From an uncultured Candidatus Saccharibacteria bacterium (GTDB lineage: Bacteria > Patescibacteriota > Minisyncoccia > Phycocordibacterales > UBA9973): a DNA stretch of 55,453 nt. The notes under the pieces are model-generated. The model was given only the letters and a program-made list of their open reading frames with translations, was not told the origin of the DNA and did no database searches. Where the stretch lies: contig CAZRDO010000006.1 in assembly GCA_964599225.1 (NCBI GenBank), positions 1 to 55,453 on the forward strand. Reading direction: 5' to 3'. A program made the position numbers and the translations under genes. Of the stretch, positions 1 through 55,453 are shown one piece after another. How positions within the stretch are numbered: the stretch's first letter is position 1; every line of letters begins with the position of its first letter.

Positions 1-52
1 AGAACACGTCCTTGCCAAGGATGAGACGGGAGTCCGATTCTCCCTGCCCGCA
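1..52 (+). tRNA. tRNA-Gly(GCC), 5' end cut by the window edge
   Basis: Anticodon stem cgtcc/ggatg with loop ttGCCaa; T arm gggag-tccgatt-ctccc; 3' acceptor tgcccgc plus discriminator a. Confidence 0.7.
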
Positions 53-298
53 CAGTAAATTTCTTAGTATATTATGTTTTGAAACTACGTCCTTTTGAAA
101 AAGATAGTAATTACAGTAAAAGTCAGATTTTCAAGTAAACTGTGGAAAACTCTGTGTATGATGTTTATAAAGGACACAAGTTAATGAAAACTGAAATGAT
201 AAAAGTAGAATGTGAAATTCAAATAATAACCTTATTATGTATAGTTATTTTATGAAGGACAGCATTAAATAACGGACTTGGTGACCTATAAATAGGAT

Positions 299-320
299 AT
301 ATGTTTCACGTGAAACATAT
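299..320. repeat. 22-nt perfect palindrome atatgtttcac|gtgaaacatat, 18 nt upstream of the yraN start
   Basis: Read directly; the reverse complement of 299-309 equals 310-320; the centre is CACGTG. Confidence 0.6.
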
Positions 321-338
321 TTGTAAATTTAGATAAAA

Positions 339-731
339 ATGCCAAAAATTTTCACTTCTAAAACTCAAAAAAGAGGAGAGATTGGAGAGGAAATTGCAGT
401 ACTTTATTTGAAAAATAAAGGCTACAAAATCTTAGATCGCAACTACACACGAAAATGGGGAGAGATCGATATTATCGCTCTAAAAAATAGCGAGGTTCAT
501 TTCATAGAAGTTAAAGCAGTTATCATTAAGGACAAAAGGACAGGTAGCGACCATATCCAGCCTGAAGATAATATGCATCCAGCTAAACTTCTCAAGCTAC
601 AGAGAACAGTTGAGACGTATTTGATTGAGAAAAAAGCATATGATAAAAAATGGACTATTGATTTGCTTTGCGTCGCCTATAACCCCGACCAGATGATTGC
701 CGACGTCAAAATGTATTTTAGTATCGTATAA
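339..731 (+). CDS. yraN: YraN-family (UPF0102) predicted endonuclease
   Basis: GEIGEEIAVLYLKNKGYKILDRNYTRKWGEIDIIA...VHFIEVKA matches the YraN pattern G-x-x-gE-x-A-x-x-yL...GEiDiia...vFvEVK. Confidence 0.8.
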   Translation: MPKIFTSKTQKRGEIGEEIAVLYLKNKGYKILDRNYTRKWGEIDIIALKNSEVHFIEVKAVIIKDKRTGSDHIQPEDNMHPAKLLKLQRTVETYLIEKKAYDKKWTIDLLCVAYNPDQMIADVKMYFSIV

Positions 732-800
732 GCTTTTTCCTTTTGACAAGCTGTGTTAGTATCTTGATACACAAGGATTTTTCGATGATCTATCTGGTTG

Positions 801-883
801 GGGTGTAGTATATCGGTAGTCCTAAAAGGTTGCGATTTCCAACCACAGAGTACTGTGAGGAAATCGGGGATATACATGCTTTG
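801..883 (+). pseudogene. Decayed tRNA-Pro(TGG)-like copy: D-arm and anticodon-arm fragments split by about 50 nt, with no T arm or 3' acceptor
   Basis: 805-820 is identical to 930-945 of the intact tRNA-Pro. 871-883 is identical to 945-957. The anticodon position reads ctttgaagc instead of ctttgggagc. Confidence 0.5.
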
Positions 884-923
884 AAGCTAAGTATAGTAAA
901 TGAATTGAGAATGTTCTTTTTGT

Positions 924-994
924 CGGGGCGTAGTATATCGGTAGTATACATGCTTTGGGAGCATGGGAGCCGGGTTCGATTCCCGGCGCCCCGA
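924..994 (+). tRNA. tRNA-Pro(TGG)
   Basis: Acceptor cggggcg/cgccccg; anticodon stem catgc/gcatg with loop ttTGGga; T arm ccggg-ttcgatt-cccgg; discriminator a. No encoded CCA. Confidence 0.85.
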
Positions 995-1047
995 CAAAGA
1001 GCGCATTTACATAATCACATTAATAATTTATTTGGCATTCAGTTTTT

Positions 1048-1347
1048 ATGAAAGGTTTTCTCAACTTTATTCGCGAGCAGGGGATAGTAGGACTTGCAGT
1101 TGGGTTTATTCTAGGTGGCGCAGTATCCAAAACAGTTTCTTCGCTAGTCGATAATGTCATCAATCCACTAATCGGACTTTTCTTAGGTAAAGTAAACTTG
1201 GCAGATAAAGCTCTGCTGATAGGGGAGGCAAGTCTCAAATGGGGCGCATTTCTCACGACCGTTATAGATTTCCTCGTGGTAGCTCTTGTCGTGTACTTTG
1301 GAGTCAAAGCACTTGGACTCGATAAGCTTGATAAGAAAAAAGAATAA
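1048..1347 (+). CDS. mscL: Large-conductance mechanosensitive channel MscL (short form, 99 aa)
   Basis: FLNFIREQGIVGLAVGFILGGAVSKTVSSLVDNVINPLIG matches the conserved MscL N-terminus/TM1. A second TM segment and a charged C-terminus follow. Confidence 0.85.
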   Translation: MKGFLNFIREQGIVGLAVGFILGGAVSKTVSSLVDNVINPLIGLFLGKVNLADKALLIGEASLKWGAFLTTVIDFLVVALVVYFGVKALGLDKLDKKKE

Positions 1348-1363
1348 ATTATAAGGTAACTTT

Positions 1364-1538
1364 CGGGCTGTAGTACACCGGTAGTATTCACGACGCGCCC
1401 GTTAGAAATCGGAGTGTAGTATAGTGGTAGTATTCACGATTCGGGTTCGTGGGACGGGAGTTCGATTCTCCCCACTCCGACAATATTTCTACTCGGGTGA
1501 AGGTTCGTGAGAACCGAGTTCAATTCTCGGTAGCCCGA
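1364..1538 (+). pseudogene. Split tRNA-Pro-like gene; its 5' half (1364-1393) and 3' half (1505-1538) flank a complete tRNA-Pro(CGG)
   Basis: Acceptor cgggctg (1364-1370) pairs with tagcccg (1531-1537). Anticodon stem cacga (1389-1393) pairs with tcgtg (1505-1509). T arm ccgag-ttcaatt-ctcgg. The two halves are separated by 111 nt. Confidence 0.55.
1410..1480 (+). tRNA. tRNA-Pro(CGG)
   Basis: Acceptor cggagtg/cactccg; anticodon stem cacga/tcgtg with loop ttCGGgt; T arm gggag-ttcgatt-ctccc; discriminator a. Confidence 0.85.
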
Positions 1539-1587
1539 CAAAAGCTCTTGTGTCAGTTGTAATAAATCAGTAGTATAGGAAGGTATC

Positions 1588-1658
1588 GCGGGATTAGTTA
1601 AATGGTATAACTCTAGTTTTCCAAACTAGTGTCGGGGGTTCGATTCCCCCATCCCGCA
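1588..1658 (+). tRNA. tRNA-Gly(TCC)
   Basis: Acceptor gcgggat/atcccgc; anticodon stem ctagt/actag with loop ttTCCaa; T arm ggggg-ttcgatt-ccccc. Confidence 0.85.
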
Positions 1659-1659
1659 C

Positions 1660-1698
1660 AAAACAAAATCCGCATGTTAATCATGCGGATTTTGTTTT
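1660..1698 (+). terminator. Intrinsic terminator after the tRNA cluster
   Basis: 17-bp arms aaaacaaaatccgcatg / catgcggattttgtttt around a 5-nt loop, ending in a T run. Confidence 0.75.
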
Positions 1699-2042
1699 CC
1701 CTGAACTAGAACACTTAATTATTTAAGTTCTCTAAACAGAGGCCGAAGAATTCTTCGGCACATTTCTTATCTCACTAAAAATCAATCTCACTCTGTGCCT
1801 GTGCGACTTGGTCGCTTTTTCCCATTACGTACTAGCTCTGGTGTGAAGTAGGCACTCCACGTGGCTAGATTTTGACGTATCTCGGGACAGTAAGTCCTTT
1901 GCGAAGTAATTCAAACAGATTGACCCGAGAAATCCTGTTTGATTGTAAAGACAGCTCATTCCGATAAGAATTATCGAAACTTCTTTGTGTTTTTAACGCC
2001 AAGGTCCCTTTACCGACCGTGCAACTCTTTTTCAAGAGATTC

Positions 2043-2471
2043 TTAGTCCAGGTTTAATTTTATCCGCCAATCAGTATCAAAGAGATATGGTGGATAAAAT
2101 GTTCCTCGGGATTTTTTTCCGTGGGATCTAAGCATCAGAATCCAGCGGACTCTTTCTGCCTCAGCTTTAGCCGATGTATTAGCCTTCAGCATCCCCCAGA
2201 ATTTATTCTGGTAATCAGCCCAGAGATAGTCGTATACTTTTTCTGCTGCCTGTCCCTGTACTTCAATGGTGAGCGAAGTCTCTCCGTAATTAGCCCATCC
2301 AATACTATGGATAAAAGTAATTTGGGTTGCCTTTCTTTCACAACAAAAATTGACGGCTAATTGCAACTCATCAAATTGTTTGCGAATTGCTGGTGTACCA
2401 GGCTCAGTGCAAGTTGCACTAAATCCTGAAAATGAGCATGTAGGTGTCCCTACCTTGATCTTAAATTTCAT
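2043..2471 (-). CDS. Hypothetical protein (142 aa), preceded by a strong Shine-Dalgarno sequence
   Basis: ORF-track ORF trimmed to MKFKIKVG. The coding strand upstream reads caAAGGAGGaaaaATG. No family recognised. Confidence 0.55.
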   Translation of the reverse strand: MKFKIKVGTPTCSFSGFSATCTEPGTPAIRKQFDELQLAVNFCCERKATQITFIHSIGWANYGETSLTIEVQGQAAEKVYDYLWADYQNKFWGMLKANTSAKAEAERVRWILMLRSHGKKSRGTFYPPYLFDTDWRIKLNLD

Positions 2472-2541
2472 TTTTCCTCCTTTTGTTTTTAGTGAGTTTA
2501 TCAAAGAACTGGTTATATTGTATCATGTTATATGTCAAATG

Positions 2542-3069
2542 TCAATTATAGATAAAGTCTTTGTAAATAAGGGTTTTTAGAGCTAAGACAAGAAAAAAGT
2601 CCGAATTAACGGACTCGAGAAGAGGTAGAAAGTCACTTCTACGAAATGTATGCAATTTGGTTTCGATTTTTACCGTGAAGAATATTCTTTGCCAAGAATT
2701 CACCACGGCAAATAGGGATTTAAATATTTTATGGTCAAACCCATGGCACGGCAATTGGTTAATTCCACGTGTTCCGTTTTCAATATATTCGGCACTTTCA
2801 ATATAAAGTAAAATCCTGGTGTCTCCCGGTGTATGTGAGCTTGCGAGTCGCCATTCCTTTTTTCTCATCTCATTTTCGTGAGGAACCAGGTGGCCCCTAC
2901 TCACCATGTTGTCCGAACCGATCTTTGGCGGATTATCGCGATGAAGCGGGATAAGGTATTCGGTACCACGGGCACTTGTGAGTACAATACCTCTCTTCAT
3001 ATTTTTTGACATCGAGATTTTTATTTTCGGGTGCAGTTTTGCGTCTTTCGATAGGGTCATGAGTATCAT
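2542..3069 (-). CDS. Hypothetical protein (175 aa)
   Basis: Long ORF only; no motif recognised; start uncertain. Confidence 0.45.
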   Translation of the reverse strand: MILMTLSKDAKLHPKIKISMSKNMKRGIVLTSARGTEYLIPLHRDNPPKIGSDNMVSRGHLVPHENEMRKKEWRLASSHTPGDTRILLYIESAEYIENGTRGINQLPCHGFDHKIFKSLFAVVNSWQRIFFTVKIETKLHTFRRSDFLPLLESVNSDFFLVLALKTLIYKDFIYN

Positions 3070-3171
3070 TCTCTAAGTTTTTCTATTCTAATAGTCGATG
3101 TTTAAAGAAGGGAAGTCAAGTATTACTAAATGAGATTTTATGTATTGAAGTTATTCGACTATACTACGTGT

Positions 3172-4074
3172 ATGAAAAAATATTTTACATTACTTATTAT
3201 TTTGCTCGTAGCCGGTGTTGGGGCGTGGTATTTCAGTTCACACACGCCTGATGAAGCCGAAGTCACAGATTCCCAGGATTCCACACTGGTTACCTATGCG
3301 TGTAACGAAGACAAAGCTATCTCGGCCCAGTATGTAAATACTGATGCAGTAGAGAGTAATGCGGGCGGGCCTCCCATACCTACAGGAAGTGTAATGCTTG
3401 AGCTCAGTGATGGTCGAACAATGACATTAGTGCAGACTATTTCTGCTGACGGCGTCCGGTATGCAAATTCTGACGAGTCATTTGTTTTCTGGAGTAAAGG
3501 AAATGGAGCGCTTGTGCTTGAGAATAATGAAGAGAAAAGTTACATAGGTTGTATAAAAATTGCATCAGAGCCAGAAGGTCAGAATCTTCGTGAAGTCTAT
3601 TCAAATAGTGAAATTGGTTTCTCACTTCGCTATCCAGTAGGCTATAGCATTGATCCGTTATACGAGTACCAGCTTAGGCCAGAAGAAACAATTAAAGGTG
3701 TGAAATTCACGATTCCGCTAAGTATGAGTGAGCCTACGAATCTCTCAAGTGATACGTACCTCAGTGTTGAGAATATATATCAGAGCGAAAGTTGTACTGC
3801 AGATCTCTTTCTCGACGGTACTCATGAGATAAAGGAGGTGGCAGAAAATGGAATTACGTATTCCGTTACAACTACATCAGATGCTGGTGCGGGGAATCGC
3901 TATGAAGAAACAGTGTATGTACTACCTGGTACAAATCCTTGTGTCGGTATTCGCTACTTCGTGCACTACAGTGTATTTGAAAACTACGAACCTGGCACCA
4001 TAGAGGAATTTGATAAAGAAGCATTACTTGCCGAGTTTGATGCAATTCGTGACACACTGGTTATAAATCAGTAA
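3172..4074 (+). CDS. Membrane-anchored protein with an MliC-like (C-type lysozyme inhibitor) domain and an unknown C-terminal domain
   Basis: N-terminal TM MKKYFTLLIILLVAGVGAWYF. YACNEDK...LVQTISADGVRYANSDESFVFWSKGNGALV...C matches the MliC pattern Y-x-C...SxSGxRY...FWSKG...C. Confidence 0.7.
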   Translation: MKKYFTLLIILLVAGVGAWYFSSHTPDEAEVTDSQDSTLVTYACNEDKAISAQYVNTDAVESNAGGPPIPTGSVMLELSDGRTMTLVQTISADGVRYANSDESFVFWSKGNGALVLENNEEKSYIGCIKIASEPEGQNLREVYSNSEIGFSLRYPVGYSIDPLYEYQLRPEETIKGVKFTIPLSMSEPTNLSSDTYLSVENIYQSESCTADLFLDGTHEIKEVAENGITYSVTTTSDAGAGNRYEETVYVLPGTNPCVGIRYFVHYSVFENYEPGTIEEFDKEALLAEFDAIRDTLVINQ

Positions 4075-4095
4075 GAGATCGGCATTGATAAATAA

Positions 4096-4122
4096 AAAAT
4101 CTTGAATAGTTTTCAAGATTTT
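4096..4122. terminator. Bidirectional intrinsic terminator between convergent genes
   Basis: aaaatcttgaa-tagt-ttcaagatttt, with A/T runs on both sides. Confidence 0.7.
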
Positions 4123-4125
4123 GAA

Positions 4126-4590
4126 TCATAGTATTTCAATGTGATCACCCACATTGATTGTTCCGTCAGAGAGAATTTCCGCTCTCAATCCACCGCGAGA
4201 TGTAAATGCTTCCTCGAATCCTTTCTTTTTAGAAAGCGTTGAAGGTCTTTGGCATGGGGTACAGTGCTCTATGCCAAACATTTCGACTACTCCAACTTTA
4301 AATTTTTTACCAACCAAATCGTTGAGGTTAACTCCTCTAGTGAGGATATTCCTCCGAGTCTCTTCCGGAAGAAATGGATCACTCAATCCAACATTTGCCT
4401 CATTTATTGCTTCTTTGGCAATTAGGCTGACTTGCCGGATTGTGATTCGCTTAGACTTAGAGTAGGCACCTTTATTAGTAGAATAGCGGTCACCTTCTAA
4501 TCCAAGTCCCTTAATTGCAAGGACACTTTCTAGATTGACCATAGGCAATCCCATGTCTTCACAAACAAATATTTTCAGGACGTTTCCCAT
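4126..4590 (-). CDS. MOSC domain-containing protein
   Basis: GLGLEGDRYS...RQVSLI...RRNILTRGVNLNDLVGKKFKVG...CTPC is the MOSC beta-barrel pattern with its conserved C-terminal Cys. The start could instead be 4620. Confidence 0.7.
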   Translation of the reverse strand: MGNVLKIFVCEDMGLPMVNLESVLAIKGLGLEGDRYSTNKGAYSKSKRITIRQVSLIAKEAINEANVGLSDPFLPEETRRNILTRGVNLNDLVGKKFKVGVVEMFGIEHCTPCQRPSTLSKKKGFEEAFTSRGGLRAEILSDGTINVGDHIEIL

Positions 4591-4748
4591 ACATAGATGT
4601 TTTCTTGGCCTATTATGCATAAAATCACACCCTAATCAAAGCTCAAGCAATATTAAGCATCTTTGCAGTACTCACTTGAAAAATGTAATACGATGGATTT
4701 GAATAATAACCACTGTTACAATTAGCGCTATCAATCGTTTAATACTAT

Positions 4749-5576
4749 ATGGCACGCTGGAATAAAATATTAAGTCGAGGGAATGTCGTTGATCGAAGAG
4801 GATCTTCAATGGGACTCGGGGGACTCGGTCTTGGTGGTGTGGCGATTGTCGTCGCGTTCACGCTTTTGACCGGTGGAAATGTTTCTGATCTTTTACCACT
4901 ACTCAATCAAGTAGAGCTTCCAACTGAAAATTCCTCAGATTTTGAAGGAGCGGATTCATATGAAGTCTTTGCTTCTACTGTATTAGGTTCAAATAATGAT
5001 CTTTGGAGTGCCGCATTTGCAAAGAACTATGAAACCTATATTCCACCGACTCTAGTCTTATTCAGAAACGCAACAGAGTCGGGGTGTGGCCTAGCAACAT
5101 CTGATGTGGGGCCACACTATTGTCCAATTGATCAGACGATCTATCTCGATGAAACTTTTTTCGATGAACTACAAAGTCGTTTTGGCGCAGAAGGCGGAGA
5201 TGTGGCTGAAGCCTATGTGATAGGACATGAAGTCGGTCACCACGTGCAGAATCTTTTAGGAACTCTCGATGAAGTAGACAATCAGACTACAAAAAGTAAT
5301 GAGAACGAACTCTCAGTAAAACTCGAACTCCAAGCTGATTGTTATGCAGGACTTTGGGCATATTCAATAAAAAACCAAGGCGTCTTTTTACCAGGTGAAA
5401 TCAAAGAAGCGCTTGATGCGGCAGCTGCAGTTGGTGACGATCGCATTCAAGAAGCGACTACCGGTAGGGTACGACCTGAGACATTTACTCACGGCTCGTC
5501 GAGTGAACGTGTTTCGTGGTTTACAGTGGGATACGATACCGGAGAATTCTCTGCCTGTAATACGTTTGGCACATAA
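4749..5576 (+). CDS. ypfJ: YpfJ-family putative neutral zinc metallopeptidase
   Basis: N-terminus MARWNKILSRGNVVDRRG followed by a TM segment; HEVGHHVQ zinc motif; LQADCYAGLW; C-terminal HGSSSERVSWF. Confidence 0.8.
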   Translation: MARWNKILSRGNVVDRRGSSMGLGGLGLGGVAIVVAFTLLTGGNVSDLLPLLNQVELPTENSSDFEGADSYEVFASTVLGSNNDLWSAAFAKNYETYIPPTLVLFRNATESGCGLATSDVGPHYCPIDQTIYLDETFFDELQSRFGAEGGDVAEAYVIGHEVGHHVQNLLGTLDEVDNQTTKSNENELSVKLELQADCYAGLWAYSIKNQGVFLPGEIKEALDAAAAVGDDRIQEATTGRVRPETFTHGSSSERVSWFTVGYDTGEFSACNTFGT

Positions 5577-5577
5577 A

Positions 5578-5607
5578 CTAAAACACCTGCTCGAGCAGGT
5601 GTTTTAG
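5578..5607. terminator. Bidirectional intrinsic terminator (ypfJ / hup, convergent)
   Basis: ctaaaacacctgctcgagcaggtgttttag is a perfect palindrome. Confidence 0.8.
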
Positions 5608-5628
5608 TTACATATGTAGATGTGAGAT

Positions 5629-5901
5629 TTACTTTACAGCATCCTTAAGTGCTTTGGCAGCGCGGAATTTTGGTACGCGTGTCGCAGCGACCTTTACTGC
5701 TTCGCCAGTCTTTGGATTTCGTGCCATACGTGCTGCGCGGGCGCGTACAGTGAAGATACCAAGACCTGCAATTGAAACTTCATCGCCACGCTTAAGCGTG
5801 CTCATGATTGCCTCAATAATAGAGTCCATAACCTCTTCGGCCTGAACTTTCGTACCACCGAGTTTCTGGTGGATCATGTCTACGAGTGCTTGCTTGTTCA
5901 T
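5629..5901 (-). CDS. hup: HU-family DNA-binding protein
   Basis: MNKQALVDMI...GDEVSIAGLGIFTVRARAARMARNPKTGEAVKVAATRVPKFRAAKALKDAV carries the canonical HU arm motif R-N-P-x-T-G. Confidence 0.9.
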   Translation of the reverse strand: MNKQALVDMIHQKLGGTKVQAEEVMDSIIEAIMSTLKRGDEVSIAGLGIFTVRARAARMARNPKTGEAVKVAATRVPKFRAAKALKDAVK

Positions 5902-6115
5902 AGAAACATTTCTGTGCCAACCCAAGGGGGAATTTGGCGTTACCTTATAAACTCATGAGTGTATAAGCCGCAGAGCTATGAAATGAGCTCAACTGTAGCT
6001 TATAGGGTAAGTATAGCAAGAGCCAAAAAGCTCGCAAGCCTTATAAAATCAGGCAAAAAGATTGACTTTAAGTGGCAGTTTTGTACAATCAGACGTTAGA
6101 AAAACAATTGTACTC

Positions 6116-6664
6116 ATGTCAGAAACTCAACAAGGACATTTTGCCGATATTCTCAAACAAAAAAATTACCTTATCATTCACCATAATGATAAAGAAAAGT
6201 ATTTAGATGATTTTTTTGAAGTTTTGAACGCAATCTGGGATTTGAAATTTAAGGGAGTAAATCCTTTGATTGCTAATGAACTCCAAAGGCTTAATATAAA
6301 AGTCCATTACAAGTCACCGGAAAAAATCAAACTTATTTTTGATAGTATCCTTGCAAATAATCGTATCCATAGGGGTATATGGCCCCTCGCCACAGTTTCG
6401 ATGGCTTCCGGGACTTTTACTGCAAACGAGCAGTATATAAAAGAAGCAGTATTTCCACTGCTCCACCTCAATACATGTAAAGAGAGAGGTGAGTTTTCCG
6501 GTGAGATTATATATTGGGGTAATGAAACTAAAGAACATAAGCATAAATATCTTCGTATATTCACATCAGAACACAAATCGTATAAGAATAAGCTCGAAAA
6601 AGGTCTTACAGAAGTTGCTGGAAGACTTAAGCAGAAAGAACCAATAGTCCTTGCCAGCGCATAA
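6116..6664 (+). CDS. Hypothetical protein
   Basis: ORF only. ATG at 6116 is preferred over the TTG at 6062. Confidence 0.5.
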   Translation: MSETQQGHFADILKQKNYLIIHHNDKEKYLDDFFEVLNAIWDLKFKGVNPLIANELQRLNIKVHYKSPEKIKLIFDSILANNRIHRGIWPLATVSMASGTFTANEQYIKEAVFPLLHLNTCKERGEFSGEIIYWGNETKEHKHKYLRIFTSEHKSYKNKLEKGLTEVAGRLKQKEPIVLASA

Positions 6665-6750
6665 TGCCTGGTTTTTTTATTTTCTCCACAATTCCCATGA
6701 TTTGACAATCTAGGTGGATTCTATAAAGTAGCTATAGAAAATATCTAACT

Positions 6751-7209
6751 ATGCAACAAACTTCAAGAGTACCTGCCACATTCTGTGAAATTGTACTACA
6801 CATATTCTTGCAGAATAATTTCAAAATGTTCGCTGTTACCAAATATGGCGACATGAGGTTAAGGGAGGACTTGCTTAGAATGTTCGACAAAGAAACCAAT
6901 TTCTTTGTAGTTAGCGAACTAAGAGAGACGCATATCTTTTATTTGCTATGGTTTTTTCCAATACCCATCTCAACCATTCGTTACTTTAAGAGGGCCCAAC
7001 TGGTTATTGATGAGCAACTAAAGGTTGCCCGTCTTGATGTCTATGATATGAATTTCGGAAACGAAATCCGTAGAAAAAATTTGCATACCTTGCTCCCAGG
7101 CAACATGCTAAATTTAAATTTTCAGAAAGTGGATAGTGCTGTAGCATACAACCCGGCCCCATTTTATTATGATGAGCACTCAACTGTTACGTATAATCCT
7201 CTCACCTGA
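6751..7209 (+). CDS. Hypothetical protein
   Basis: ORF followed by a clear terminator; no family recognised. Confidence 0.5.
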   Translation: MQQTSRVPATFCEIVLHIFLQNNFKMFAVTKYGDMRLREDLLRMFDKETNFFVVSELRETHIFYLLWFFPIPISTIRYFKRAQLVIDEQLKVARLDVYDMNFGNEIRRKNLHTLLPGNMLNLNFQKVDSAVAYNPAPFYYDEHSTVTYNPLT

Positions 7210-7226
7210 TTAATCAATAGATTTTT

Positions 7227-7253
7227 ATCCTGCTTGAAACGCAGGATTTTTTA
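7227..7253 (+). terminator. Intrinsic terminator
   Basis: atcctgc-ttgaaac-gcaggat followed by tttttt. Confidence 0.75.
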
Positions 7254-7272
7254 TTTTTATAACAATTCAAAT

Positions 7273-8031
7273 CTAATTCGGTAGCGAATTCCACATTATT
7301 TCAAATAATTGTTTATGCATTTCTATAATTGACTTATTTTCGAGACTCACTGCAGAGACAGGTTCATCGAAGCTGAAAATAGTGACCTTTTGAGGAATAA
7401 TTATGACATCGACGGCAAGTTCTGAACCTTTTGGAAGAATCCTGATTTCATGATTAAACTGTTGTGCAAATTTTTGCATATGGCGTGCTTGCTCGGTGTC
7501 AGTGACAATGAGTCGGGCCTTGGTAATCTTTTTTACGCGTTTGTTAAAGAAATTTTCGAAATATGATCGATCCATATCAAAAAACTTCTGCATATCGCCG
7601 ATAACAAGGTAATAATCATTTGGACGCATTGGTTCGAGTATTGTATCGTAAATAGTTTTTATTGAGCCAAGGCCTTCATAATATCGAAGAGCACTCTCTT
7701 TGCCTTTCAAGTTATAGAGTGCGGTGAATTGGGGGAGTACTCTCTGCAAGGCATTTTTTCGCGTATCTAAAATCGATTCCAATTTATCAGGATGTTCGGC
7801 GACATAAAGCTGTTTCAATCCGGCTAGTTCAATATGTAAAAGCCCCTTTCTCTTGAGTGCTTCAATAACAGAATAAACCGTTGTTCGTCGGAGCTCTGAA
7901 GCTTTTGAGATGTTTACTACAGTCGTGGGGCCTAATGAAAGGCTTGCTAAATAGACAGAAGCTTCATTCTCGGTGAGGCCCAAATCCTTCAATATTTGTT
8001 CTAATTGTTCGTTTTTTGCCATAAATGTCAA
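7273..8031 (-). CDS. TrmB-family transcriptional regulator
   Basis: N-terminal winged HTH: LGLTENEASVYLASLSLGPTTVVNISKASELRRTTVYSVIEALKRKGLL. The C-terminal domain has the usual TrmB length. Confidence 0.75.
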   Translation of the reverse strand: MTFMAKNEQLEQILKDLGLTENEASVYLASLSLGPTTVVNISKASELRRTTVYSVIEALKRKGLLHIELAGLKQLYVAEHPDKLESILDTRKNALQRVLPQFTALYNLKGKESALRYYEGLGSIKTIYDTILEPMRPNDYYLVIGDMQKFFDMDRSYFENFFNKRVKKITKARLIVTDTEQARHMQKFAQQFNHEIRILPKGSELAVDVIIIPQKVTIFSFDEPVSAVSLENKSIIEMHKQLFEIMWNSLPN

Positions 8032-8084
8032 AGTAAAAAGACAACATAATTATCATATAGAATAAAGATAATATAGTCAAATAG

Positions 8085-8124
8085 TGACATATGTCCGACA
8101 AATGTGACAGATATTGACATTTGT
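8085..8124. promoter_or_regulatory. Candidate operator cluster in the divergent trmB-like / 8174 intergenic region
   Basis: [TC]GACA occurs at 8085, 8096, 8105 and 8115, about 10 bp apart. Palindrome gacatatgtc at 8086-8095. Inverted repeat acaaatgt-N11-acatttgt at 8098-8124. Confidence 0.35.
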
Positions 8125-8173
8125 AATATAATATTGTTAGAAAATTAATTGTTCATCAAAAAACCGAATCACC

Positions 8174-8653
8174 ATGAAAATCATAATGTTTGTCATTGCC
8201 ATTCTTGCAGCACATACGGTAGTTGCACAAGACACTCTCAACCCTAAGAAATTGTTTCAAAAAGTATCAGGGGGAGCAATTTTCGCCGAAAGTGCGAGTA
8301 CCTCATTCTCAAAAGAACAAAAACCGTTCACTATTGGACAGAATCTGCTTGCGAATGTGTTGGTTATTACACCGAAAACATTCCATAACTTTTTCTATAG
8401 TTTCGGGGGGAATAATATTGCAACACTTAATGGCTACTTTCTACCTCGTGGGTGGGATACATACGTCATCTATGCTAAGAGTTTGGATTCAGATGGAAAT
8501 TATCTGGGACTCGGTATAGAGAAGATGGTGAAAGTACATGAAGGAGTGAACATTTTTCTGTTTACAGAGGTCGGCACAGGTTTTGCAGGAAAGATGTCAG
8601 TAACCTTCGGTCTTCTTCTTTCCGCACAGTGCAAGATTTGGGCGAGGAAATGA
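8174..8653 (+). CDS. Secreted hypothetical protein with a possible small beta-barrel-like pattern
   Basis: Signal-like MKIIMFVIAILAAHTVVAQ. Alternating hydrophobic pattern and a C-terminal aromatic residue. No family recognised. Confidence 0.5.
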   Translation: MKIIMFVIAILAAHTVVAQDTLNPKKLFQKVSGGAIFAESASTSFSKEQKPFTIGQNLLANVLVITPKTFHNFFYSFGGNNIATLNGYFLPRGWDTYVIYAKSLDSDGNYLGLGIEKMVKVHEGVNIFLFTEVGTGFAGKMSVTFGLLLSAQCKIWARK

Positions 8654-8659
8654 TTTTAC

Positions 8660-8697
8660 ACCGGGTTCATTTGGAAATATGAACCCGGTATTTATTT
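8660..8697 (+). terminator. Intrinsic terminator
   Basis: accgggttcat-loop-atgaacccggt followed by a T-rich tract. Confidence 0.75.
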
Positions 8698-8721
8698 GTT
8701 CGAATATTAAACTTAAAAATC

Positions 8722-8988
8722 ATGAAAGAAATATTTCTAATGATTGCCCCATATAGTACATTGTTTTTCCTCACAACATTTCTACCAGAAATCATCAGAA
8801 ATTTGAGGAAGAAAATATATGCAAGCGGCACACTACTCTCTTGGATATTACGTCTGATAATCTGTGTGATATTTGGTATCTACAGCCTAATGATTAAGGA
8901 AGATGTTGTAGGCATTGTTCATGTTATTGCGGCCATACTCATAATGATAATTATTTTCCAATGGTTTTGGTATAAGCATGCGAAGTAA
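8722..8988 (+). CDS. 3-TM small membrane protein, SemiSWEET / PQ-loop-like
   Basis: 88 aa with three hydrophobic helices. FFLTTFLPEIIRNLRKK resembles the SemiSWEET TM1 motif LTTxSFxPQ, with PE in place of PQ. Confidence 0.5.
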   Translation: MKEIFLMIAPYSTLFFLTTFLPEIIRNLRKKIYASGTLLSWILRLIICVIFGIYSLMIKEDVVGIVHVIAAILIMIIIFQWFWYKHAK

Positions 8989-9015
8989 AATGTACATTGA
9001 ATCATAGCCAAAATA

Positions 9016-9047
9016 AAAAATCCCTAAGTTTTGTCTTAGGGATTTTT
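9016..9047. terminator. Bidirectional intrinsic terminator (8722 gene / rny, convergent)
   Basis: aaaaatccctaag-ttttgt-cttagggattttt. Confidence 0.8.
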
Positions 9048-9070
9048 CTTTGTTCTATTATGGTAGATAC

Positions 9071-10606
9071 CTATCTCGCGTACTCAATCACTCTATTCTC
9101 TCGGATCACCATGACTTTAATTTCACCAGGATATTTGAGTTCACGTTCAATCTTCAGTGCGATTTCACGAGCGAGTTCCTTGGCTTCAATGTCAGTTGTT
9201 TTCTCTGGAGTGACAAACACACGAACTTCACGGCCGGCCGATAGGGCATAGGTTTTCTCAACTGAAGCAAAGCTTGTCACGAGTGCTTCGAGATCGGCGA
9301 GACGTTTCAAATAGTTCTCAACAGTGTCGCGACGTGCACCAGGACGGCCACCTGAGATGGCATCAGCAGTTTGGACGATGATTGACTCAATCGTCTCATA
9401 AGGATACTCATTGTGATGACTCTTCATGGCAGTGATGACTCGAGGGTCGGCACCAAATTTCTGAAGAATTCTGATACCAATATCAACATGTGTACCCTGT
9501 ACCTCGTGGTCGAGAGCCTTGCCGATGTCATGGACGAGTGCGCCTGCTTTGGCCACGTAGACATCCCCACCGAGCTCTTCGGCAAGCATACTGGCAATAT
9601 GTGCCATCTCGATTGAGTGCTGGAGCACGTTCTGACCGTAGCTTGTGCGGAAGTAGAGGCGGCCGAGGATAGCAATGATGCGGGGATCAAAGTTGAAGAT
9701 TCCGCACTCATAGACTGCTTGTTCACCTTTTTCTTTGATAATTTTGTTGATTTCAGCTTTGGCTTTCTCAACTTCTTCTTCAATCTTGGCTGGCTGAATA
9801 CGGCCATCGAGAATGAGATTCTCAAGTGCAACGCGTGCAGTCTGACGACGTACTGGGTCAAACGATGAGATGATGATGGTGCCAGGTGTATCGTCGACGA
9901 TGAGTTCAACGCCGGCTGCGCGTTCAAAGGCCCGGATATTGCGACCTTCTTTTCCAATAATCTTACCTTTGATTTCGTCATTTGGAATTGGTACTGACGT
10001 CGTCATGTATTCTGAAGCAGTCGAAGAGGCGAGCCGTTGAATTGTGGTCGCAAGAATATCTTTGGCGCGACGTTCGAGCTTGTCCTCGGTAGCAGTTTCA
10101 AGTTTCTGCATGCGTACAAGCAAATCCTCCTCGTATTGTTTCTCAAGATCAAGCACGAGAGAAGCCCGGGCTTCTTCACGCGTGAGGTGAGCGATTTTTT
10201 CAAGTGACGTTTCGCGTTCAAGCACGAGGGCATCAGCACGCTCTTTGATTCTCCTAATCTCCTCTGCTTGGAGTTTCAAATTTTCGACTTCCTTATCAAT
10301 TTCAGTCTGACGTGCATCGAGGAGTTCTTCTTTTTTAATTAAGCGTTCCTCTGTACGCTTGAAGTCCTCAGTTTTCGCACGTTCAAGATTGCGCAGTTCG
10401 ACATCTTTCTCCTCGGCTTTTTTCTTGGCTCCTTCGATGACACTCTGGGCTTCTTCTTTGGCACCCACGAGCATTTGTTTGATATCAATTTCGATTGAAC
10501 GACGCTTACCGAGCGCAATGAAAAGTCGGGCATAATAGCCGACGACCGCTCCGATGCCTAGCGCGGCGAGCGTGACAATCAGTACAAATAATATTCGCAT
10601 AAGCAA
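9071..10606 (-). CDS. rny: Ribonuclease Y
   Basis: N-terminal TM, long coiled-coil, KH domain (GKIIGKEGRNIRAFE) and HD domain (HSIEMAH...VHDIGK). Confidence 0.9.
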   Translation of the reverse strand: MLMRILFVLIVTLAALGIGAVVGYYARLFIALGKRRSIEIDIKQMLVGAKEEAQSVIEGAKKKAEEKDVELRNLERAKTEDFKRTEERLIKKEELLDARQTEIDKEVENLKLQAEEIRRIKERADALVLERETSLEKIAHLTREEARASLVLDLEKQYEEDLLVRMQKLETATEDKLERRAKDILATTIQRLASSTASEYMTTSVPIPNDEIKGKIIGKEGRNIRAFERAAGVELIVDDTPGTIIISSFDPVRRQTARVALENLILDGRIQPAKIEEEVEKAKAEINKIIKEKGEQAVYECGIFNFDPRIIAILGRLYFRTSYGQNVLQHSIEMAHIASMLAEELGGDVYVAKAGALVHDIGKALDHEVQGTHVDIGIRILQKFGADPRVITAMKSHHNEYPYETIESIIVQTADAISGGRPGARRDTVENYLKRLADLEALVTSFASVEKTYALSAGREVRVFVTPEKTTDIEAKELAREIALKIERELKYPGEIKVMVIRENRVIEYAR

Positions 10607-10796
10607 TAATGTTGCTTACTCGATTCCCAAAAAAAGACAAAACTACGAACGGAATATTCGCAAAATCATTCTAAAGTTCCTAAGTGAAAAGTTGAAGTTT
10701 TGTAGGCTCATGAAAAACGAGTAATCAGCGGATGAATTTTTAATAGTCGATAGGTTGAGAATAGCAAATGGGCCAATCCTTGTCGAGGGACGTTCG

Positions 10797-10844
10797 TATT
10801 CAATTCCTTGGCCTATGTCAGAACAGCGGCCAAGGAATTGAATA
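10797..10844. repeat. 17-bp perfect inverted repeat with a 14-nt loop in the divergent rny / 10945 intergenic region
   Basis: tattcaattccttggcc (10797-10813) pairs with ggccaaggaattgaata (10828-10844). No flanking T run. Confidence 0.7.
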
Positions 10845-10944
10845 TTCGCTTAGGTAGAAATGAGCACCCATACTTTGGTTGAAGTTTGATTCATTGACAA
10901 GTTAATATAGTAGTGTTAGATTCAGATTAGAAAAACTTCAAATA

Positions 10945-11625
10945 ATGCTAAAGAATGTCTTTTTATTACTGATTACATCAATCAGTTCAGTTTCTGTTTT
11001 TGCCCAAACGAGCAAACAAACACAGAAGTTGCTGAAAAAGAATTTCAGTCAGATTGATACGTTTTCACTCACATCATGCACAAGATTTGAGGATGGATTT
11101 GAAACAGCAGAATCATTTAACCAATTTATGGACACCAATGGGTTATATGCTGACGGTGAATATTATTACGAATTAAGGAATCGTGCGACAACAACGGACA
11201 CTCCCTTTTTCGGATATCAGAACATATTGTTAATGAAAGCCAAGAAAAGAAATGTTGCCGCCTGGCTTGAGACAATGCAAGTAATGGGAGTACATCAGCC
11301 AAATGTATATCAATTATATCTTTTTTGGATATGTAAGCGTGATTCCTTGTTGGGTAGGTATGGCCCGTACCTCAGGGAGACTTTCTTAATTAGAAAACCT
11401 ACCACTTTTGATCCTGGCTATAAACATCTGACATCAAAGCAGTGGGACTCATCATATCGATGGGACGATCTATTCATAAATTGTCCAAAAGGAGATTGCT
11501 ATGATTCATTTTTCGGATATTGGATTGATGATGGAAACGATCGACGCCATTGGTATATGTTTTGGGAGAAAAAGTACCAGAAAGCAAGCAAATATACACC
11601 ACATTTTGTTGTTGTTCTGCAGTAA
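10945..11625 (+). CDS. Secreted hypothetical protein
   Basis: Signal-like MLKNVFLLLITSISSVSVFAQ. ORF followed by a terminator. Confidence 0.55.
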   Translation: MLKNVFLLLITSISSVSVFAQTSKQTQKLLKKNFSQIDTFSLTSCTRFEDGFETAESFNQFMDTNGLYADGEYYYELRNRATTTDTPFFGYQNILLMKAKKRNVAAWLETMQVMGVHQPNVYQLYLFWICKRDSLLGRYGPYLRETFLIRKPTTFDPGYKHLTSKQWDSSYRWDDLFINCPKGDCYDSFFGYWIDDGNDRRHWYMFWEKKYQKASKYTPHFVVVLQ

Positions 11626-11631
11626 TTAAAA

Positions 11632-11657
11632 CCCCTGATTTATTCAGGGATTTTTTA
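11632..11657. terminator. Intrinsic terminator (convergent with clpP)
   Basis: ccctga-tttat-tcaggg followed by tttttt. Confidence 0.65.
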
Positions 11658-11689
11658 TTTTCTTTCAGCTCCCACCTTAAACCTTTCGG

Positions 11690-12274
11690 CTAGTTTTTGG
11701 CTTTCGAGATCACGTCATCAATGAGTCCATATTTCTTGGCTTCATCGGCTTCCATGATGTTGTCGCGATCGGTGTCTTTGTCGACCTTGTCGACTTTTTG
11801 TCCCGTATGTTTGGCGAGAAGTTCATTAATTTTCTTTTTCCATTTGAGAATTTCGCGGGCATGAATTTCGACATCTGAAGCCTGGCCTGATGCACCACCG
11901 AGCACTTGGTGAATGAGAATGCGAGAGTTTGGAAGAGCGAAGCGCTTATTTTTAGCGCCACCAGCAAGGAGTACTGCGCCCATTGAGGCAGCCATACCGA
12001 CACAGAGTGTGCTGACATCTGGTTTGATGTACTGCATGGTGTCATAAATTGCCATACCAGCGGTAACTGAACCACCTGGAGAATTGATGTAGAGCTGAAT
12101 ATCTTTCTTTGGATCTTCATTGGCGAGGAATATGAGTTGGGCAATGACAAGATTGGCTGTGTAGTCGTTGATTTCATCGTTGAGGAAAATGATGCGATCA
12201 CGAAGAAGGCGAGAAAAAATATCATAGGCGCGTTCGCCGAATTGGGATTTTTCGATGACTGTGGGGATTAACAT
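11690..12274 (-). CDS. clpP: ATP-dependent Clp protease proteolytic subunit
   Basis: [18 protein letters not shown]...[11 protein letters not shown]...[10 protein letters not shown]...IHQ is the ClpP Ser-His-Asp context. Confidence 0.95.
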
Positions 12275-12277
12275 AGA

Positions 12278-12293
12278 AATTAGTAAATAGTTA
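12278..12293 (-). promoter_or_regulatory. 16-nt leader element (coding strand TAACTATTTACTAATT) ending 3 nt before the clpP ATG
   Basis: Identical 16-mer at the same spacing before ppa (16217-16232). Further TAGTAAATAG copies at 12334-12350. Confidence 0.5.
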
Positions 12294-12498
12294 GCTTGCC
12301 CGACTGAAGGACGAACTCAGTCATTCGGGTGGGTAGTAAATAGTAAATAGAGTTTAGAGTGACAGGACGGCTACTTACTCGAGCAGAGTATAGCAGAAAA
12401 GCGAAAGGTTGATAACGCGTCACACGAAAGACTGTAACACGTTATACTTAGCATGGTCTTCGTCGGGCCTTATTAATAAAAAATCTATCTTACTTAAT

Positions 12499-12933
12499 AT
12501 GAATTTAAAATCATTTACGATCCCACTCCTAGGCCTCGCACTCTTTGCTTCATCAGCAGTCGTCGCTTTTGCAGCCACACCTATGGATGCTCTTGGCCGA
12601 ATGGATGAACTCAATACTCGAATTAACACAATCGAACAGCGTTTCATGCATGTTCGTGATTTACTTGCGAACCGCAAGATGGATGTTTCTGCTATCAATG
12701 CTGAAATCCAAGTAGTCGAACAAAAGAAAGCACAAGTTATGACTGATCTCGAAGCATTTCGTACACTCTATAACGCTGACCCAACAGGTTACCAGCAAAG
12801 TGCAACCAAGCGTGCAGCTCTTGAGACTGCTGCAGCGAAAGTAAAGACAAGTCTACAAGCATACATTACTGAACTCAAGACACTCCGGGATGTGATTTCA
12901 CGAGTCCTTGAAGCAAACGGATTCAATAAATAA
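12499..12933 (+). CDS. Secreted alpha-helical protein (paralog family with 14815-15516 and 39710-40204)
   Basis: Signal MNLKSFTIPLLGLALFASSAVVAFAA, then heptad-like helical sequence. Shares the FAAT...R(M)D...I...L...LR layout with the 39710 protein. Confidence 0.6.
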   Translation: MNLKSFTIPLLGLALFASSAVVAFAATPMDALGRMDELNTRINTIEQRFMHVRDLLANRKMDVSAINAEIQVVEQKKAQVMTDLEAFRTLYNADPTGYQQSATKRAALETAAAKVKTSLQAYITELKTLRDVISRVLEANGFNK

Positions 12934-12979
12934 TTCTGACCACGTTGGATGAGTTATTATTAAATAACATATTGATATT

Positions 12980-13270
12980 ATGCGACAAGGAGAAAAAGGA
13001 ATTTTGATTGGAGTACTTGCGGTAGTACTCATTGTGGTTATCATTCTGGTTACACGGAATTCTGGTACTTCCATGATGACTACTGAATATAATGATGCAA
13101 GTGGTTCGCTTGATGGGACCTCGGCAGATGGAATTGATACTAGTTTCAGTGGTACAACTACTGGTACGACAACAGGTGGAACCTCTGATGCAGAAATTCT
13201 TAGTGAATTTGGTGCAGCAGGAGCTTCGCTTGATGGAACAAATACAGACGCTATTAGTACAGATTACTAA
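12980..13270 (+). CDS. Small single-pass membrane protein with an S/T/G/D-rich tail
   Basis: TM GILIGVLAVVLIVVIILV, internal repeat SLDGT(S/N)(A/T)D(G/A)I, and a terminator directly downstream. Confidence 0.5.
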   Translation: MRQGEKGILIGVLAVVLIVVIILVTRNSGTSMMTTEYNDASGSLDGTSADGIDTSFSGTTTGTTTGGTSDAEILSEFGAAGASLDGTNTDAISTDY

Positions 13271-13277
13271 AGCCAAA

Positions 13278-13322
13278 CTACAATATAAAAACACGCGAAA
13301 ATCGCGTGTTTTTATATTGTAG
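13278..13322. terminator. Bidirectional terminator, 21-nt palindromic arms (convergent with tig)
   Basis: ctacaatataaaaacacgcga-aaa-tcgcgtgtttttatattgtag. Confidence 0.85.
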
Positions 13323-13329
13323 TCATAAT

Positions 13330-14400
13330 TTATGAAGAGAGTGTCTCGATAAATTCAAGGACTTTATTGCGAGTGAGTACTTGCCGGATGTATGCGCCAA
13401 GTGAAATGAGATCAGCTTCGGGGTATGCTGTACGCGCATGTTCGAGCTCTTTCTCCATCGCCTCTTTATCGGGCTCGATGCCTTCAGTTTTAGCAATGGT
13501 CTCGAGGATGAGTTCAAGTTTTGCTCTTTTTTCGGCATCATTTCTGAGATCATTTCGCATGTCTTCCTCAGTCTTCTTTACATTTTCAAGATACTTAGGA
13601 AAAGTGAGTCCCATAGCTTCCATGTCATGTTTCATGCGTGCAAGCATTGATTCGATTTCATAGCCGACTAATACTTCAGGGACTTCAATCGTAAATGAAG
13701 CGATAAGGGTGTCCAGAAGTGCGAGACGTTTACGTTCCTGATTCTTGTATTTCTTCTCAGCAGCTAAATTGTCTTTGAGCTTAGCTTTGAATTCATCAAC
13801 AGTTTTGAAATTACCGAGGGTTGCGACGAATGCGTCATCAACGAGCGGAAGGTTTTCATTTGTGAGTTCAGGATGATCGTGATGATCATGTGGTGCTGTG
13901 GCACTTGCGTCATCATGCTCGTGGAGTTTCTGGTGTGCTCGATATTTTCTAATATCAAGCAATGCCTCATCTATTTCCATATCAGTCACTGCTTCCGCAA
14001 GCGCTTCAAATTTCACAGATTGCAATCGAGCTTTGTAGTCTCCGAGTTCAATCTTTGGGAGTGTTGCAACCTTTATCTTAAATTCTAGCGGGTTACTTCG
14101 AGCAAGCTTTGTGATCATGATTTCTGGCTTGCCGATTGCGTCAATTTTGTGTTCAGTAATAATGTTCGGATATAGATCACGAAGCGCAATCTCTGCCGCA
14201 CGTTCAAGTAATGTGTCAGCCCCAAGATGAGCTTTGGCCACGTCTTCTGGGACCTTGCCCTTACGAAATCCAGGGAGTTCAAGTGTGGTAAGTAATTCAG
14301 TAAGTGCGGTCTGCTCATATGCACCAAACACCTCCCAAGCCAGACTACCTTCTATCTCAAGTTCGCCTTTTGGTAATGTTGTTATTTTTATATGTTCCAT
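13330..14400 (-). CDS. tig: Trigger factor
   Basis: MEHIKITTLPKGELEIEGSL...LPGFRKGKVP ribosome-binding signature and a long acidic helical C-terminal domain. ATG at 14400 chosen over the upstream ATG. Confidence 0.85.
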   Translation of the reverse strand: MEHIKITTLPKGELEIEGSLAWEVFGAYEQTALTELLTTLELPGFRKGKVPEDVAKAHLGADTLLERAAEIALRDLYPNIITEHKIDAIGKPEIMITKLARSNPLEFKIKVATLPKIELGDYKARLQSVKFEALAEAVTDMEIDEALLDIRKYRAHQKLHEHDDASATAPHDHHDHPELTNENLPLVDDAFVATLGNFKTVDEFKAKLKDNLAAEKKYKNQERKRLALLDTLIASFTIEVPEVLVGYEIESMLARMKHDMEAMGLTFPKYLENVKKTEEDMRNDLRNDAEKRAKLELILETIAKTEGIEPDKEAMEKELEHARTAYPEADLISLGAYIRQVLTRNKVLEFIETLSS

Positions 14401-14435
14401 GACGGACATCCTAACAGTACTCAGCCATAGAGTCA

Positions 14436-14463
14436 AAAAATCCCGACATATGTCGGGATTTTT
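14436..14463 (-). terminator. Intrinsic terminator downstream of the 14482-14778 gene
   Basis: aaaaatcccgaca-ta-tgtcgggattttt. Confidence 0.75.
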
Positions 14464-14481
14464 CAAGTAAAAGTTTAAGTA

Positions 14482-14778
14482 TTACTGAACGTTTGAAGTA
14501 CTGTCGAAGTCTACACTATTGAGATCTGACTCGATACCTGAAAGGTCGTCTGACGAAGAATCGAGCTCGGCTGAGATGTCACTATCACTTCCACCTTCCA
14601 TGTCAGTAGTTGCGGTGCCGTTCGTATTTGTTGGGGCAACCACAGTGCTACTTTTTTGACTCAGTACAAGTGCAATGATAATGATAAGAATAATAACGAC
14701 TGCGATAATGATTCCTCCTTTACCTTTCTTTTCTGGCATAGTGTTCATTGAAGGATTTGTGTTGTTCATTGGTTCCAT
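14482..14778 (-). CDS. Small single-pass membrane protein with an acidic S/D-rich tail
   Basis: TM GGIIIAVVIILIIIIALVL, then TNTNGTATTDMEGGSDSDISAELDSSSDD. Confidence 0.5.
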   Translation of the reverse strand: MEPMNNTNPSMNTMPEKKGKGGIIIAVVIILIIIIALVLSQKSSTVVAPTNTNGTATTDMEGGSDSDISAELDSSSDDLSGIESDLNSVDFDSTSNVQ

Positions 14779-14814
14779 AGTATATGTGGTGTTTTAAATT
14801 TTAATAAATAATAT

Positions 14815-15516
14815 CTAATGAATGCTTTCGTTTAACGTAGCGGAAGTTGTACTTTGTGATTGAACCCCCACTGCATCTTTAATTGATTGTACCACATTCA
14901 TAAGTGTGGCACGAGTGTCGGTAAGCGCATTGCGAGCTTCGAGAGCAAGTGCCTGAACAGATTCCTTAGTCGCACTAGAGTCTTTGAACAGTACTTGAAT
15001 CTCTGAGACTTTCTCCTTGGCAGTGGCAAAAGAGCTATTGGCTTCACTCATGAGCGCATCAATCTCTGCGGTATCTTCTCCGGCATTTTCTATTTTATTA
15101 ATGCGTGAAGAGAGACGCGTCATAATATTTTCTAAATTATGTAGTCCCACTTCAAAATTCTTACTAACACGTTCTCGAACTACTGTGCGGTCTTCCGTTT
15201 GGAGAGAAGTAGTGTGTTTGGTGAAAGGGGTAAGAAGAGATCCTTCACGACCTTCTTTGTGTGAGGAAAAGAAGTCTCGTACTCCATGCTTGTTTCTCTC
15301 TATCTCTGGCATGTCGCGTCGGATTACGTCGTGCACTCCAATTGGTGCAATATCACTTCCGCTCTGAGTTTCTATGGTAGTTTCAGAATCACTCTCGAGA
15401 ACAGTGCTCTCTTCGAGAGTTGTACTAGTTCCAACATTTTTCTCAGCATGCGCTACAAAGAGAGGTGAAGCAAAAGCGAGAAATCCGATGCATAGTAAAA
15501 AAGTAGATAATTTCAT
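14815..15516 (-). CDS. Secreted alpha-helical protein (paralog family)
   Basis: Signal MKLSTFLLCIGFLAFASPLFVAHA. The C-terminal helical region resembles the 12499 and 39710 proteins (ARNAL..., ...L..V). Confidence 0.6.
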   Translation of the reverse strand: MKLSTFLLCIGFLAFASPLFVAHAEKNVGTSTTLEESTVLESDSETTIETQSGSDIAPIGVHDVIRRDMPEIERNKHGVRDFFSSHKEGREGSLLTPFTKHTTSLQTEDRTVVRERVSKNFEVGLHNLENIMTRLSSRINKIENAGEDTAEIDALMSEANSSFATAKEKVSEIQVLFKDSSATKESVQALALEARNALTDTRATLMNVVQSIKDAVGVQSQSTTSATLNESIH

Positions 15517-15576
15517 TGTTTAGTATTATTTTTCTAATAAAGATCCACAGGGATCAGACCATAGAAGTATAACAGA

Positions 15577-15602
15577 AAAGAGGTCTTGGAAGACCTCTTT
15601 TT
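15577..15602 (-). terminator. Intrinsic terminator downstream of ppa
   Basis: aaaagaggtctt-g-gaagacctctttt palindrome. Confidence 0.75.
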
Positions 15603-15628
15603 GTGGAAATTCTAGAAACGTATTCTAG

Positions 15629-16213
15629 CTATTCAAATTTGGAAGCGTATTCACGAGTATAGCGATCTGCACACTCTCGAATTGTCTTCATGGCCTCATC
15701 TTTGTCAAAAAATCCAAGAGGCTTACACGTCCCTGGCTTCTTGAGGTCTTTATAGTGTTCAAAATAGTGCTCTATTTCCTTGAGTGCGTGCTCGCCAAGA
15801 TCGGCAAGACTTTTGATATGATCTGAACGCTTATCATCGGAAAGTACTGCAATTATTTTGTCGTCACGCTCTCCGCCGTCTTCAAATTTCATGACACCAA
15901 TGATTCGAGCTTCTACGAGAGAGCCTGGTACGAGCACTTCAGTTACGCGAGGGAAAATAATGTCGAGCAAATCATTATCTGCATCCCATGTTTGTGGAAT
16001 TGCACCATATGCGACTGGGTAGTCGAGCGATGAGTAGCCGACGCGATCAAGCTTAAGCGTGCCACTTTCAGTGATGAATTCATATTTATTGATTGATCCG
16101 GCGTTGATTTCCATGAGCGCATTGGCAATGCCTTTTTCTTCATCAACAAAAGGAGGAAGCACATGCAAGAGATTGAGCATGTACTTTGAAGGTTTGTGAT
16201 TTATGTTAGCCAT
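15629..16213 (-). CDS. ppa: Inorganic pyrophosphatase (family I)
   Basis: DYPVAYGAIPQTWDADNDLLDIIF...GERDDKIIAV...HYFEHYKDL follows the family I PPase acidic motif layout. Confidence 0.85.
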   Translation of the reverse strand: MANINHKPSKYMLNLLHVLPPFVDEEKGIANALMEINAGSINKYEFITESGTLKLDRVGYSSLDYPVAYGAIPQTWDADNDLLDIIFPRVTEVLVPGSLVEARIIGVMKFEDGGERDDKIIAVLSDDKRSDHIKSLADLGEHALKEIEHYFEHYKDLKKPGTCKPLGFFDKDEAMKTIRECADRYTREYASKFE

Positions 16214-16216
16214 ACG

Positions 16217-16232
16217 AATTAGTAAATAGTTA
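16217..16232 (-). promoter_or_regulatory. 16-nt leader element (coding strand TAACTATTTACTAATT) ending 3 nt before the ppa ATG
   Basis: Identical to 12278-12293 upstream of clpP. A second TAGTAAATAG copy lies at 16234-16243. Confidence 0.5.
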
Positions 16233-16245
16233 ATAGTAAATAGAA

Positions 16246-17487
16246 CTATTCTTTGGGTTCGTTTTCGGAAGTTTCTGTTTTAGGCTCAGTAACCTCTTCG
16301 GTTATTTCGATAGTTTCGGGAGCAGCTTCTTCCACGGCGTCACTAGTCTCGACAGTCTCACCGTCACTTGAAGCAAATTCTTCACCTTTAACGCCTTTGA
16401 TATCAATGCGCCAGCCCGTGAGCTTGGCAGCCAGACGAACATTTTGTCCACCTTTTCCAATTGCGAGAGAGAGTTGGTCAGCGTTCACTTCAACTGAGGC
16501 TTTGTGTTCGCGCTCATCAATTTCAATCGAGATTACTTCGGCAGGTGAGAGAGAGTTGGCAACAAATTCTTTGACATCGTCACTCCAAGGAATGATATCG
16601 ATTTTTTCTCCAGCGAGTTCACCCATGACTGCACCGACACGCACACCGCGTCCGCCAACACATGAACCAACGGGATCAATATGTTCGTCAGTTGAGTAGA
16701 CAGCAATTTTTGAACGAGAACCTGGTTCACGAGCGATTGATTTAATGACCACCACACCGCTGGCGACTTCTGGAGATTCAAATCCAAAGAGAGCTTCAAT
16801 AAATTTTGGATGAGTGCGAGAGAGGCGAAGCATAACACCACGAGCAGTTTCTTCGACAGAATAGAGGTAGGCACGGACACGCTCCCCTCGTCGGTATTCT
16901 TCACCCGGAATTTGTTCTTCAGGACTAATCATGCCAACCGTACGATGGAAATCAATATAGACAGTGCCACGATCAATTTTCTGAACGACACCAGAAATTA
17001 CTTCGCCTTCTTTGGTGCCGAATTCATCAAGGATACTTGAGCGTTCTGCTTCACGAATGCGCTGGATTACAACTTGCTTGGCAGTTTGTGCAGCGATACG
17101 GCCAAAGTCTTCTTGGTTTTCGAGTGGGAAGATAAGTTCTTCATCAAGCTCAGCATCAGCTTTTATTTTCTGTGCATCAACTTGCATGATGTGCTTCTCA
17201 GGATTAAATCTGACGCGTTCATCACTCTCTTCATGTACATCTTCGGTATCTTCGGCTACGATTCGAACCGTTGAATCATCAACAACTATTTTGACTTGAT
17301 AAAATTCAGTGGCACCTGTATCAGTATTGAAGGTTGCACGAATAATTTGATCGCGCTTCCCGTATTCTTTTTTATACGCTGCCGCAAGGGCAAATTCGAT
17401 TGCTTCGATTATTTTCTGTTTTGGTATTCGGCGCTCCTCTTCGAGTTCGTCGAGGGCAGCTTTGAGGGCTTTGAGGTCTAGTAACAT
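16246..17487 (-). CDS. nusA: Transcription termination/antitermination factor NusA
   Basis: N-terminal domain, S1 domain (GEVISGVVQKIDRGTVYIDF), two KH domains (PVGSCVGGRGVRV; LAIGKGGQNVRLAAKLTGWRIDI) and an acidic tail. Confidence 0.9.
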   Translation of the reverse strand: MLLDLKALKAALDELEEERRIPKQKIIEAIEFALAAAYKKEYGKRDQIIRATFNTDTGATEFYQVKIVVDDSTVRIVAEDTEDVHEESDERVRFNPEKHIMQVDAQKIKADAELDEELIFPLENQEDFGRIAAQTAKQVVIQRIREAERSSILDEFGTKEGEVISGVVQKIDRGTVYIDFHRTVGMISPEEQIPGEEYRRGERVRAYLYSVEETARGVMLRLSRTHPKFIEALFGFESPEVASGVVVIKSIAREPGSRSKIAVYSTDEHIDPVGSCVGGRGVRVGAVMGELAGEKIDIIPWSDDVKEFVANSLSPAEVISIEIDEREHKASVEVNADQLSLAIGKGGQNVRLAAKLTGWRIDIKGVKGEEFASSDGETVETSDAVEEAAPETIEITEEVTEPKTETSENEPKE

Positions 17488-17547
17488 ATTAAGTTGTGTT
17501 TATTTTAAATAAAAAGTCGGGCGTTACCGACCGACAGAGACACTGAT

Positions 17548-17576
17548 ACTATAGCAAAATTGACAAATCGAGTCAA
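17548..17576 (-). promoter_or_regulatory. Sigma70-type promoter for nusA: TTGACT-17 nt-TATAGT
   Basis: The minus strand reads ttgact cgatttgtcaattttgc tatagt. The -10 box lies about 60 nt upstream of the nusA ATG. Confidence 0.5.
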
Positions 17577-17584
17577 TTTAGAGA

Positions 17585-17615
17585 AAGAAAAAACCCAGGA
17601 CTCGATAGCCTGGGT
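17585..17615 (-). terminator. Intrinsic terminator downstream of the 17635-18954 gene
   Basis: The minus strand reads acccagg-ctatcgagt-cctgggttttttctttc. Confidence 0.7.
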
Positions 17616-17634
17616 AAATTAGGGGCGAAGGAGC

Positions 17635-18954
17635 TCAATGTTGAACAATGAAAACCTTGTTTAGAACTGCGCCATCAAATGATACACGAGCGAAGTACTG
17701 ACCCGCTGGAAACTTAGTTTCGATGAGAGAGTTTGTGACTCCTTCAGAAACGATTTTACCCAACAAGTCGTAAATCACTACATGTCCATTTGCCGGACCT
17801 TTGATCTCAATGTGATCATTGGCAGGATTTGGGAACAGATTTATTTCAAAGCTACCTGAACTCGGCTCATTTGTACCAGTAAACTCTGGTATGTCAGTCC
17901 CAAAGACAATGATCTGTGTAAACGGAGATGGTTCAGTTTGTGTTAGAAATCCAGACACAACTGTCCATTTTCCGTTCACTTCTGTCTCGATGGCATATCC
18001 TATTCCGGAGGAATAAGAAGCGAAAGGATCCATCCAGGTATCTCCATCATACTGAGCAACGAGTGGGCCAACCTCAACATTATCGATGCCAAAAAACATA
18101 CCGGTAACATAAAGATTTTCACCATGAACGCTCATCTGGTCTACTCCAGGACAATCATCACCGTGAGTGAAGCTTGTCCAGTTCTCCGAAGTCGGAGAAA
18201 GGGTGACCAGTTCGGTATGAACACCATTGTCAGGGATAGTGGCGACTCCACCTAGAAGCATTAATTTCCCATTATACCAATCCAAGTCGGTCATGTAGAA
18301 GAGCTTCGTCACGTAACCCATATTCATCTCTGTTTTTTCACCCAATGTTCCATCAGCGGCAATTTTGTAAAGCCTCGACTCATAGTTCATAAATGATGTG
18401 CCTGTACGTTCGTTTACATAGAACGAGCCATCCATTGACGTATGGTTGAAACTTACGCATTGTGCGATGTGTCCAGAGTCTGCTTGAAACCAATTGGTTG
18501 CATTGGACTCATTCATGATCAAAGTGCCTTCATCAGTTGAGATCACAATTTTGTTAAAAATCGTATCAACGTCGTTTATCTTTGACGTTATCCCAAAATA
18601 TGAATCTGGAATCCAATCGGATGAAGGTGAGCCTAGATCATATGTGTAAAGGTATGGAGCCTTCTGAACCGACGCGAATAAAATATTTTCGATCCAGGGG
18701 ACAAAAAACAGATTATTGATAGTGTCGGGTAAGCCACTACCTAGTGAGAAAACCTCACCAGTAGCAATATTTGTTCCAGCGACATGAGGATACGGTGAAT
18801 CAAATTCACCACCTACAATTACAGTGTCACCTTTAAAAATCACAAGAGAGGTTACTCTCTTGTTGGCCTGAAGGGTGATGGTTTTTGTCTTTTGGGCAAT
18901 TGCCAGAAAAGAAAAAACCAACAAAAAAATGCTTAAAAATACAAGGTTTTTCAT
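17635..18954 (-). CDS. Secreted protein with a T9SS (Por) type C-terminal sorting domain
   Basis: Signal MKNLVFLSIFLLVFSFLAIAQ. The C-terminus INLFPNPANDHIEIKG...VVIYDLLGKIV...GQYFARV...KVFIVQH matches the Por secretion C-terminal sorting pattern. Confidence 0.7.
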   Translation of the reverse strand: MKNLVFLSIFLLVFSFLAIAQKTKTITLQANKRVTSLVIFKGDTVIVGGEFDSPYPHVAGTNIATGEVFSLGSGLPDTINNLFFVPWIENILFASVQKAPYLYTYDLGSPSSDWIPDSYFGITSKINDVDTIFNKIVISTDEGTLIMNESNATNWFQADSGHIAQCVSFNHTSMDGSFYVNERTGTSFMNYESRLYKIAADGTLGEKTEMNMGYVTKLFYMTDLDWYNGKLMLLGGVATIPDNGVHTELVTLSPTSENWTSFTHGDDCPGVDQMSVHGENLYVTGMFFGIDNVEVGPLVAQYDGDTWMDPFASYSSGIGYAIETEVNGKWTVVSGFLTQTEPSPFTQIIVFGTDIPEFTGTNEPSSGSFEINLFPNPANDHIEIKGPANGHVVIYDLLGKIVSEGVTNSLIETKFPAGQYFARVSFDGAVLNKVFIVQH

Positions 18955-19079
18955 GTTCTGTCAATTTTTCTGAGTTCATTATACCACTTTGCCATTTCTT
19001 TACAAGGGTTTTCCACAGATCTGGAAAAATGGAATTAGGCAATGTTTTTCAATACAGAGTATAATGAGTAGCAATATAT

Positions 19080-19400
19080 ATGATTGAAAATAACTCTACT
19101 AATACTACAGTCTATTCTAAGGCGCACTCCAGTAATGGAAAAAAGATTTTGGTCGTGATACTTCTTCTTATCATTCTCGGGGCGATAGTGTATTTCCTTA
19201 AAACTCCAAAAGAGAATGAACTTTCAGAAGAAGAGAAGATGAGAATACTTGAAGAGCTCTCAACTCAACATACTGGTCCTGATCTAACAAACGAAGAAAA
19301 ACAGATAATCCTTGAAAATATCGGAACGCAATCAACAGGCCCTTCGCTTACTGAGGAAGAGAAAATTGAGATACTAAATAATTTAGATAATTCAAAATAA
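19080..19400 (+). CDS. Small single-pass membrane protein with three 21-aa tandem repeats
   Basis: TM ILVVILLLIILGAIVYFL. Repeats L[ST]xEEKxxILExxxTQxTGPx have a 63-nt period starting at 19221, 19284 and 19347. Confidence 0.55.
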   Translation: MIENNSTNTTVYSKAHSSNGKKILVVILLLIILGAIVYFLKTPKENELSEEEKMRILEELSTQHTGPDLTNEEKQIILENIGTQSTGPSLTEEEKIEILNNLDNSK

Positions 19401-19402
19401 AC

Positions 19403-20851
19403 ATGAATAGAAAGCAAAAGTTGCTCATTGGGTCTACAGCACTTTTTCTCATGAGTGCATTTTCACTGTTTTTCATCCACACGGTAATACTAAAGGCCGA
19501 TACCTCTTCGAATAAGGTCACTGGCTATGCGTGGGCAGGTGATACTATTGGTTATATTTTTATGAACTGTTTGAGTCAAACATATGATGACGGTACCTTA
19601 GAGGGCGGAGGTGGTGAAACAGGTTTCAATACTAAAATTCAAAAGAAGTTTGCTTTCCGTAATCTATTCGTCAACATTGCGCATGCTGATAGTGCGATGT
19701 GTACACATAGTAATTACGGAGTTTCGGTAAATATGACTACGTTTGAACTCTCTGGTTTTGCTTGGGCACCTCATGTTGGCTGGGTTCAATTTGGTGGCCT
19801 CTCAGGATTTCCTACGACTGGTGAAGCGACAACAAACGCAAATGCAAAATTCGTACTTCAATCTGACGGCAACTACAAACTTACTGGCTGGGCAAAAGTG
19901 CTCTCAGGCGATCAAGTAAATGATGGTTGGGATGGCTGGATAAGTTTCGATGGAGAAGTTAAACCAGGAACCCAGGAAGAAAATCCTGGCTCAGAGAAAT
20001 CAACTGGCGGAGACAGAACATTTAACTTTAATCCATTTAGTGCCAAAAAAGTATTTGCAAAAGAGGCAACTTACCAGATTATTATTGATGTGTATGGGAA
20101 AGTGGATCCCTCTGGTAATGGTAGTCGCTATGGATGGGCAGGAGGACAGCAAGGAGATGTTATTGGCTGGGTAGATTTTTCACAAGTAGTTTTCCCTCAG
20201 ATGCCAAGTGGTCCAATTATTACACTGACTGCTACACCAAGTTCAGTTGCATATAGCACCACTGCACCAAAAGTGAAGCTTTCTTGGATTGGTCAAAATG
20301 GCACATTCACGACTTGTAAACCACTTGATGGAGTGAATACTTCAGATGCTTCAAAAGTCAGTAACTGGCCTACTCTTACGCTCCCAGTATTTGATATGAG
20401 CAATCAAAATAATAATTCTAAGGCAGGTGTAACTGTGCCCGGAATTCCTGGTACAACCGTGCAGTATAATATCGAATGTCTCGATACGATCTCCGGTACA
20501 TGGACCCAGGCAATTCAAACAGCACTTGTGACGATTACAGGACCAAGTGATTCATTTACACTTGCGCCGTCCTGTATCACTGAAGCAAATGTCGCGCTCG
20601 GTAATAACGAAGTGACACTGAACTGGAGTTCATCAGGAACTTCAAGTTGTTCGATCACTAACTACAGTGGAAGTGTCAGCGCGCCTGGGTCTGGATCGGG
20701 AACCCAGGATGTTACACAAAGTACTACCTTTACACTCAAATGTACGGGTAATAGTGGAGAAGCGCTTACGCCAATAAGTCATACGGTCAGTGTGGCACCG
20801 CTTTGTACATCAGCTGGCACTCCTACCATCCCAATTATCAAAGAACATTAA
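19403..20851 (+). CDS. Module A-like surface protein: G[YF]AW...GW[IV]xF repeats followed by Ig-like domains
   Basis: TGYAWAGDTIGYIFMNC, SGFAWAPHVGWVQFGG, DGWDGWISFDG, RYGWAGG..GDVIGWVDFS. Then two domains with an L-x-W...C...T-x-(F/Y)-T-L-x-C pattern. Confidence 0.65.
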   Translation: MNRKQKLLIGSTALFLMSAFSLFFIHTVILKADTSSNKVTGYAWAGDTIGYIFMNCLSQTYDDGTLEGGGGETGFNTKIQKKFAFRNLFVNIAHADSAMCTHSNYGVSVNMTTFELSGFAWAPHVGWVQFGGLSGFPTTGEATTNANAKFVLQSDGNYKLTGWAKVLSGDQVNDGWDGWISFDGEVKPGTQEENPGSEKSTGGDRTFNFNPFSAKKVFAKEATYQIIIDVYGKVDPSGNGSRYGWAGGQQGDVIGWVDFSQVVFPQMPSGPIITLTATPSSVAYSTTAPKVKLSWIGQNGTFTTCKPLDGVNTSDASKVSNWPTLTLPVFDMSNQNNNSKAGVTVPGIPGTTVQYNIECLDTISGTWTQAIQTALVTITGPSDSFTLAPSCITEANVALGNNEVTLNWSSSGTSSCSITNYSGSVSAPGSGSGTQDVTQSTTFTLKCTGNSGEALTPISHTVSVAPLCTSAGTPTIPIIKEH

Positions 20852-20911
20852 TAGTAATTGCATCGGATTGATTCCCGCGCTAAACTGTACTTATCAATTA
20901 ACAAACAACGT

Positions 20912-22171
20912 ATGATTTCAAGAGACATGATACAAAAAATAAAAGGCATCTTACTAGGACTTATTTTAGTGCTGGGAATTTCAGTTGCAGTGGCGAGTTG
21001 GAATCCGCCATCTGGAACTCCGTCGGCGGCAAACAATGAACAGGCCCCTGTTAACGTTGGCTCTGTAACACAAGATAAGAACGGAACCCTCGGAGTAACA
21101 CATATTAGTGGTTGGGATACGGCTCGTTTTTACGGTGATGTTTATCTTGGCAACACGATGGAGTCACAAGGGCCAGTCTCATACTCTCCAGTAATAATTG
21201 CAAGCTTAAGTAATGCTGGATCAGGAGTTTTTGATGACGATAAACCGGTGTGTGCAGATGCAGAAGGCGTATTAAAAATATGTGGCTCAATCGTCCCTCC
21301 ACCACAAACACCAACCGTAAATCTTACAGTTGATCAGCCAACAGTTACTACATCTGAAGTCACTTCAATATCACAAAGTGTAGAACTCGCCTGGACAACG
21401 AACGATCTCGTGGGCGCAACCTGTACAGGTACACAGAATAATGGAGCTTCAGGATTTACTACGAATCCTTCATATGCCGGTGGTACCGATAGTGCGACTG
21501 TGGAGAAATTTGGAATCACAACATTTACTATCACTTGTACGCCAACCTCTGGTTCACCGGTTAGTGATACTGCTACAGTTACTGCAACAGGCTTGAAGAC
21601 TTTTGTTTCTGGTACTTCAACCTTTACTCCAAGTAGTTCAGAATTTAATAGTGGCACTTCGTATACTGTACAAGCTGTAGGAGGTGGCGGAGGTGGAGTG
21701 ACATATGGTGGAGTAACAGGAGATTATGAAGGTACTAATGGTGGTAGTGGTACACAAACAACAGTTACGTACAATAGCTCGACAATTCTTACAGCAGCCC
21801 CTGGTGGCGGAGCGTCATTCACCACTTCGAGTGCGCCAACAGTAGGTGGGCTTGTTGCAAAAAATGGTACAGCTGGTGCTGGATCGACAGGCACAGCTCC
21901 TCTCTATAGTTTCGGAACCTACTTAAGTAATCAAACCTGTGGTAGTGGAGGTCCTACAACTGTTATGTATGGTGCAGGAGGCTCATCAGGCTGTAACTAC
22001 AACACTAATAAAAAAGGTGGTGCAGGAGGCTCACAAACCACAACCTCAGTATGGGCAACAGGTCTTGGCTACACGTTCTCCTTTGGTTCTGGTGGTACCG
22101 GTCCAAACAATACTACTGGTGGTGGCCAAGCACAAAATGGAGGAAACGGAGCAGTTCGATTCATCTGGTAA
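20912..22171 (+). CDS. Module B-like N-terminally anchored fibre protein with an Ig-like domain and a C-terminal glycine-rich (tail-fibre-type) domain
   Basis: TM GILLGLILVLGISVAV, then SWNPPSGTPSAANNEQAPVNVG. C-terminus ...YTVQAVGGGGGGVTYGG...GGNGAVRFIW resembles the phage-fibre glycine-rich domain. Confidence 0.6.
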   Translation: MISRDMIQKIKGILLGLILVLGISVAVASWNPPSGTPSAANNEQAPVNVGSVTQDKNGTLGVTHISGWDTARFYGDVYLGNTMESQGPVSYSPVIIASLSNAGSGVFDDDKPVCADAEGVLKICGSIVPPPQTPTVNLTVDQPTVTTSEVTSISQSVELAWTTNDLVGATCTGTQNNGASGFTTNPSYAGGTDSATVEKFGITTFTITCTPTSGSPVSDTATVTATGLKTFVSGTSTFTPSSSEFNSGTSYTVQAVGGGGGGVTYGGVTGDYEGTNGGSGTQTTVTYNSSTILTAAPGGGASFTTSSAPTVGGLVAKNGTAGAGSTGTAPLYSFGTYLSNQTCGSGGPTTVMYGAGGSSGCNYNTNKKGGAGGSQTTTSVWATGLGYTFSFGSGGTGPNNTTGGGQAQNGGNGAVRFIW

Positions 22172-22187
22172 TCATCAAATAGAAAAT

Positions 22188-22215
22188 AAAAATCACTCCC
22201 TAAGGAGTGATTTTT
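22188..22215 (+). terminator. Intrinsic terminator
   Basis: aaaaatcactcc-ctaa-ggagtgattttt. Confidence 0.8.
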
Positions 22216-22264
22216 ATTTTCACACAGTGTAAATGTTTTTCTCTGGTATACTTAGTGGAAAGAA

Positions 22265-24019
22265 ATGCAAATTAAAAAAGATCAATTAAAAAAATTCATT
22301 ATTGAGTCAAGTCTTGTTGCGAAAAAAGATATTGATGAAGCGGAAGCGCTCGCGATCCAAAAAGGAACAGACATCGGAGACGAGTTAGTAGGGCTTGGTA
22401 AGCTCAAACATAGTGATCTCAAACGCATCCAAGCCTATGTAGTAGGTATTCCCTTCATCTCACTTATTGGTGAGAAAATTGATCCGAGCATTCTCTCGCT
22501 TATTCCAGAACCAATTGCCAGGAACTATAATATTATTGCGTATAAAAAACACGGCGATGAACTTGAGGCGGCCATGCTTGATTTTGATGATTTGCCACGA
22601 CTAGATTTTATTCGGAAAAAAGTTGGTTTAAAAATTCTTCCGCGCCTTACTGACACTGCTTCAATTAAAGTCGGACTCGCTCAATATAAACAGAGTCTCA
22701 AAGCTGATTTTGATGCGATTCTACAGAAAGAAACCGAGTCACTGAAAACTATCGCTGAGGCAGCAGGTGATGAACCTAAGACTGAAAAGGAATTGAAGGA
22801 AATGGCTGAGGATATTCCAGTCGTTAAGATTGTTGATACGCTTATATCTCACGCAATTTTACAAAACGCTTCCGATATTCACATTGAACCACAAGAAGAA
22901 TCACTCGTTGTGCGCTATCGCATTGACGGCATCCTTCATGACGCGATGATTCTGCCCAAAGAAACGTCAGCTGGAATTATTGCCCGCATCAAAGTCCTCT
23001 CAAATCTCAAACTCGATGAGAAGCGTCTGCCGCAAGATGGTCGCTTCAAAATCAACAATGAAGAACAGCGTGTTTCATTTCGTGTTTCGACACTGCCGAC
23101 CTACTATGGTGAGAAAACTGTGATTAGAATTCTTAGAGAAAATGCCAAGGGTTATTCTCTTGAGGGTCTTGGATTCCATGGCGATGGTCTTGAGCGTATT
23201 CATGATTCACTCAAATTAAAAACTGGCATGATTCTCGCAACAGGTCCAACTGGTTCTGGTAAAACGACGACGCTCTACACTGTGCTTGATATTTTAAATA
23301 CACCAGACGTAAATATTTCGACTGTTGAAGATCCAATTGAATATCAGATGCCACGAATCAATCAAACACAAGTGAAATCTGAGATTGGACTGACATTTGC
23401 TAATGGTCTTCGTACACTTTTGCGTCAAGACCCTGACATCATCATGGTTGGTGAGATTCGAGACGAGGAAACTGTTGACCTAGCTATTAATGCCTCTCTC
23501 ACTGGACACCTTGTGCTCTCAACGATCCATACTAATTCTGCGGCTGGAGCAATTCCACGCATGATGGATATGGGTGCAGAAGCATTTCTCATTATTTCAA
23601 CAATTAGAACTATTATTGCGCAACGTCTCGTGCGCAAACTCTGTCATGCACGAGAACAATATACGATGGAAGAAGCAGAATTTAATGCACTCGCAAAAAT
23701 TGCTGATATGGATCATGTGCTCGATGCACTGAAGGCAGAAAAAATAGTTGAGAAAAATGCGACGTGGAAAACCATACCGTTTTATAAACCAATACCAGGA
23801 GAGGATTGCGAAGATGGATATAGTGGGCGAATTGGTATTCACGAAGTACTCACAGTTTCAAGCACCATCAAGGAACTCATCCTGAAAGGCTCAAGTGAAG
23901 ATGTGATTGCAGCCCAAGCACGAAAAGAAGGAATGCTTACGATGGTCGAAGATGGTATTTTCCAGGCCGCACAAGGACTTACAACAACAGCTGAAGTTCT
24001 GAGAGTTGTTTCAGAATAG
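22265..24019 (+). CDS. pilB: Type IV pilus assembly ATPase (GspE/PilB family)
   Basis: N-terminal GSPII_E_N-like domain, Walker A GPTGSGKTTT, Asp box, Walker B IIMVGEIRD and His box LVLSTIHTN. Confidence 0.9.
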   Translation: MQIKKDQLKKFIIESSLVAKKDIDEAEALAIQKGTDIGDELVGLGKLKHSDLKRIQAYVVGIPFISLIGEKIDPSILSLIPEPIARNYNIIAYKKHGDELEAAMLDFDDLPRLDFIRKKVGLKILPRLTDTASIKVGLAQYKQSLKADFDAILQKETESLKTIAEAAGDEPKTEKELKEMAEDIPVVKIVDTLISHAILQNASDIHIEPQEESLVVRYRIDGILHDAMILPKETSAGIIARIKVLSNLKLDEKRLPQDGRFKINNEEQRVSFRVSTLPTYYGEKTVIRILRENAKGYSLEGLGFHGDGLERIHDSLKLKTGMILATGPTGSGKTTTLYTVLDILNTPDVNISTVEDPIEYQMPRINQTQVKSEIGLTFANGLRTLLRQDPDIIMVGEIRDEETVDLAINASLTGHLVLSTIHTNSAAGAIPRMMDMGAEAFLIISTIRTIIAQRLVRKLCHAREQYTMEEAEFNALAKIADMDHVLDALKAEKIVEKNATWKTIPFYKPIPGEDCEDGYSGRIGIHEVLTVSSTIKELILKGSSEDVIAAQARKEGMLTMVEDGIFQAAQGLTTTAEVLRVVSE

Positions 24020-24047
24020 TCCATCCCCATAATGTAATGTTATAAAT

Positions 24048-25268
24048 ATGCAATTTACATACACTGCTACAAATAAGGTTGGCGAGAAGACAAAAGGAGC
24101 TATTGAGGCGTCGGATCGATTTGATGCAGCACATCAATTGCGTGCACAAGGATTGGTGCCGAGTACACTTACCGAACATCGTACAAAAAATAAAGAAGTA
24201 AACATACCACTACTGTCTCCGCTCCTCAACCACATTGGACTTCAAGAGAAAATTGTTTTTACCAGAAACCTTGCCGGCATGCTGACTGCTGGTCTCCCGC
24301 TCTCTCGAGCGCTCGGCGTACTGGAAAGGCAAACCCGTAATGTAATTTTCAAAAAAGTACTCAAGTCAATCGAAGATTCAATCAACAGTGGCGGTACGCT
24401 TTCGGACGGACTTTCGCTTCATAAAGAACATTTCTCCACATTATTTGTATCTATGGTCCGCGCTGGTGAAGAGTCGGGGACGCTCGCGAAGTCACTTTTA
24501 GAAGTGGGGCGGAATATTGAGAAAATTTATTCACTTCGCAGAAAAGTGAAAGGCGCGATGACGTACCCACTGATTATCGTCTTTGCAATTTTTTTGGTTG
24601 GAACTTTAATGCTGATCTTTGTGGTGCCAACGTTGACCGAGACCTTTGTTGGACTCGGCGTGAAACTTCCAAAGACCACACAATTTATTATTTTTATTAG
24701 TGATCTCGTTTCCAAACATACTCTTGTATTTTTTGGTACAGTCTTCGCACTGGTCATAGGGGTAGTGGCCGTGTCTCGTATCAAGGCGACTAAGAAATAT
24801 GTTGATACATTTATGCTTCATATTCCCGTCATTAAAAATATTGTGAAGGAGTTAAATACGGCGCGCACTGCACGGACAGTTGCTTCACTTCTCGCATCCG
24901 GCGTTGATATTACTCGAGCGCTTGAAATTACTAGAGATGTTCTTCAGAATGATCGGTACAAGAGTGTTATAGATGAAACCATTATTGCTGTACAAAAAGG
25001 TGTGCCCATCTCGACAGTCATCGAACGCTATCCCAATCTCTACGCACCAATGATGACTGAGATGGTGGAAGTGGGAGAAGAGACAGGGCAACTGGCGAGT
25101 ATTTTAACCAATGTTGCAGAATTTTATGAGGAAGAAGTCGATAATAAAACAAAAAGTCTCTCAACCATTATTGAACCGGTGTTGATGATTTTTGTTGGAG
25201 CCGCAGTCGGATTTTTTGCAGTTTCGATGATTACACCACTTTATTCGATTCTCAATACTATTGATTAA
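24048..25268 (+). CDS. pilC: Type IV pilus platform protein (GspF/PilC family)
   Basis: Two GspF repeats (FTRNLAGMLTAGLPLSRAL; TARTVASLLASGVDITRAL) and three TM segments. Confidence 0.9.
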   Translation: MQFTYTATNKVGEKTKGAIEASDRFDAAHQLRAQGLVPSTLTEHRTKNKEVNIPLLSPLLNHIGLQEKIVFTRNLAGMLTAGLPLSRALGVLERQTRNVIFKKVLKSIEDSINSGGTLSDGLSLHKEHFSTLFVSMVRAGEESGTLAKSLLEVGRNIEKIYSLRRKVKGAMTYPLIIVFAIFLVGTLMLIFVVPTLTETFVGLGVKLPKTTQFIIFISDLVSKHTLVFFGTVFALVIGVVAVSRIKATKKYVDTFMLHIPVIKNIVKELNTARTARTVASLLASGVDITRALEITRDVLQNDRYKSVIDETIIAVQKGVPISTVIERYPNLYAPMMTEMVEVGEETGQLASILTNVAEFYEEEVDNKTKSLSTIIEPVLMIFVGAAVGFFAVSMITPLYSILNTID

Positions 25269-25269
25269 C

Positions 25270-25728
25270 ATGAAAAAGACCGCAGGACTCTCTCTTATAG
25301 AACTGGTGATTACGGTCGCGCTCATTGGAGCACTGTCTGCAATTGTTGCAGTTTCATTTCACCAATTCCAACGTCAGCAAATTCAAAAGTCGACTGTCGA
25401 TACCATTATCTCAATGCTTGATAGTGCTCGAGCCAATACACTCTCTGCTCGGAATCTCTCACAGTTTGGTGTGCATTTCTCTTCCTCTGCCGTCGTATCA
25501 TTTGAAGGAGGAAGTTATGTGAGTGGTGCAGCTGGAAATGCTACCTATACACTTGATACTCGTGCAACACTCGGATCAATTTCACTCAATGGTGGAGGTA
25601 CAGATGTTATTTTTTCTCGCCTTACAGGGGACACTAACAATTATGGTACACTCAATGTCATAGTTACTGGTCTTTCTCCAAATAAAACTCTTACCATCAG
25701 TGGGACAGGAATTGTAAGTAGTAATTAA
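25270..25728 (+). CDS. Prepilin-type protein, GspH/FimT-like minor pilin
   Basis: MKKTAG|LSLIELVITVALIGALSAIV is a class III signal with Glu5. DSARANTLSAR follows the GspH-like pattern. Confidence 0.75.
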   Translation: MKKTAGLSLIELVITVALIGALSAIVAVSFHQFQRQQIQKSTVDTIISMLDSARANTLSARNLSQFGVHFSSSAVVSFEGGSYVSGAAGNATYTLDTRATLGSISLNGGGTDVIFSRLTGDTNNYGTLNVIVTGLSPNKTLTISGTGIVSSN

Positions 25729-25733
25729 CAAAT

Positions 25734-26249
25734 ATGTCTTCTCGATCTTTTACAGCATCATTTCAAAATACGAGAAAGTCCTTGTTGGCCAAGGGAACTT
25801 TTTTGATTGAAGTCGTTATTGTGGTTTCCATTATCACACTGATGCTTCTTGCTACGATGCAAATTACTGCACTCTCAACACGTATTAGTCGTCGCGCACT
25901 TGCCGAAACACAGGTTGCGTTTCTTGCCGAAGAGGGCGCCGATGTCGTGCGTCTCGTCCGTGATGCTGGTTGGGGCGCATTTACAGCGCTTTCAACTTCA
26001 ACCCCGTACTATCTCGTCCACGGGACGGGTGGGTGGACGTTGACGACCAGTCCTACAATAATCGATTCAGTATTTACTCGCACAGTGGTCTTTGAGACAG
26101 TAAATCGTGATAGTAATGATGATATTGTGACCAGTGGAGGTACGATCGATAGTGGTACACGAAAAATTACAATTACTATTTCTTGGAATGATGGAGCAGA
26201 GACGGTGACAAAAACATTAGCATTCTATTTAACTGATATCATAAGTTAG
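25734..26249 (+). CDS. Prepilin-type minor pilin with a long leader
   Basis: ...LLAKG|TFLIEVVIVVSIITLMLL is a cleavage/methylation-type N-terminus. Confidence 0.65.
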   Translation: MSSRSFTASFQNTRKSLLAKGTFLIEVVIVVSIITLMLLATMQITALSTRISRRALAETQVAFLAEEGADVVRLVRDAGWGAFTALSTSTPYYLVHGTGGWTLTTSPTIIDSVFTRTVVFETVNRDSNDDIVTSGGTIDSGTRKITITISWNDGAETVTKTLAFYLTDIIS

Positions 26250-26252
26250 CGT

Positions 26253-26768
26253 ATGAAACGAACTCAAGGCGGTTACGCACTCTTGGAAATGCTCGTCTAT
26301 ATTGTAGTGCTTTCACTTGTCGCGAATGTGACGGTGAATGCACTTATTATTATGACTCGCTCATTTAATGAGAGTCGAGCAAACCGAGACCTCGCTTCTA
26401 GTGGCACTTCAGCAATGGAGCGTCTAGGACGAGAAATCAGATCAGGAGTGAGTATCGATGGGGCTGGCAGCACATTTATTACATCTCCAGGCGTACTTAA
26501 ACTCAATACACTGGATGAAAATAATATCGCGCACACTATTACCTTCACGGTTTCCGGTTCGCCAGCCCAACTTATGCTTACTCGTGACGGCACATCTGTG
26601 GGAGCGCTGACAACAGTGCATGTGGCAGTCCAGAGCTTTATTGTGAGACAGATGGCTGTGGGAACTGAGAGTGCAGTGAAAGTTGAACTGACACTTCAGG
26701 CGGTGCGTGCCAAAGGAGGCAAGAGTGCAAATTTTTATAACACAGTAATATTACGAGGAACATATTAA
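26253..26768 (+). CDS. Prepilin-type minor pilin
   Basis: MKRTQGG|YALLEMLVYIVVLSLV. Confidence 0.65.
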   Translation: MKRTQGGYALLEMLVYIVVLSLVANVTVNALIIMTRSFNESRANRDLASSGTSAMERLGREIRSGVSIDGAGSTFITSPGVLKLNTLDENNIAHTITFTVSGSPAQLMLTRDGTSVGALTTVHVAVQSFIVRQMAVGTESAVKVELTLQAVRAKGGKSANFYNTVILRGTY

Positions 26769-26844
26769 AGTAGACCAGATGAAAAACGAAAAGATTAAAA
26801 TTATATTTTTATATTCTCGATCATTTTGTGAGTATGGTAATTCA

Positions 26845-28611
26845 ATGCATGAATCACGAGGTCAGGCGCTACTTATTTTCTTAGTATTTTTCCTCTTCAC
26901 ATCGCTCGCACTCATTTTTGGTCTTGTAACTCCTTCAACCGGAGCGTTTCAAAGCGCACAGGAGACAGTACGTTCTCGCCAGAGCTATCTCTTAGCTGAA
27001 TCTGGTGTTGAAGATGTTGTCTATCGACTTCGAAATAATAAAAGTGTTTCGTCTTCAGAAACACTGACACTCAACACAACTTCTGCAACCACAACGCTCA
27101 CTGATCTTGGAAGTGGGCAAAAGCAAGTCGTCTCGCTTGGAAATGTTTCCGGACGACAGCGCACAGTAAAGGTCAAAGTGGTTACAGGAAGTGGTATTTC
27201 ATTTAACTATGGTATTCAAGCTGGACAAGGAGGACTTGATTTAGATGGTAGCTCAGGAATTGTGGGCAATGTCTACTCTATGGGCCCTATAACCGGATGT
27301 TCAACTTGCTATATTACTGGTTCAGCAATTTCAGCCAATAGTACAGCACTCTCTGCTGATCAGACAAACGGCACGAGTGGTACGCCACCGAACACGATTG
27401 TATTTGGAAACGCGTCAGGTACTCAAGACCTCGCGCAGAGTTTCAAGCTCACGGCTGAGAATCCAATAAATAAAGTACAATTCTATATCAAAAAAATCGG
27501 TGCACCTTCTGACGTAACGGTGCGTATTGCTACAGACAATAGTGGAAGTCCAAGTACGACATATCTTGCTTCCGGTACTCTTTCGGCATCTCTGGTTACT
27601 ACGTCTTATGGTTGGATTAATGTAGTCTTTACTACGAACCCAACACTTGAAGCGAATACTACGTACTGGCTTGTTCTTGACGCATCCACCTCGTCGACGA
27701 AATATTATACGATTGGTTCAAACACAATATACACGAATGGTGCTGCAAAGATCGGACAAGTTGGTGGCACATGGAACAGCACGACCCCTTCAGGACTTGA
27801 TGAATATTTCCAATTTTATTTAGGAGGGCTTACTGGTTCGATTAGTGGTGAAAGTCAGTGGAATCAACTTCCTATCGGTACTGTCTCAGGATTGGCTCAA
27901 GCTCATACGGTCAATTATGTAAATGTTTCTGGTGCACTTAATTGCCAGAGCGGCACAGGGAACAATAAAGCATGTAATAACACGCTTCCAGACCCTACCC
28001 CACAGCCACTTCCTATTTCTGAGGCGAATATTGTCGAGTGGCAGTCCGATGCGGCCGCAGGCGGTACCTATACCGGATCTTGTACTATAGGCGGGACAAC
28101 ACAGGTTTCAATAGGATCAAAGAAAATTGTTTGTAATACTTTTCAAATTACTAATTCAGCCGTCGTCACAGTAACAGGGCCATTATGGATTACAGGAAAC
28201 ATCATCATTGATGGTGCAGGTATACTTAAGCTTGCAAGCTCATATGGGGCTTCGAGTGAAGCAGTGATCGCTGATGGAAAGATCACAATTGGCGGAAGTT
28301 CTCCAGTTAATGGTTCAGGTACGACAGGGAGTTATATTCTCATGCTTTCAAATTCAGATTGTCCGACAACCTCAACCTGTGGTACTTCAAATGCGATTGA
28401 TATTTCAGGCTCCGCAGGTGCAGTAGTGCTCTATGCTGCAAATGGGACGATTAAGTTCTCGGGAAGCGCGAGTGCGAAGGAAGCAACGGGGTATAGAATC
28501 ACACTTCAAGGAACGACCAGTGTGGCTTATCAGAGTGGTTTGATCAATCCGAACTTTACGAGTGGCCCTTCGGGAACCTATGCCATTCAGTCTTGGCAGG
28601 AAACGCAATAA
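26845..28611 (+). CDS. Large (589 aa) pilin-like protein, candidate pilus tip or adhesin subunit
   Basis: MHESRG|QALLIFLVFFLFTSLALIFGL is PilX-like and lacks Glu5. A long S/T/G-rich beta-type region follows. ATG at 26845 preferred over 26779. Confidence 0.6.
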   Translation: MHESRGQALLIFLVFFLFTSLALIFGLVTPSTGAFQSAQETVRSRQSYLLAESGVEDVVYRLRNNKSVSSSETLTLNTTSATTTLTDLGSGQKQVVSLGNVSGRQRTVKVKVVTGSGISFNYGIQAGQGGLDLDGSSGIVGNVYSMGPITGCSTCYITGSAISANSTALSADQTNGTSGTPPNTIVFGNASGTQDLAQSFKLTAENPINKVQFYIKKIGAPSDVTVRIATDNSGSPSTTYLASGTLSASLVTTSYGWINVVFTTNPTLEANTTYWLVLDASTSSTKYYTIGSNTIYTNGAAKIGQVGGTWNSTTPSGLDEYFQFYLGGLTGSISGESQWNQLPIGTVSGLAQAHTVNYVNVSGALNCQSGTGNNKACNNTLPDPTPQPLPISEANIVEWQSDAAAGGTYTGSCTIGGTTQVSIGSKKIVCNTFQITNSAVVTVTGPLWITGNIIIDGAGILKLASSYGASSEAVIADGKITIGGSSPVNGSGTTGSYILMLSNSDCPTTSTCGTSNAIDISGSAGAVVLYAANGTIKFSGSASAKEATGYRITLQGTTSVAYQSGLINPNFTSGPSGTYAIQSWQETQ

Positions 28612-28650
28612 AAAGGTTTGAGTCTTATTTCATGGTAGAATGTTACCTAT

Positions 28651-29400
28651 ATGACTGACGTCCCAATCTTCGTACTCAACTGGAAAACTAATCCGAGTTC
28701 ACTCAAAGATGCAGAAAAACTATTTGCAAAGACCAAGGAGCTTACTAAGAAAACTAAAGCTATTTTCATCACCTGTGCGCCATTCCCGTATCTCTACCAA
28801 TTGAAAAAACTTGGTATTTCCAAAAAAATGTATCTCGGTGCGCAGAATGTAGCTACTATTCTCGATGGAGCAGAAACAGGCGGTGTTTCAGCGATCTCAC
28901 TTCATGAAGCAGGTGTGACTTCAGTGATTGTTGGCCATTCAGAAGCTCGAGCACTTGGTGAAAACAATATGATACTTAACCGCAAAGTTATCACTGCACT
29001 TAAGGGCGGACTGACACCAATTCTCTGTGTCGGAGAAAAGGAGCGAGATCATGGTGTCTGGTATCTTCATGAAGTTAAAAAACAACTTGAAGAATGCCTC
29101 GTTGGCGTCTCAAAGAAAGAACTTAAAAATATAATGATTGCATATGAGCCAGTCTGGGCGATTGGGGTTTCGGCCGTGCGCAATGCAACCGTTGAAGAAT
29201 CACAAGAAATGGCGATCTATATTAGAAAAGTCCTCTCTGATTTATTTGATGCGAAGACTGCCTCGGGGATCAGTATTCTCTATGGTGGGTCAGTAGATGG
29301 GACTAATGCTAAAAGTTTTCTTACCGATGGCGGTGTACAGGGATTACTTATTGGACGTGCAAGCCTTGATCCGAAAAAGATAGTAGCTATGGTTTCATAA
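28651..29400 (+). CDS. tpiA: Triosephosphate isomerase
   Basis: NWKTN, GHSEAR, YEPVWAIG and GGSV motifs. Confidence 0.9.
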   Translation: MTDVPIFVLNWKTNPSSLKDAEKLFAKTKELTKKTKAIFITCAPFPYLYQLKKLGISKKMYLGAQNVATILDGAETGGVSAISLHEAGVTSVIVGHSEARALGENNMILNRKVITALKGGLTPILCVGEKERDHGVWYLHEVKKQLEECLVGVSKKELKNIMIAYEPVWAIGVSAVRNATVEESQEMAIYIRKVLSDLFDAKTASGISILYGGSVDGTNAKSFLTDGGVQGLLIGRASLDPKKIVAMVS

Positions 29401-29412
29401 CCAATTATTTGT

Positions 29413-30546
29413 ATGAAATCAATTCGAAGTCTCAAAAATTTGAAAGGAAAGACCGTGCTTCTCCGCACTGATTTTAATGTGCCAATTAAAAATGGTAGGG
29501 TCGTTGATGATTTTCGAATTAAGAAATCTCTCCCTACAATACAACTGCTCAAAAAACTCGGTGCATCAATTGTCATCATTTCTCACTCTGATCTCAAAGA
29601 TAATACCGAGTCGCTTGCCCCAGCCGCTCGCGTACTCGCGAAGCACTTAAAGCTTCGCTTCATCAAAGAAACATTGCCAGATAGAATCAAGCTTGCACCT
29701 GGAGAAATCGTACTTCTTGAAAATCTCAGACGACATAAAGGTGAGATGAGTAATGGAATTGCATTTGCTAAGAAACTTGCCTCCTATGCCGACCTCTATG
29801 TAAATGATGCCTTTTCAGTTTCCCATCGCCCACACGCGTCATTTATCGGTGTGCCCAAATACCTCCCTTCATATATAGGACTTGAATTTGAGGAAGAAAT
29901 TACTCACCTCAGTACTATTTTTCAGCCAAAGCGTCCATTTTTTATTATCCTCTCGGGCGCTAAGTTCTCCACCAAGCTTCCGCTCCTGAAGAAATTCCTC
30001 TCGCTTGCAGACCATGTCTTTGTCGGTGGCGCGCTGCTCAATGACCTCTTGCTTGCTGCTGGATATGAAGTAGGAGTTTCACGAGTTGAGAATAATAAAA
30101 AGACCCAAACAGTTCTTAAAAAGTTATTTACGCATCCTAAGCTTATTCTACCTGAGGATCTACTTATAACACGGGCAGGACGCGCACAAAATGTAGCAAC
30201 AAACGAAGTCAGAAAAGGAGATCGAATTGTCGATGTCGGTACGCGTACCACAGAAACGCTCTGCGAGATTGGGAAAAGTTCAAAACTCGTGCTCTGGAAT
30301 GGACCCCTTGGTATTTATGAAGAAGGATTTGATAAAGGCTCACGAATTCTTATGCAGACCATGGCTTCTTCCAAGGCTTGTACCATTATTGGTGGGGGAG
30401 ACACGGTAGCACTAGTCACCAAAGCAAAGCTCGAGAAAAAGTTTGAGTTTGTCTCAATCGGTGGTGGTGCCACGCTAGAATTTTTGGCGCACGGTAGCTT
30501 GGTAGGGATTAAAGCATTGGAGTTTAAAAGTAAGAGAAATAAATAA
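29413..30546 (+). CDS. pgk: Phosphoglycerate kinase
   Basis: RTDFNVP, SHSD, NDAFSVSHR and GGGDT motifs. Confidence 0.9.
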   Translation: MKSIRSLKNLKGKTVLLRTDFNVPIKNGRVVDDFRIKKSLPTIQLLKKLGASIVIISHSDLKDNTESLAPAARVLAKHLKLRFIKETLPDRIKLAPGEIVLLENLRRHKGEMSNGIAFAKKLASYADLYVNDAFSVSHRPHASFIGVPKYLPSYIGLEFEEEITHLSTIFQPKRPFFIILSGAKFSTKLPLLKKFLSLADHVFVGGALLNDLLLAAGYEVGVSRVENNKKTQTVLKKLFTHPKLILPEDLLITRAGRAQNVATNEVRKGDRIVDVGTRTTETLCEIGKSSKLVLWNGPLGIYEEGFDKGSRILMQTMASSKACTIIGGGDTVALVTKAKLEKKFEFVSIGGGATLEFLAHGSLVGIKALEFKSKRNK

Positions 30547-30548
30547 TT

Positions 30549-30728
30549 ATGGAAAATGAACCTAGAGAAGAAGAGGATAAAGACCTAACTCATTTGAAAC
30601 GAGTAACCGCGCGTATTCGACGAGGAGGTAGGTTTATTCCTGAAATTCAAACAGCATTAAATGAACAAGAAGAAGGTGCCCAAGAAGTGAACGAAAACTT
30701 TCCCTCAAAAGGAAAAACAAAAAAGTAA
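30549..30728 (+). CDS. Possible small charged protein (59 aa), absent from the ORF track
   Basis: My own translation: MENEPREEEDKDLTHLKRVTARIRRGGRFIPEIQTALNEQEEGAQEVNENFPSKGKTKK*. It starts 2 nt after the pgk stop. Confidence 0.3.
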   Translation: MENEPREEEDKDLTHLKRVTARIRRGGRFIPEIQTALNEQEEGAQEVNENFPSKGKTKK

Positions 30729-30739
30729 ATAAATTAAGA

Positions 30740-31132
30740 TCAGAATTCGGCAGCAATTTTTGTTCGCATAACCTCGGCCTCACCCGCAGAATATTCTTTG
30801 GTTGGAAATCCGGGAAGCATATCATTGAAAAATCGTGGAATAAGATGAATATGAAAATGGGGCACATCTTTCCCAACAATTGAAACCTGTACATAATCAC
30901 AAGAGAGACTTTTCTTCATCGCTTGAATGAGGTTTTTTGTTTTTATCATCATAGAACTAAGTAGTACGTCTGGTACTTCCTGTATCCATGGGATGTGCAT
31001 TTTAGGGATCAGAAGAATATGTCCCGCTGCCACAGGATGAATATCGAGGAAGGCGAGCACCTCCTCGTCATCAAATACCTTGTGTGCCGGGATTTCACCA
31101 TGGATGATTTTACAAAAAATACAAGTATCCAT
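30740..31132 (-). CDS. HIT-family (histidine triad) protein
   Basis: CIFCKII...GHILLIPK...HFHIHLIP. Confidence 0.85.
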   Translation of the reverse strand: MDTCIFCKIIHGEIPAHKVFDDEEVLAFLDIHPVAAGHILLIPKMHIPWIQEVPDVLLSSMMIKTKNLIQAMKKSLSCDYVQVSIVGKDVPHFHIHLIPRFFNDMLPGFPTKEYSAGEAEVMRTKIAAEF

Positions 31133-31224
31133 TCATAAATTGTAGCATGTAAGAATACGAATGAGGAAAATAAAAAACCTCCCCTTATTCAAGGAAGGTT
31201 TTGCTTTTATGAACTCGGTTCAGT

Positions 31225-32832
31225 TTACTGAACCATGATTTTTGCTGTGCACATTTCGCCATCAGCCATAAAGGACTCAAGAAGATACGTGCCTGGAGAA
31301 AGATCATTTTTACTTAACGTAAGTGATCCCTCCTCGATAAATCCAGTTGCGACAGCTTTACCAGTCATGTCCATTAACACGAAGTGTGTTGGTAAGATTC
31401 CACTAAACTGTACTTTGGTGCAGCTAATCATAGGATTCGGGTAGACACTAACAGTGCCCGATCCATTATTAGCAGTGACAATTTCATCATTTGTTCCGAA
31501 CCCGTCTACCAGCTTCATAATCCAGATATCGCTTTCACCCTTGTTTTCAGGTATGTCGCCACCGACTTCTCCCGAGTGTCCTACAGCAATAAATGCACCA
31601 TATTCCCATGGTATTGGACTTATTGCAGTAATCCCATCATTACCTGGACCACCAAAAGTTTTTTTCCATAAAAGATTGGAAGAACTTTCTTCTGAAGTTT
31701 TTCTTATAATCCAGGCATCTGATCCGCCGTGGTTATTACTTACCTCTATGTCATTTGACCAGGTAAGTCCTGCTGCAATAAAATCGTTTGAGTCGCCACC
31801 TGCTTGGGACATTGTCGTGAGACTGTCATTCATTGTCCCTCCGTTTGAATATTGCCACCACAGACTTCCTTGATTGTCAGTTTGTGTAGTAAGAAAATCT
31901 CCTTCCCCCAAATTACCACCATATCCATCAGGTGAATGGCCTGTGCCTCCAAGCTGATATTTGCTGTTAACTTGTACAATAGCGTTGAAGCTTTCGTTTG
32001 CAGTACCTCCCCAACATGAGAGTATGCTTATCTCACCGTTTGAAGTGCTAACATCAACACTGAGACCATCATATCCTCCGTTGTTGTAGCTCCACTCTTC
32101 AATGTTGCCTGAAGAAGATTTTGTTTTACCTACAGCAGTATATTTTGTCGGATCTTCATTGGAAACCATAATTTTGGTGAAACAATCGTCATCTTCTCCT
32201 CCATAGGTCTTTGACCATATAATTTCAAGATTTTCATCCAAAACAAAAATCCAGCCATCCTGACTTCCATAACTTGGTGCATTTACATCACCATCAGTCG
32301 AAGTTGTGGCTCCTGCTATGACAATATAGGTGCCATTGAGTAGGACGCTATAGGCCACATCATCTCCACTTCCACCAAAACATTTTTTACTGACGATTCC
32401 TCCATTTAAGTCATTAAACACAACGAGCCAAACGTCTCTTCCTCCATGGTTTCCGTTCACCTGCCCATCTGTCGAGGCCGTTGGTCCAATAGCCAGATAA
32501 TTGTCACCATAAGGGATAACGGCCATGAATCCTTCGTTTGAAGTACCGCCATAATTTTTCTCCCATTCAATGATCATCTCAGGACTGAGTTTTACGACCC
32601 AGCCATCATTTCCTCCTTTGTTATTTGAAACATCACCATCTCCCGATGCTGATTGTCCGCCAATAATTACAGAGCCGTCAGAATTTAAAACAAAGTCAAA
32701 AGCCTGATCTTTATCGGATCCACCGATTGATTTTTGCTGTTGAATGTTTGGTTGTGCCATCACTGGCACAGAAAACAGTACTGCGAGGCAAGACATGCTT
32801 ACCGCGACAGCAATAAAGAACATTTTTTTCAT
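31225..32832 (-). CDS. Secreted beta-propeller-repeat protein with a T9SS-type C-terminal sorting domain
   Basis: Signal MKKMFFIAVAVSMSCLAVLFSVPVMAQ. Repeated units GG..D...DG...GxTxSxDGDV..N(H/K)GG.D.W have an SBBP-like pattern. C-terminus VSVYPNPM...FVLMDMTGKAV...GTYLLE...KIMVQ. Confidence 0.7.
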   Translation of the reverse strand: MKKMFFIAVAVSMSCLAVLFSVPVMAQPNIQQQKSIGGSDKDQAFDFVLNSDGSVIIGGQSASGDGDVSNNKGGNDGWVVKLSPEMIIEWEKNYGGTSNEGFMAVIPYGDNYLAIGPTASTDGQVNGNHGGRDVWLVVFNDLNGGIVSKKCFGGSGDDVAYSVLLNGTYIVIAGATTSTDGDVNAPSYGSQDGWIFVLDENLEIIWSKTYGGEDDDCFTKIMVSNEDPTKYTAVGKTKSSSGNIEEWSYNNGGYDGLSVDVSTSNGEISILSCWGGTANESFNAIVQVNSKYQLGGTGHSPDGYGGNLGEGDFLTTQTDNQGSLWWQYSNGGTMNDSLTTMSQAGGDSNDFIAAGLTWSNDIEVSNNHGGSDAWIIRKTSEESSSNLLWKKTFGGPGNDGITAISPIPWEYGAFIAVGHSGEVGGDIPENKGESDIWIMKLVDGFGTNDEIVTANNGSGTVSVYPNPMISCTKVQFSGILPTHFVLMDMTGKAVATGFIEEGSLTLSKNDLSPGTYLLESFMADGEMCTAKIMVQ

Positions 32833-32984
32833 TTCAAAAAACAGTTTTTTATGTGAATAGCTATTTCCGGCCTTTGGTCTACCCATCGTGCACGAAAACA
32901 GTCTGGTTGATTTATACATTAGTCTTACCATGAAGTCAAATACATCTATTTGACAAATAATTTGTATATGATAATACTCGGCTT

Positions 32985-34706
32985 ATGAAAATCACATTTT
33001 TTGGGGGCCTCCTGGCAACATTAGTACTCACATTAGTTTGTATTAGTCCAAATATTGCTTCGGCAGATGATGAAAGTCTTCTTCCTTGTACCATTACCTC
33101 ATTTAAAGCGGTGCCGGCTTCAATTACTTCTGGTGCATCCTCATCTCTCAAATGGGTTACACAGAACTGTATAACCAATTTGATAACTCAAGATTCTAAT
33201 CCTGTGATCTCATCAGCGCTTCCCTCCGGCTCAGTTTCTACCGGACTTCTTACTTCTACCAAAACCTATCTCCTCACCGCAGTTGGTGACACAAATAGTG
33301 CAACTGCGTATGCTACCGTCACTGTGGGCACAATCCCAGCATGTAGCATTACTACCTTTACTGCGAACCCTTCATCAATTCAATACAATACTACGTCTAC
33401 ACTTTCATGGACCACAAATAATTGTACATCTGTGTCTATTTCACCGACTATTGGTACTGTTCCGGTTAATGGTTCTGTGTCTACAGGCAATCTTACGCAA
33501 ACTACTATTTTCACACTCAATGCCGTTAGCGGTAGTAATGCTGCTATAGCGAGTAAGACTATTACGGTTATCCCGGCGCCACAGTGCACGATCACATTAT
33601 TTAATGCCACTCCACAAAATATCATTGCTGGGCAATCTACACTGCTTAATTGGAAGACGACGAATTGTAATACCGGATCAATCAATCAAGGCATCGGGTC
33701 AATCACATCAACTATTACTCAGGGTTCAGTATCAACTGGAGTACTTATGAGTACGAAAACATATAAATTGACCGCCGAAGGTATTGCCAATACTGCATCA
33801 GCGCAAACAACAGTCTCGGTTGCGCTTTCATGTGTACCAAATAGCTGGACTCAGAAAGCAGATTTCGGTGGCACAGCGCGTTATGATGCAATAACTTTTG
33901 TTATCAGTAGTAAGGGGTACCTAGGAACAGGTTCTGAAGGTTACAATGAATACCAGAAAGACTTCTGGGAATATGATCCAGTTACAAACACCTGGACGCA
34001 GAAGGCAGATTTTGCAGGCCTTGCGCGAGACAGTGCTGTAAGTTTTACTATCAATAATAAAGCATACGTAGGCACAGGAAATGGATTAAATGGAGTCTCC
34101 TACAAAGATTTCTGGGAATACAATCCTACCTCAAACACCTGGACTCAGAAAGCAGATTTCGGTGGCACAGCGCGTAGTGGTGCAGTGGGTTTCTCGATAA
34201 ACAATAAAGGATATGTAGGAACAGGAACTGGTGGTGCAGGTCAAAAAGATTTCTGGGAATACAATCCTACCTCAAACACCTGGACTCAGAAAGCAGATTT
34301 CGGTGGCACAGGAAGATACGAAGCGATTGGGTTTGCTATCGGCAGTAAGGGGTATCTAGGAACAGGATTTGGTGGTGGATTTAAAAAAGATTTCTGGGAA
34401 TACAATCCAACTTCAAACATCTGGACCCAGAAAGCCGACTTTGGGGGCACAGCACGCTATCATCCCGTTGCATTTACTTTAAATTCCAAAGGATACGTAG
34501 GAACTGGTCATGATGTGACCACTCCATACTTAAAAGACTTCTGGGAATACAATCCATCCACAAATGCCTGGACTCAAAAGGCAGATTTTGGGGGAACAGG
34601 ACGACACTTTGCAAAAGGTTTTGCAGTGAATGGAAAAGGATATATTGGAATTGGAGAAGATTCTAACTGGATCAATACTAAAGACTTCTGGGAATACTGC
34701 CCGTAA
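32985..34706 (+). CDS. Secreted protein: three Ig-like domains plus a six-blade Kelch-like beta-propeller
   Basis: Three copies of C-x-I-T-x-F-x-A-x-P...L-x-W-x-T-x-N-C. Six copies of WTQKADFGGTxR...KGY(L/V)GTG...KDFWEY(N/D)P. Confidence 0.75.
   Translation: MKITFFGGLLATLVLTLVCISPNIASADDESLLPCTITSFKAVPASITSGASSSLKWVTQNCITNLITQDSNPVISSALPSGSVSTGLLTSTKTYLLTAVGDTNSATAYATVTVGTIPACSITTFTANPSSIQYNTTSTLSWTTNNCTSVSISPTIGTVPVNGSVSTGNLTQTTIFTLNAVSGSNAAIASKTITVIPAPQCTITLFNATPQNIIAGQSTLLNWKTTNCNTGSINQGIGSITSTITQGSVSTGVLMSTKTYKLTAEGIANTASAQTTVSVALSCVPNSWTQKADFGGTARYDAITFVISSKGYLGTGSEGYNEYQKDFWEYDPVTNTWTQKADFAGLARDSAVSFTINNKAYVGTGNGLNGVSYKDFWEYNPTSNTWTQKADFGGTARSGAVGFSINNKGYVGTGTGGAGQKDFWEYNPTSNTWTQKADFGGTGRYEAIGFAIGSKGYLGTGFGGGFKKDFWEYNPTSNIWTQKADFGGTARYHPVAFTLNSKGYVGTGHDVTTPYLKDFWEYNPSTNAWTQKADFGGTGRHFAKGFAVNGKGYIGIGEDSNWINTKDFWEYCP
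34104..34320 (+). repeat. Near-identical 141-bp tandem duplication inside the Kelch-like gene
   Basis: aaagatttctgggaatacaatcctacctcaaacacctggactcagaaagcagatttcggtggcacag occurs at 34104 and again at 34245. Confidence 0.85.
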
Positions 34707-34716
34707 TTAATTTTTT

Positions 34717-35079
34717 ATGAACACCATACACAAAATAATTCTCATCATCATTTTTCTTGCAGTCATTGTCGGAGGAGCTTTGTATCTTGATTCAAATAAA
34801 AAGAATCCATCAGCTGGCGAAGCAAACCCGTATGCAGATTCTCTCGTTGAAGCTAAGCTCTATCAAAACGAGGACGAGACTTGGGGTTACGACATCATGA
34901 TCGATGGCAATATCTATGTCCATCAACCGACCAAGCCTGCGGTCGGTGGCAATACTGGCTTTGCAACTGAAGTCGAAGCGCAGAGTGTCGCCGATCTCGT
35001 GATTTCAAAAATCAAAAATAATATTTTACCTCCCTCAATCACCCCAAGTGAAGTCACTGAGCTAGAAGAAAAAGAATAG
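34717..35079 (+). CDS. Small membrane-anchored protein resembling DUF4907
   Basis: TM IILIIIFLAVIVGGALYL. The motif WGYDIMIDGNIYVHQPTKPAVGGNTGFATEVEAQSVADLVISKIKNN recalls DUF4907, a family I remember as often lying next to Kelch proteins in Bacteroidota. Confidence 0.55.
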   Translation: MNTIHKIILIIIFLAVIVGGALYLDSNKKNPSAGEANPYADSLVEAKLYQNEDETWGYDIMIDGNIYVHQPTKPAVGGNTGFATEVEAQSVADLVISKIKNNILPPSITPSEVTELEEKE

Positions 35080-35137
35080 ATATATAGTGTAAGTAAAATT
35101 CTCAACTCGATATTGAGGCATATGCTACAATCTCACA

Positions 35138-36790
35138 ATGCACTCAGCTGAACTCCTTGAACTTCTCCTTACTAGACGCAACATAACATCCGAAGAGAAA
35201 GATATATTTCTTAAACCATCTTATGAGCGAGGTCTCCATGATCCGTATCTGATGCGTGATATGGAGCGCGCCGTCGTGCGTATCTATGAAGCCGTTGAAG
35301 CCAAAGAGAAAATTGTAATCTACTGTGATTATGACTGCGATGGCATTCCAGCGGCAGTAATCATGCACGATTTTTTCAAAAAGATTGGTTATGAAAATTT
35401 TTCAATTTATATTCCAGATCGGCACGACGAAGGCTATGGACTCCATGCTCTCGCGGTTGAAGGATTTATCACCGAAGGCGTCAAACTCTTAATTACTATC
35501 GATCTTGGTATCAGTGCAGTGAAGGAAGTCGCGACTGCAGAAGCCTCCGGCATGAATGTGATTATTCTCGATCATCATTTACCAAAAACGGATCTGCCTA
35601 GAGCCTACGCGATTCTCAATCCCAAGCGTGAAGGTGATACGTATCCATTCAAAGAACTCTGTGGCGCAGGGATTGCGTTTAAACTTGTCCAAGGGCTCAT
35701 AACAAAATATGGTGAGTATTGGAAGATTAGTCGTGGATGGGAGAAGTGGCTCCTTGATATGGCAGGACTCGCCACACTCTCAGATATGGTAGAACTGCGA
35801 GGGGAGAATCGTGTGCTTGCCTACTATGGGCTTCTCGTACTCAAGCAATCGCGCCGGCCTGGACTTATGCAGCTATTTCATACGCTCAAAATTGATGCAC
35901 GGCATCTGACTGAAGATGATATGACATTTATGATTTCACCCCGCTTGAATGCAGCGTCTCGGATGGATTCACCAATGCGGGCATTTGAGCTTCTCTCTGA
36001 GTCAGATGTGAAAAAAGCTGGTGCACTGGCAACACACCTCGGCAAAATAAATGATGAGCGAAAGGTTTTGGTGGCGGGCATTATGAAAGAAGCCTACAAA
36101 CATTTAGAAAAGCGAGAACTCAAAGAGGTGATTGTGATTGGCAATCCATCGTGGCGCGTTGGCGTGCTCGGACTTGTTGCTTCTAAAATTTCTGAAGAAT
36201 ATACACGGCCAGTATTTGCTTGGGGAAGAGAGGGTACAAACGGTGGTTCGGTGATTAAAGGTTCATGTCGATCAGACGGGAGCGCGAGTGTGGTGGCGCT
36301 CATGAGTGCCACCACTGATATGTTTCTTGAATTTGGCGGCCACGCTCTCTCAGGTGGGTTTACAATCAGTGAAGATAATATCCATTCCCTCGAAGATTCA
36401 CTGGCTGAGATATACAAAAATCTTCCCCGACTCGCTCAAAATGAAAATTCGAAATATGATGTCGCGCTCTCACTCGCCGATGTGAATCCGCAAATCTCTC
36501 GCACTATTGAAACACTGGCACCGTTTGGCATTGGCAACGAGAAGCCAGTTTTTTTATTTCCACATGTCACCATTAAAGTAATCAAATTATTTGGCAAAGA
36601 GAAGAATCATCTTGAGCTTATGCTTACCGACGGAGATCACACTGTGAAAGCAATTTCTTTTTTTGCGACAGTATCTAGCTATGATGTCTTACTTGAGGTG
36701 GGTAAAGAAGTAGACGTGATCGCAACGATAGAGAATTCACACTTCGGCGGACGGCAAGAGGTGCGCCTGCGAATTGTTGACATATTATAG
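35138..36790 (+). CDS. recJ: Single-stranded-DNA-specific exonuclease RecJ
   Basis: DHH motifs (YCDYDCDGI, DRHDEGYG, ITIDLG, LDHH), DHHA1 (GGHALSGG) and a C-terminal OB-like region. Confidence 0.9.
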   Translation: MHSAELLELLLTRRNITSEEKDIFLKPSYERGLHDPYLMRDMERAVVRIYEAVEAKEKIVIYCDYDCDGIPAAVIMHDFFKKIGYENFSIYIPDRHDEGYGLHALAVEGFITEGVKLLITIDLGISAVKEVATAEASGMNVIILDHHLPKTDLPRAYAILNPKREGDTYPFKELCGAGIAFKLVQGLITKYGEYWKISRGWEKWLLDMAGLATLSDMVELRGENRVLAYYGLLVLKQSRRPGLMQLFHTLKIDARHLTEDDMTFMISPRLNAASRMDSPMRAFELLSESDVKKAGALATHLGKINDERKVLVAGIMKEAYKHLEKRELKEVIVIGNPSWRVGVLGLVASKISEEYTRPVFAWGREGTNGGSVIKGSCRSDGSASVVALMSATTDMFLEFGGHALSGGFTISEDNIHSLEDSLAEIYKNLPRLAQNENSKYDVALSLADVNPQISRTIETLAPFGIGNEKPVFLFPHVTIKVIKLFGKEKNHLELMLTDGDHTVKAISFFATVSSYDVLLEVGKEVDVIATIENSHFGGRQEVRLRIVDIL

Positions 36791-36849
36791 ATAAATGATA
36801 CAAAGATGTTAGAAAAATTTTAAGTATGAAAAATTCTGCAATAAAAATA

Positions 36850-36873
36850 GCCGAATACATTTCGGCATTTTTC
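36850..36873 (+). terminator. Intrinsic terminator after recJ
   Basis: gccgaa-tacat-ttcggc followed by atttttctttt. Confidence 0.65.
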
Positions 36874-36927
36874 TTTTCTTGACAGCAAATGAATAGTAAG
36901 TAAGCTCAAGTAAGAAAAAAGAACTAA

Positions 36928-37308
36928 ATGTTTGGGATTTGTAGTAAGAGTAATGGACCTTTCCCAGTAGTGATACTGGGCCTAACTTTTAAAGAAAGAG
37001 AACGACTTCTTCAAGGGAAGGAAATAAAGGGAGAAATAGTTAAAGTCACTGAACAAAAATCAGTGATTGAGTTGCTCTCAGTAAAGAAAAATGAGGGCAA
37101 TCAGGCAAGAGTTACTTGGGTGGTTGGCCCAAGCCCAGAAGTGATTTTTCGAATAAACGATATCTACTCCACTGAGAACTTTTATTTAATTCAACCAGAC
37201 GAGCGATTGTATCAAATACATATCGCAATAACTGATTTTTCAACTGAGTACCTTGAGCGTTTCAACACACTCAAGGCTACCGCGAAGACGTTTGTCTCCA
37301 CCACCTGA
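36928..37308 (+). CDS. Hypothetical protein
   Basis: ORF only. Confidence 0.45.
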   Translation: MFGICSKSNGPFPVVILGLTFKERERLLQGKEIKGEIVKVTEQKSVIELLSVKKNEGNQARVTWVVGPSPEVIFRINDIYSTENFYLIQPDERLYQIHIAITDFSTEYLERFNTLKATAKTFVSTT

Positions 37309-37351
37309 TTGCCTCATAGGCATCAGGTTTTTCTTTTGCTACTATAGACAT

Positions 37352-38095
37352 ATGGAAAAACTTGTCGTATTCACTGATGGAGCCTCTCGAGGTAATCCTG
37401 GAAAAGGTGGTTGGGCGGCCATTGTAATTACGAGTTTCGATTTACGAATTAAGAATAAATCCAAGGTTATTGAGCTTGGTGGTAGAGAAGAAGGTGCGAC
37501 CAATAATAAAATGGAACTTATGGCGGCGCTTGAGACATTTAGATTAATTGAATCACGGTCATTACTGGGTGATATTGAAGTTCACACTGATTCTGCCTAC
37601 CTTGCCAACGGCGCTACTGGTTGGGTCTATTCCTGGGAGAAAAATGGTTGGAAGACCAAAGAGGGAGAACCAGTCTCCAATCAAGAAATTTGGAAGGAGC
37701 TTGCGATGATCCAGTTTCGTTTAAAGCTTCACCGCAAAGTCTCCTGGCAAAGAGTGGCAGGGCACGCCGGACTACGGGGTAATGAACGTGTGGATGAGCT
37801 TGCGACACGCTTTGCTGATGGAGAAGCGGTTCCGCTTTTTGTTGGGAGCCTCACAGACTATGAAAAAATAGTTGGAGGAGATCTCTTTGACGAAGAATCT
37901 GGTGAGCGCGATGCAAAAATGCGCTCCAAGCTTCCAGCCTATTCATATATTTCAAAAATCGGTACGATGATTGAACTTCATAAAACTTGGCCCGAATGTG
38001 AAGCTCGGGTGAAAGGTAGGGCAGGTGCGAAATATCGCAAAACTATTTCAAAAGAAGATGAAGAAACATTGATTGACCTCTGGAGTAAGGAATAA
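37352..38095 (+). CDS. rnhA: Ribonuclease HI with a C-terminal hybrid-binding (RNase H1 HBD / caulimovirus viroplasmin-like) domain
   Basis: Catalytic motifs VFTDGASRGNPG, NNKMELMAALE, HTDS and HAGLRGNERVDELA. C-terminus YSYISKIGTMIELHKTWPECEARVKGRAGAKYRKTISKEDEE matches W-x-EC-x3-V-x-G-x2-GA-x-[YF]-[RK]-K. Confidence 0.8.
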   Translation: MEKLVVFTDGASRGNPGKGGWAAIVITSFDLRIKNKSKVIELGGREEGATNNKMELMAALETFRLIESRSLLGDIEVHTDSAYLANGATGWVYSWEKNGWKTKEGEPVSNQEIWKELAMIQFRLKLHRKVSWQRVAGHAGLRGNERVDELATRFADGEAVPLFVGSLTDYEKIVGGDLFDEESGERDAKMRSKLPAYSYISKIGTMIELHKTWPECEARVKGRAGAKYRKTISKEDEETLIDLWSKE

Positions 38096-38139
38096 AAATT
38101 CTGCAGAGCGTTTTTCTGAGACGTGTAAGTATCATACAT

Positions 38140-39603
38140 ATGTCGAACCGCTTACTGTACGTTATTGTTATAGGTTTTGCAGTTGGAATATTCATCCGAT
38201 CCTATATCGTCGTCCCGAACTACATACTTATAATTCTAAGTGTAGCGAGTGTTGTAGTTTTTTTACTTGCGACTTTTCTTGGGAAACAAAAACAAGGAAT
38301 TCTCGTGGCTTTATATATCATCGCACTTCTCTTGGGAAGTGTTCGTTATGAGCTTTCTCTCGAAAAAGAATCTGAAGTCATAGAGGGGTCTGTTGGAGAG
38401 AAAGTAACTCTTAATGGAATTATTATTGACGACCCAGAAAATCGTGAAAGCACACAAAAATTCACTATTTCTAGCGATGATACACATATTCGAGTGAGTA
38501 CTGATCGATATCCGGAGTTTTCGTATGGTGATGAGGTAGAGGTGCGAGGCACACTAGAGGAACCAGAAAATTTCACAACGGATCAAGGCAAAGAATTTGA
38601 TTATGTGTCGTATCTTTTGAAAGATGACATTTCATATCTTATTTCGTTTGCACAAGTAAAAGTACTCTCTAATGGACATGGCTCGAGGATTCAAGCCAAG
38701 TTGTACGAATTTAGAGCACAGATTATAGAGCATTATGGACATCTTATCCGTGAGCCAGAAAGTTCGCTGGTTTCTGGAATAGTGCTCGGTGCCCGGAGTG
38801 GCATTTCTCATTCTCTCCGCAACGAATTTATAATTACCAGTACAATTCATATTATCGCGCTTTCTGGGTTTAATATTTCTATACTTGCGTCTCTCGTGAG
38901 AGATTTCTTTGCATTCTTCCTGCCGCGTACTCTCTCACTCACGTTTGGTGGTGTTACCGTCATTCTCTTTGTGCTCATGACAGGCGCTCAATCAACAGCT
39001 ATCCGTGCAGGTATCATGGCGCTCATCGCACTCTTGGCACGAGGAACGGGTCGCTCCTATGAAGCATCCCGAGCGCTTTTTATTGCAGTGTTTTTTATGC
39101 TCATCTGGAATCCGCGGCTACTTGCATTTGATGTATCATTTCAGCTTTCATTTCTCGCGACCCTTGGTCTTATCTATGTCACCCCACTTATTGAAAAGAA
39201 ATTACACTGGATTCATTACAAGTACCTTCGCGAAACTATTGCCACAACACTTGGTGCACAGGTCACCGTGTTGCCACTCATTCTCTATACGATGGGCACT
39301 CTTTCATTTATTGGCATTCCCATAAATATTCTTATCGCTCCTTTTGTACCAATTGTAATGTTCCTCGGACTTGGGTTGGCGGTACTCTCCTTTATCTCGA
39401 TGACTATTGCCTATCCTATTGCGTTTGTCACTTCTATTTCTGCAACGTTGTTACTATTCTTGATTCATATTTCGGCTCAAGTACCCTACGCTTCAATAAC
39501 AATTAGTGCGTTTCCGCTGGTCCTCATGATAGGGTTCTATATGCTAATCTTCACTTTCGTCTGGAAATTGAATAAACGAAGTCTCGCTAAAGACTCAAAT
39601 TAG
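38140..39603 (+). CDS. comEC: ComEC/Rec2 competence channel (DUF4131 + Competence domains, no MBL domain)
   Basis: N-terminal TMs plus an OB-like region (VTLNGIIIDDPENRES...). Polytopic core with HIIALSGFNISIL and GAQSTAIRAGIMA. Confidence 0.8.
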   Translation: MSNRLLYVIVIGFAVGIFIRSYIVVPNYILIILSVASVVVFLLATFLGKQKQGILVALYIIALLLGSVRYELSLEKESEVIEGSVGEKVTLNGIIIDDPENRESTQKFTISSDDTHIRVSTDRYPEFSYGDEVEVRGTLEEPENFTTDQGKEFDYVSYLLKDDISYLISFAQVKVLSNGHGSRIQAKLYEFRAQIIEHYGHLIREPESSLVSGIVLGARSGISHSLRNEFIITSTIHIIALSGFNISILASLVRDFFAFFLPRTLSLTFGGVTVILFVLMTGAQSTAIRAGIMALIALLARGTGRSYEASRALFIAVFFMLIWNPRLLAFDVSFQLSFLATLGLIYVTPLIEKKLHWIHYKYLRETIATTLGAQVTVLPLILYTMGTLSFIGIPINILIAPFVPIVMFLGLGLAVLSFISMTIAYPIAFVTSISATLLLFLIHISAQVPYASITISAFPLVLMIGFYMLIFTFVWKLNKRSLAKDSN

Positions 39604-39709
39604 GACTATACTAGCACTGTCACAATAATTCTATTGTGACGTTACTAGGTGTGTACGCACGAAAGCGTACTCAGAATCTCTATTAATCAGATTAACTAAA
39701 ATATATACT

Positions 39710-40204
39710 ATGAAAAACAAACTACTTATTGGAACACTCGGACTTCTTATGACTTTTGGTACAGGCGCAACTGCGTTTGCTGCAACCAGTGCAAGTGACA
39801 TCGTTACTCGCATGGATGGCATACAAGGCCGAATCGGCACTATTGTTGAACACTTCTCTAGCCTCGTTGATCGTCTCGATACAGCTGGACGCGACGTCTC
39901 AAGTCTTCGTGCAAAACTCGCTACTGTAAATGCTGACCGCGAAATTGCGAAGACCCAAATGCAAGAATTCAAGGCCGCCTATGCTGCTGCAGACAATACA
40001 ATGACTGCCGAAGTAAGAAAGGAAGGTATGGAAGCTCGCAATGCACTCAAGACATTCTTGACTGACGTGAAAGGTTTGCGCGATATGGTGATGTCACTCG
40101 TTGGTAGTGAACGACCAGAGCCAAAAGCAGTAGGAAATGTTTCTGGAACACCAGTTTCAAACATTCCTGCAGGAATTGGAAATGCACAAAGTGCAATTCA
40201 ATAA
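39710..40204 (+). CDS. Secreted alpha-helical protein (paralog family)
   Basis: Signal MKNKLLIGTLGLLMTFGTGATAFAA. Helical body alignable by eye to the 12499 protein. Confidence 0.6.
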   Translation: MKNKLLIGTLGLLMTFGTGATAFAATSASDIVTRMDGIQGRIGTIVEHFSSLVDRLDTAGRDVSSLRAKLATVNADREIAKTQMQEFKAAYAAADNTMTAEVRKEGMEARNALKTFLTDVKGLRDMVMSLVGSERPEPKAVGNVSGTPVSNIPAGIGNAQSAIQ

Positions 40205-40222
40205 CTTCTAGATTGAAGCATT

Positions 40223-40258
40223 AAATACAAAACGCCTCAAAAGAGGCGTTTTGTATTT
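40223..40258 (+). terminator. Intrinsic terminator
   Basis: aaatacaaaacgcctc-aaaa-gaggcgttttgtattt. Confidence 0.85.
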
Positions 40259-40365
40259 ATCCACCAATACTATTGAATTGACATGGTAGTATTAGGCTCA
40301 TAATTGTCGACACATTTTTTAATCTTAACTACAGAAAGTTAAAATATCTTTCTCGCATAGTTTTT

Positions 40366-41181
40366 ATGGATAGTATAAAAGATCAGCAATATAATGCAGT
40401 CAAAGTAGTACTTTTAATCGTTGTAATAGCTCTCGTCGGGTGGTTTATTGTTGGTAAAACAAATACAGGACTTAAAGGTCAAATTTTATCTGAAAAAGGT
40501 CCAAGTAATGGTTTTTCGACTGATTTACAGGGACCAAATGTAGTCTGCAATGGCAATAAGCCTTCACTTACTTTTGTCAGCCCACGAAGTGGGCAGGTGA
40601 TAAATGTTGGTGTGGAATATATTTTTAAATGGGTTCCTTGCAATTTGCCAGCCAACGGGATAGCGAGTCTCTCATTGATCAATCAGCAAACTGGTATGAA
40701 TACTTATCTACCTACAGATGGCTTAGGTATTAATGAGAAAGTTTTTTCTTTTAAAATAAATCCCTATATGGAAAGTGGTAGCTATTTAGCACGAGTGTTC
40801 TGTGGTGTACCAAATTCTGAATCCTATTGTACTGAAATTGGCTCGGAAGACTTCACTGGATCATTTACAGTAAATGCGCCAGTACTTTCGCCAAGCATTA
40901 CTTCAACATCTGCCACGAGCATCACATCAGAAAGTGCTCAGATTAATATTGACTACAGCAAAAATGATGGCCAGCCAAGTACAAGTCAAGTACACTATGG
41001 AATAGGAAATACTAATTCTGTTATAAACGGTGCAACGCTTGGTAATACGGTAAGCGGTACGATGACAGTAATGCTTACAAATTTGAACCCAAATACCACA
41101 TATACGTACAATGGAACACTTTCTACTCCTACGTACGGTACTACTCTCTCAACGAATAAAACATTTACTACACTTCCGTAA
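40366..41181 (+). CDS. Membrane-anchored surface protein with a C-terminal FN3-like domain
   Basis: TM VVLLIVVIALVGWFIV. C-terminus ...SATSITSESAQINIDYS...LTNLNPNTTYTYNG follows an FN3-type pattern. Confidence 0.55.
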   Translation: MDSIKDQQYNAVKVVLLIVVIALVGWFIVGKTNTGLKGQILSEKGPSNGFSTDLQGPNVVCNGNKPSLTFVSPRSGQVINVGVEYIFKWVPCNLPANGIASLSLINQQTGMNTYLPTDGLGINEKVFSFKINPYMESGSYLARVFCGVPNSESYCTEIGSEDFTGSFTVNAPVLSPSITSTSATSITSESAQINIDYSKNDGQPSTSQVHYGIGNTNSVINGATLGNTVSGTMTVMLTNLNPNTTYTYNGTLSTPTYGTTLSTNKTFTTLP

Positions 41182-41193
41182 AAAAATGTAGAA

Positions 41194-41226
41194 CAAAAAA
41201 ATCCCGCTTAGAGCGGGATTTTTTTG
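41194..41226. terminator. Bidirectional intrinsic terminator (convergent with the SOD gene)
   Basis: aaaaaaatcccgc-ttagag-gcgggattttttt. Confidence 0.85.
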
Positions 41227-41234
41227 AATAGATT

Positions 41235-41825
41235 TTATCCAATTGCTTCTTCGAAGTTCTTTTCGATTACTTTCCAGTTAAGATTGGCGAAGAAATCTTC
41301 AATGTACTGTTTCTTACCACTTGGCTGGTAATCAGAGACATAGGCATGTTCCCACACATCAATACAAAGCACAGGCGAGAGACCAATAAGTTGTCCGATA
41401 TGTTGCTCATCAACCCACTGCGTGAGAAGTTGGTCAGTGAACCGATCGTAGTAGAGCATTGCCCAACCAACACCACGGGTCAGTGCAACTGCTTTCATGC
41501 GTACCAGGAAATCTTCGTACGATCCCCATTGGCGCTCGAGCGCAGCTCGGAGAGCGCTTTTCTCCGGAAGGGGATGGGCACCACCTTCGAGAGCACTGAA
41601 GTAATACTCATGGTTACGCATACCAGAGAATTCAAATGCAAAGCGGCGTTGTAATTCACCAAGTTCGTAGGCCCATTTTTCTGAATCTTTTGAAAGCTCA
41701 CCAATCTGTGTTTGGATATAATTAGCAAATTTCACATAGCCAGCATAGAGCTTCAAGTGCTCCTCGATATTTTTCTTGGAAATTCCAGCAAGATCAGGAA
41801 TTTCAAATGTTTTTGCTTCGAACAT
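41235..41825 (-). CDS. Fe/Mn-family superoxide dismutase
   Basis: HLKLYAGYV, NHEYYF and IDVWEHAYVSDY correspond to the His/His/Asp/His ligand contexts. Metal specificity is not assignable. Confidence 0.8.
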   Translation of the reverse strand: MFEAKTFEIPDLAGISKKNIEEHLKLYAGYVKFANYIQTQIGELSKDSEKWAYELGELQRRFAFEFSGMRNHEYYFSALEGGAHPLPEKSALRAALERQWGSYEDFLVRMKAVALTRGVGWAMLYYDRFTDQLLTQWVDEQHIGQLIGLSPVLCIDVWEHAYVSDYQPSGKKQYIEDFFANLNWKVIEKNFEEAIG

Positions 41826-41942
41826 GGGAATTGTGGTTAATAATATACTGTCTATTTTACCATAAGTATAATAGGCTTACCCCAATCAATATACTTGAGG
41901 AGAGTATAGGATTGGAGTTTTTCTTTTTGGTATACTTTCTGT

Positions 41943-42791
41943 ATGAAGGTACGATATTGTATATATCTATCCACTCTAATTTTACTCGTCCCTATTCTCC
42001 TACAGGCAAAGGGCAGTCAAAATCTTCTTCAAATTTCTTTTCTCGATGTGGGACAAGGTGATGCGATATATATAGAAGCGCCAAATGGTAGGCAAATGAT
42101 TATCGACGGGGGACCAGGAAGTGCGCTCGAGCGTGCTCTTGCCGAGGTAATGCCGTACACCGATCGCTCGATTGATGTCATTATGATTACCAATCCAGAC
42201 CTTGATCACTATTCCGGATTTATTGATCTTCTTGACCACTACGATGTGGGAGCCATCATCGAGCCAGGAACAGTTTCTAAGACTGCAAGTTACAAAGTAC
42301 TTGAATCAGCGATTACTGCAGAAAATGCACCGCACCTCCTTGCTCGTAGTGGTACGCGAATCACCCTCGACCAAAATGCCGGTGTGTATTTTGAAGTACT
42401 ATTTCCTAATCAAGACGTTTCTGGTTGGACTACAAATGACGGATCCATTATTGGCAAACTTATATACGGTAATACGAGTGTCATGTTTACCGGGGATTCG
42501 ACTAAAAAAACTGAGCAGATCGTACTCTCAACTTTTTCGCCTCAAGATCTTCACGCAAACATACTTAAAGTCGGCCATCATGGCTCGAAAACTTCTTCAA
42601 GCCAAGCATGGCTTACTACAGTCGCACCAGAAGAAGCAATAATTTCTGTGGCCTGTGAAAATAGCTACGGATTACCTGCTCCGATAACTCTCACGACTCT
42701 CACATCGCTTAGCATTCCATACCAAACAACGTGTGATAAAGGTACCATCACTCTCATTTCTGATGGTATAAGGTTTACCGCAAGAAAATAA
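41943..42791 (+). CDS. Stand-alone ComEC-type metallo-beta-lactamase domain protein with an N-terminal signal/anchor
   Basis: LQISFLDVGQGDAIYIEAPNGRQMIIDGGP, NPDLDHYSG and LKVGHHGSKTSS match the ComEC C-terminal MBL domain. Confidence 0.75.
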   Translation: MKVRYCIYLSTLILLVPILLQAKGSQNLLQISFLDVGQGDAIYIEAPNGRQMIIDGGPGSALERALAEVMPYTDRSIDVIMITNPDLDHYSGFIDLLDHYDVGAIIEPGTVSKTASYKVLESAITAENAPHLLARSGTRITLDQNAGVYFEVLFPNQDVSGWTTNDGSIIGKLIYGNTSVMFTGDSTKKTEQIVLSTFSPQDLHANILKVGHHGSKTSSSQAWLTTVAPEEAIISVACENSYGLPAPITLTTLTSLSIPYQTTCDKGTITLISDGIRFTARK

Positions 42792-42819
42792 AAAATCGCC
42801 TGTTTTCAGGCGATTTTTT
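42790..42819. terminator. Bidirectional intrinsic terminator (convergent with rpmB)
   Basis: aaaaaatcgcctg-tttt-caggcgatttttt. Confidence 0.85.
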
Positions 42820-42834
42820 ATTTCACAAAGACTT

Positions 42835-43110
42835 TTATTTTGTTGCTACTTTAATTTTTGTTCCAGACTTTATGATTCCTGCCTCACGGAGTGCCTTGTA
42901 GGCGCCATTTTTAGCGATAGTGCGGAGGCCTTGAGTTGATACAGTAATAGTGTAGGACTTATTGAGTTCAGGCACAAAGACCTTCTTTTTCTGAAGATTT
43001 GGGTAGCGACGGCGCATGCCGACGGGATTGAATTTGGTTGCACGAGTACGGTTTGAGTAGCCGCCTCCCATTTGTGAACCTTTTTTAGTTATTTCGCAGA
43101 TTTTTGCCAT
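42835..43110 (-). CDS. rpmB: 50S ribosomal protein L28
   Basis: MAKICEITKKGSQMGGGYSNRTRATKFNPVGMRRRYPNLQKKKVF... Confidence 0.85.
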   Translation of the reverse strand: MAKICEITKKGSQMGGGYSNRTRATKFNPVGMRRRYPNLQKKKVFVPELNKSYTITVSTQGLRTIAKNGAYKALREAGIIKSGTKIKVATK

Positions 43111-43170
43111 ATATATTCTAGTGCTTAGTGACTCGTATGGTATCATAAAGTCATTATTTGATCAAGCTCT

Positions 43171-43785
43171 ATGGATATTCTCGATTCAATTATATACGTC
43201 GCCATACTCATTTTCTCAGTCGCATTACATGAAATTGCTCATGGCTATGCGGCGTTGCACGAAGGTGACGATACTGCCCTTCGGGCAGGCAGATTGACAC
43301 TCAATCCGGTTGCACATCTAGATATTTTTGGTTCAATTATTTTACCCTTTCTCCTCATAGTTTCTCATACTGGATTTGTGTTTGGCTGGGCCAAGCCGGT
43401 GCCGTATAACGAAGCGCGATTACGAAATCGTCGCAGTAGCACACTCCTCGTTGCAGGAGCAGGTATAATTGCAAACTTAATTATTGTGCTCATATTTTCG
43501 ATTTTTATACGCATGAGCATGGCGTTCGGTATTGGAGTCTCGCTTCTGCCAGTATTTAGCAGCATAGTACTACTGAACATTGTGTTGGCAGTGTTTAACC
43601 TCGTACCCCTACCGCCACTCGATGGATCTAAAATTCTTTTTGCACTTTTGCCAGAACGTTTCAGAAGCTTTGAGTTTACGCTGTTGCGTTACAGTTTCGT
43701 ATTTGTTGTTATTTTTATATTTTTCCTTTGGAAATTCATTGCACCAGTCGTCAGTATTCTATTCAATCTTTTTGTCGGTTCATAA
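43171..43785 (+). CDS. Site-2 protease (M50) family membrane metalloprotease
   Basis: HEIAHG zinc motif, LNPVAHLDIFGS, NLVPLPPLDG and multiple TM segments. Confidence 0.8.
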   Translation: MDILDSIIYVAILIFSVALHEIAHGYAALHEGDDTALRAGRLTLNPVAHLDIFGSIILPFLLIVSHTGFVFGWAKPVPYNEARLRNRRSSTLLVAGAGIIANLIIVLIFSIFIRMSMAFGIGVSLLPVFSSIVLLNIVLAVFNLVPLPPLDGSKILFALLPERFRSFEFTLLRYSFVFVVIFIFFLWKFIAPVVSILFNLFVGS

Positions 43786-45713
43786 TGCGTACATTTTTTT
43801 TGATTATTAGCATATTCTCACTTTTCTATTTGTCGGGATATAGTGCCTTTGCCTCTCCAACAAACGGAACTATAGATGCAACCAACAATACTGCTATCTT
43901 TCTTCAAGATAGCAGTATCATTTATTTTCTGACACCGCTTTCCAGTGGTTCGACGATCCATATTACTGACAGCGGTGTGACGGGGAGTGCCTGGAGTGAA
44001 GAAATGGGTTGGATTCATTTTAATCCCACAAATTATGGTGGTGTTACTATGACGACACTGGGCAGTGGAGTGCTCACGGGTTCTGCATGGGGAGAAAATT
44101 TAGGTTGGGTGTCATTTAATTGTGACACGGGAACTAACTGTGCAAGTAATGATAATTATAAAGTTACTATTGGTTCAGATGGGAAATGGTCTGGATATGC
44201 ATGGGCTACTAACTATGGCTGGATTCGGTTTGATTGTGGGAATTCTGGAGAATGTGTCCAAACGGACTGGCGGCCAGCATCTGTGCGTGCTGAATGCTCT
44301 GATCTTGTTGATAATGACGGAGATGGGGCAACTGATTACCCAGATGATACAGGGTGCACGGATGAAGAGGATACCCAGGAGGCAATAATAAAAATTATTG
44401 GATCTGGTGGTGGCGAGGAGAATCCATCACTCTGTACTGATCCAAGCGCTCTCAACACAGGCGGCACACTACCGTGCCAGTATGGGACATACCTATGTTT
44501 CGATGCCGGTGCACTGAATTTTGGCGGGTCACTGCCGTGTCAGTATCCAGAAAACAAAAGTGATCTTTGTGAAGACCATACCGCGGACAATTATGGTGGC
44601 GCACTACCTTGTCAGTTTGCGTCCTGCTCTGGCGATGAGTGTACGCCCTCAGTTGAATGTGTAGGCGAAGACTGTATTATCAATCCTCCGGCGAATCCTA
44701 GTGAATCTGGAAGTTCAAGCTCGCAACCCTTAATTACTCCACAAAGTATGGGTAATATATTGAGTGGCTTTTTTACAAACACTACCGCTACAGCAGCACT
44801 TCTTACTAGTGGACTCCTCTCCCTTCTTGCTCCTTTGTTTCTCAACCCACTTTCTCTCAGTGAGCTTATACTTCTACCGACGCGCTTGTGGTCACTTCTC
44901 ATGACTGCATTTGGACTTAAAAAACGCCGTCCGCCATGGGGCGTGGTCTATGACTCTGTGACCAAACAACCACTTGACCCTGCCTATGTAATACTCAACG
45001 ACAGCGCTGGCAAAGAAGTTGCAACTGCAATTACTGATTTCGATGGTAGATATGGATTTTTTTCCATGACTGGTACTTTTACCATTGTTGCGAATAAAAC
45101 TAACTATGAGTTTCCTTCAAAAAGATTAGCATCCCGTACCCATGATGAGCTCTATCAGAATTTGTATTTTGGAGAATCAATTAGTATTGATAAAGAAAGC
45201 GCATTACTTGTGCGCAATATCCCACTTGACCCTCTTTCGTTTGATTGGAATGAATTTACCAAGCGGAATCAAAAATTGACGAAATTCTATTCGAGAAGCA
45301 ATCGTATTATGCAACGCCTCGCAGACATACTTTTTGTTGCAGGGTTTGTTATATCACTCGTTGCTACCGTGACGACGCCTGTACTGTACAACATTGGAAT
45401 TTTCTGTCTGTATATTTTACTTGCGATTGCCAAAGGACTACGTGTGAGTCCGTATTCACTTGCTCGAGTCATTGAAAGAGAGACAGGTTACCCGCTCTCA
45501 TTTAGTATTGTCAGAATTTATTCAGCAGGTATGCACCAGGAAATTGCCCATAAAGTAACCAATACCATTGGCCAATTCTATGCACTTGTCCCAAATGGCT
45601 CCTATTACCTGACAATAGAGAGAAAAAATCAAGATTTAAGTTATACACTCGTTCACACATCTCAAGTATTTCCTATTACACATGGATATATCAATAAAAC
45701 ATTTAGAGTATAA
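43785..45713 (+). CDS. Module A1: surface/membrane protein with GW repeats, a Cys-bracketed DNDGDG motif, LPCQ Cys repeats, hydrophobic segments and CarboxypepD_reg-like domains
   Basis: Signal MRTFFLIISIFSLFYLSGYSAFA. TGSAWSEEMGWIHFNP, TGSAWGENLGWVSFNC, SGYAWATNYGWIRFDC. CSDLVDNDGDGATDYPDDTGC. WGVVYDSVTKQPLDPAYV...DFDGRYGF. The ATG overlaps the M50 stop (TAATG). Confidence 0.7.
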   Translation: MRTFFLIISIFSLFYLSGYSAFASPTNGTIDATNNTAIFLQDSSIIYFLTPLSSGSTIHITDSGVTGSAWSEEMGWIHFNPTNYGGVTMTTLGSGVLTGSAWGENLGWVSFNCDTGTNCASNDNYKVTIGSDGKWSGYAWATNYGWIRFDCGNSGECVQTDWRPASVRAECSDLVDNDGDGATDYPDDTGCTDEEDTQEAIIKIIGSGGGEENPSLCTDPSALNTGGTLPCQYGTYLCFDAGALNFGGSLPCQYPENKSDLCEDHTADNYGGALPCQFASCSGDECTPSVECVGEDCIINPPANPSESGSSSSQPLITPQSMGNILSGFFTNTTATAALLTSGLLSLLAPLFLNPLSLSELILLPTRLWSLLMTAFGLKKRRPPWGVVYDSVTKQPLDPAYVILNDSAGKEVATAITDFDGRYGFFSMTGTFTIVANKTNYEFPSKRLASRTHDELYQNLYFGESISIDKESALLVRNIPLDPLSFDWNEFTKRNQKLTKFYSRSNRIMQRLADILFVAGFVISLVATVTTPVLYNIGIFCLYILLAIAKGLRVSPYSLARVIERETGYPLSFSIVRIYSAGMHQEIAHKVTNTIGQFYALVPNGSYYLTIERKNQDLSYTLVHTSQVFPITHGYINKTFRV

Positions 45714-45754
45714 TAGAAAGTATTATCTTAACTGATGAAAAAACGCGCATAGTT

Positions 45755-47992
45755 TTGTTTGCCAGTTTCCTTTTTAAAAGGAATAGGCTTTTAGTAATTG
45801 CGCTCCTTTTTCTCTTCACATGTTCTGTTTCGATCCGATTTGCAGTGAGTTATTTTGAACCTGGCACCACTCCCGATCCATCTTGTTCGCCAACGGATCC
45901 TACCTGTACTGTTTTGATATTTCCAGATCAAAGTTCACATGATGGTGAATTTCTATCTACAGACGGTACTACTGTCTCATGGGCAAGCGTAGGCGCCGCT
46001 CTAACTGGAAGCGGTACTACATCTCGAGTGCCATATTGGACTAGTGCTACAAACCTTGGAGATGAAGCTGGGTTTGAGTATGACGCCACGACAAATATTT
46101 TTAAATCTTCAATTATAAGTGGAACAACTGAATTTAGAGTTGGAACAGGTTTTTTTGGAACACAAGATACAAACTTGTTAAATGTTCGATTGGGTTCAGG
46201 TTCTGGTAGTGCCATTACTTCGGGTACTAATAATCTTCTTCTTGGTATCAATGCAGGTACCGCACTTAGCACAAGCTCATATAACACAATCATTGGAGTG
46301 AATGCAGGGACTTCTCTTACTACGGGCGGAGGGTCAAATGTCTTTATCGGGGAAGAAGCCGGCCATGATCAAACTACAGGATATGAAAATGTATTTATTG
46401 GACAAGGGGCAGGCAGTAATGTACTTTCAGGTCAACGAAGTATTGCGATTGGTACTTCTGCAGCGATTAATAGTACTTCGGCAGATAGGTTTACTGCGAT
46501 AGGTTTTGGTGCACTTGGATCACAAGTAGGTGCAGCAGATAATGTCGGCATCGGCTATGCTGCTGGTACGCTCGCCACAGGGTCAAGTAATGTGTTTATT
46601 GGAAGTGGAGCGGGATATAGTACTACTTCTGCGCAATCTAATGTTTTTTTAGGGTACTCAGCAGTAATGACTGATATTACTGATTCAAATAATTTTGTTG
46701 GTGGTAGTTCTTATGCACCTATCTACGATGTCTTCATTGGCCAAGGAGATTTTAATGCTAGTGCATCAGCAGTCACCTACCATGGGACAGGCGGACTAGG
46801 TAGTGATAAAGTCGGTGGAGATTTTGTCGTAGCTGCAGGACAGGCCACAGGAAATGCACTTGGTGGGTCAATTTTATTTAAAACTTCTAATAGTGGAGTT
46901 TCTGGATCAACACTTCAGTCACTCACAACAAAAATGGCACTTACACCAGAAGGGAATTTCGGTATCGGAACTACTGCTCCAGAAGCGCAGCTTCAAATTG
47001 GCGATACTAATCCATCAGATGTAGTTGATTGGAATATCTATCTATATAATCCTTCCTTTCCACGCATTGGAATTGATGCAGGGAATAATAATAGTGCAGT
47101 TGAATTTTTAGATTCTGGAGTTAGGAAATGGGCGATCGGGAGTGATGACGGGACATTTGTCATTTTCGATACCCCATTTGATGGGCCAAGATTTTCAATT
47201 ACTAATACAGGAAATGTCAGTGTGGGAACAGGAGTTGCAGACTACCTTCTCGATGTAGATAAAACAAATGTCGATACAAATATTTTTGCACTACATGATT
47301 CTGACGGTGAATGTCTTCATAATCCTGAATCAGGCTCAGAGACAGTCACATGCTCTTCGGATGAACGACTCAAGACCAATATTACTGATGCAAATACGAT
47401 GTTGCCCTACTTTAAAGATCTCAGAATTAGGCAGTATGATGTCATTGCAGGAGGAGATCATCTTACGGGTGTGATTGCTCAAGAGGTCCAAGTATTTCAT
47501 CCAGAACTTGTGACTGAGGGTCCAAACGGATATTTGAGTGTGGCCGCACCAAATACTTGGCAGTTGATTAAAGCACTTCAAGAGCTTGATTTAAAAATCG
47601 AGCCACTATCTTCACTTGATCTTGAAGTTTCTGGCTCGTTCGCATCACTTATCAAGACCTACCTTGAGAATGCAGCCAATGGAGTAGAAACATTTTTTGC
47701 TCACAAAATTCAAACACATGAGCTGTGTCTTGATGATGTCTGTGTGACCAAGGATGATCTCCAGAAACTTATTGATGAAAAAAACAATATCCAAGAACAA
47801 CAGGACAATGACGAAGAAGATCCCGAGCTTATAGAAGATAGTGGCGATGATACTTCAATCGATCCACCGAAGGAGTATATTGATGACCCGGAAAAGCCCC
47901 CAGAGATTCCTGAGCCAATTATCGATGAAAAAAGTATTGAAGATCCAGATCTTACACCTGAAAATAACGTGATTGATTTGAATCCATTGTGA
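45755..47992 (+). CDS. Module B1: N-terminally anchored tail-fibre-like protein with a C-terminal endosialidase-type intramolecular chaperone (Peptidase_S74-like) domain and an acidic tail
   Basis: TM LLVIALLFLFTCSVSI. Repeats NVFIGxxAG / IAIGxxA. CSSDERLKTNI...GVIAQEV...LIKALQELDLKIE. TTG start at 45755 inferred by alignment to B2. Confidence 0.65.
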   Translation: MFASFLFKRNRLLVIALLFLFTCSVSIRFAVSYFEPGTTPDPSCSPTDPTCTVLIFPDQSSHDGEFLSTDGTTVSWASVGAALTGSGTTSRVPYWTSATNLGDEAGFEYDATTNIFKSSIISGTTEFRVGTGFFGTQDTNLLNVRLGSGSGSAITSGTNNLLLGINAGTALSTSSYNTIIGVNAGTSLTTGGGSNVFIGEEAGHDQTTGYENVFIGQGAGSNVLSGQRSIAIGTSAAINSTSADRFTAIGFGALGSQVGAADNVGIGYAAGTLATGSSNVFIGSGAGYSTTSAQSNVFLGYSAVMTDITDSNNFVGGSSYAPIYDVFIGQGDFNASASAVTYHGTGGLGSDKVGGDFVVAAGQATGNALGGSILFKTSNSGVSGSTLQSLTTKMALTPEGNFGIGTTAPEAQLQIGDTNPSDVVDWNIYLYNPSFPRIGIDAGNNNSAVEFLDSGVRKWAIGSDDGTFVIFDTPFDGPRFSITNTGNVSVGTGVADYLLDVDKTNVDTNIFALHDSDGECLHNPESGSETVTCSSDERLKTNITDANTMLPYFKDLRIRQYDVIAGGDHLTGVIAQEVQVFHPELVTEGPNGYLSVAAPNTWQLIKALQELDLKIEPLSSLDLEVSGSFASLIKTYLENAANGVETFFAHKIQTHELCLDDVCVTKDDLQKLIDEKNNIQEQQDNDEEDPELIEDSGDDTSIDPPKEYIDDPEKPPEIPEPIIDEKSIEDPDLTPENNVIDLNPL

Positions 47993-48066
47993 TATATGTA
48001 CGTATGTGTTGAGAGTTGTATAATTGCGTGATTTTTAAAAAAGAAATTCTAGAGTAGAATGTATAG

Positions 48067-50184
48067 ATGTATGTTCGCAAGTTTTTTGCATTAGTTCTTA
48101 TGCTCTTTAGCATACTTATTTTACCGGGAAATCTTCTTGCAGTGACAGGTACAATCAATCCGGATAATGATGATTCATACTTTGCAGAAATACTTCGAGA
48201 TGAAAGCCAAATCAATTTTGGTTATTTCACACAACCAGGAATTGATGCCTACAATATAACTATTTCTGATACCGAGCTTACAGGATACGCTTGGGCCAGT
48301 AGTTATGGGTGGATTAGTTTGAACTGTAGTAATGGAAACAACTCGTGTGCAACTGCTGACTTTAAAGTAGCAAATAACCTCATTGATACTCCGAGTACAA
48401 CAGTAAATACACTCTCTCAGCTCTCTGGCTATGCATGGGGCGAAAGGATTGGATGGATAAATTTTGGACCATTTGATAATGAAGATGCTGAAAATGAGCG
48501 AGTAATTATTACGAATGGTGAATTCTCTGGCTATGCATGGGGTCAGAATGTTGGCTGGATAAAATTTGGTTGTGACGATGCAGATTCTTGTGTAAGGACT
48601 GATTGGGGGACGCAATGTAATGATGGAGTCGATAATGATAGTGATGGTACTATCGATTATCCAGCAGATATAAGTTGTGATAGTACAAGTGGAAATTCTG
48701 AAGCTGGCATCGAGTGTGATGACCAAATTGATAACGATGGTGATGGTCTAGTTGATTTCCCAGATGATATAGGCTGCGCCTCATTGCTTAGTACCAGTGA
48801 AGATCCTCAGTGTGATGATGATATTGATAACGATAATGATGGATTGATTGATTACCCGCTTGATCCAACTTGTAGTTTTGCATCAAGTACTACAGAAGGA
48901 ATTGATGATCGAGACCCTGTTGAGAGTAATAATCCTGTTAGCAGTGACGGAATTCCCGGCGTTCATCCAGCTAATCCGATTGACATTGGTGATGATATCC
49001 CAGTCGATGAGGAGGACCCTGTTGATGAAGAAAATCCCGATGACGTAATCCCTGACAGTACACCAGTTGATACAAATGAAGATGAGAATAATGACAGTGG
49101 AGGACCAGAGATTCCTGATGACTCTAACGAAATAGTAGAAGATGACAAAGGGCTAGGTATTTCACTTGATTTTTTACCAGATGGCTTTCAAAATGCTGCA
49201 GATAAAATAATTGGTGGCGTAAGTGATAGCCTCTCTACAAGTCTAGGCCGGAGTATTTCGACACTCGTTACTAGTGCAGGTGCAGCTATTGGTGTGGCAG
49301 TGATTGCCCCAACGCTTATTACGGTGTTCAATATTTCAGAGGTAGCACTCATTCCATTTCGTATCGGGTCACTGGTGCTTTCAGCGTTTGGGGTCCGTCG
49401 TCGTTCATGGGGCGTTGTCTATGACTCTGTGACCAAACAACCACTTGATCCTGTGTATGTGTCACTTCTTGATGTTAGTAATAATGAAATAACAAATGCG
49501 ATTACTGATCTTGATGGTCGGTATGGATTTATTGTAAAGAAGGGAACATACAAACTTACTGCCAATAAAGCTAATTACACCTTTCCCTCAGTAAAACTCT
49601 ACGGTGCGACTGAAGATGAATTTTATAAAGATCTCTACTTGAGTGGAGAAATTGTTATTGAAAATGATGGAGATGTGATTAATCGCAATATTCCCATGGA
49701 TCCAGTCGGAAAAGATTGGAATGAAACTGCCAAGCGTGAGCGTAAGGTTATGCGTTTCTACTCAGCACGTCGTCTCTTCATGCACCGTGCATCAAGAATA
49801 TGCTTCTACATAGGGTTCCTACTTTCAGTGTGCGCTGTCTTCATTATTGAGAAGCCATATACATTTGCTATTGTAGGATTCTATGTACTCATGTTCCTGC
49901 TCCGTCGAGTAGGTATAAAGGAAAAGGTTAAGGGCGTAATCTTCGAGAAAGGCACGGGGTACGGTATTCCATTTGCTGTCGTGAGAGTTTTTTCTGAAAG
50001 AACCAATACACAAATCAAAAACTGTGTCGCTGATGTGAATGGTAAATACCTCTGTCTTGTCAGTAATGGCAGATACTATATAAAGATTGAAAAGAAAAAT
50101 CAGGATGGAAGTTATACCCCGGTGTATACTTCTACACCAATGGATGTCAAAAAAGGAGTCATTAATCGTTCATTTGAGTTATAA
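48067..50184 (+). CDS. Module A2: paralog of A1 with three DNDxDG motifs and an acidic Pro-rich central region
   Basis: TGYAWASSYGWISLNC, SGYAWGERIGWINFGP, SGYAWGQNVGWIKFGC. CNDGVDNDSDGTIDYPADISC, CDDQIDNDGDGLVDFPDDIGC, CDDDIDNDNDGLIDYPLDPTC. WGVVYDSVTKQPLDPVYV...DLDGRYGF. Confidence 0.7.
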   Translation: MYVRKFFALVLMLFSILILPGNLLAVTGTINPDNDDSYFAEILRDESQINFGYFTQPGIDAYNITISDTELTGYAWASSYGWISLNCSNGNNSCATADFKVANNLIDTPSTTVNTLSQLSGYAWGERIGWINFGPFDNEDAENERVIITNGEFSGYAWGQNVGWIKFGCDDADSCVRTDWGTQCNDGVDNDSDGTIDYPADISCDSTSGNSEAGIECDDQIDNDGDGLVDFPDDIGCASLLSTSEDPQCDDDIDNDNDGLIDYPLDPTCSFASSTTEGIDDRDPVESNNPVSSDGIPGVHPANPIDIGDDIPVDEEDPVDEENPDDVIPDSTPVDTNEDENNDSGGPEIPDDSNEIVEDDKGLGISLDFLPDGFQNAADKIIGGVSDSLSTSLGRSISTLVTSAGAAIGVAVIAPTLITVFNISEVALIPFRIGSLVLSAFGVRRRSWGVVYDSVTKQPLDPVYVSLLDVSNNEITNAITDLDGRYGFIVKKGTYKLTANKANYTFPSVKLYGATEDEFYKDLYLSGEIVIENDGDVINRNIPMDPVGKDWNETAKRERKVMRFYSARRLFMHRASRICFYIGFLLSVCAVFIIEKPYTFAIVGFYVLMFLLRRVGIKEKVKGVIFEKGTGYGIPFAVVRVFSERTNTQIKNCVADVNGKYLCLVSNGRYYIKIEKKNQDGSYTPVYTSTPMDVKKGVINRSFEL

Positions 50185-50198
50185 TAAACTTGTGGATT

Positions 50199-52658
50199 AT
50201 GTCTCAATGGTTTCTTAAAAAAAATCGTGTTCTTGTTCTTGCACTGACTTTCCTTGTTTTTTTCTCATGGACGGTTTCTTTTGTCTTTGCTGATCCACCT
50301 ACGTCTCCGTATACTGCACCTGCAACACTTCAGCCAGACTGTGCTCCAGGGAGTAGTGTAAATTGTACGGTTGCAGATAACCTTGGCATAGGCTCAACTA
50401 TTACATCGGCGACAGCTGGTTCAATACTCTTTGCAGGTACTAGTGGCGTGCTCGCTCAAGATAATACTAATTTCTTATGGGATGATGCTAATAACCAGCT
50501 TCGTCTCGGGGCAGGTACCGCATCGTTGCCTGCCTATACGTTTGCAGGGGATACAACTACAGGGCTTTTTAGTGTTTCTGCCGGAACAATTGGGTTTACA
50601 TTTAGTGGTACCCAGCGTTATTCAATAAGCGGCTCATCATTTGCCTCAGGAACAACTGGCGGTTTTTCAATCGGACGTGCAATCGGCTCGGCAACTGCAC
50701 CAACGTATACATTTACAGGTGATGGTAATACTGGTATCTATCGTGATGCTGCCGACACACTTGAATTTGCAACTGCAGGAAGTGAAAGAGCTCGCTTTGA
50801 TTCGTCTGGTAACTTTGGTATTGGTGAGACAACACCCGCAAGTCTCTTGACGGTAGGCTCAGGTGATCTGTTTCAGGTTAATTCCTCTGGTGCCATTGCT
50901 GCAGCGACTGGTATTACGTCTTCAGGTACAATCAATTTCTCTGGACTCACCGCATCAAAACTTGTTTTCACCGACGGATCAAAAAATCTCTCTTCAACAG
51001 GGACGGTTCCTATCGATCAGGGTGGTACCGGACTGACGAGTACGCCAACAAATGGTCAGCTTTTTATTGGTAATGGTTCAGGTTACACACTGGCGACCAT
51101 TACTGCTGGTACTGGAGTATCGGTGACGAGTGGATCTGGTTCAATTACCATCGCCGCTACAGGTTCGGCGAGTAATGAATTTTCTGATAATGTTTTTCGA
51201 ATTATTGATAACGGAGATGCTTCAAAGGCAATTGCCTTTGAAGCATCTGGTATTACGACTGCAACGACTAGGACATTTACCGTACCAGATGCCAGTGGCA
51301 CGCTTGCGCTCACTACTACTCCGGGAACATCAGGGACTGATGTGAACTGGTCAGCGGCTGGAACACTTAATATTCCTGACGCTTCAGCAACAAACCGTGG
51401 TGTGGTCAATACAACTACACAAACATTTATTGGTGACAAAACATTTAATAATACTGTAGTTGTAAACAGAAACTCTTCATCAGCACTTGCGGTTGGTACT
51501 ACCAACTTTGCGTTTCGTACAACGAATGCGGGTTCGAATGTGACCTCACAGACTATATTTGATGTTGATAATGCTGCCGCAACTGCCGGAGCTCAAGGGT
51601 TTGCTTTTGAGACTGCAAATGGTTTCGTGCTGACAAGTGCCAATGGGACTCGTCGTATTGCGCGTGCCGCACTTAAGCTCACAAATTTAGGGAACACTGC
51701 AGGAAGTGAAACGGGTGATCTTTCATTTTATACAAAAGCCTCTGGTGCAGCTATTGCCGAACGATTTAGAATTGACTCAGCAGGAAAACTTTTTGTCACC
51801 TCTGGACTTGCTGCCTCAACAGGCACTCCTGATGCACTGTGTATGAATACTTCAACTTTTGAAATTACTCACAATACTGGTACCGCAACTTGTACAGTTT
51901 CCTCTGCACGATTCAAGCACGATATTGAGACCTATGAAGATAGTGGGCTCGATATTGTGAATGCACTTCGTCCAGTGACCTACGTTTATAATGACACTGA
52001 AAATCCTCGCATTGGATTTATCGCTGAAGATGTTGAAGAGGTTGATACGAGATTAATGTTCTATGAAGCTGATGGAGTGACGCCTCGCGGAGTCCGTTAT
52101 GAAGACATCGTACCAGTACTCACGAAAGCCGTACAGGAACTCGATCTGAAAATTGAACCACTTACCTCACTGGATTTAGAAGACGAACATTCTCTCGGCA
52201 GCCTTATCAAACAATTTCTCGCCGATGCAAGCAACAGCATCAGTGATCTCTTCGCTCATCGTATTCACACACAAACACTTTGTGTGGGTGAGTCAGGAAA
52301 TGAAACTTGTATTTCAAAGAGTGAATTGGATTCATTACTCGAGAGAAGAAATCATAGTAGTGGTGGGAGTGCACCAGATCCTATAATTGAAGATGAAAAT
52401 CCCACTCCACTTGAAGATCCGAACCCTACTCCAGAAGAAGAACCAAATCTAGGGGATGATACGGGTGAAGATGGAGAACCTGATTCTAATAATGAGGATG
52501 TCCCAGGTGATTTACCATCACCTGAGCCACCTATCGATGATGGCACTTCAGTAGCAGATGATGATGGTACAGATGAGGTACCGGATACAACGGATGAAGG
52601 AGGCAATAGAGGTGAAAGTCTCATTGGAGAAGGCGTAAGTCCTGAAATCCTTCCATAA
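50199..52658 (+). CDS. Module B2: paralog of B1, a tail-fibre-like protein with an S74-like chaperone domain and an acidic tail
   Basis: TM VLVLALTFLVFFSWTVSFVFA. Fibre repeats (PAYTFAGDTTTGLF, PTYTFTGDGNTGIY, GNFGIGETTPASLLTV). VSSARFKHDI...GFIAEDV...LTKAVQELDLKIE. Confidence 0.7.
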   Translation: MSQWFLKKNRVLVLALTFLVFFSWTVSFVFADPPTSPYTAPATLQPDCAPGSSVNCTVADNLGIGSTITSATAGSILFAGTSGVLAQDNTNFLWDDANNQLRLGAGTASLPAYTFAGDTTTGLFSVSAGTIGFTFSGTQRYSISGSSFASGTTGGFSIGRAIGSATAPTYTFTGDGNTGIYRDAADTLEFATAGSERARFDSSGNFGIGETTPASLLTVGSGDLFQVNSSGAIAAATGITSSGTINFSGLTASKLVFTDGSKNLSSTGTVPIDQGGTGLTSTPTNGQLFIGNGSGYTLATITAGTGVSVTSGSGSITIAATGSASNEFSDNVFRIIDNGDASKAIAFEASGITTATTRTFTVPDASGTLALTTTPGTSGTDVNWSAAGTLNIPDASATNRGVVNTTTQTFIGDKTFNNTVVVNRNSSSALAVGTTNFAFRTTNAGSNVTSQTIFDVDNAAATAGAQGFAFETANGFVLTSANGTRRIARAALKLTNLGNTAGSETGDLSFYTKASGAAIAERFRIDSAGKLFVTSGLAASTGTPDALCMNTSTFEITHNTGTATCTVSSARFKHDIETYEDSGLDIVNALRPVTYVYNDTENPRIGFIAEDVEEVDTRLMFYEADGVTPRGVRYEDIVPVLTKAVQELDLKIEPLTSLDLEDEHSLGSLIKQFLADASNSISDLFAHRIHTQTLCVGESGNETCISKSELDSLLERRNHSSGGSAPDPIIEDENPTPLEDPNPTPEEEPNLGDDTGEDGEPDSNNEDVPGDLPSPEPPIDDGTSVADDDGTDEVPDTTDEGGNRGESLIGEGVSPEILP

Positions 52659-52724
52659 TCTTGCATATTACTTAAATATATAGTACGCTATGGAGCACAT
52701 AGTCTTTGTGGCTATTTATTTTTT

Positions 52725-53141
52725 ATGGCACGAATTTCACAACTTATTCGAAAACCTCGCCGACGCATCGTGAAGCGCTCAAAGGCTGTTGCCCTTGCGG
52801 TTGGTTTCAACGTGCTTAAGAATCGGCCAGTCTACTACAACTCACCATTTAAGCGTGGTGTCTGTACCAAAGTTTCAACAACAACACCTAAGAAGCCTAA
52901 CTCAGCTCTCCGAAAGATTGCTCGTGTACGTCTTACGAACGGTAGAGAGGTCACGGCATACATTCCAGGCGAAGGACACAATCTTCAAGAGCACTCAGTG
53001 GTCATTATCCGCGGTGGTCGTGTGAAAGACCTTGTTGGTGTTCGTTACCATATTGTCCGTGGCCGACTTGATGCACAGGGTGTTGAGAAGCGTCGCCAAA
53101 GTCGCTCACTCTACGGTAACAAGCGTCCAAAAGCTAAATAA
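52725..53141 (+). CDS. rpsL: 30S ribosomal protein S12, with an internal insertion relative to typical bacterial S12
   Basis: [62 protein letters not shown]. Extra segment [18 protein letters not shown] lies before KRGVC. Confidence 0.95.
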
Positions 53142-53173
53142 TCTTAATTTAAAATTTTTAATTCATACATTAA

Positions 53174-53644
53174 ATGCGTCGTCCAGTCAAAAATCGAAAT
53201 ATTGCAGGTCCAGATCTCCGTTTCAACTCTGAGCGTCTTGGTAAGTTCATAAACTCAGTTATGTGGAGTGGTAAGAAAGAAACTGCACGTACAATTGTCT
53301 ACCGCGCGCTTGATATCATCAAAGAACAAATGGGTGTTGAGAATCCAATTGAAGTGTTTGATACAGCTCTCAGGAATGCTGCACCAAACATGGAAGTCCG
53401 CTCACGCCGAATCGGTGGTGCAAACTATCAAGTTCCTCGTGAAGTCAGACCAGAACGTCGCCAAGCCCTCGCGTTTCGTTGGATTATCGGTGCAGCTCGT
53501 TCCGGGAAAGGTAAGCCTATGGCAGATCGTCTCGCAGCAGAACTTATTGCTGCTTCAAAGAATGAAGGTGTCGCAATCAAGAAGCGCGATGATACACATC
53601 GCATGGCCGAAGCAAATAAGGCGTTCGCACACTTTGCTTGGTAG
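53174..53644 (+). CDS. rpsG: 30S ribosomal protein S7
   Basis: ...[38 protein letters not shown]... Confidence 0.95.
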
Positions 53645-53659
53645 ATTCTCTCTACTACA

Positions 53660-53698
53660 ATAAAGTAAAAAATCCCTTCAGGGATTTTTTACTTTATT
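53660..53698 (+). terminator. Strong intrinsic terminator directly after rpsG
   Basis: aataaagtaaaaaatccct-tc-agggattttttactttatt, with 19-nt arms. Confidence 0.85.
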
Positions 53699-53747
53699 GA
53701 CATTTGCTGAATTTATAGTAAGTTCAGAATAGAAAATCAAAAAATAA

Positions 53748-54506
53748 ATGAAAAGTAACTTTCCAAGTAGCGAGAAACTTTGCTACTATATTTATCTCGA
53801 TTGGATAAATAATAAACCAGTATTTATTCTAAAAGTTGAGTCTCACATTGCGGAATATTTCATCAATGAACTTTTGCAAATTACAACCGCGGAACTCAAT
53901 GGGCTCACAGACTATAAGTTTAATGAGAAAGAACTTAAGCGTGTAGCAAAGCTTGATGGAGAGTTTGGTTGGCTGAGTGGAATTCGGTGGAGTGGGAAAA
54001 ATTTTGAGACCCATGAATTTACAATCCATGTCTCAAGACATGATCCGAAACGAACATTAGTGAATTTGTCACTGATGTTCACATTACTAAATCGTGCTGA
54101 AAATGTATCTCAGGCAGATTATCTTCAGCCGCTTTGGATCAATATGAAAACAAGTGGAGATCTACTGATTAGTGGCTTTGTACTTCCACACACGGGCAGT
54201 CAATTCGTTGAGTGGCATAAGTCTGAAAATCGTCAGCTCATAGAAAAGGTACAGGATTTCGCACAGTATCTGTGCGAATCTCATGCTGAAACCGATCATA
54301 TTAAGGTAAATTACCAGAATTTTGAAATCGGAGGGATTGGTTACCATGCTGCACTCGTGCCATCAGAAAATATTGAGTTAGGTAAGGGATTTACATTCAA
54401 TTCAAAAAATGTCGATCGCCCTGACCAGGCACTCATTTTGTTGGTCTGTTTAATGGAAATGACGCAATTTGAATATTTGCCAAGGAGATTTGAAGTAATT
54501 TATTAG
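53748..54506 (+). CDS. Hypothetical protein inserted between rpsG and fusA
   Basis: 252-aa ORF bounded by terminators on both sides. No signal peptide and no family recognised. Confidence 0.6.
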   Translation: MKSNFPSSEKLCYYIYLDWINNKPVFILKVESHIAEYFINELLQITTAELNGLTDYKFNEKELKRVAKLDGEFGWLSGIRWSGKNFETHEFTIHVSRHDPKRTLVNLSLMFTLLNRAENVSQADYLQPLWINMKTSGDLLISGFVLPHTGSQFVEWHKSENRQLIEKVQDFAQYLCESHAETDHIKVNYQNFEIGGIGYHAALVPSENIELGKGFTFNSKNVDRPDQALILLVCLMEMTQFEYLPRRFEVIY

Positions 54507-54526
54507 CACCCAAAAGGGTGTTTTTT
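54507..54526 (+). terminator. Intrinsic terminator
   Basis: caccc-aaaa-gggtg followed by tttttt. Confidence 0.65.
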
Positions 54527-54528
54527 AT

Positions 54529-54557
54529 TTGCATAAATCTCATATATACCGTATAGT
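54529..54557 (+). promoter_or_regulatory. Sigma70-type promoter for fusA: TTGCAT-17 nt-TATAGT
   Basis: ttgcat (54529-54534), a 17-nt spacer, then tatagt (54552-54557), about 77 nt upstream of the fusA ATG. Confidence 0.5.
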
Positions 54558-54633
54558 ATTTTCATCAGACTTTCGGGTCTTTTTATTTTACTCACTAAAG
54601 ACTATAGACTAAAAACTAAGCACTAAATTATTT

Positions 54634-55453
54634 ATGGAACGAGACTATCCTCTAGAAAAAGTAAGAAATTTCGGTATCGTCGCTCACATCGACGCTGGTA
54701 AGACTACGACCAGTGAGCGTGTCCTTTTCTATACCGGTATGAGTCACAAGATTGGTGAAGTGCACGAAGGTGAGACTGTCACTGACTGGATGGAACAAGA
54801 ACGCGAGCGCGGTATTACGATTACTGCTGCTGCCGTGACCTGTACCTGGCTCCCGACGTATGCACAAGGTGATAAATCTAAACAACATCGTTTCAATATT
54901 ATTGACACTCCTGGCCACATCGACTTCACGGTAGAGGTGAAGCGTTCCCTCCGCGTACTTGACGGTGCAGTTGTCGTTTTCGATGGTGTTGCTGGTGTTG
55001 AACCACAATCAGAAACCAACTGGCGCTATGCTGACGAAGCCAATGTGCCACGTATCTGTTTTGTAAACAAACTTGATCGTACAGGTGCCTCTTTTGAACA
55101 CTCATACAAAACAATTCTCGATCGCCTCTCAAAGAAAGCTGTTCGTGCACAACTCCCCATTGGTCTCGAAGAGAATCATGAAGGCGTGATTGATCTTCTT
55201 GGTATGCGCGCATACTATTTCGAAGGTGAAATGGGTAATAAAGTAATCGAGAAAGATATTCCAGAGAACATGATGGAAGACGCCAAGAAGTATCATGCTG
55301 AACTTGTGGAACGCATTGTTGAGAACGATGAAGCCCAAATGAGTGCCTATTTCGAAGGCAAAGAGCCAACACACGCTGAACTCAAAGCGACACTCCGCAA
55401 AGCTGTTATTGCCAATGCAATCTTCCCCGTATTTTGTGGAAGTGCGCTCAAAA
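54634..55453 (+). CDS. fusA: Elongation factor G, 3' end cut by the window edge
   Basis: My own translation: [35 protein letters not shown]...[13 protein letters not shown]...[10 protein letters not shown]...NKLDR. It is not in the ORF track because no stop falls in the window. Confidence 0.95.

Follow-up and report, generated by a model that had tools for sequence, protein, structure and literature searches.

A conserved gene trio beside the type IV pilus operon of a Patescibacteria genome is a candidate surface fibre docking module

Introduction

To our knowledge, little has been established about the way ultrasmall Patescibacteria recognize and hold their hosts, except in a few Saccharibacteria, in which type IV pili have been implicated. 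The window analyzed here, a 55,453-nucleotide stretch of contig CAZRDO010000006.1 (assembly GCA_964599225.1) from an uncultured Candidatus Saccharibacteria bacterium, carries a type IV pilus operon (22265-28611, plus strand) with three small genes immediately upstream. What do these genes encode, and do they belong with the pilus? An initial annotation had taken the two larger genes for a third, diverged copy of two gene pairs located elsewhere in the window, A1/B1 and A2/B2, possibly connected with pilus function. That observation is confirmed in part: the repeats, the Ig-like domains and the terminator stand, whereas the kinship with B1 and B2 does not. The reading favored here, with a probability of about 0.45, is that the trio (19080-22171) is one transcription unit that encodes a cell-surface fibre or adhesin docking module typical of Patescibacteria and comparable to the mosaic adhesive trimeric (MAT) fibres of Bdellovibrio.

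Results

Organization of the locus

Translation of the open reading frames gave three small plus-strand genes upstream of pilB, at 19080-19400, 19403-20851 and 20858/20912/20927-22171; every peptide quoted in the initial annotation was found in the translations. The first gene encodes a single-pass membrane protein of 106 residues, and its stop (19400) lies 2 nt 5' of the start of the second, which encodes a predicted secreted protein of 482 residues with a GW domain. The third, formerly called B-like, encodes a predicted secreted protein of 414 residues when read from the ATG at 20927 (an alternative ATG is at 20912) and is named here for its conserved N-motif. A promoter-like site, TAGGCA-18-TATAAT, precedes the trio on the plus strand (19036-19065; 10 of 12 matches in a consensus scan), but it is weak evidence because the scan yielded no excess of sites over chance.

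The trio is closed by a bidirectional intrinsic terminator (22182-22221), a perfect palindrome with an 18-bp stem, a 4-nt loop and T/A runs on both sides; the intergenic region containing it gave -28.5 kcal/mol in RNAfold. The terminator had been noted before, as had the distance of 94 nt from the stop of the third gene to pilB, which does begin at 22265. Between the terminator and pilB the sequence reads TGgTATACT (22244-22252, plus strand), a putative extended -10 box. The locus was recovered in DNA metagenomes only, from freshwater and wastewater, and a search of sequencing runs found no RNA runs containing it.

The GW protein

The amino end of the GW protein (residues 1-32) is a hydrophobic signal or transmembrane segment with an LKA|D site at which cleavage is predicted. 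The GW domain follows at residues 35-263 (nt 19505-20191). A motif scan located four G[YF]AW..GW[IV]xF hairpin units at about residues 41, 118, 161-183 and 243-260, and two lineage-specific insertions occupy residues 66-96 and 195-211. The protein had been assigned to the repeat family of A1 and A2, and this is borne out, with four units here vs. three in each of those proteins; BLASTP gave E=1e-6 to protein A2 and E=1e-3 to protein A1, and the similarity is confined to the repeats. There are 88 homologues, and phmmer matched family members with E-values between 1e-16 and 1e-4. In the family alignment (alignment A2) the units read GYAWSxNIGWISF, GYAWS..GWIQFGGLSGFP, GWA....GWDGWISL and YAWGxxVVGWVDF, with Gly and Trp residues that do not vary. 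All four units can be aligned in the window protein, which retains these residues except for a Trp to Tyr change in the first unit. The domain has a fixed four-unit organization of about 135 residues with the conserved linkers GGLSGFP and GWDGWISL.

The carboxyl half was said to consist of Ig-like domains, and the AlphaFold2 model agrees. Ig/Fn3-like domains extend over approximately residues 270-470, the confident part being 380-470 (nt 20540-20812), and Foldseek matched this part to Fn3 and SoxYZ Ig folds with a probability of 0.99-1.0. The pLDDT was 85-93 in the GW core and the last Ig domain. When the full-length model was searched, Foldseek returned only Ig-like carboxyl-terminal matches and one low-TM match to a beta-propeller with PKD. 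The GW domain has no relatives in the PDB by sequence, and the family has no Pfam model. Since there is no sequence or structural relative of known function, a GW domain that serves as a docking platform and one that is a ligand-binding lectin are inseparable.

The possibility was considered that the GW domain is a ligand- or wall-binding hairpin repeat similar to choline-binding or cell-wall-binding repeats, that each gene encodes a separate surface adhesin or wall-anchored protein, and that the genes cluster because the region between NusA and the pil operon is a variable "surface-protein island". The hairpins are rich in aromatic residues, and the GW profile matches 9,115 protein clusters (50% identity) of many and very varied architectures, with up to 21 units per protein. 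The interval between NusA and pilB indeed differs between lineages in its content of large secreted proteins, Por_Secre_tail proteins and TSP1-repeat proteins. Furthermore, the GW domain is the membrane-distal part of A1 and A2. However, the window GW proteins and the typical member P0046 had no match to the CW_binding_1 or Listeria GW Pfam repeats at E<=0.1.

A1 and A2 each have their GW domain fused to a transmembrane part of their own, and an S74 fibre gene comes next after each, an arrangement that fits a need for a membrane-tethered GW domain. When relatives of protein A2 were sought in metagenome contigs to see whether the pairing of A-type and S74 genes is conserved, the acidic Cys repeats alone matched. 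The Rosetta-stone idea that the membrane/CarboxypepD_reg half of A1 and A2 is homologous to the CarboxypepD_reg protein in the pil operons of loci L008 and L009 was rejected because the latter is a large modular pilin without similarity.

The protein terminates in ...PTIPIIKEH, a tail that fits the pattern P-x-Φ-x-E-Φ-COOH (P-I-I-K-E-H) and is unstructured in the model. Glu481, at position -2, is conserved in at least 90% of the GW family, and the tail pattern is present in 45 of 78 GW proteins in the loci vs. 10 of 572 other long open reading frames, all 10 being large secreted proteins of the same loci; L003_1178 and L005_608 also have it. These figures could mean that the proteins are cargo of a route that reads the tail, with the cluster as a substrate island and the sorter either some other system or possibly the neighboring pilus-like machinery, working like the piston of type II secretion. 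However, the N-motif proteins lack the tail, a candidate sorting enzyme was not found nearby, and the tail may be no more than a last beta-strand or a peptide for docking to another protein. We also know of no linear signal in type II secretion substrates. Sorting of this kind is considered quite improbable.

The N-motif protein

The third gene product has a predicted signal peptide (residues 1-23) followed by the N-motif, W..P…P…N…P[IV]N…Q.K.G, at residues 25-55 (nt 20999-21091), which the AlphaFold2 monomer model renders with low confidence. A linker, also of low confidence, contains a conserved Cys109/Cys119 pair. An Ig-like domain (residues 130-226, nt 21314-21604) that matched Ig folds in a Foldseek search of the PDB and a glycine-rich beta domain (residues 230-414, nt 21614-22168) make up the remainder of the model.

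Only 14 close and remote homologues of the window protein were found. The N-motif itself is far more widespread. N-motif proteins combine a predicted signal peptide that ends in AxA with a following W-x-x-P...P...N...P[IVL]N...Q-x-K-x-G. The window protein has W25, P28, P41, N43, Q49, K51 and G53, all of them invariant in 49 sequences (alignment A5) and in 33 (alignment A6); the window protein aligned with the N-motif proteins of locus L035 with an hhalign probability of 95-96%. The initial annotation described this protein as anchored at its amino end. The end is hydrophobic, but an anchor is doubtful: the hydrophobic stretch of the 49 relatives closes with AxA directly before the invariant Trp, as is typical of Sec signal peptides that are cleaved.

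Beyond the N-motif, the carboxyl-terminal domains of the 49 proteins are unrelated. Peptidase_S74 terminates 14 of them, Gly_rich_2 and Collagen domains occur in two each, and there are single cases of Fibrinogen_C, H_lectin, Hint and a Shufflon_N-type fibre motif. Receptor-binding proteins that attach by a constant end are built in this way, with a constant N-motif here joined to varied tips.

The window protein had also been likened to B1 and B2, which match the Peptidase_S74 intramolecular chaperone domain (PF13884, characterized by SDxxxK) at 1.7e-7 and 5.4e-12, respectively. This homology was rejected for both ends of the protein: BLASTP gave E-values of 0.2 or worse, the N-motif was not detected in the amino ends of B1 and B2 (hhalign probability 2-5%), and no Pfam or PHROG profile, Peptidase_S74 included, matched 20912-22171 at E<=0.1. 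The observation that the same gene order occurs three times in 55 kb thus holds as an architecture, in which a GW protein precedes a secreted protein resembling a fibre, but not as homology of the second gene.

The glycine-rich tip had been described as of the kind found on phage fibres; it resembles phage proteins in fold only, and no Pfam or PHROG model matches it. A BFVD fold search gave a best E-value of 6.9e-9 to uncharacterized phage proteins, with low TM-scores, and matched glycine-rich and tail-fibre phage proteins at about 1e-3. By sequence, the protein has no relatives in the PDB and no match in 50,697 phage genomes by tblastn. A sequence tie of the glycine-rich domain to PF21722 (Gly_rich_2) was likewise not established by profile and hhalign searches. 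The PF21722 profile did not match the window protein, the remote family member P0102 gave a weak match below the cut-off (E=0.005), and the glycine-rich parts of two other N-motif proteins that do match (7e-17) did not align with those of the window family.

If the locus were the remnant of a prophage tail-fibre module, the phage-like fold of the tip and the relatives with S74, tail-collar-like or collagen-like fibre domains would be accounted for. However, other phage genes are absent nearby, the base composition is uniform, the phage-genome and PHROG searches were negative as described above, and many Patescibacteria lineages share the chromosomal synteny with NusA and TIM-PGK. A prophage origin is therefore extremely unlikely.

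The small protein and conservation of the module

The small protein (19080-19400) has a transmembrane helix at residues 23-40 (nt 19146-19199) and three 21-residue repeats, L(S/T)xEEKxxILxxL...TGPx, at residues 48-106 (nt 19221-19397). No Pfam or NCBIfam family was matched. Homologues of 78-126 residues with the same layout adjoin GW genes in six further loci (L001, L002, L005, L007, L008, L009), and among 64 species loci drawn from the 80 best GW loci, 36 have a small gene directly adjoining the GW gene. On iteration, the HMM for the small protein strayed into another small transmembrane family, that of 14482-14778 in the window, and minus-strand hits of this family were left out of the counts.

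Of 52 loci, 24 have an N-motif gene within 1.5 kb of the GW gene and in the same orientation. The trio or a pair is seen in diverse contexts in L001-L009, and N-motif genes form tandem arrays after one GW gene in L044, L047, L064 and L035. The adjacent N-motif gene is missing in half of the GW loci, and L006/L074, L019 and L067 have no module partner at all. Distances between GW domains and between the adjacent N-motif proteins co-vary (Mantel r=0.32, p=5e-4), also when NusA distances are partialled out (r=0.36, p=2e-4, n=21), a signal that may reflect co-inheritance or transfer of neighbors and not physical contact. The sample of loci is skewed to one GW subfamily. On this genomic evidence, the locus is one copy of a conserved, unannotated Patescibacteria module that is found throughout the phylum and often occupies the same spot. 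Full-text literature searches turned up no account of the module or of its GW domain or N-motif.

Independent adhesins on a surface-protein island would leave unexplained both the abutment of the small gene and the co-variation of the GW and N-motif proteins, as well as the means by which N-motif proteins, which have no other anchor, are retained on the cell. That alternative is considered unlikely.

Linkage to the pilus operon

The neighboring operon consists of pilB (22265-24019; NCBIfam PilB, E=6.8e-154), pilC (24048-25268; GspF/PilC, E=5e-95), three prepilins with N_methyl motifs and G|xxxxE leaders (25261-25728, 25734-26249 and 26253-26768) and, by translation, a 610-residue pilin-like protein (26779-28611), all on the plus strand. 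Linkage to pilus loci is conserved in related genomes; its absence had been named as a result that would refute the initial annotation, so this outcome is in favor of it. The order small gene, GW gene, N-motif gene, pilB, pilC is kept in all four orthologous loci (L001, L002, L008, L009), where the N-motif protein is 47-79% identical, and it persists in L009 despite a rearranged NusA side. Among the 80 GW loci most similar to a pil-linked GW protein in data with one genome per species, 50 had enough flanking sequence, and 15 of these have a co-oriented pilB no more than 6 kb downstream, at a distance of 49-87 bp in six. The chance expectation is estimated at less than 1% for genomes of about 1 Mb. 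Because the loci were ranked by similarity, this 30% linkage is that of one GW subfamily and not of all GW genes.

Several observations limit what the linkage means. NusA is upstream of the module in 22 of 60 loci, a tie as strong as that to pil, and in L003, L016, L070 and L082 the module is kept between NusA and TIM-PGK without a pil operon. Elsewhere it adjoins a TrwB/DUF87 ATPase or stands in unrelated contexts, and about half of the GW loci lack a nearby pil gene. The breadth of the GW profile, with its more than 9,000 clusters of many architectures, is a further limit. Moreover, 11 of 13 related loci examined have a strong terminator and a -10 box between the module and pilB, the GCTATAAT, GCTATACT or GATATAAT boxes of the relatives occupying the same place as that of the window, which indicates that the module is a separate transcription unit. 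The positional association of the module with the pilus locus is therefore real. The suggested functional connection gains partial support from this association; the tie to pili is a positional one, and co-expression with the pilus or a physical link to it is putative.

A closer relationship can be envisaged in which the GW and N-motif proteins belong to the adjacent pilus as accessory parts or as its tip, loaded in the manner of PilY1 or R64 PilV, with the fibre-like tip presented at the end of a retractable filament. The same-strand position upstream of pilB and the N-motif relative with a Shufflon_N/PilV-type fibre motif favor this interpretation. Fibre-like domains are carried on a pilus in the case of R64 PilV, and PilY1 is likewise a Sec-exported protein that is not a pilin. 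However, the class III prepilin leader, G|(F/M/L)xxxE plus a hydrophobic helix, is absent from all three trio proteins, whereas the pilins that begin at 25261, 25734 and 26253 have one. The 610-residue pilin-like protein is already a candidate tip protein, and the terminator and -10 box before pilB and the pil-less loci also count against a pilus component. On balance, this interpretation is improbable.

Discussion

The docking module remains the preferred reading. In the proposed mechanism, the small bitopic protein would act as a membrane tether or scaffold. The GW protein would be exported by the Sec pathway and display its Trp-rich four-hairpin beta domain on Ig-like spacers. The N-motif protein would also be exported and cut just before the invariant Trp, exposing a conserved peptide of about 30 residues, W..P...P...N...P[IV]N...Q.K.G, that may dock the protein to the cell, with the GW domain as the most probable site. 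The distal part, which varies, would then bind a ligand on the host cell; in this protein that part is the Ig domain and glycine-rich tip, and in relatives an S74 trimeric fibre, a collagen, fibrinogen-like or H-lectin domain, and others. The module and the separately transcribed pili could thereby act in one process, attachment of the episymbiont to its host. The trio is a good candidate for the means by which episymbionts grip host cells. The analysis establishes the gene order, the domain composition, the conservation of the families, the adjacency statistics, the constant N-motif with its variable tips and the separate terminators, whereas export and cleavage, surface location, docking, host binding and cooperation with pili are inferred.

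A bolder interpretation would make the module a phylum-wide, undescribed host-recognition apparatus in which a tethered GW platform holds interchangeable receptor-binding proteins through a universal, Trp-led docking peptide. It would be the cellular counterpart of the baseplate-fibre adaptor system of phages, it would be sited at the pilus locus so that retraction and fibre binding together set which host can be colonized, and the P-x-Φ-x-E-Φ tail would serve it as a novel signal for sorting or docking. All of this together is speculative and unlikely.

Whatever the outcome, the locus points to two very large unannotated families, the GW domain (more than 9,000 clusters at 50% identity) and the N-motif with its phage-like exchangeable tips, that are genetically coupled and frequently found at the pilus locus. 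Both merit domain definition even if the host-binding interpretation fails. If it is correct, the N-motif/GW pair would be a simple, testable protein-protein interaction, and with a true host-binding apparatus the host range of uncultured lineages could be predicted directly from the variable tips.

The module can be compared with several known systems. Choline-binding CW_binding_1 and Listeria GW modules are likewise short, aromatic-rich beta-hairpin repeats of secreted surface proteins; they have no detectable sequence relationship to the fixed four-unit domain described here, in which ligand binding is putative. Pilus tip adhesins (PilY1, the R64 PilV shufflon, modular pilins) share the location beside pilus biogenesis genes, adhesin-like distal domains and, in one N-motif relative, the PilV-type fibre motif, but the trio differs in its separate transcription, in having no prepilin leader and in having no PilY1/PilC-type Pfam match at E<=0.1. 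Phage receptor-binding proteins and S74 tail fibres of the B1/B2 type also combine a constant attachment end with exchangeable receptor-binding tips, and the S74-terminated N-motif relatives and the phage-like fold of the window tip add to the resemblance. However, the window protein is chromosomal, has a predicted signal peptide and no S74 domain, and is not similar in sequence to B1, B2 or phage genomes.

The parallel named at the outset, which rests on the published description, is with the MAT fibres of Bdellovibrio bacteriovorus (Caulton et al. 2024, PMC10769870). MAT proteins have a conserved beta-rich module of about 130 residues after the signal peptide, variable S74 or non-S74 tips and a trimeric fibre structure, and an interplay with type IV pili was suggested (PMC10769870). 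The constant part is a proline-rich peptide of about 30 residues starting at the invariant Trp in the N-motif proteins, in contrast to the MAT beta-rich domain; dedicated co-located partners, the GW protein and the small transmembrane protein, are undescribed for MATs, and Bdellovibrio is a diderm predator, whereas Patescibacteria are monoderm-like. Neither system has an established surface anchor for its conserved end. Both comprise proteins secreted by a bacterium living on other bacteria, with a conserved part right after the signal peptide, highly variable distal tips, S74-terminated and non-S74 members, and a suggested interplay with type IV pili.

Organization of the locus

The window follows the gene order of many metagenome-assembled genomes of Paceibacteria/Parcubacteria-type Patescibacteria and is a chromosome segment of this kind. 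Three co-oriented genes, the trio, are flanked by a divergent Por_Secre_tail gene on one side and by pilB on the other. The first (19080-19400, + strand) encodes a small membrane protein of 106 aa, and the second (19403-20851, +), which starts 2 nt past its stop, encodes the 482-aa GW protein. The third gene (20858/20912/20927-22171, +) has alternative starts; public gene calls use 20927, giving 414 aa, and the start at 20912 is also kept in close homologues. All of the peptides quoted in the initial annotation were found in the window, and the terminator that it had placed between the genes and pilB corresponds to a perfect palindrome with an 18-bp stem and T/A runs on its flanks (22182-22221). 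A TGgTATACT box separates the palindrome from pilB, which starts at 22265. The identification of pilB, pilC and three prepilins is solid. The pil operons contain or end in very large pilin-like proteins, such as a 610-aa protein with G|QALLI in the window (26779-28611, +) and, in a related locus of another genome (L008:13369-15171), a modular pilin of 600 aa that has G|MTLIE as well as CarboxypepD_reg-like domains. These large proteins are candidate pilus tip adhesins.

Pfam Por_Secre_tail was detected in two window proteins, 17635-18954 (-) and 31225-32931 (-), with E=6.5e-7 and 4.8e-5, respectively, and one of the two has conserved counterparts, likewise divergent, upstream of the trio in related loci (L001, L002, L008, L009). 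Por_Secre_tail is the C-terminal sorting domain of type IX secretion, and because this system belongs to the Bacteroidota, its presence in a Patescibacteria genome is odd. The genes may be host-derived, or the domain may have been put to another use. DUF4907, typical of Bacteroidota, was found at 34717-35079. A secreted protein encoded at 32985-34706 (+), in which three Ig/PKD-like repeats precede a Kelch beta-propeller (Pfam Kelch down to E=4.5e-23), is probably another surface protein of the same region.

The GW protein belongs to a large family

The 482-aa protein has four units of the type G[YF]AW..GW[IV]xF, while A1 (43728-45713) and A2 (48067-50184), the other GW-repeat proteins of the window, have three each. 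As the initial annotation proposed, the repeat family is shared (BLASTP E=1e-6 with A2 and 1e-3 with A1), the similarity running through the repeats only. The AlphaFold2 model had a mean pLDDT of 71, rising to 85-95 in the GW core and in the last domain. Fold comparison of the model matched the C-terminal part to Fn3/Ig folds, and the proposal that the protein ends in Ig-like domains therefore stands. The window copy is diverged: unit 1 has Tyr in place of Trp, and there are two insertions (aa 66-96 and 195-211), both disordered in the model.

A search with the 482-aa protein returned 88 proteins, those with a named source coming from Patescibacteria. Nearly all have a signal peptide and a domain of ~135 aa that consists of four conserved hairpin units; their C-terminal parts are variable, mostly Ig-like. 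The profile of the GW domain gave 9,115 matches at E<=1e-3 and 6,730 at 1e-10 among 50%-identity cluster representatives, and the domain had no match in Pfam, NCBIfam or PDB sequences, so that it is a large family without annotation. The one-genome-per-species data contained at least 588 confirmed matches; among the best 80 of these, 79 were labelled Patescibacteria-type or unspecifically as bacterium, and one (L047) Patiriisocius. The latter is a contig (JBLHQB010000009.1) with GW and N-motif genes in a module typical of Patescibacteria, binned in a Patiriisocius sp. MAG (Flavobacteriaceae). Contamination of the bin is the probable cause and may reflect the physical association of an episymbiont with its host. 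We regard it as rather unlikely that the GW domain acts independently, as a lectin or as a hairpin repeat that binds the wall, in an island of variable surface proteins.

The GW protein of the window ends in ...PIIKEH (tail within nt 20813-20848), which fits the P-x-Φ-x-E-Φ motif found at the very C-terminus of nearly all family members; conservation of the E at -2 reaches at least 90%. In the loci, the tail P-x-[FYI]-x-E-[FYI]-COOH terminates 45 of 78 GW proteins versus 10 of 572 other long ORFs, and those ten are large secreted proteins of the same neighbourhoods. Proteins sharing the motif are encoded, for example, at L003:4437-7973, L005:5608-7434 and L010:3573-7124. No transmembrane segment follows the motif. 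The shared tail is possibly a sorting or docking tag of a new kind; that the trio proteins are simply cargo of an unnamed sorting route that reads this tail seems improbable.

The small membrane protein is part of the unit

The product of 19080-19400 has one transmembrane segment and three repeats of 21 aa that follow the pattern L(S/T)xEEKxxILxxL. Proteins with transmembrane segment and repeats arranged in this way abut GW genes in distant lineages, and in 36 of 64 species loci the small gene is adjacent to the GW gene, 18 times upstream and 18 times downstream. The small first gene thus belongs to the unit. The iterative HMM built for this protein also drew in a second small single-pass membrane family, represented in the window by 14482-14778 (-), with MEPEKKSNGALVGLVVIII...DLNxLExDL repeats. 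In many loci its minus-strand homologues are found close to the trigger-factor gene, in synteny with trigger factor/NusA. This family may be distantly related to the small protein of the trio.

The third protein belongs to a family with a constant N-terminus and variable tips

The initial annotation described the third protein as resembling B1 and B2, the S74 fibre proteins encoded after A1 and A2, and as N-terminally anchored. However, BLASTP gave no significant match to either, the Peptidase_S74 domain that both possess is absent, and their N-termini are unrelated to its N-terminal motif. Full-length relatives numbered only 14, and what it shares with proteins encoded beside GW genes elsewhere is the N-terminus: a signal peptide ending in AxA, an invariant Trp and the pattern W-x-x-P...P...N...P[IVL]N...Q-x-K-x-G (the N-motif). 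Seven positions are invariant in 49 N-motif proteins, the remainder of which is unrelated. The N-terminus of the third protein aligned with two N-motif proteins of locus L035 with an hhalign probability of 95-96%. Because the AxA|W junction is consistent, the N-terminus is more likely a signal peptide that is cleaved off than a membrane anchor.

Pfam analysis of the C-terminal domains of the 49 N-motif proteins identified Peptidase_S74 in 14, Gly_rich_2 and Collagen in two each, and Fibrinogen_C, H_lectin, Hint and a Shufflon_N-type fibre motif in one each. Other single-member matches were Flg_new_2, TSP1_ADAMTS and Cu-binding_MopE; further Hint-type models were Hom_end_hint, PT-HINT and Vint. 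Two or three N-motif genes occur in tandem at L044:11048-13288, L047:9044-15485, L064:11236-15125 and L035:7069-13548, with near-identical N-termini and differing tips (one Hint intein-like, one fibrinogen-like, some collagen-like). These arrays recall polymorphic or cassette-type adhesin repertoires.

The glycine-rich C-terminal domain of the third protein had been likened to those at phage fibre tips. The likeness holds at the fold level: the domain gave a confident AlphaFold2 model, its best BFVD match was an uncharacterised phage protein (E=6.9e-9), and matches to 'Glycine-rich domain' and 'tail fiber' proteins had E of about 1e-3 and modest TM-scores. It does not extend to sequence, as no match was found in Pfam, PHROG or, by tblastn, in phage genomes. 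A prophage remnant is essentially excluded, since the chromosomal synteny is conserved, phage genes are absent and no phage genome was matched.

The module is positionally associated with, and transcribed apart from, the pilus operon

Linkage was counted in the 80 best species loci, wherever the required flanks were present. Downstream of the GW gene, pilB followed on the same strand at a distance of up to 6 kb in 15 of 50 loci (six at 49-87 bp), a figure of 30% that describes the subfamily most like a pil-linked GW protein, from which the 80 loci come. An N-motif gene lay on the same strand within 1.5 kb of the GW gene in 24 of 52 loci, and NusA was divergent upstream in 22 of 60. The order small/GW/B-like/pilB/pilC was kept in all four orthologous loci (B-like identity 47-79%); chance adjacency to pilB is estimated at <1% for genomes of ~1 Mb. 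The initial annotation is confirmed in part, and the connection to pilus biology that it put forward stands at the level of a conserved positional association, a functional one being conjectural.

Between the module and pilB, 11 of the 13 loci examined have a strong hairpin terminator and, after it, a TATAAT-like box, indicating separate transcription units. In the window (22182-22252), the T-run of the terminator nearly abuts the box a few nt before pilB, leaving a very short pilB leader; the terminator-promoter junction is conserved at L001, L008, L009, L012, L017, L018, L022, L024 and L030. Where the pil operon is absent (L003, L016, L070 and L082), the module is still found between NusA and TIM-PGK, and it also occurs in unrelated contexts, e.g. 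beside SecDF or a TrwB/DUF87 ATPase. A role as PilY1- or PilV-like accessory proteins of the pilus tip would suit the placement beside the pilus operon and the PilV-type motif that a relative carries, but it is unlikely given that the trio proteins have no prepilin leaders and that the module is transcribed separately from pilB and occurs without a pil operon.

Pairwise distances of GW domains and adjacent N-motifs were correlated (Mantel r=0.32, p=5e-4, 41 loci) and stayed so once NusA distances were taken into account (partial r=0.36, p=2e-4, 21 loci). This co-variation fits a co-evolving or co-transferred unit and does not in itself prove contact.

A putative surface fibre module and its known analogues

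The reading we favour, with a probability of roughly 0.45, is that the trio is a surface fibre or adhesin module; what goes beyond gene content, conservation and adjacency we infer. The small protein would be the membrane tether and the GW protein a beta platform, rich in Trp and held up by Ig-like stalks. The third protein would be secreted and receptor-binding-like, its only conserved feature being the N-terminal peptide bared by signal-peptide cleavage, with a distal end freely exchanged between lineages. Most economically, the N-motif would dock this variable protein onto the GW platform, and its tip may bind host-cell surface structures. The scheme also fits A1/B1 and A2/B2, with components that differ: their GW domain is joined to a membrane region of its own, and the S74 fibre encoded next has another N-terminus.

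A full-text literature search found no published description of the GW domain, the N-motif or the module. The closest described analogue of the trio is the MAT fibre family of Bdellovibrio, which has a constant N-terminal module and variable tips, S74 or non-S74; the surface anchor of these fibres is unknown, and interplay with type IV pili is suspected (PMC10769870). Fibre adhesins with a constant base and a variable tip, in bacteria living on other bacteria, are a known kind, and the components and dedicated partner genes of the trio are new.

Follow-up and report, generated by a model that had tools for sequence, protein, structure and literature searches.

Recent work on Bdellovibrio bacteriovorus showed that its mosaic adhesive trimer (MAT) fibres, among which is an S74 subgroup, mediate the recognition of prey (Caulton et al., 2024; PMC10769870). 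All MAT proteins are described there as having a ∼130-aa domain, conserved and beta-rich, directly after the signal peptide. Phage fibres and spikes, such as K1F endosialidase, T5 pb1 and phi29 gp12, also have an S74 domain with a catalytic dyad and a fibre shaft. A conserved attachment end with variable distal parts is the classic mosaic of receptor-binding proteins.

To our knowledge, essentially nothing is established about how ultrasmall Patescibacteria other than Saccharibacteria locate and hold on to their hosts, type IV pili being the only device with good support. A literature search for Patescibacteria or CPR bacteria with S74, endosialidase, tail fibre or carboxypeptidase-regulatory proteins returned no relevant paper, and a Tn-seq paper (Cell, 2023) has no mention of fibres. 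The locus described here points to a second attachment system besides type IV pili, one that derives from phage fibres and belongs to the type used by Bdellovibrio in prey recognition. It lies in a 55,453-nt stretch of patescibacterial DNA (the window) and consists of the genes A1, B1, A2 and B2. We see an even chance that these represent, in two diverged copies, a Patescibacteria-specific cell-surface module of two genes in which the fibre B docks on the anchored GW-repeat domain of A.

Organization of the locus

The four genes are on the + strand in the order A1 B1 A2 B2, between an M50 protease gene and rpsL, as determined by ORF calls (Table 1). The stop codon of the M50 gene overlaps the A1 start codon. 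Intergenic gaps are 41 nt (A1–B1), 74 nt (B1–A2) and 14 nt (A2–B2). A preliminary description of this DNA had given the same gene order, coordinates, gaps and flanks, and the A and B motifs that it listed are all present where it placed them. Of 80 related loci, 38 have an M50 gene upstream of the A/B block and 35 have rpsL downstream. A scan for promoters and terminators between 42.7 and 53.3 kb gave a signal no higher than in shuffles.

Table 1. Features of the A–B locus, in window coordinates
Feature	Position	Strand	Remarks
M50 (site-2 protease family) gene	43171..43785	+	Pfam PF02163
A1, 642 aa	43785..45713	+	ATG start; alternative TTG at 43728
A1 signal peptide (putative)	43785-43853	+	layout transferred from A2 model via alignment
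A1 GW-repeat ectodomain	43854-44318	+	layout from A2 model via alignment
A1 Cys-bracketed acidic motif, single	44295-44357	+	motif search
A1 hydrophobic/TM region	44772-44918	+	layout from A2 model via alignment
A1 transthyretin-like sandwich 1	44931-45230	+	layout from A2 model via alignment
32-nt run identical to 49417-49448	44946..44977	+	encodes VYDSVTKQPLD in both A paralogues
A1 TM hairpin	45297-45440	+	layout from A2 model via alignment
A1 sandwich 2	45462-45710	+	layout from A2 model via alignment
B1, 745 aa	45755..47992	+	TTG start
B1 signal peptide (putative) and Cys-loop N-terminus	45755-45913	+	
B1 shaft repeat GNFGIGTTAP	46952-46981	+	tail-fibre-like shaft
B1 S74 domain	47357-47512	+	PF13884
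B1 catalytic motif S535-DERL-K540	47357-47374	+	
B1 ELDLKIEPL block	47582-47626	+	
B1 Cys-pair block	47723-47752	+	then acidic tail to end
74-nt region 5′ of A2	47993..48066	+	alignment with L169
A2, 705 aa	48067..50184	+	ORF and Pfam PF13620
A2 signal peptide (putative)	48067-48141	+	
A2 GW-repeat ectodomain	48142-48612	+	model pLDDT 87, pTM 0.83
A2 three Cys-bracketed acidic motifs and acidic disordered linker	48613-49176	+	
A2 hydrophobic helices	49240-49392	+	AlphaFold2 model
A2 sandwich 1	49405-49704	+	AlphaFold2 model
A2 TM hairpin	49765-49911	+	AlphaFold2 model
A2 sandwich 2	49933-50181	+	AlphaFold2 model
B2, 819 aa	50199..52658	+	alternative TTG at 50190
B2 signal peptide (putative) and Cys-loop N-terminus	50199-50372	+	
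B2 shaft repeat GNFGIGETTP	50808-50837	+	tail-fibre-like shaft
B2 S74 domain	51900-52046	+	PF13884
B2 catalytic motif S568-SARF-K573	51900-51917	+	
B2 ELDLKIEPL block	52137-52181	+	
B2 Cys-pair block	52278-52319	+	then acidic/Pro-rich tail
rpsL and rpsG, start of str operon	52725..53644	+	conserved downstream neighbours

The B proteins

B1 and B2 align over their C-terminal ∼310 aa (30% identity, E 4e-24). Both match PF13884 (Peptidase_S74) above the gathering score of 22, with 31.8 bits for B1 and 46.3 bits for B2, as expected from the earlier assignment of the B C-terminus to the S74/tail-spike chaperone family. In PHROGs, B1 matches phage tail spike/fibre families and B2 has tail-fibre matches at aa 145–320, and thus the tail-fibre and S74 homology on which that assignment depended is present in both proteins. 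The catalytic Ser and Lys of the SDxxxK motif are five residues apart. B1 has SSDERLK (S535-D-E-R-L-K540); in the SSARFK of B2 (S568-S-A-R-F-K573) the Asp is replaced by Ser, with Ser and Lys kept. This Ser and Lys are invariant in an alignment of 14 sequences and conserved in 39 relatives. A profile of the B C-terminus matches solved S74 proteins at E-values from 2.6e-16 to 4.5e-6; these are the tail fibre 8JOV (E 2.6e-16), 6F45, the T5 L-shaped tail fibre (LTF) 8HQZ, MYRF 7DC3 and phi29 gp12 3GUD.

The block ELDLKIEPL(S/T)SLDLE is common to both B proteins, and each has an acidic tail with 26–27 D+E among the last 75 residues. The Cys-pair block and acidic tail, which are 3′ of the chaperone, have no match in PDB, and sequence searches of PDB with B1, B2 and an A profile returned little besides Bd1334. 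The sole hydrophobic segment of B is N-terminal and ends in an AxA-type site (VFA/AYA); it is a putative signal peptide. The S74 domain follows a shaft with tail-fibre homology; trimerisation and autoproteolytic release are predicted for B.

B has several properties in common with the S74 subgroup of MAT proteins, as these are described by Caulton et al. (2024). Both are encoded by cells and not by phages; both have a long shaft of tail-fibre type with repeats of the form GN(V/F)GIGTTxP, carry a C-terminal chaperone/protease of the S74 type, with a Ser-x4-Lys motif, and occur in several diversified copies per genome. The signal peptide of MAT proteins has a putative counterpart in B. Bdellovibrio and the organism that carries B both live on other bacteria; the latter, unlike Bdellovibrio, is a patescibacterium and is expected to have no outer membrane. 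B1 matches Bdellovibrio Bd1334 (PDB 8OML) with E 0.0017 and the Bdellovibrio tail-fibre-domain protein P0223 with E 7e-11. The MAT capping-loop motif V-G-G/N-pi-x-x-P-x-x-x-L is found as GNFGIGTTAPEAQL in B1 and as GNFGIGETTPASLL in B2. The capping-loop regions of B align with repeats of P0223 and Bd1334, and B has the beta-helical shaft with S74 terminus. B differs from MAT proteins in that a short Cys-loop motif takes the place of their ∼130-aa domain, the N-terminus of B1 showing no alignment with that of the Bdellovibrio protein, and in that the chaperone is followed by an additional Cys-pair block and an acidic tail. No mention of a neighbouring, dedicated GW-domain partner gene for MAT was found in the passages of PMC10769870 searched.

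B shares the S74 domain, catalytic dyad and shaft with the phage fibres, and also a conserved N-terminal attachment end with variable distal parts. It differs from them in having no virion, no baseplate and no phage genes nearby, and in its predicted Sec signal peptide. The proposed attachment site of B is also different, namely a cellular envelope protein with a fold that has no viral match.

The A proteins

The alignment of A1 with A2 is full-length (32% identity, E 3e-114). Each has three G[YFS]AWx4GW[IV]x[FL] repeats (GW repeats), and WGVVYDSVTKQPLDP and D(F/L)DGRYGF are common to both. The motif CxDx(V/I)DNDxDGxxD(Y/F)PxDxxC is present once in A1 and three times in A2. The CxDxxDNDxDG motifs resemble the PF11617 and NF033662 families at a sub-threshold level. 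The MopE-like model proposed earlier thus finds no match above threshold, PF11617 (MopE-like Cu-binding motif) giving no report at E ≤ 1 and NF033662 (acidic double-disulfide repeat) scoring 17.7 and 23.2 bits, below its cut-off of 41.

The preliminary description also suspected a carboxypeptidase-regulatory-like beta-sandwich, and PF13620 (CarboxypepD_reg) indeed matches A1 with 37.2 bits and A2 with 47.4 bits (gathering score 32.3). In a Foldseek search with the AlphaFold2 model of A2 (pLDDT 75.9), the sandwiches match transthyretin, CnaB and carboxypeptidase D domains; full-length A matches nothing but generic transthyretin/CnaB sandwiches. The two C-terminal domains of A have the transthyretin-like/CarboxypepD_reg/CnaB fold found in SdrD B domains, pilins and carboxypeptidase D. 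Unlike those sandwiches, they are interleaved with TM helices as a conserved polytopic module, and no published description of such a module was found. This membrane module is strongly conserved and bears varied ectodomains across Patescibacteria. The transthyretin-like sandwich fold is usually extracellular. The flanks of the sandwiches in A are strongly positive (+3.6, +3.1, +2.0), and the charge distribution suggests that both sandwiches are cytoplasmic.

The GW-repeat ectodomain has no Pfam model, and Foldseek with the GW-domain model returned nothing significant from PDB (best E about 1, TM < 0.4) or from BFVD. GW repeats are present in ∼4,800 cluster representatives, alongside the adhesin-typical Big, PKD, cadherin, HYR and TSP3 domains. 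The locus supplies a candidate anchoring partner for the fibre together with a large, unannotated family of extracellular domains. Of three short stand-alone GW proteins whose genomic contexts were looked up, one has an S74 gene close by and two do not.

Association of A and B across genomes

Loci were sampled as the 80 most similar to each query, a sample biased towards relatives. The genome scan for B was seeded with the narrower of two C-terminal alignments, the broader one being too diverse. In 77 related loci, 34 of 37 B genes are no more than two genes from an A, against 12 expected under random placement (p about 6e-14). Adjacency of A and B, which the preliminary description had singled out for checking across Patescibacteria, thus recurs far above chance. 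Either gene may come first in a pair, and the pairs are found in several different genomic contexts, among them eight loci with unrelated flanks. In 60 B-seeded loci, a GW-domain protein is within two genes of B in 15.

Of the 65 GW-type A genes, 30 have a B no more than two genes away, compared with none of the 10 A genes whose ectodomain is of another kind (Fisher p = 0.005). The gene immediately 3′ of B encodes, in four loci, a GW protein that does not have the A membrane module. Two of these have a single C-terminal TM segment and one has a peptidoglycan-binding-like domain; no C-terminal anchor was identified in the GW protein downstream of B in L155. Within A, the GW-repeat ectodomain is what tracks B, and the CarboxypepD_reg/membrane module does not. 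Proteins of ∼690 aa recurring downstream of B were considered as a second type of partner and rejected, as they are GyrB and EF-G.

A is a syntenic gene with wide conservation, next to which B may or may not be present. No B adjoins about half of the GW-type A genes, and some 75% of the B genes sampled are beside housekeeping genes (such as gyrB, fusA or gap) and have no GW protein nearby. Docking, if it occurs, must therefore often work in trans.

Patescibacterial B proteins have in common a putative signal peptide and a Cys-loop N-terminus of the PGETLDPxCxPGxxNC type, conserved irrespective of adjacency to an A. Where tandem B genes have one common A, their N-termini are 78–100% identical and their C-termini 42–69%, whereas the B N-termini are just 28–41% identical in the two loci with two A genes, a comparison that comprises only eight loci. 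By sequence comparison, then, the N-terminus of B behaves like an attachment end. Distances between GW domains correlate with distances between B N-termini (r = 0.47, 24 pairs), with a partial correlation of 0.45 when the C-terminal module of A is controlled for (permutation p about 0.0005), in Mantel-type tests that are inflated by shared ancestry. Between the C-terminal module itself and the B N-terminus, no correlation remains (partial r = −0.12).

Proposed function of the A–B pairs

We propose that B is exported via its Sec signal peptide and would fold as a trimeric fibre guided by the C-terminal S74 intramolecular chaperone. The chaperone would cut itself off at the conserved Ser (S535 of B1, S568 of B2), which would free it together with the lineage-specific Cys-pair block and acidic tail. 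A would be held in the envelope by its polytopic membrane module with the two transthyretin-like sandwiches, and would display its N-terminal GW-repeat domain outside the cell. Since the fibre would otherwise have no anchor, the GW domain, as its specific partner, is most likely the docking site for the N-terminal Cys-loop of B. Fibres docked in this way would be presented at the cell surface, with their variable distal parts available for binding to a host or partner cell. The locus offers two concrete cognate pairs, A1–B1 and A2–B2, which may provide two fibre specificities in this genome. The pairs probably constitute an exchangeable set of parts for attachment to host cells. If the pairing is true, fibre tips and types of GW domain and N-terminus could serve as host-range markers that are readable in metagenomes, and gain or loss of the module between near-identical genomes would mark host switching.

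A broader proposal is put forward tentatively, as we think it somewhat more doubtful than true. GW-repeat domains may be an undescribed class of surface docking receptors for secreted, phage-derived fibres; interchangeable cognate pairs, each of an anchored GW adaptor and an S74 fibre, may serve as host-recognition organelles, with pair identity set by the N-terminal Cys-loop of the fibre, and swapping of pairs between lineages may change host range. Such docking receptors would be a cellular counterpart of the phage baseplate–fibre interface.

Alternatively, A and B might be independent adhesins that are merely co-located and co-regulated, the GW domain binding a host or cell-wall ligand and the fibre being held otherwise. 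The GW domain could itself be an adhesin, given its presence in thousands of surface proteins with adhesin-type domains. The many A genes and B genes that are not adjacent to one another are also in keeping with independent roles, as is a GW protein in the window whose gene adjoins type IV pilus genes and not a fibre gene. We consider independent adhesins unlikely, however, as they leave unexplained the specific co-variation of GW domain and B N-terminus and the match between the number of A genes and the types of B N-terminus, and the mature fibre would have no recognisable anchor.

A role of A as a helper or transducer of B appears distinctly improbable. A would then be an assembly/export factor, or a sensor that relays fibre engagement through the membrane to its two transthyretin-like domains, and might be controlled by the adjacent M50 intramembrane protease. 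The polytopic membrane module is highly conserved, the positive flanks suggest a cytoplasmic location of the sandwiches, and the M50 gene, upstream in 38 of the 80 loci, overlaps A1 here; all of these would suit such a role. Nevertheless, B adjacency follows the GW domain even where the membrane module is absent or replaced, and the module has no residual co-variation with B. In addition, S74 fibres elsewhere fold with their own chaperone alone (PMC10769870).

Genomic context and origin of the second pair

It is very unlikely that the adjacency has no functional meaning and that accessory surface genes simply gather in an insertion hotspot between M50 and the str operon. L092 and L109 have B between rpsG and fusA and no A between M50 and rpsL. 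In L096, B is also between rpsG and fusA and not beside A, which is two genes upstream, between M50 and rpsL. B genes occur beside other housekeeping genes as well, and the same slot often contains an A with no B. A hotspot does not account for the A–B pairs with unrelated flanks, for the finding that B adjoins GW-only proteins and never the 10 non-GW A genes, or for the co-inheritance and co-variation of pairs.

The window is a cellular Patescibacteria chromosome with housekeeping flanks and a synteny conserved across dozens of species. No capsid, terminase, portal, integrase or baseplate genes were found among the larger ORFs of the 55-kb window scanned with Pfam. An alignment scan for A found no relatives among the 2.9 million viral contigs of IMG/VR, and tblastn of the GW domain gave no match in GenBank phage records. 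The non-phage context described earlier thus holds, and within the window the block is not inside a typical prophage. In their shafts and C-termini, the B proteins show homology to phage tail fibres, but a prophage or tailocin remnant with surviving tail-fibre genes is so improbable that it was rejected, in view of the absence of other phage genes among the scanned ORFs, the occupation of the same slot by the same genes in many species, the putative signal peptides and lineage-wide N-terminus of B, and an A with no phage relatives.

The closest relative (L169), with rpsL and rpsG 99% identical, has only the A2–B2 pair between M50 and rpsL. A1–B1 is missing there, with the M50 stop codon and the conserved region upstream of A2 as its precise limits. 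The 74-nt region 5′ of A2 is conserved with the M50–A2 intergenic region of this relative and is the downstream edge of the extra A1–B1 module. In addition, A1–B1 is nearer to pairs of other lineages (45% identity) than to A2–B2 (32%). On these findings, the event was gain or loss of a whole module, the second pair having come or gone as a unit relative to the closest relative. The tandem duplication of the two-gene module that was first proposed therefore needs revision: there are two diverged A–B pairs, but a simple or recent duplication in place is rejected.

The paired genes travel together, the best matches of A1 and B1 being largely from the same loci. L011 and L013 are among the best matches of both; the single best match of B1, L021, is outside the top ten of A1. 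For A2 as for B2, L001 and L169 are the best matches. The 32-nt identity between A1 and A2 noted in the preliminary description is real; within the window the run occurs at these two places only, against 0 expected from shuffling. At 80 homologous sites in other loci, 2–10 positions differ from the run and none is identical. Another relative has the gene order A-A-B-B.

Gene arrangement and predicted proteins

A scan of the window for open reading frames recovered the four genes of the A/B block, all on the forward strand (see the table), and every motif that the preliminary description had attributed to the A and B proteins was found in place. Intergenic gaps are 41 nt (A1-B1), 74 nt (B1-A2) and 14 nt (A2-B2). 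The GW-repeat membrane proteins A1 and A2 are paralogues over their full length (32% identity, E 3e-114 by pairwise alignment). B1 and B2, the S74 tail-fibre-like proteins, show clear relatedness only across the C-terminal ~310 residues (30% identity, E 4e-24). The 32-nt run said to be shared by A1 and A2 is indeed an exact identity; 80 homologous sites in other loci differ at 2-10 nt, and 0/80 are identical. Given an overall protein identity of 32%, the run may represent a very short gene-conversion tract.

Positions of features in the window and in L169, its closest relative
Feature	Positions	Strand	Remarks
MliC-type protein	3130-4074		lysozyme-inhibitor domain
Por_Secre_tail protein	17635-18954	-	439 aa
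Third GW-repeat protein	19403-20851		482 aa, without A-type membrane module
Type IV pilus region with third GW gene	19403-28611
PilB	22265-24019		type IV pilus cluster
PilC	24048-25268		type IV pilus cluster
Three pilin-like genes	25261-26768		two match N-methylation motif
Kelch-repeat protein	32985-34706		beta-propeller
M50	43171-43785		small gene, site-2 protease family; upstream neighbour of A/B block in 38/80 loci
A1	43785-45713	+	ORF
32-nt run in A1	44946-44977		identical to run in A2
B1	45755-47992	+	ORF
Post-S74 block and tail of B1	47582-47989
A2	48067-50184	+	ORF
32-nt run in A2	49417-49448		identical to run in A1
B2	50199-52658	+	ORF
Post-S74 block and tail of B2	52137-52655
ORF immediately after rpsG	53748-54506		252 aa; no Pfam or PHROG match
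ORF in L169	15844-16596		250 aa; matching position in the rpsG-fusA gap (L169 runs on to fusA)

Both B proteins match PF13884 (Peptidase_S74) above the gathering score in a Pfam profile search, as had been predicted. The catalytic residues are in place (S535-DERL-K540 in B1, S568-SARF-K573 in B2), and the Ser and Lys are kept across 39 aligned relatives. When a profile was built from the C-terminal part of B, solved S74 proteins were matched with E-values of 2.6e-16 to 4.5e-6, namely phi29 gp12, MYRF, the phage T5 fibre and another tail fibre. The expected tail-fibre homology is likewise borne out, as the shafts of B1 and B2 match phage tail-fibre and tail-spike PHROGs. At the N-terminus, patescibacterial B proteins have a putative signal peptide that ends in an AxA-type site, followed by a motif of the type PPxSxYxPGETLDPxCxPGxxNCxV. 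This signal peptide and Cys-loop arrangement is common to patescibacterial B proteins, A-adjacent or not; the S74 proteins of Bacteroidota and Bdellovibrio have an N-terminus of another type. No second hydrophobic segment or recognisable anchor was found in B1 or B2 beyond the N-terminus. The S74 chaperone is followed by a conserved block and then an acidic Pro-rich tail. Alignment of patescibacterial relatives gives the block as NGI..F...T..LC..D..C(I/V)TK.QL..LL, with two invariant Cys residues. Block and tail have no PDB match and are absent from the Bdellovibrio protein compared.

A1 and A2 match PF13620 (CarboxypepD_reg) above the gathering score, in agreement with the original prediction. 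A MopE-like metal-binding model, also suggested for A, fell below threshold, as did an acidic-disulfide model below its own, and no phage PHROG match was found for A. The AlphaFold2 model of A2 (mean pLDDT 75.9) has, in order, a signal peptide, the GW domain, Cys/Asp motifs with a disordered acidic linker, hydrophobic helices, a transthyretin-like sandwich, a transmembrane hairpin and a second sandwich. Residues 28-180 form a confidently modelled, beta-rich N-terminal domain that holds all three GW repeats. In a Foldseek search with the A2 model the sandwiches are the sole matched parts; the GW domain modelled alone (pLDDT 87, pTM 0.83) gave no significant match to the PDB or to a viral structure library. 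In 55 homologues, strong positive charge is found on either side of both sandwiches, and this favours a cytoplasmic location for them, although the transthyretin-like fold is extracellular as a rule.

Association of B with the GW domain

Recurrence of the A-B pair was assessed in 80 loci seeded with A, 77 of them distinct and used for the adjacency count. Of 37 B genes, 34 have an A no more than two genes away, compared with 12 expected by random placement inside the same loci (p ~6e-14); A-B adjacency does recur. B is optional in these loci, and pairing is found in both gene orders. A search in the reverse direction started from the B C-terminus and covered 60 patescibacterial loci; in 15 of them a GW protein is encoded no more than two genes from B, and the remaining B genes adjoin housekeeping genes (gyrB, fusA and gap among others). 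The partnership is thus recurrent but less obligatory than first supposed.

The link follows the GW domain of A and not its membrane module. Across the family, this C-terminal module carries many differing ectodomains, and a B gene is found at most two genes away for 30/65 GW-type A genes vs 0/10 A genes that have no GW domain (Fisher p = 0.005). In four further loci, a GW protein devoid of the membrane module is encoded directly downstream of B. Two of these proteins (L125, L136) have a single C-terminal transmembrane helix each and one (L149) a peptidoglycan-binding-like domain; in the fourth (L155) no C-terminal anchor was identified. The GW repeat forms a large, unannotated family, with 4,792 cluster representatives at E <= 1e-3. 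It is an extracellular module, as judged from its co-occurrence with TSP3, Big, PKD, cadherin and HYR domains. The third GW-repeat protein of the window is encoded two genes upstream of the type IV pilus cluster, and perhaps GW domains accompany surface filaments in general, beyond S74 fibres alone.

The N-terminus of B varies together with the GW domain. In six loci with two tandem B genes and a single A, the B N-terminal motifs are 78-100% identical and the C-termini 42-69%. Two loci have two A genes each, the window and L001 (a more distant relative with the order A-A-B-B), and there identity between the B N-termini is no higher than 28-41%. In 24 adjacent pairs, GW-domain distances correlate with those of the B N-terminus (r = 0.47), also when A's C-terminal module is controlled for (partial r 0.45, permutation p ~0.0005); for the module itself, no correlation with the B N-terminus is left over (partial r = -0.12). 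The statistics ignore phylogeny and the co-variation is therefore suggestive.

History of the two pairs

The preliminary description, largely right in its interpretation otherwise, has to be corrected for the duplication history, for the part of A to which B is linked and for the strictness of the pairing. In L169, where rpsL and rpsG are 99% and RecJ 92% identical to those of the window, the block consists only of M50, orthologues of A2 (74%) and B2 (75%), and rpsL. The A1-B1 pair of the window is bounded precisely by the M50 stop codon on one side and, on the other, by the conserved 74 nt 5′ of A2. A1 best matches the A genes of two other related loci, L011 (45%) and L013 (43%); these loci are also among the best matches of B1, the single best being another locus, L021. 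A recent tandem duplication is thereby ruled out, and the second pair is an old module with an evolution of its own, acquired or lost whole.

Proposed mechanism and alternatives

The best supported reading, with roughly an even chance of being correct, is a fibre-docking model in four steps. B would be exported and fold as a trimeric fibre on its own S74 chaperone. It would then cleave itself, and the chaperone would be shed together with the acidic tail and the Cys-pair block specific to the lineage. The conserved B N-terminus would dock on the anchored GW domain, which would hold the fibre on the cell, and the variable distal part may bind the host-cell surface. The data establish the homologies, the cellular setting, the association, the co-inheritance of the pairs and their co-variation; self-cleavage, trimer formation, docking and host binding are inferred. 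The closest known system is that of the mosaic adhesive trimer (MAT) fibres of Bdellovibrio, of which a conserved ~130-aa N-terminal domain is one defining feature (PMC10769870). B1 matches the solved MAT fibre Bd1334 (8OML; E 0.0017) and, through shaft repeats and S74 domain, a Bdellovibrio tail-fibre-domain protein (E 7e-11). However, B does not have the ~130-aa domain and is therefore described as MAT-like in its probable working, not as a family member. Literature searches found no paper linking Patescibacteria with S74 fibres and none describing the GW domain.

A possible, though clearly less probable, alternative to docking is that A and B are independent, co-regulated adhesins; the optional occurrence of B speaks for this, its N-terminal co-variation against it. 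That A is a helper or transducer for B seems unlikely; the putative cytoplasmic sandwiches speak for this, the missing residual correlation of their module with the B N-terminus against it.

Genomic context

The core order in the 80 A-seeded loci is SOD, MBL, M50, [A +/- B], rpsL, rpsG, fusA, with rpsL downstream in 35/80, and in the window the M50 stop codon overlaps the A1 start codon (ATAATG). A-B pairing is also found in unrelated genomic contexts (eight cases), and it is quite improbable that the adjacency is meaningless, the product of an insertion hotspot. In three loci of other Patescibacteria (L092, L096, L109), an S74 fibre gene lies inside the str operon, 3′ of rpsG; it precedes fusA in L092 and L096, where the sequence reaches that far. 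The M50-rpsL gap has no A gene in L092 and L109, and A is present in L096. Highly expressed ribosomal operons, or the sites beside them, seem to be recurrent landing places for fibre genes.

The window is cellular chromosome, with genes for RNase Y, trigger factor, NusA, the type IV pilus cluster, TIM, PGK, RecJ, RNase H, ComEC, SOD, L28, M50, rpsL and rpsG; the window ORFs scanned include none for phage structural proteins, as first noted. The great majority of A homologues are from Patescibacteria MAGs, which bear various labels (Paceibacteria, Nomurabacteria or Saccharibacteria), and relatives occur at 461 places in species-representative genomes. With no A relatives found in 2.9 million viral contigs and no match of the GW domain to GenBank phages, a phage remnant is a most improbable source of the block.

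Further S74 fibre genes found in the B C-terminal scan belong to Bdellovibrio, Peredibacter, Micavibrio and several Bacteroidota (L134, L150, L159, L162 and other loci). The first three are predators of bacteria, and a life on other cells may go with an enrichment of cell-encoded S74 fibres. The Kelch-repeat and MliC-type proteins of the window may be further surface or host-interaction factors. Another window protein matches Por_Secre_tail, the C-terminal sorting domain of type IX secretion (30 bits vs a gathering score of 27), which is unexpected outside Bacteroidota.
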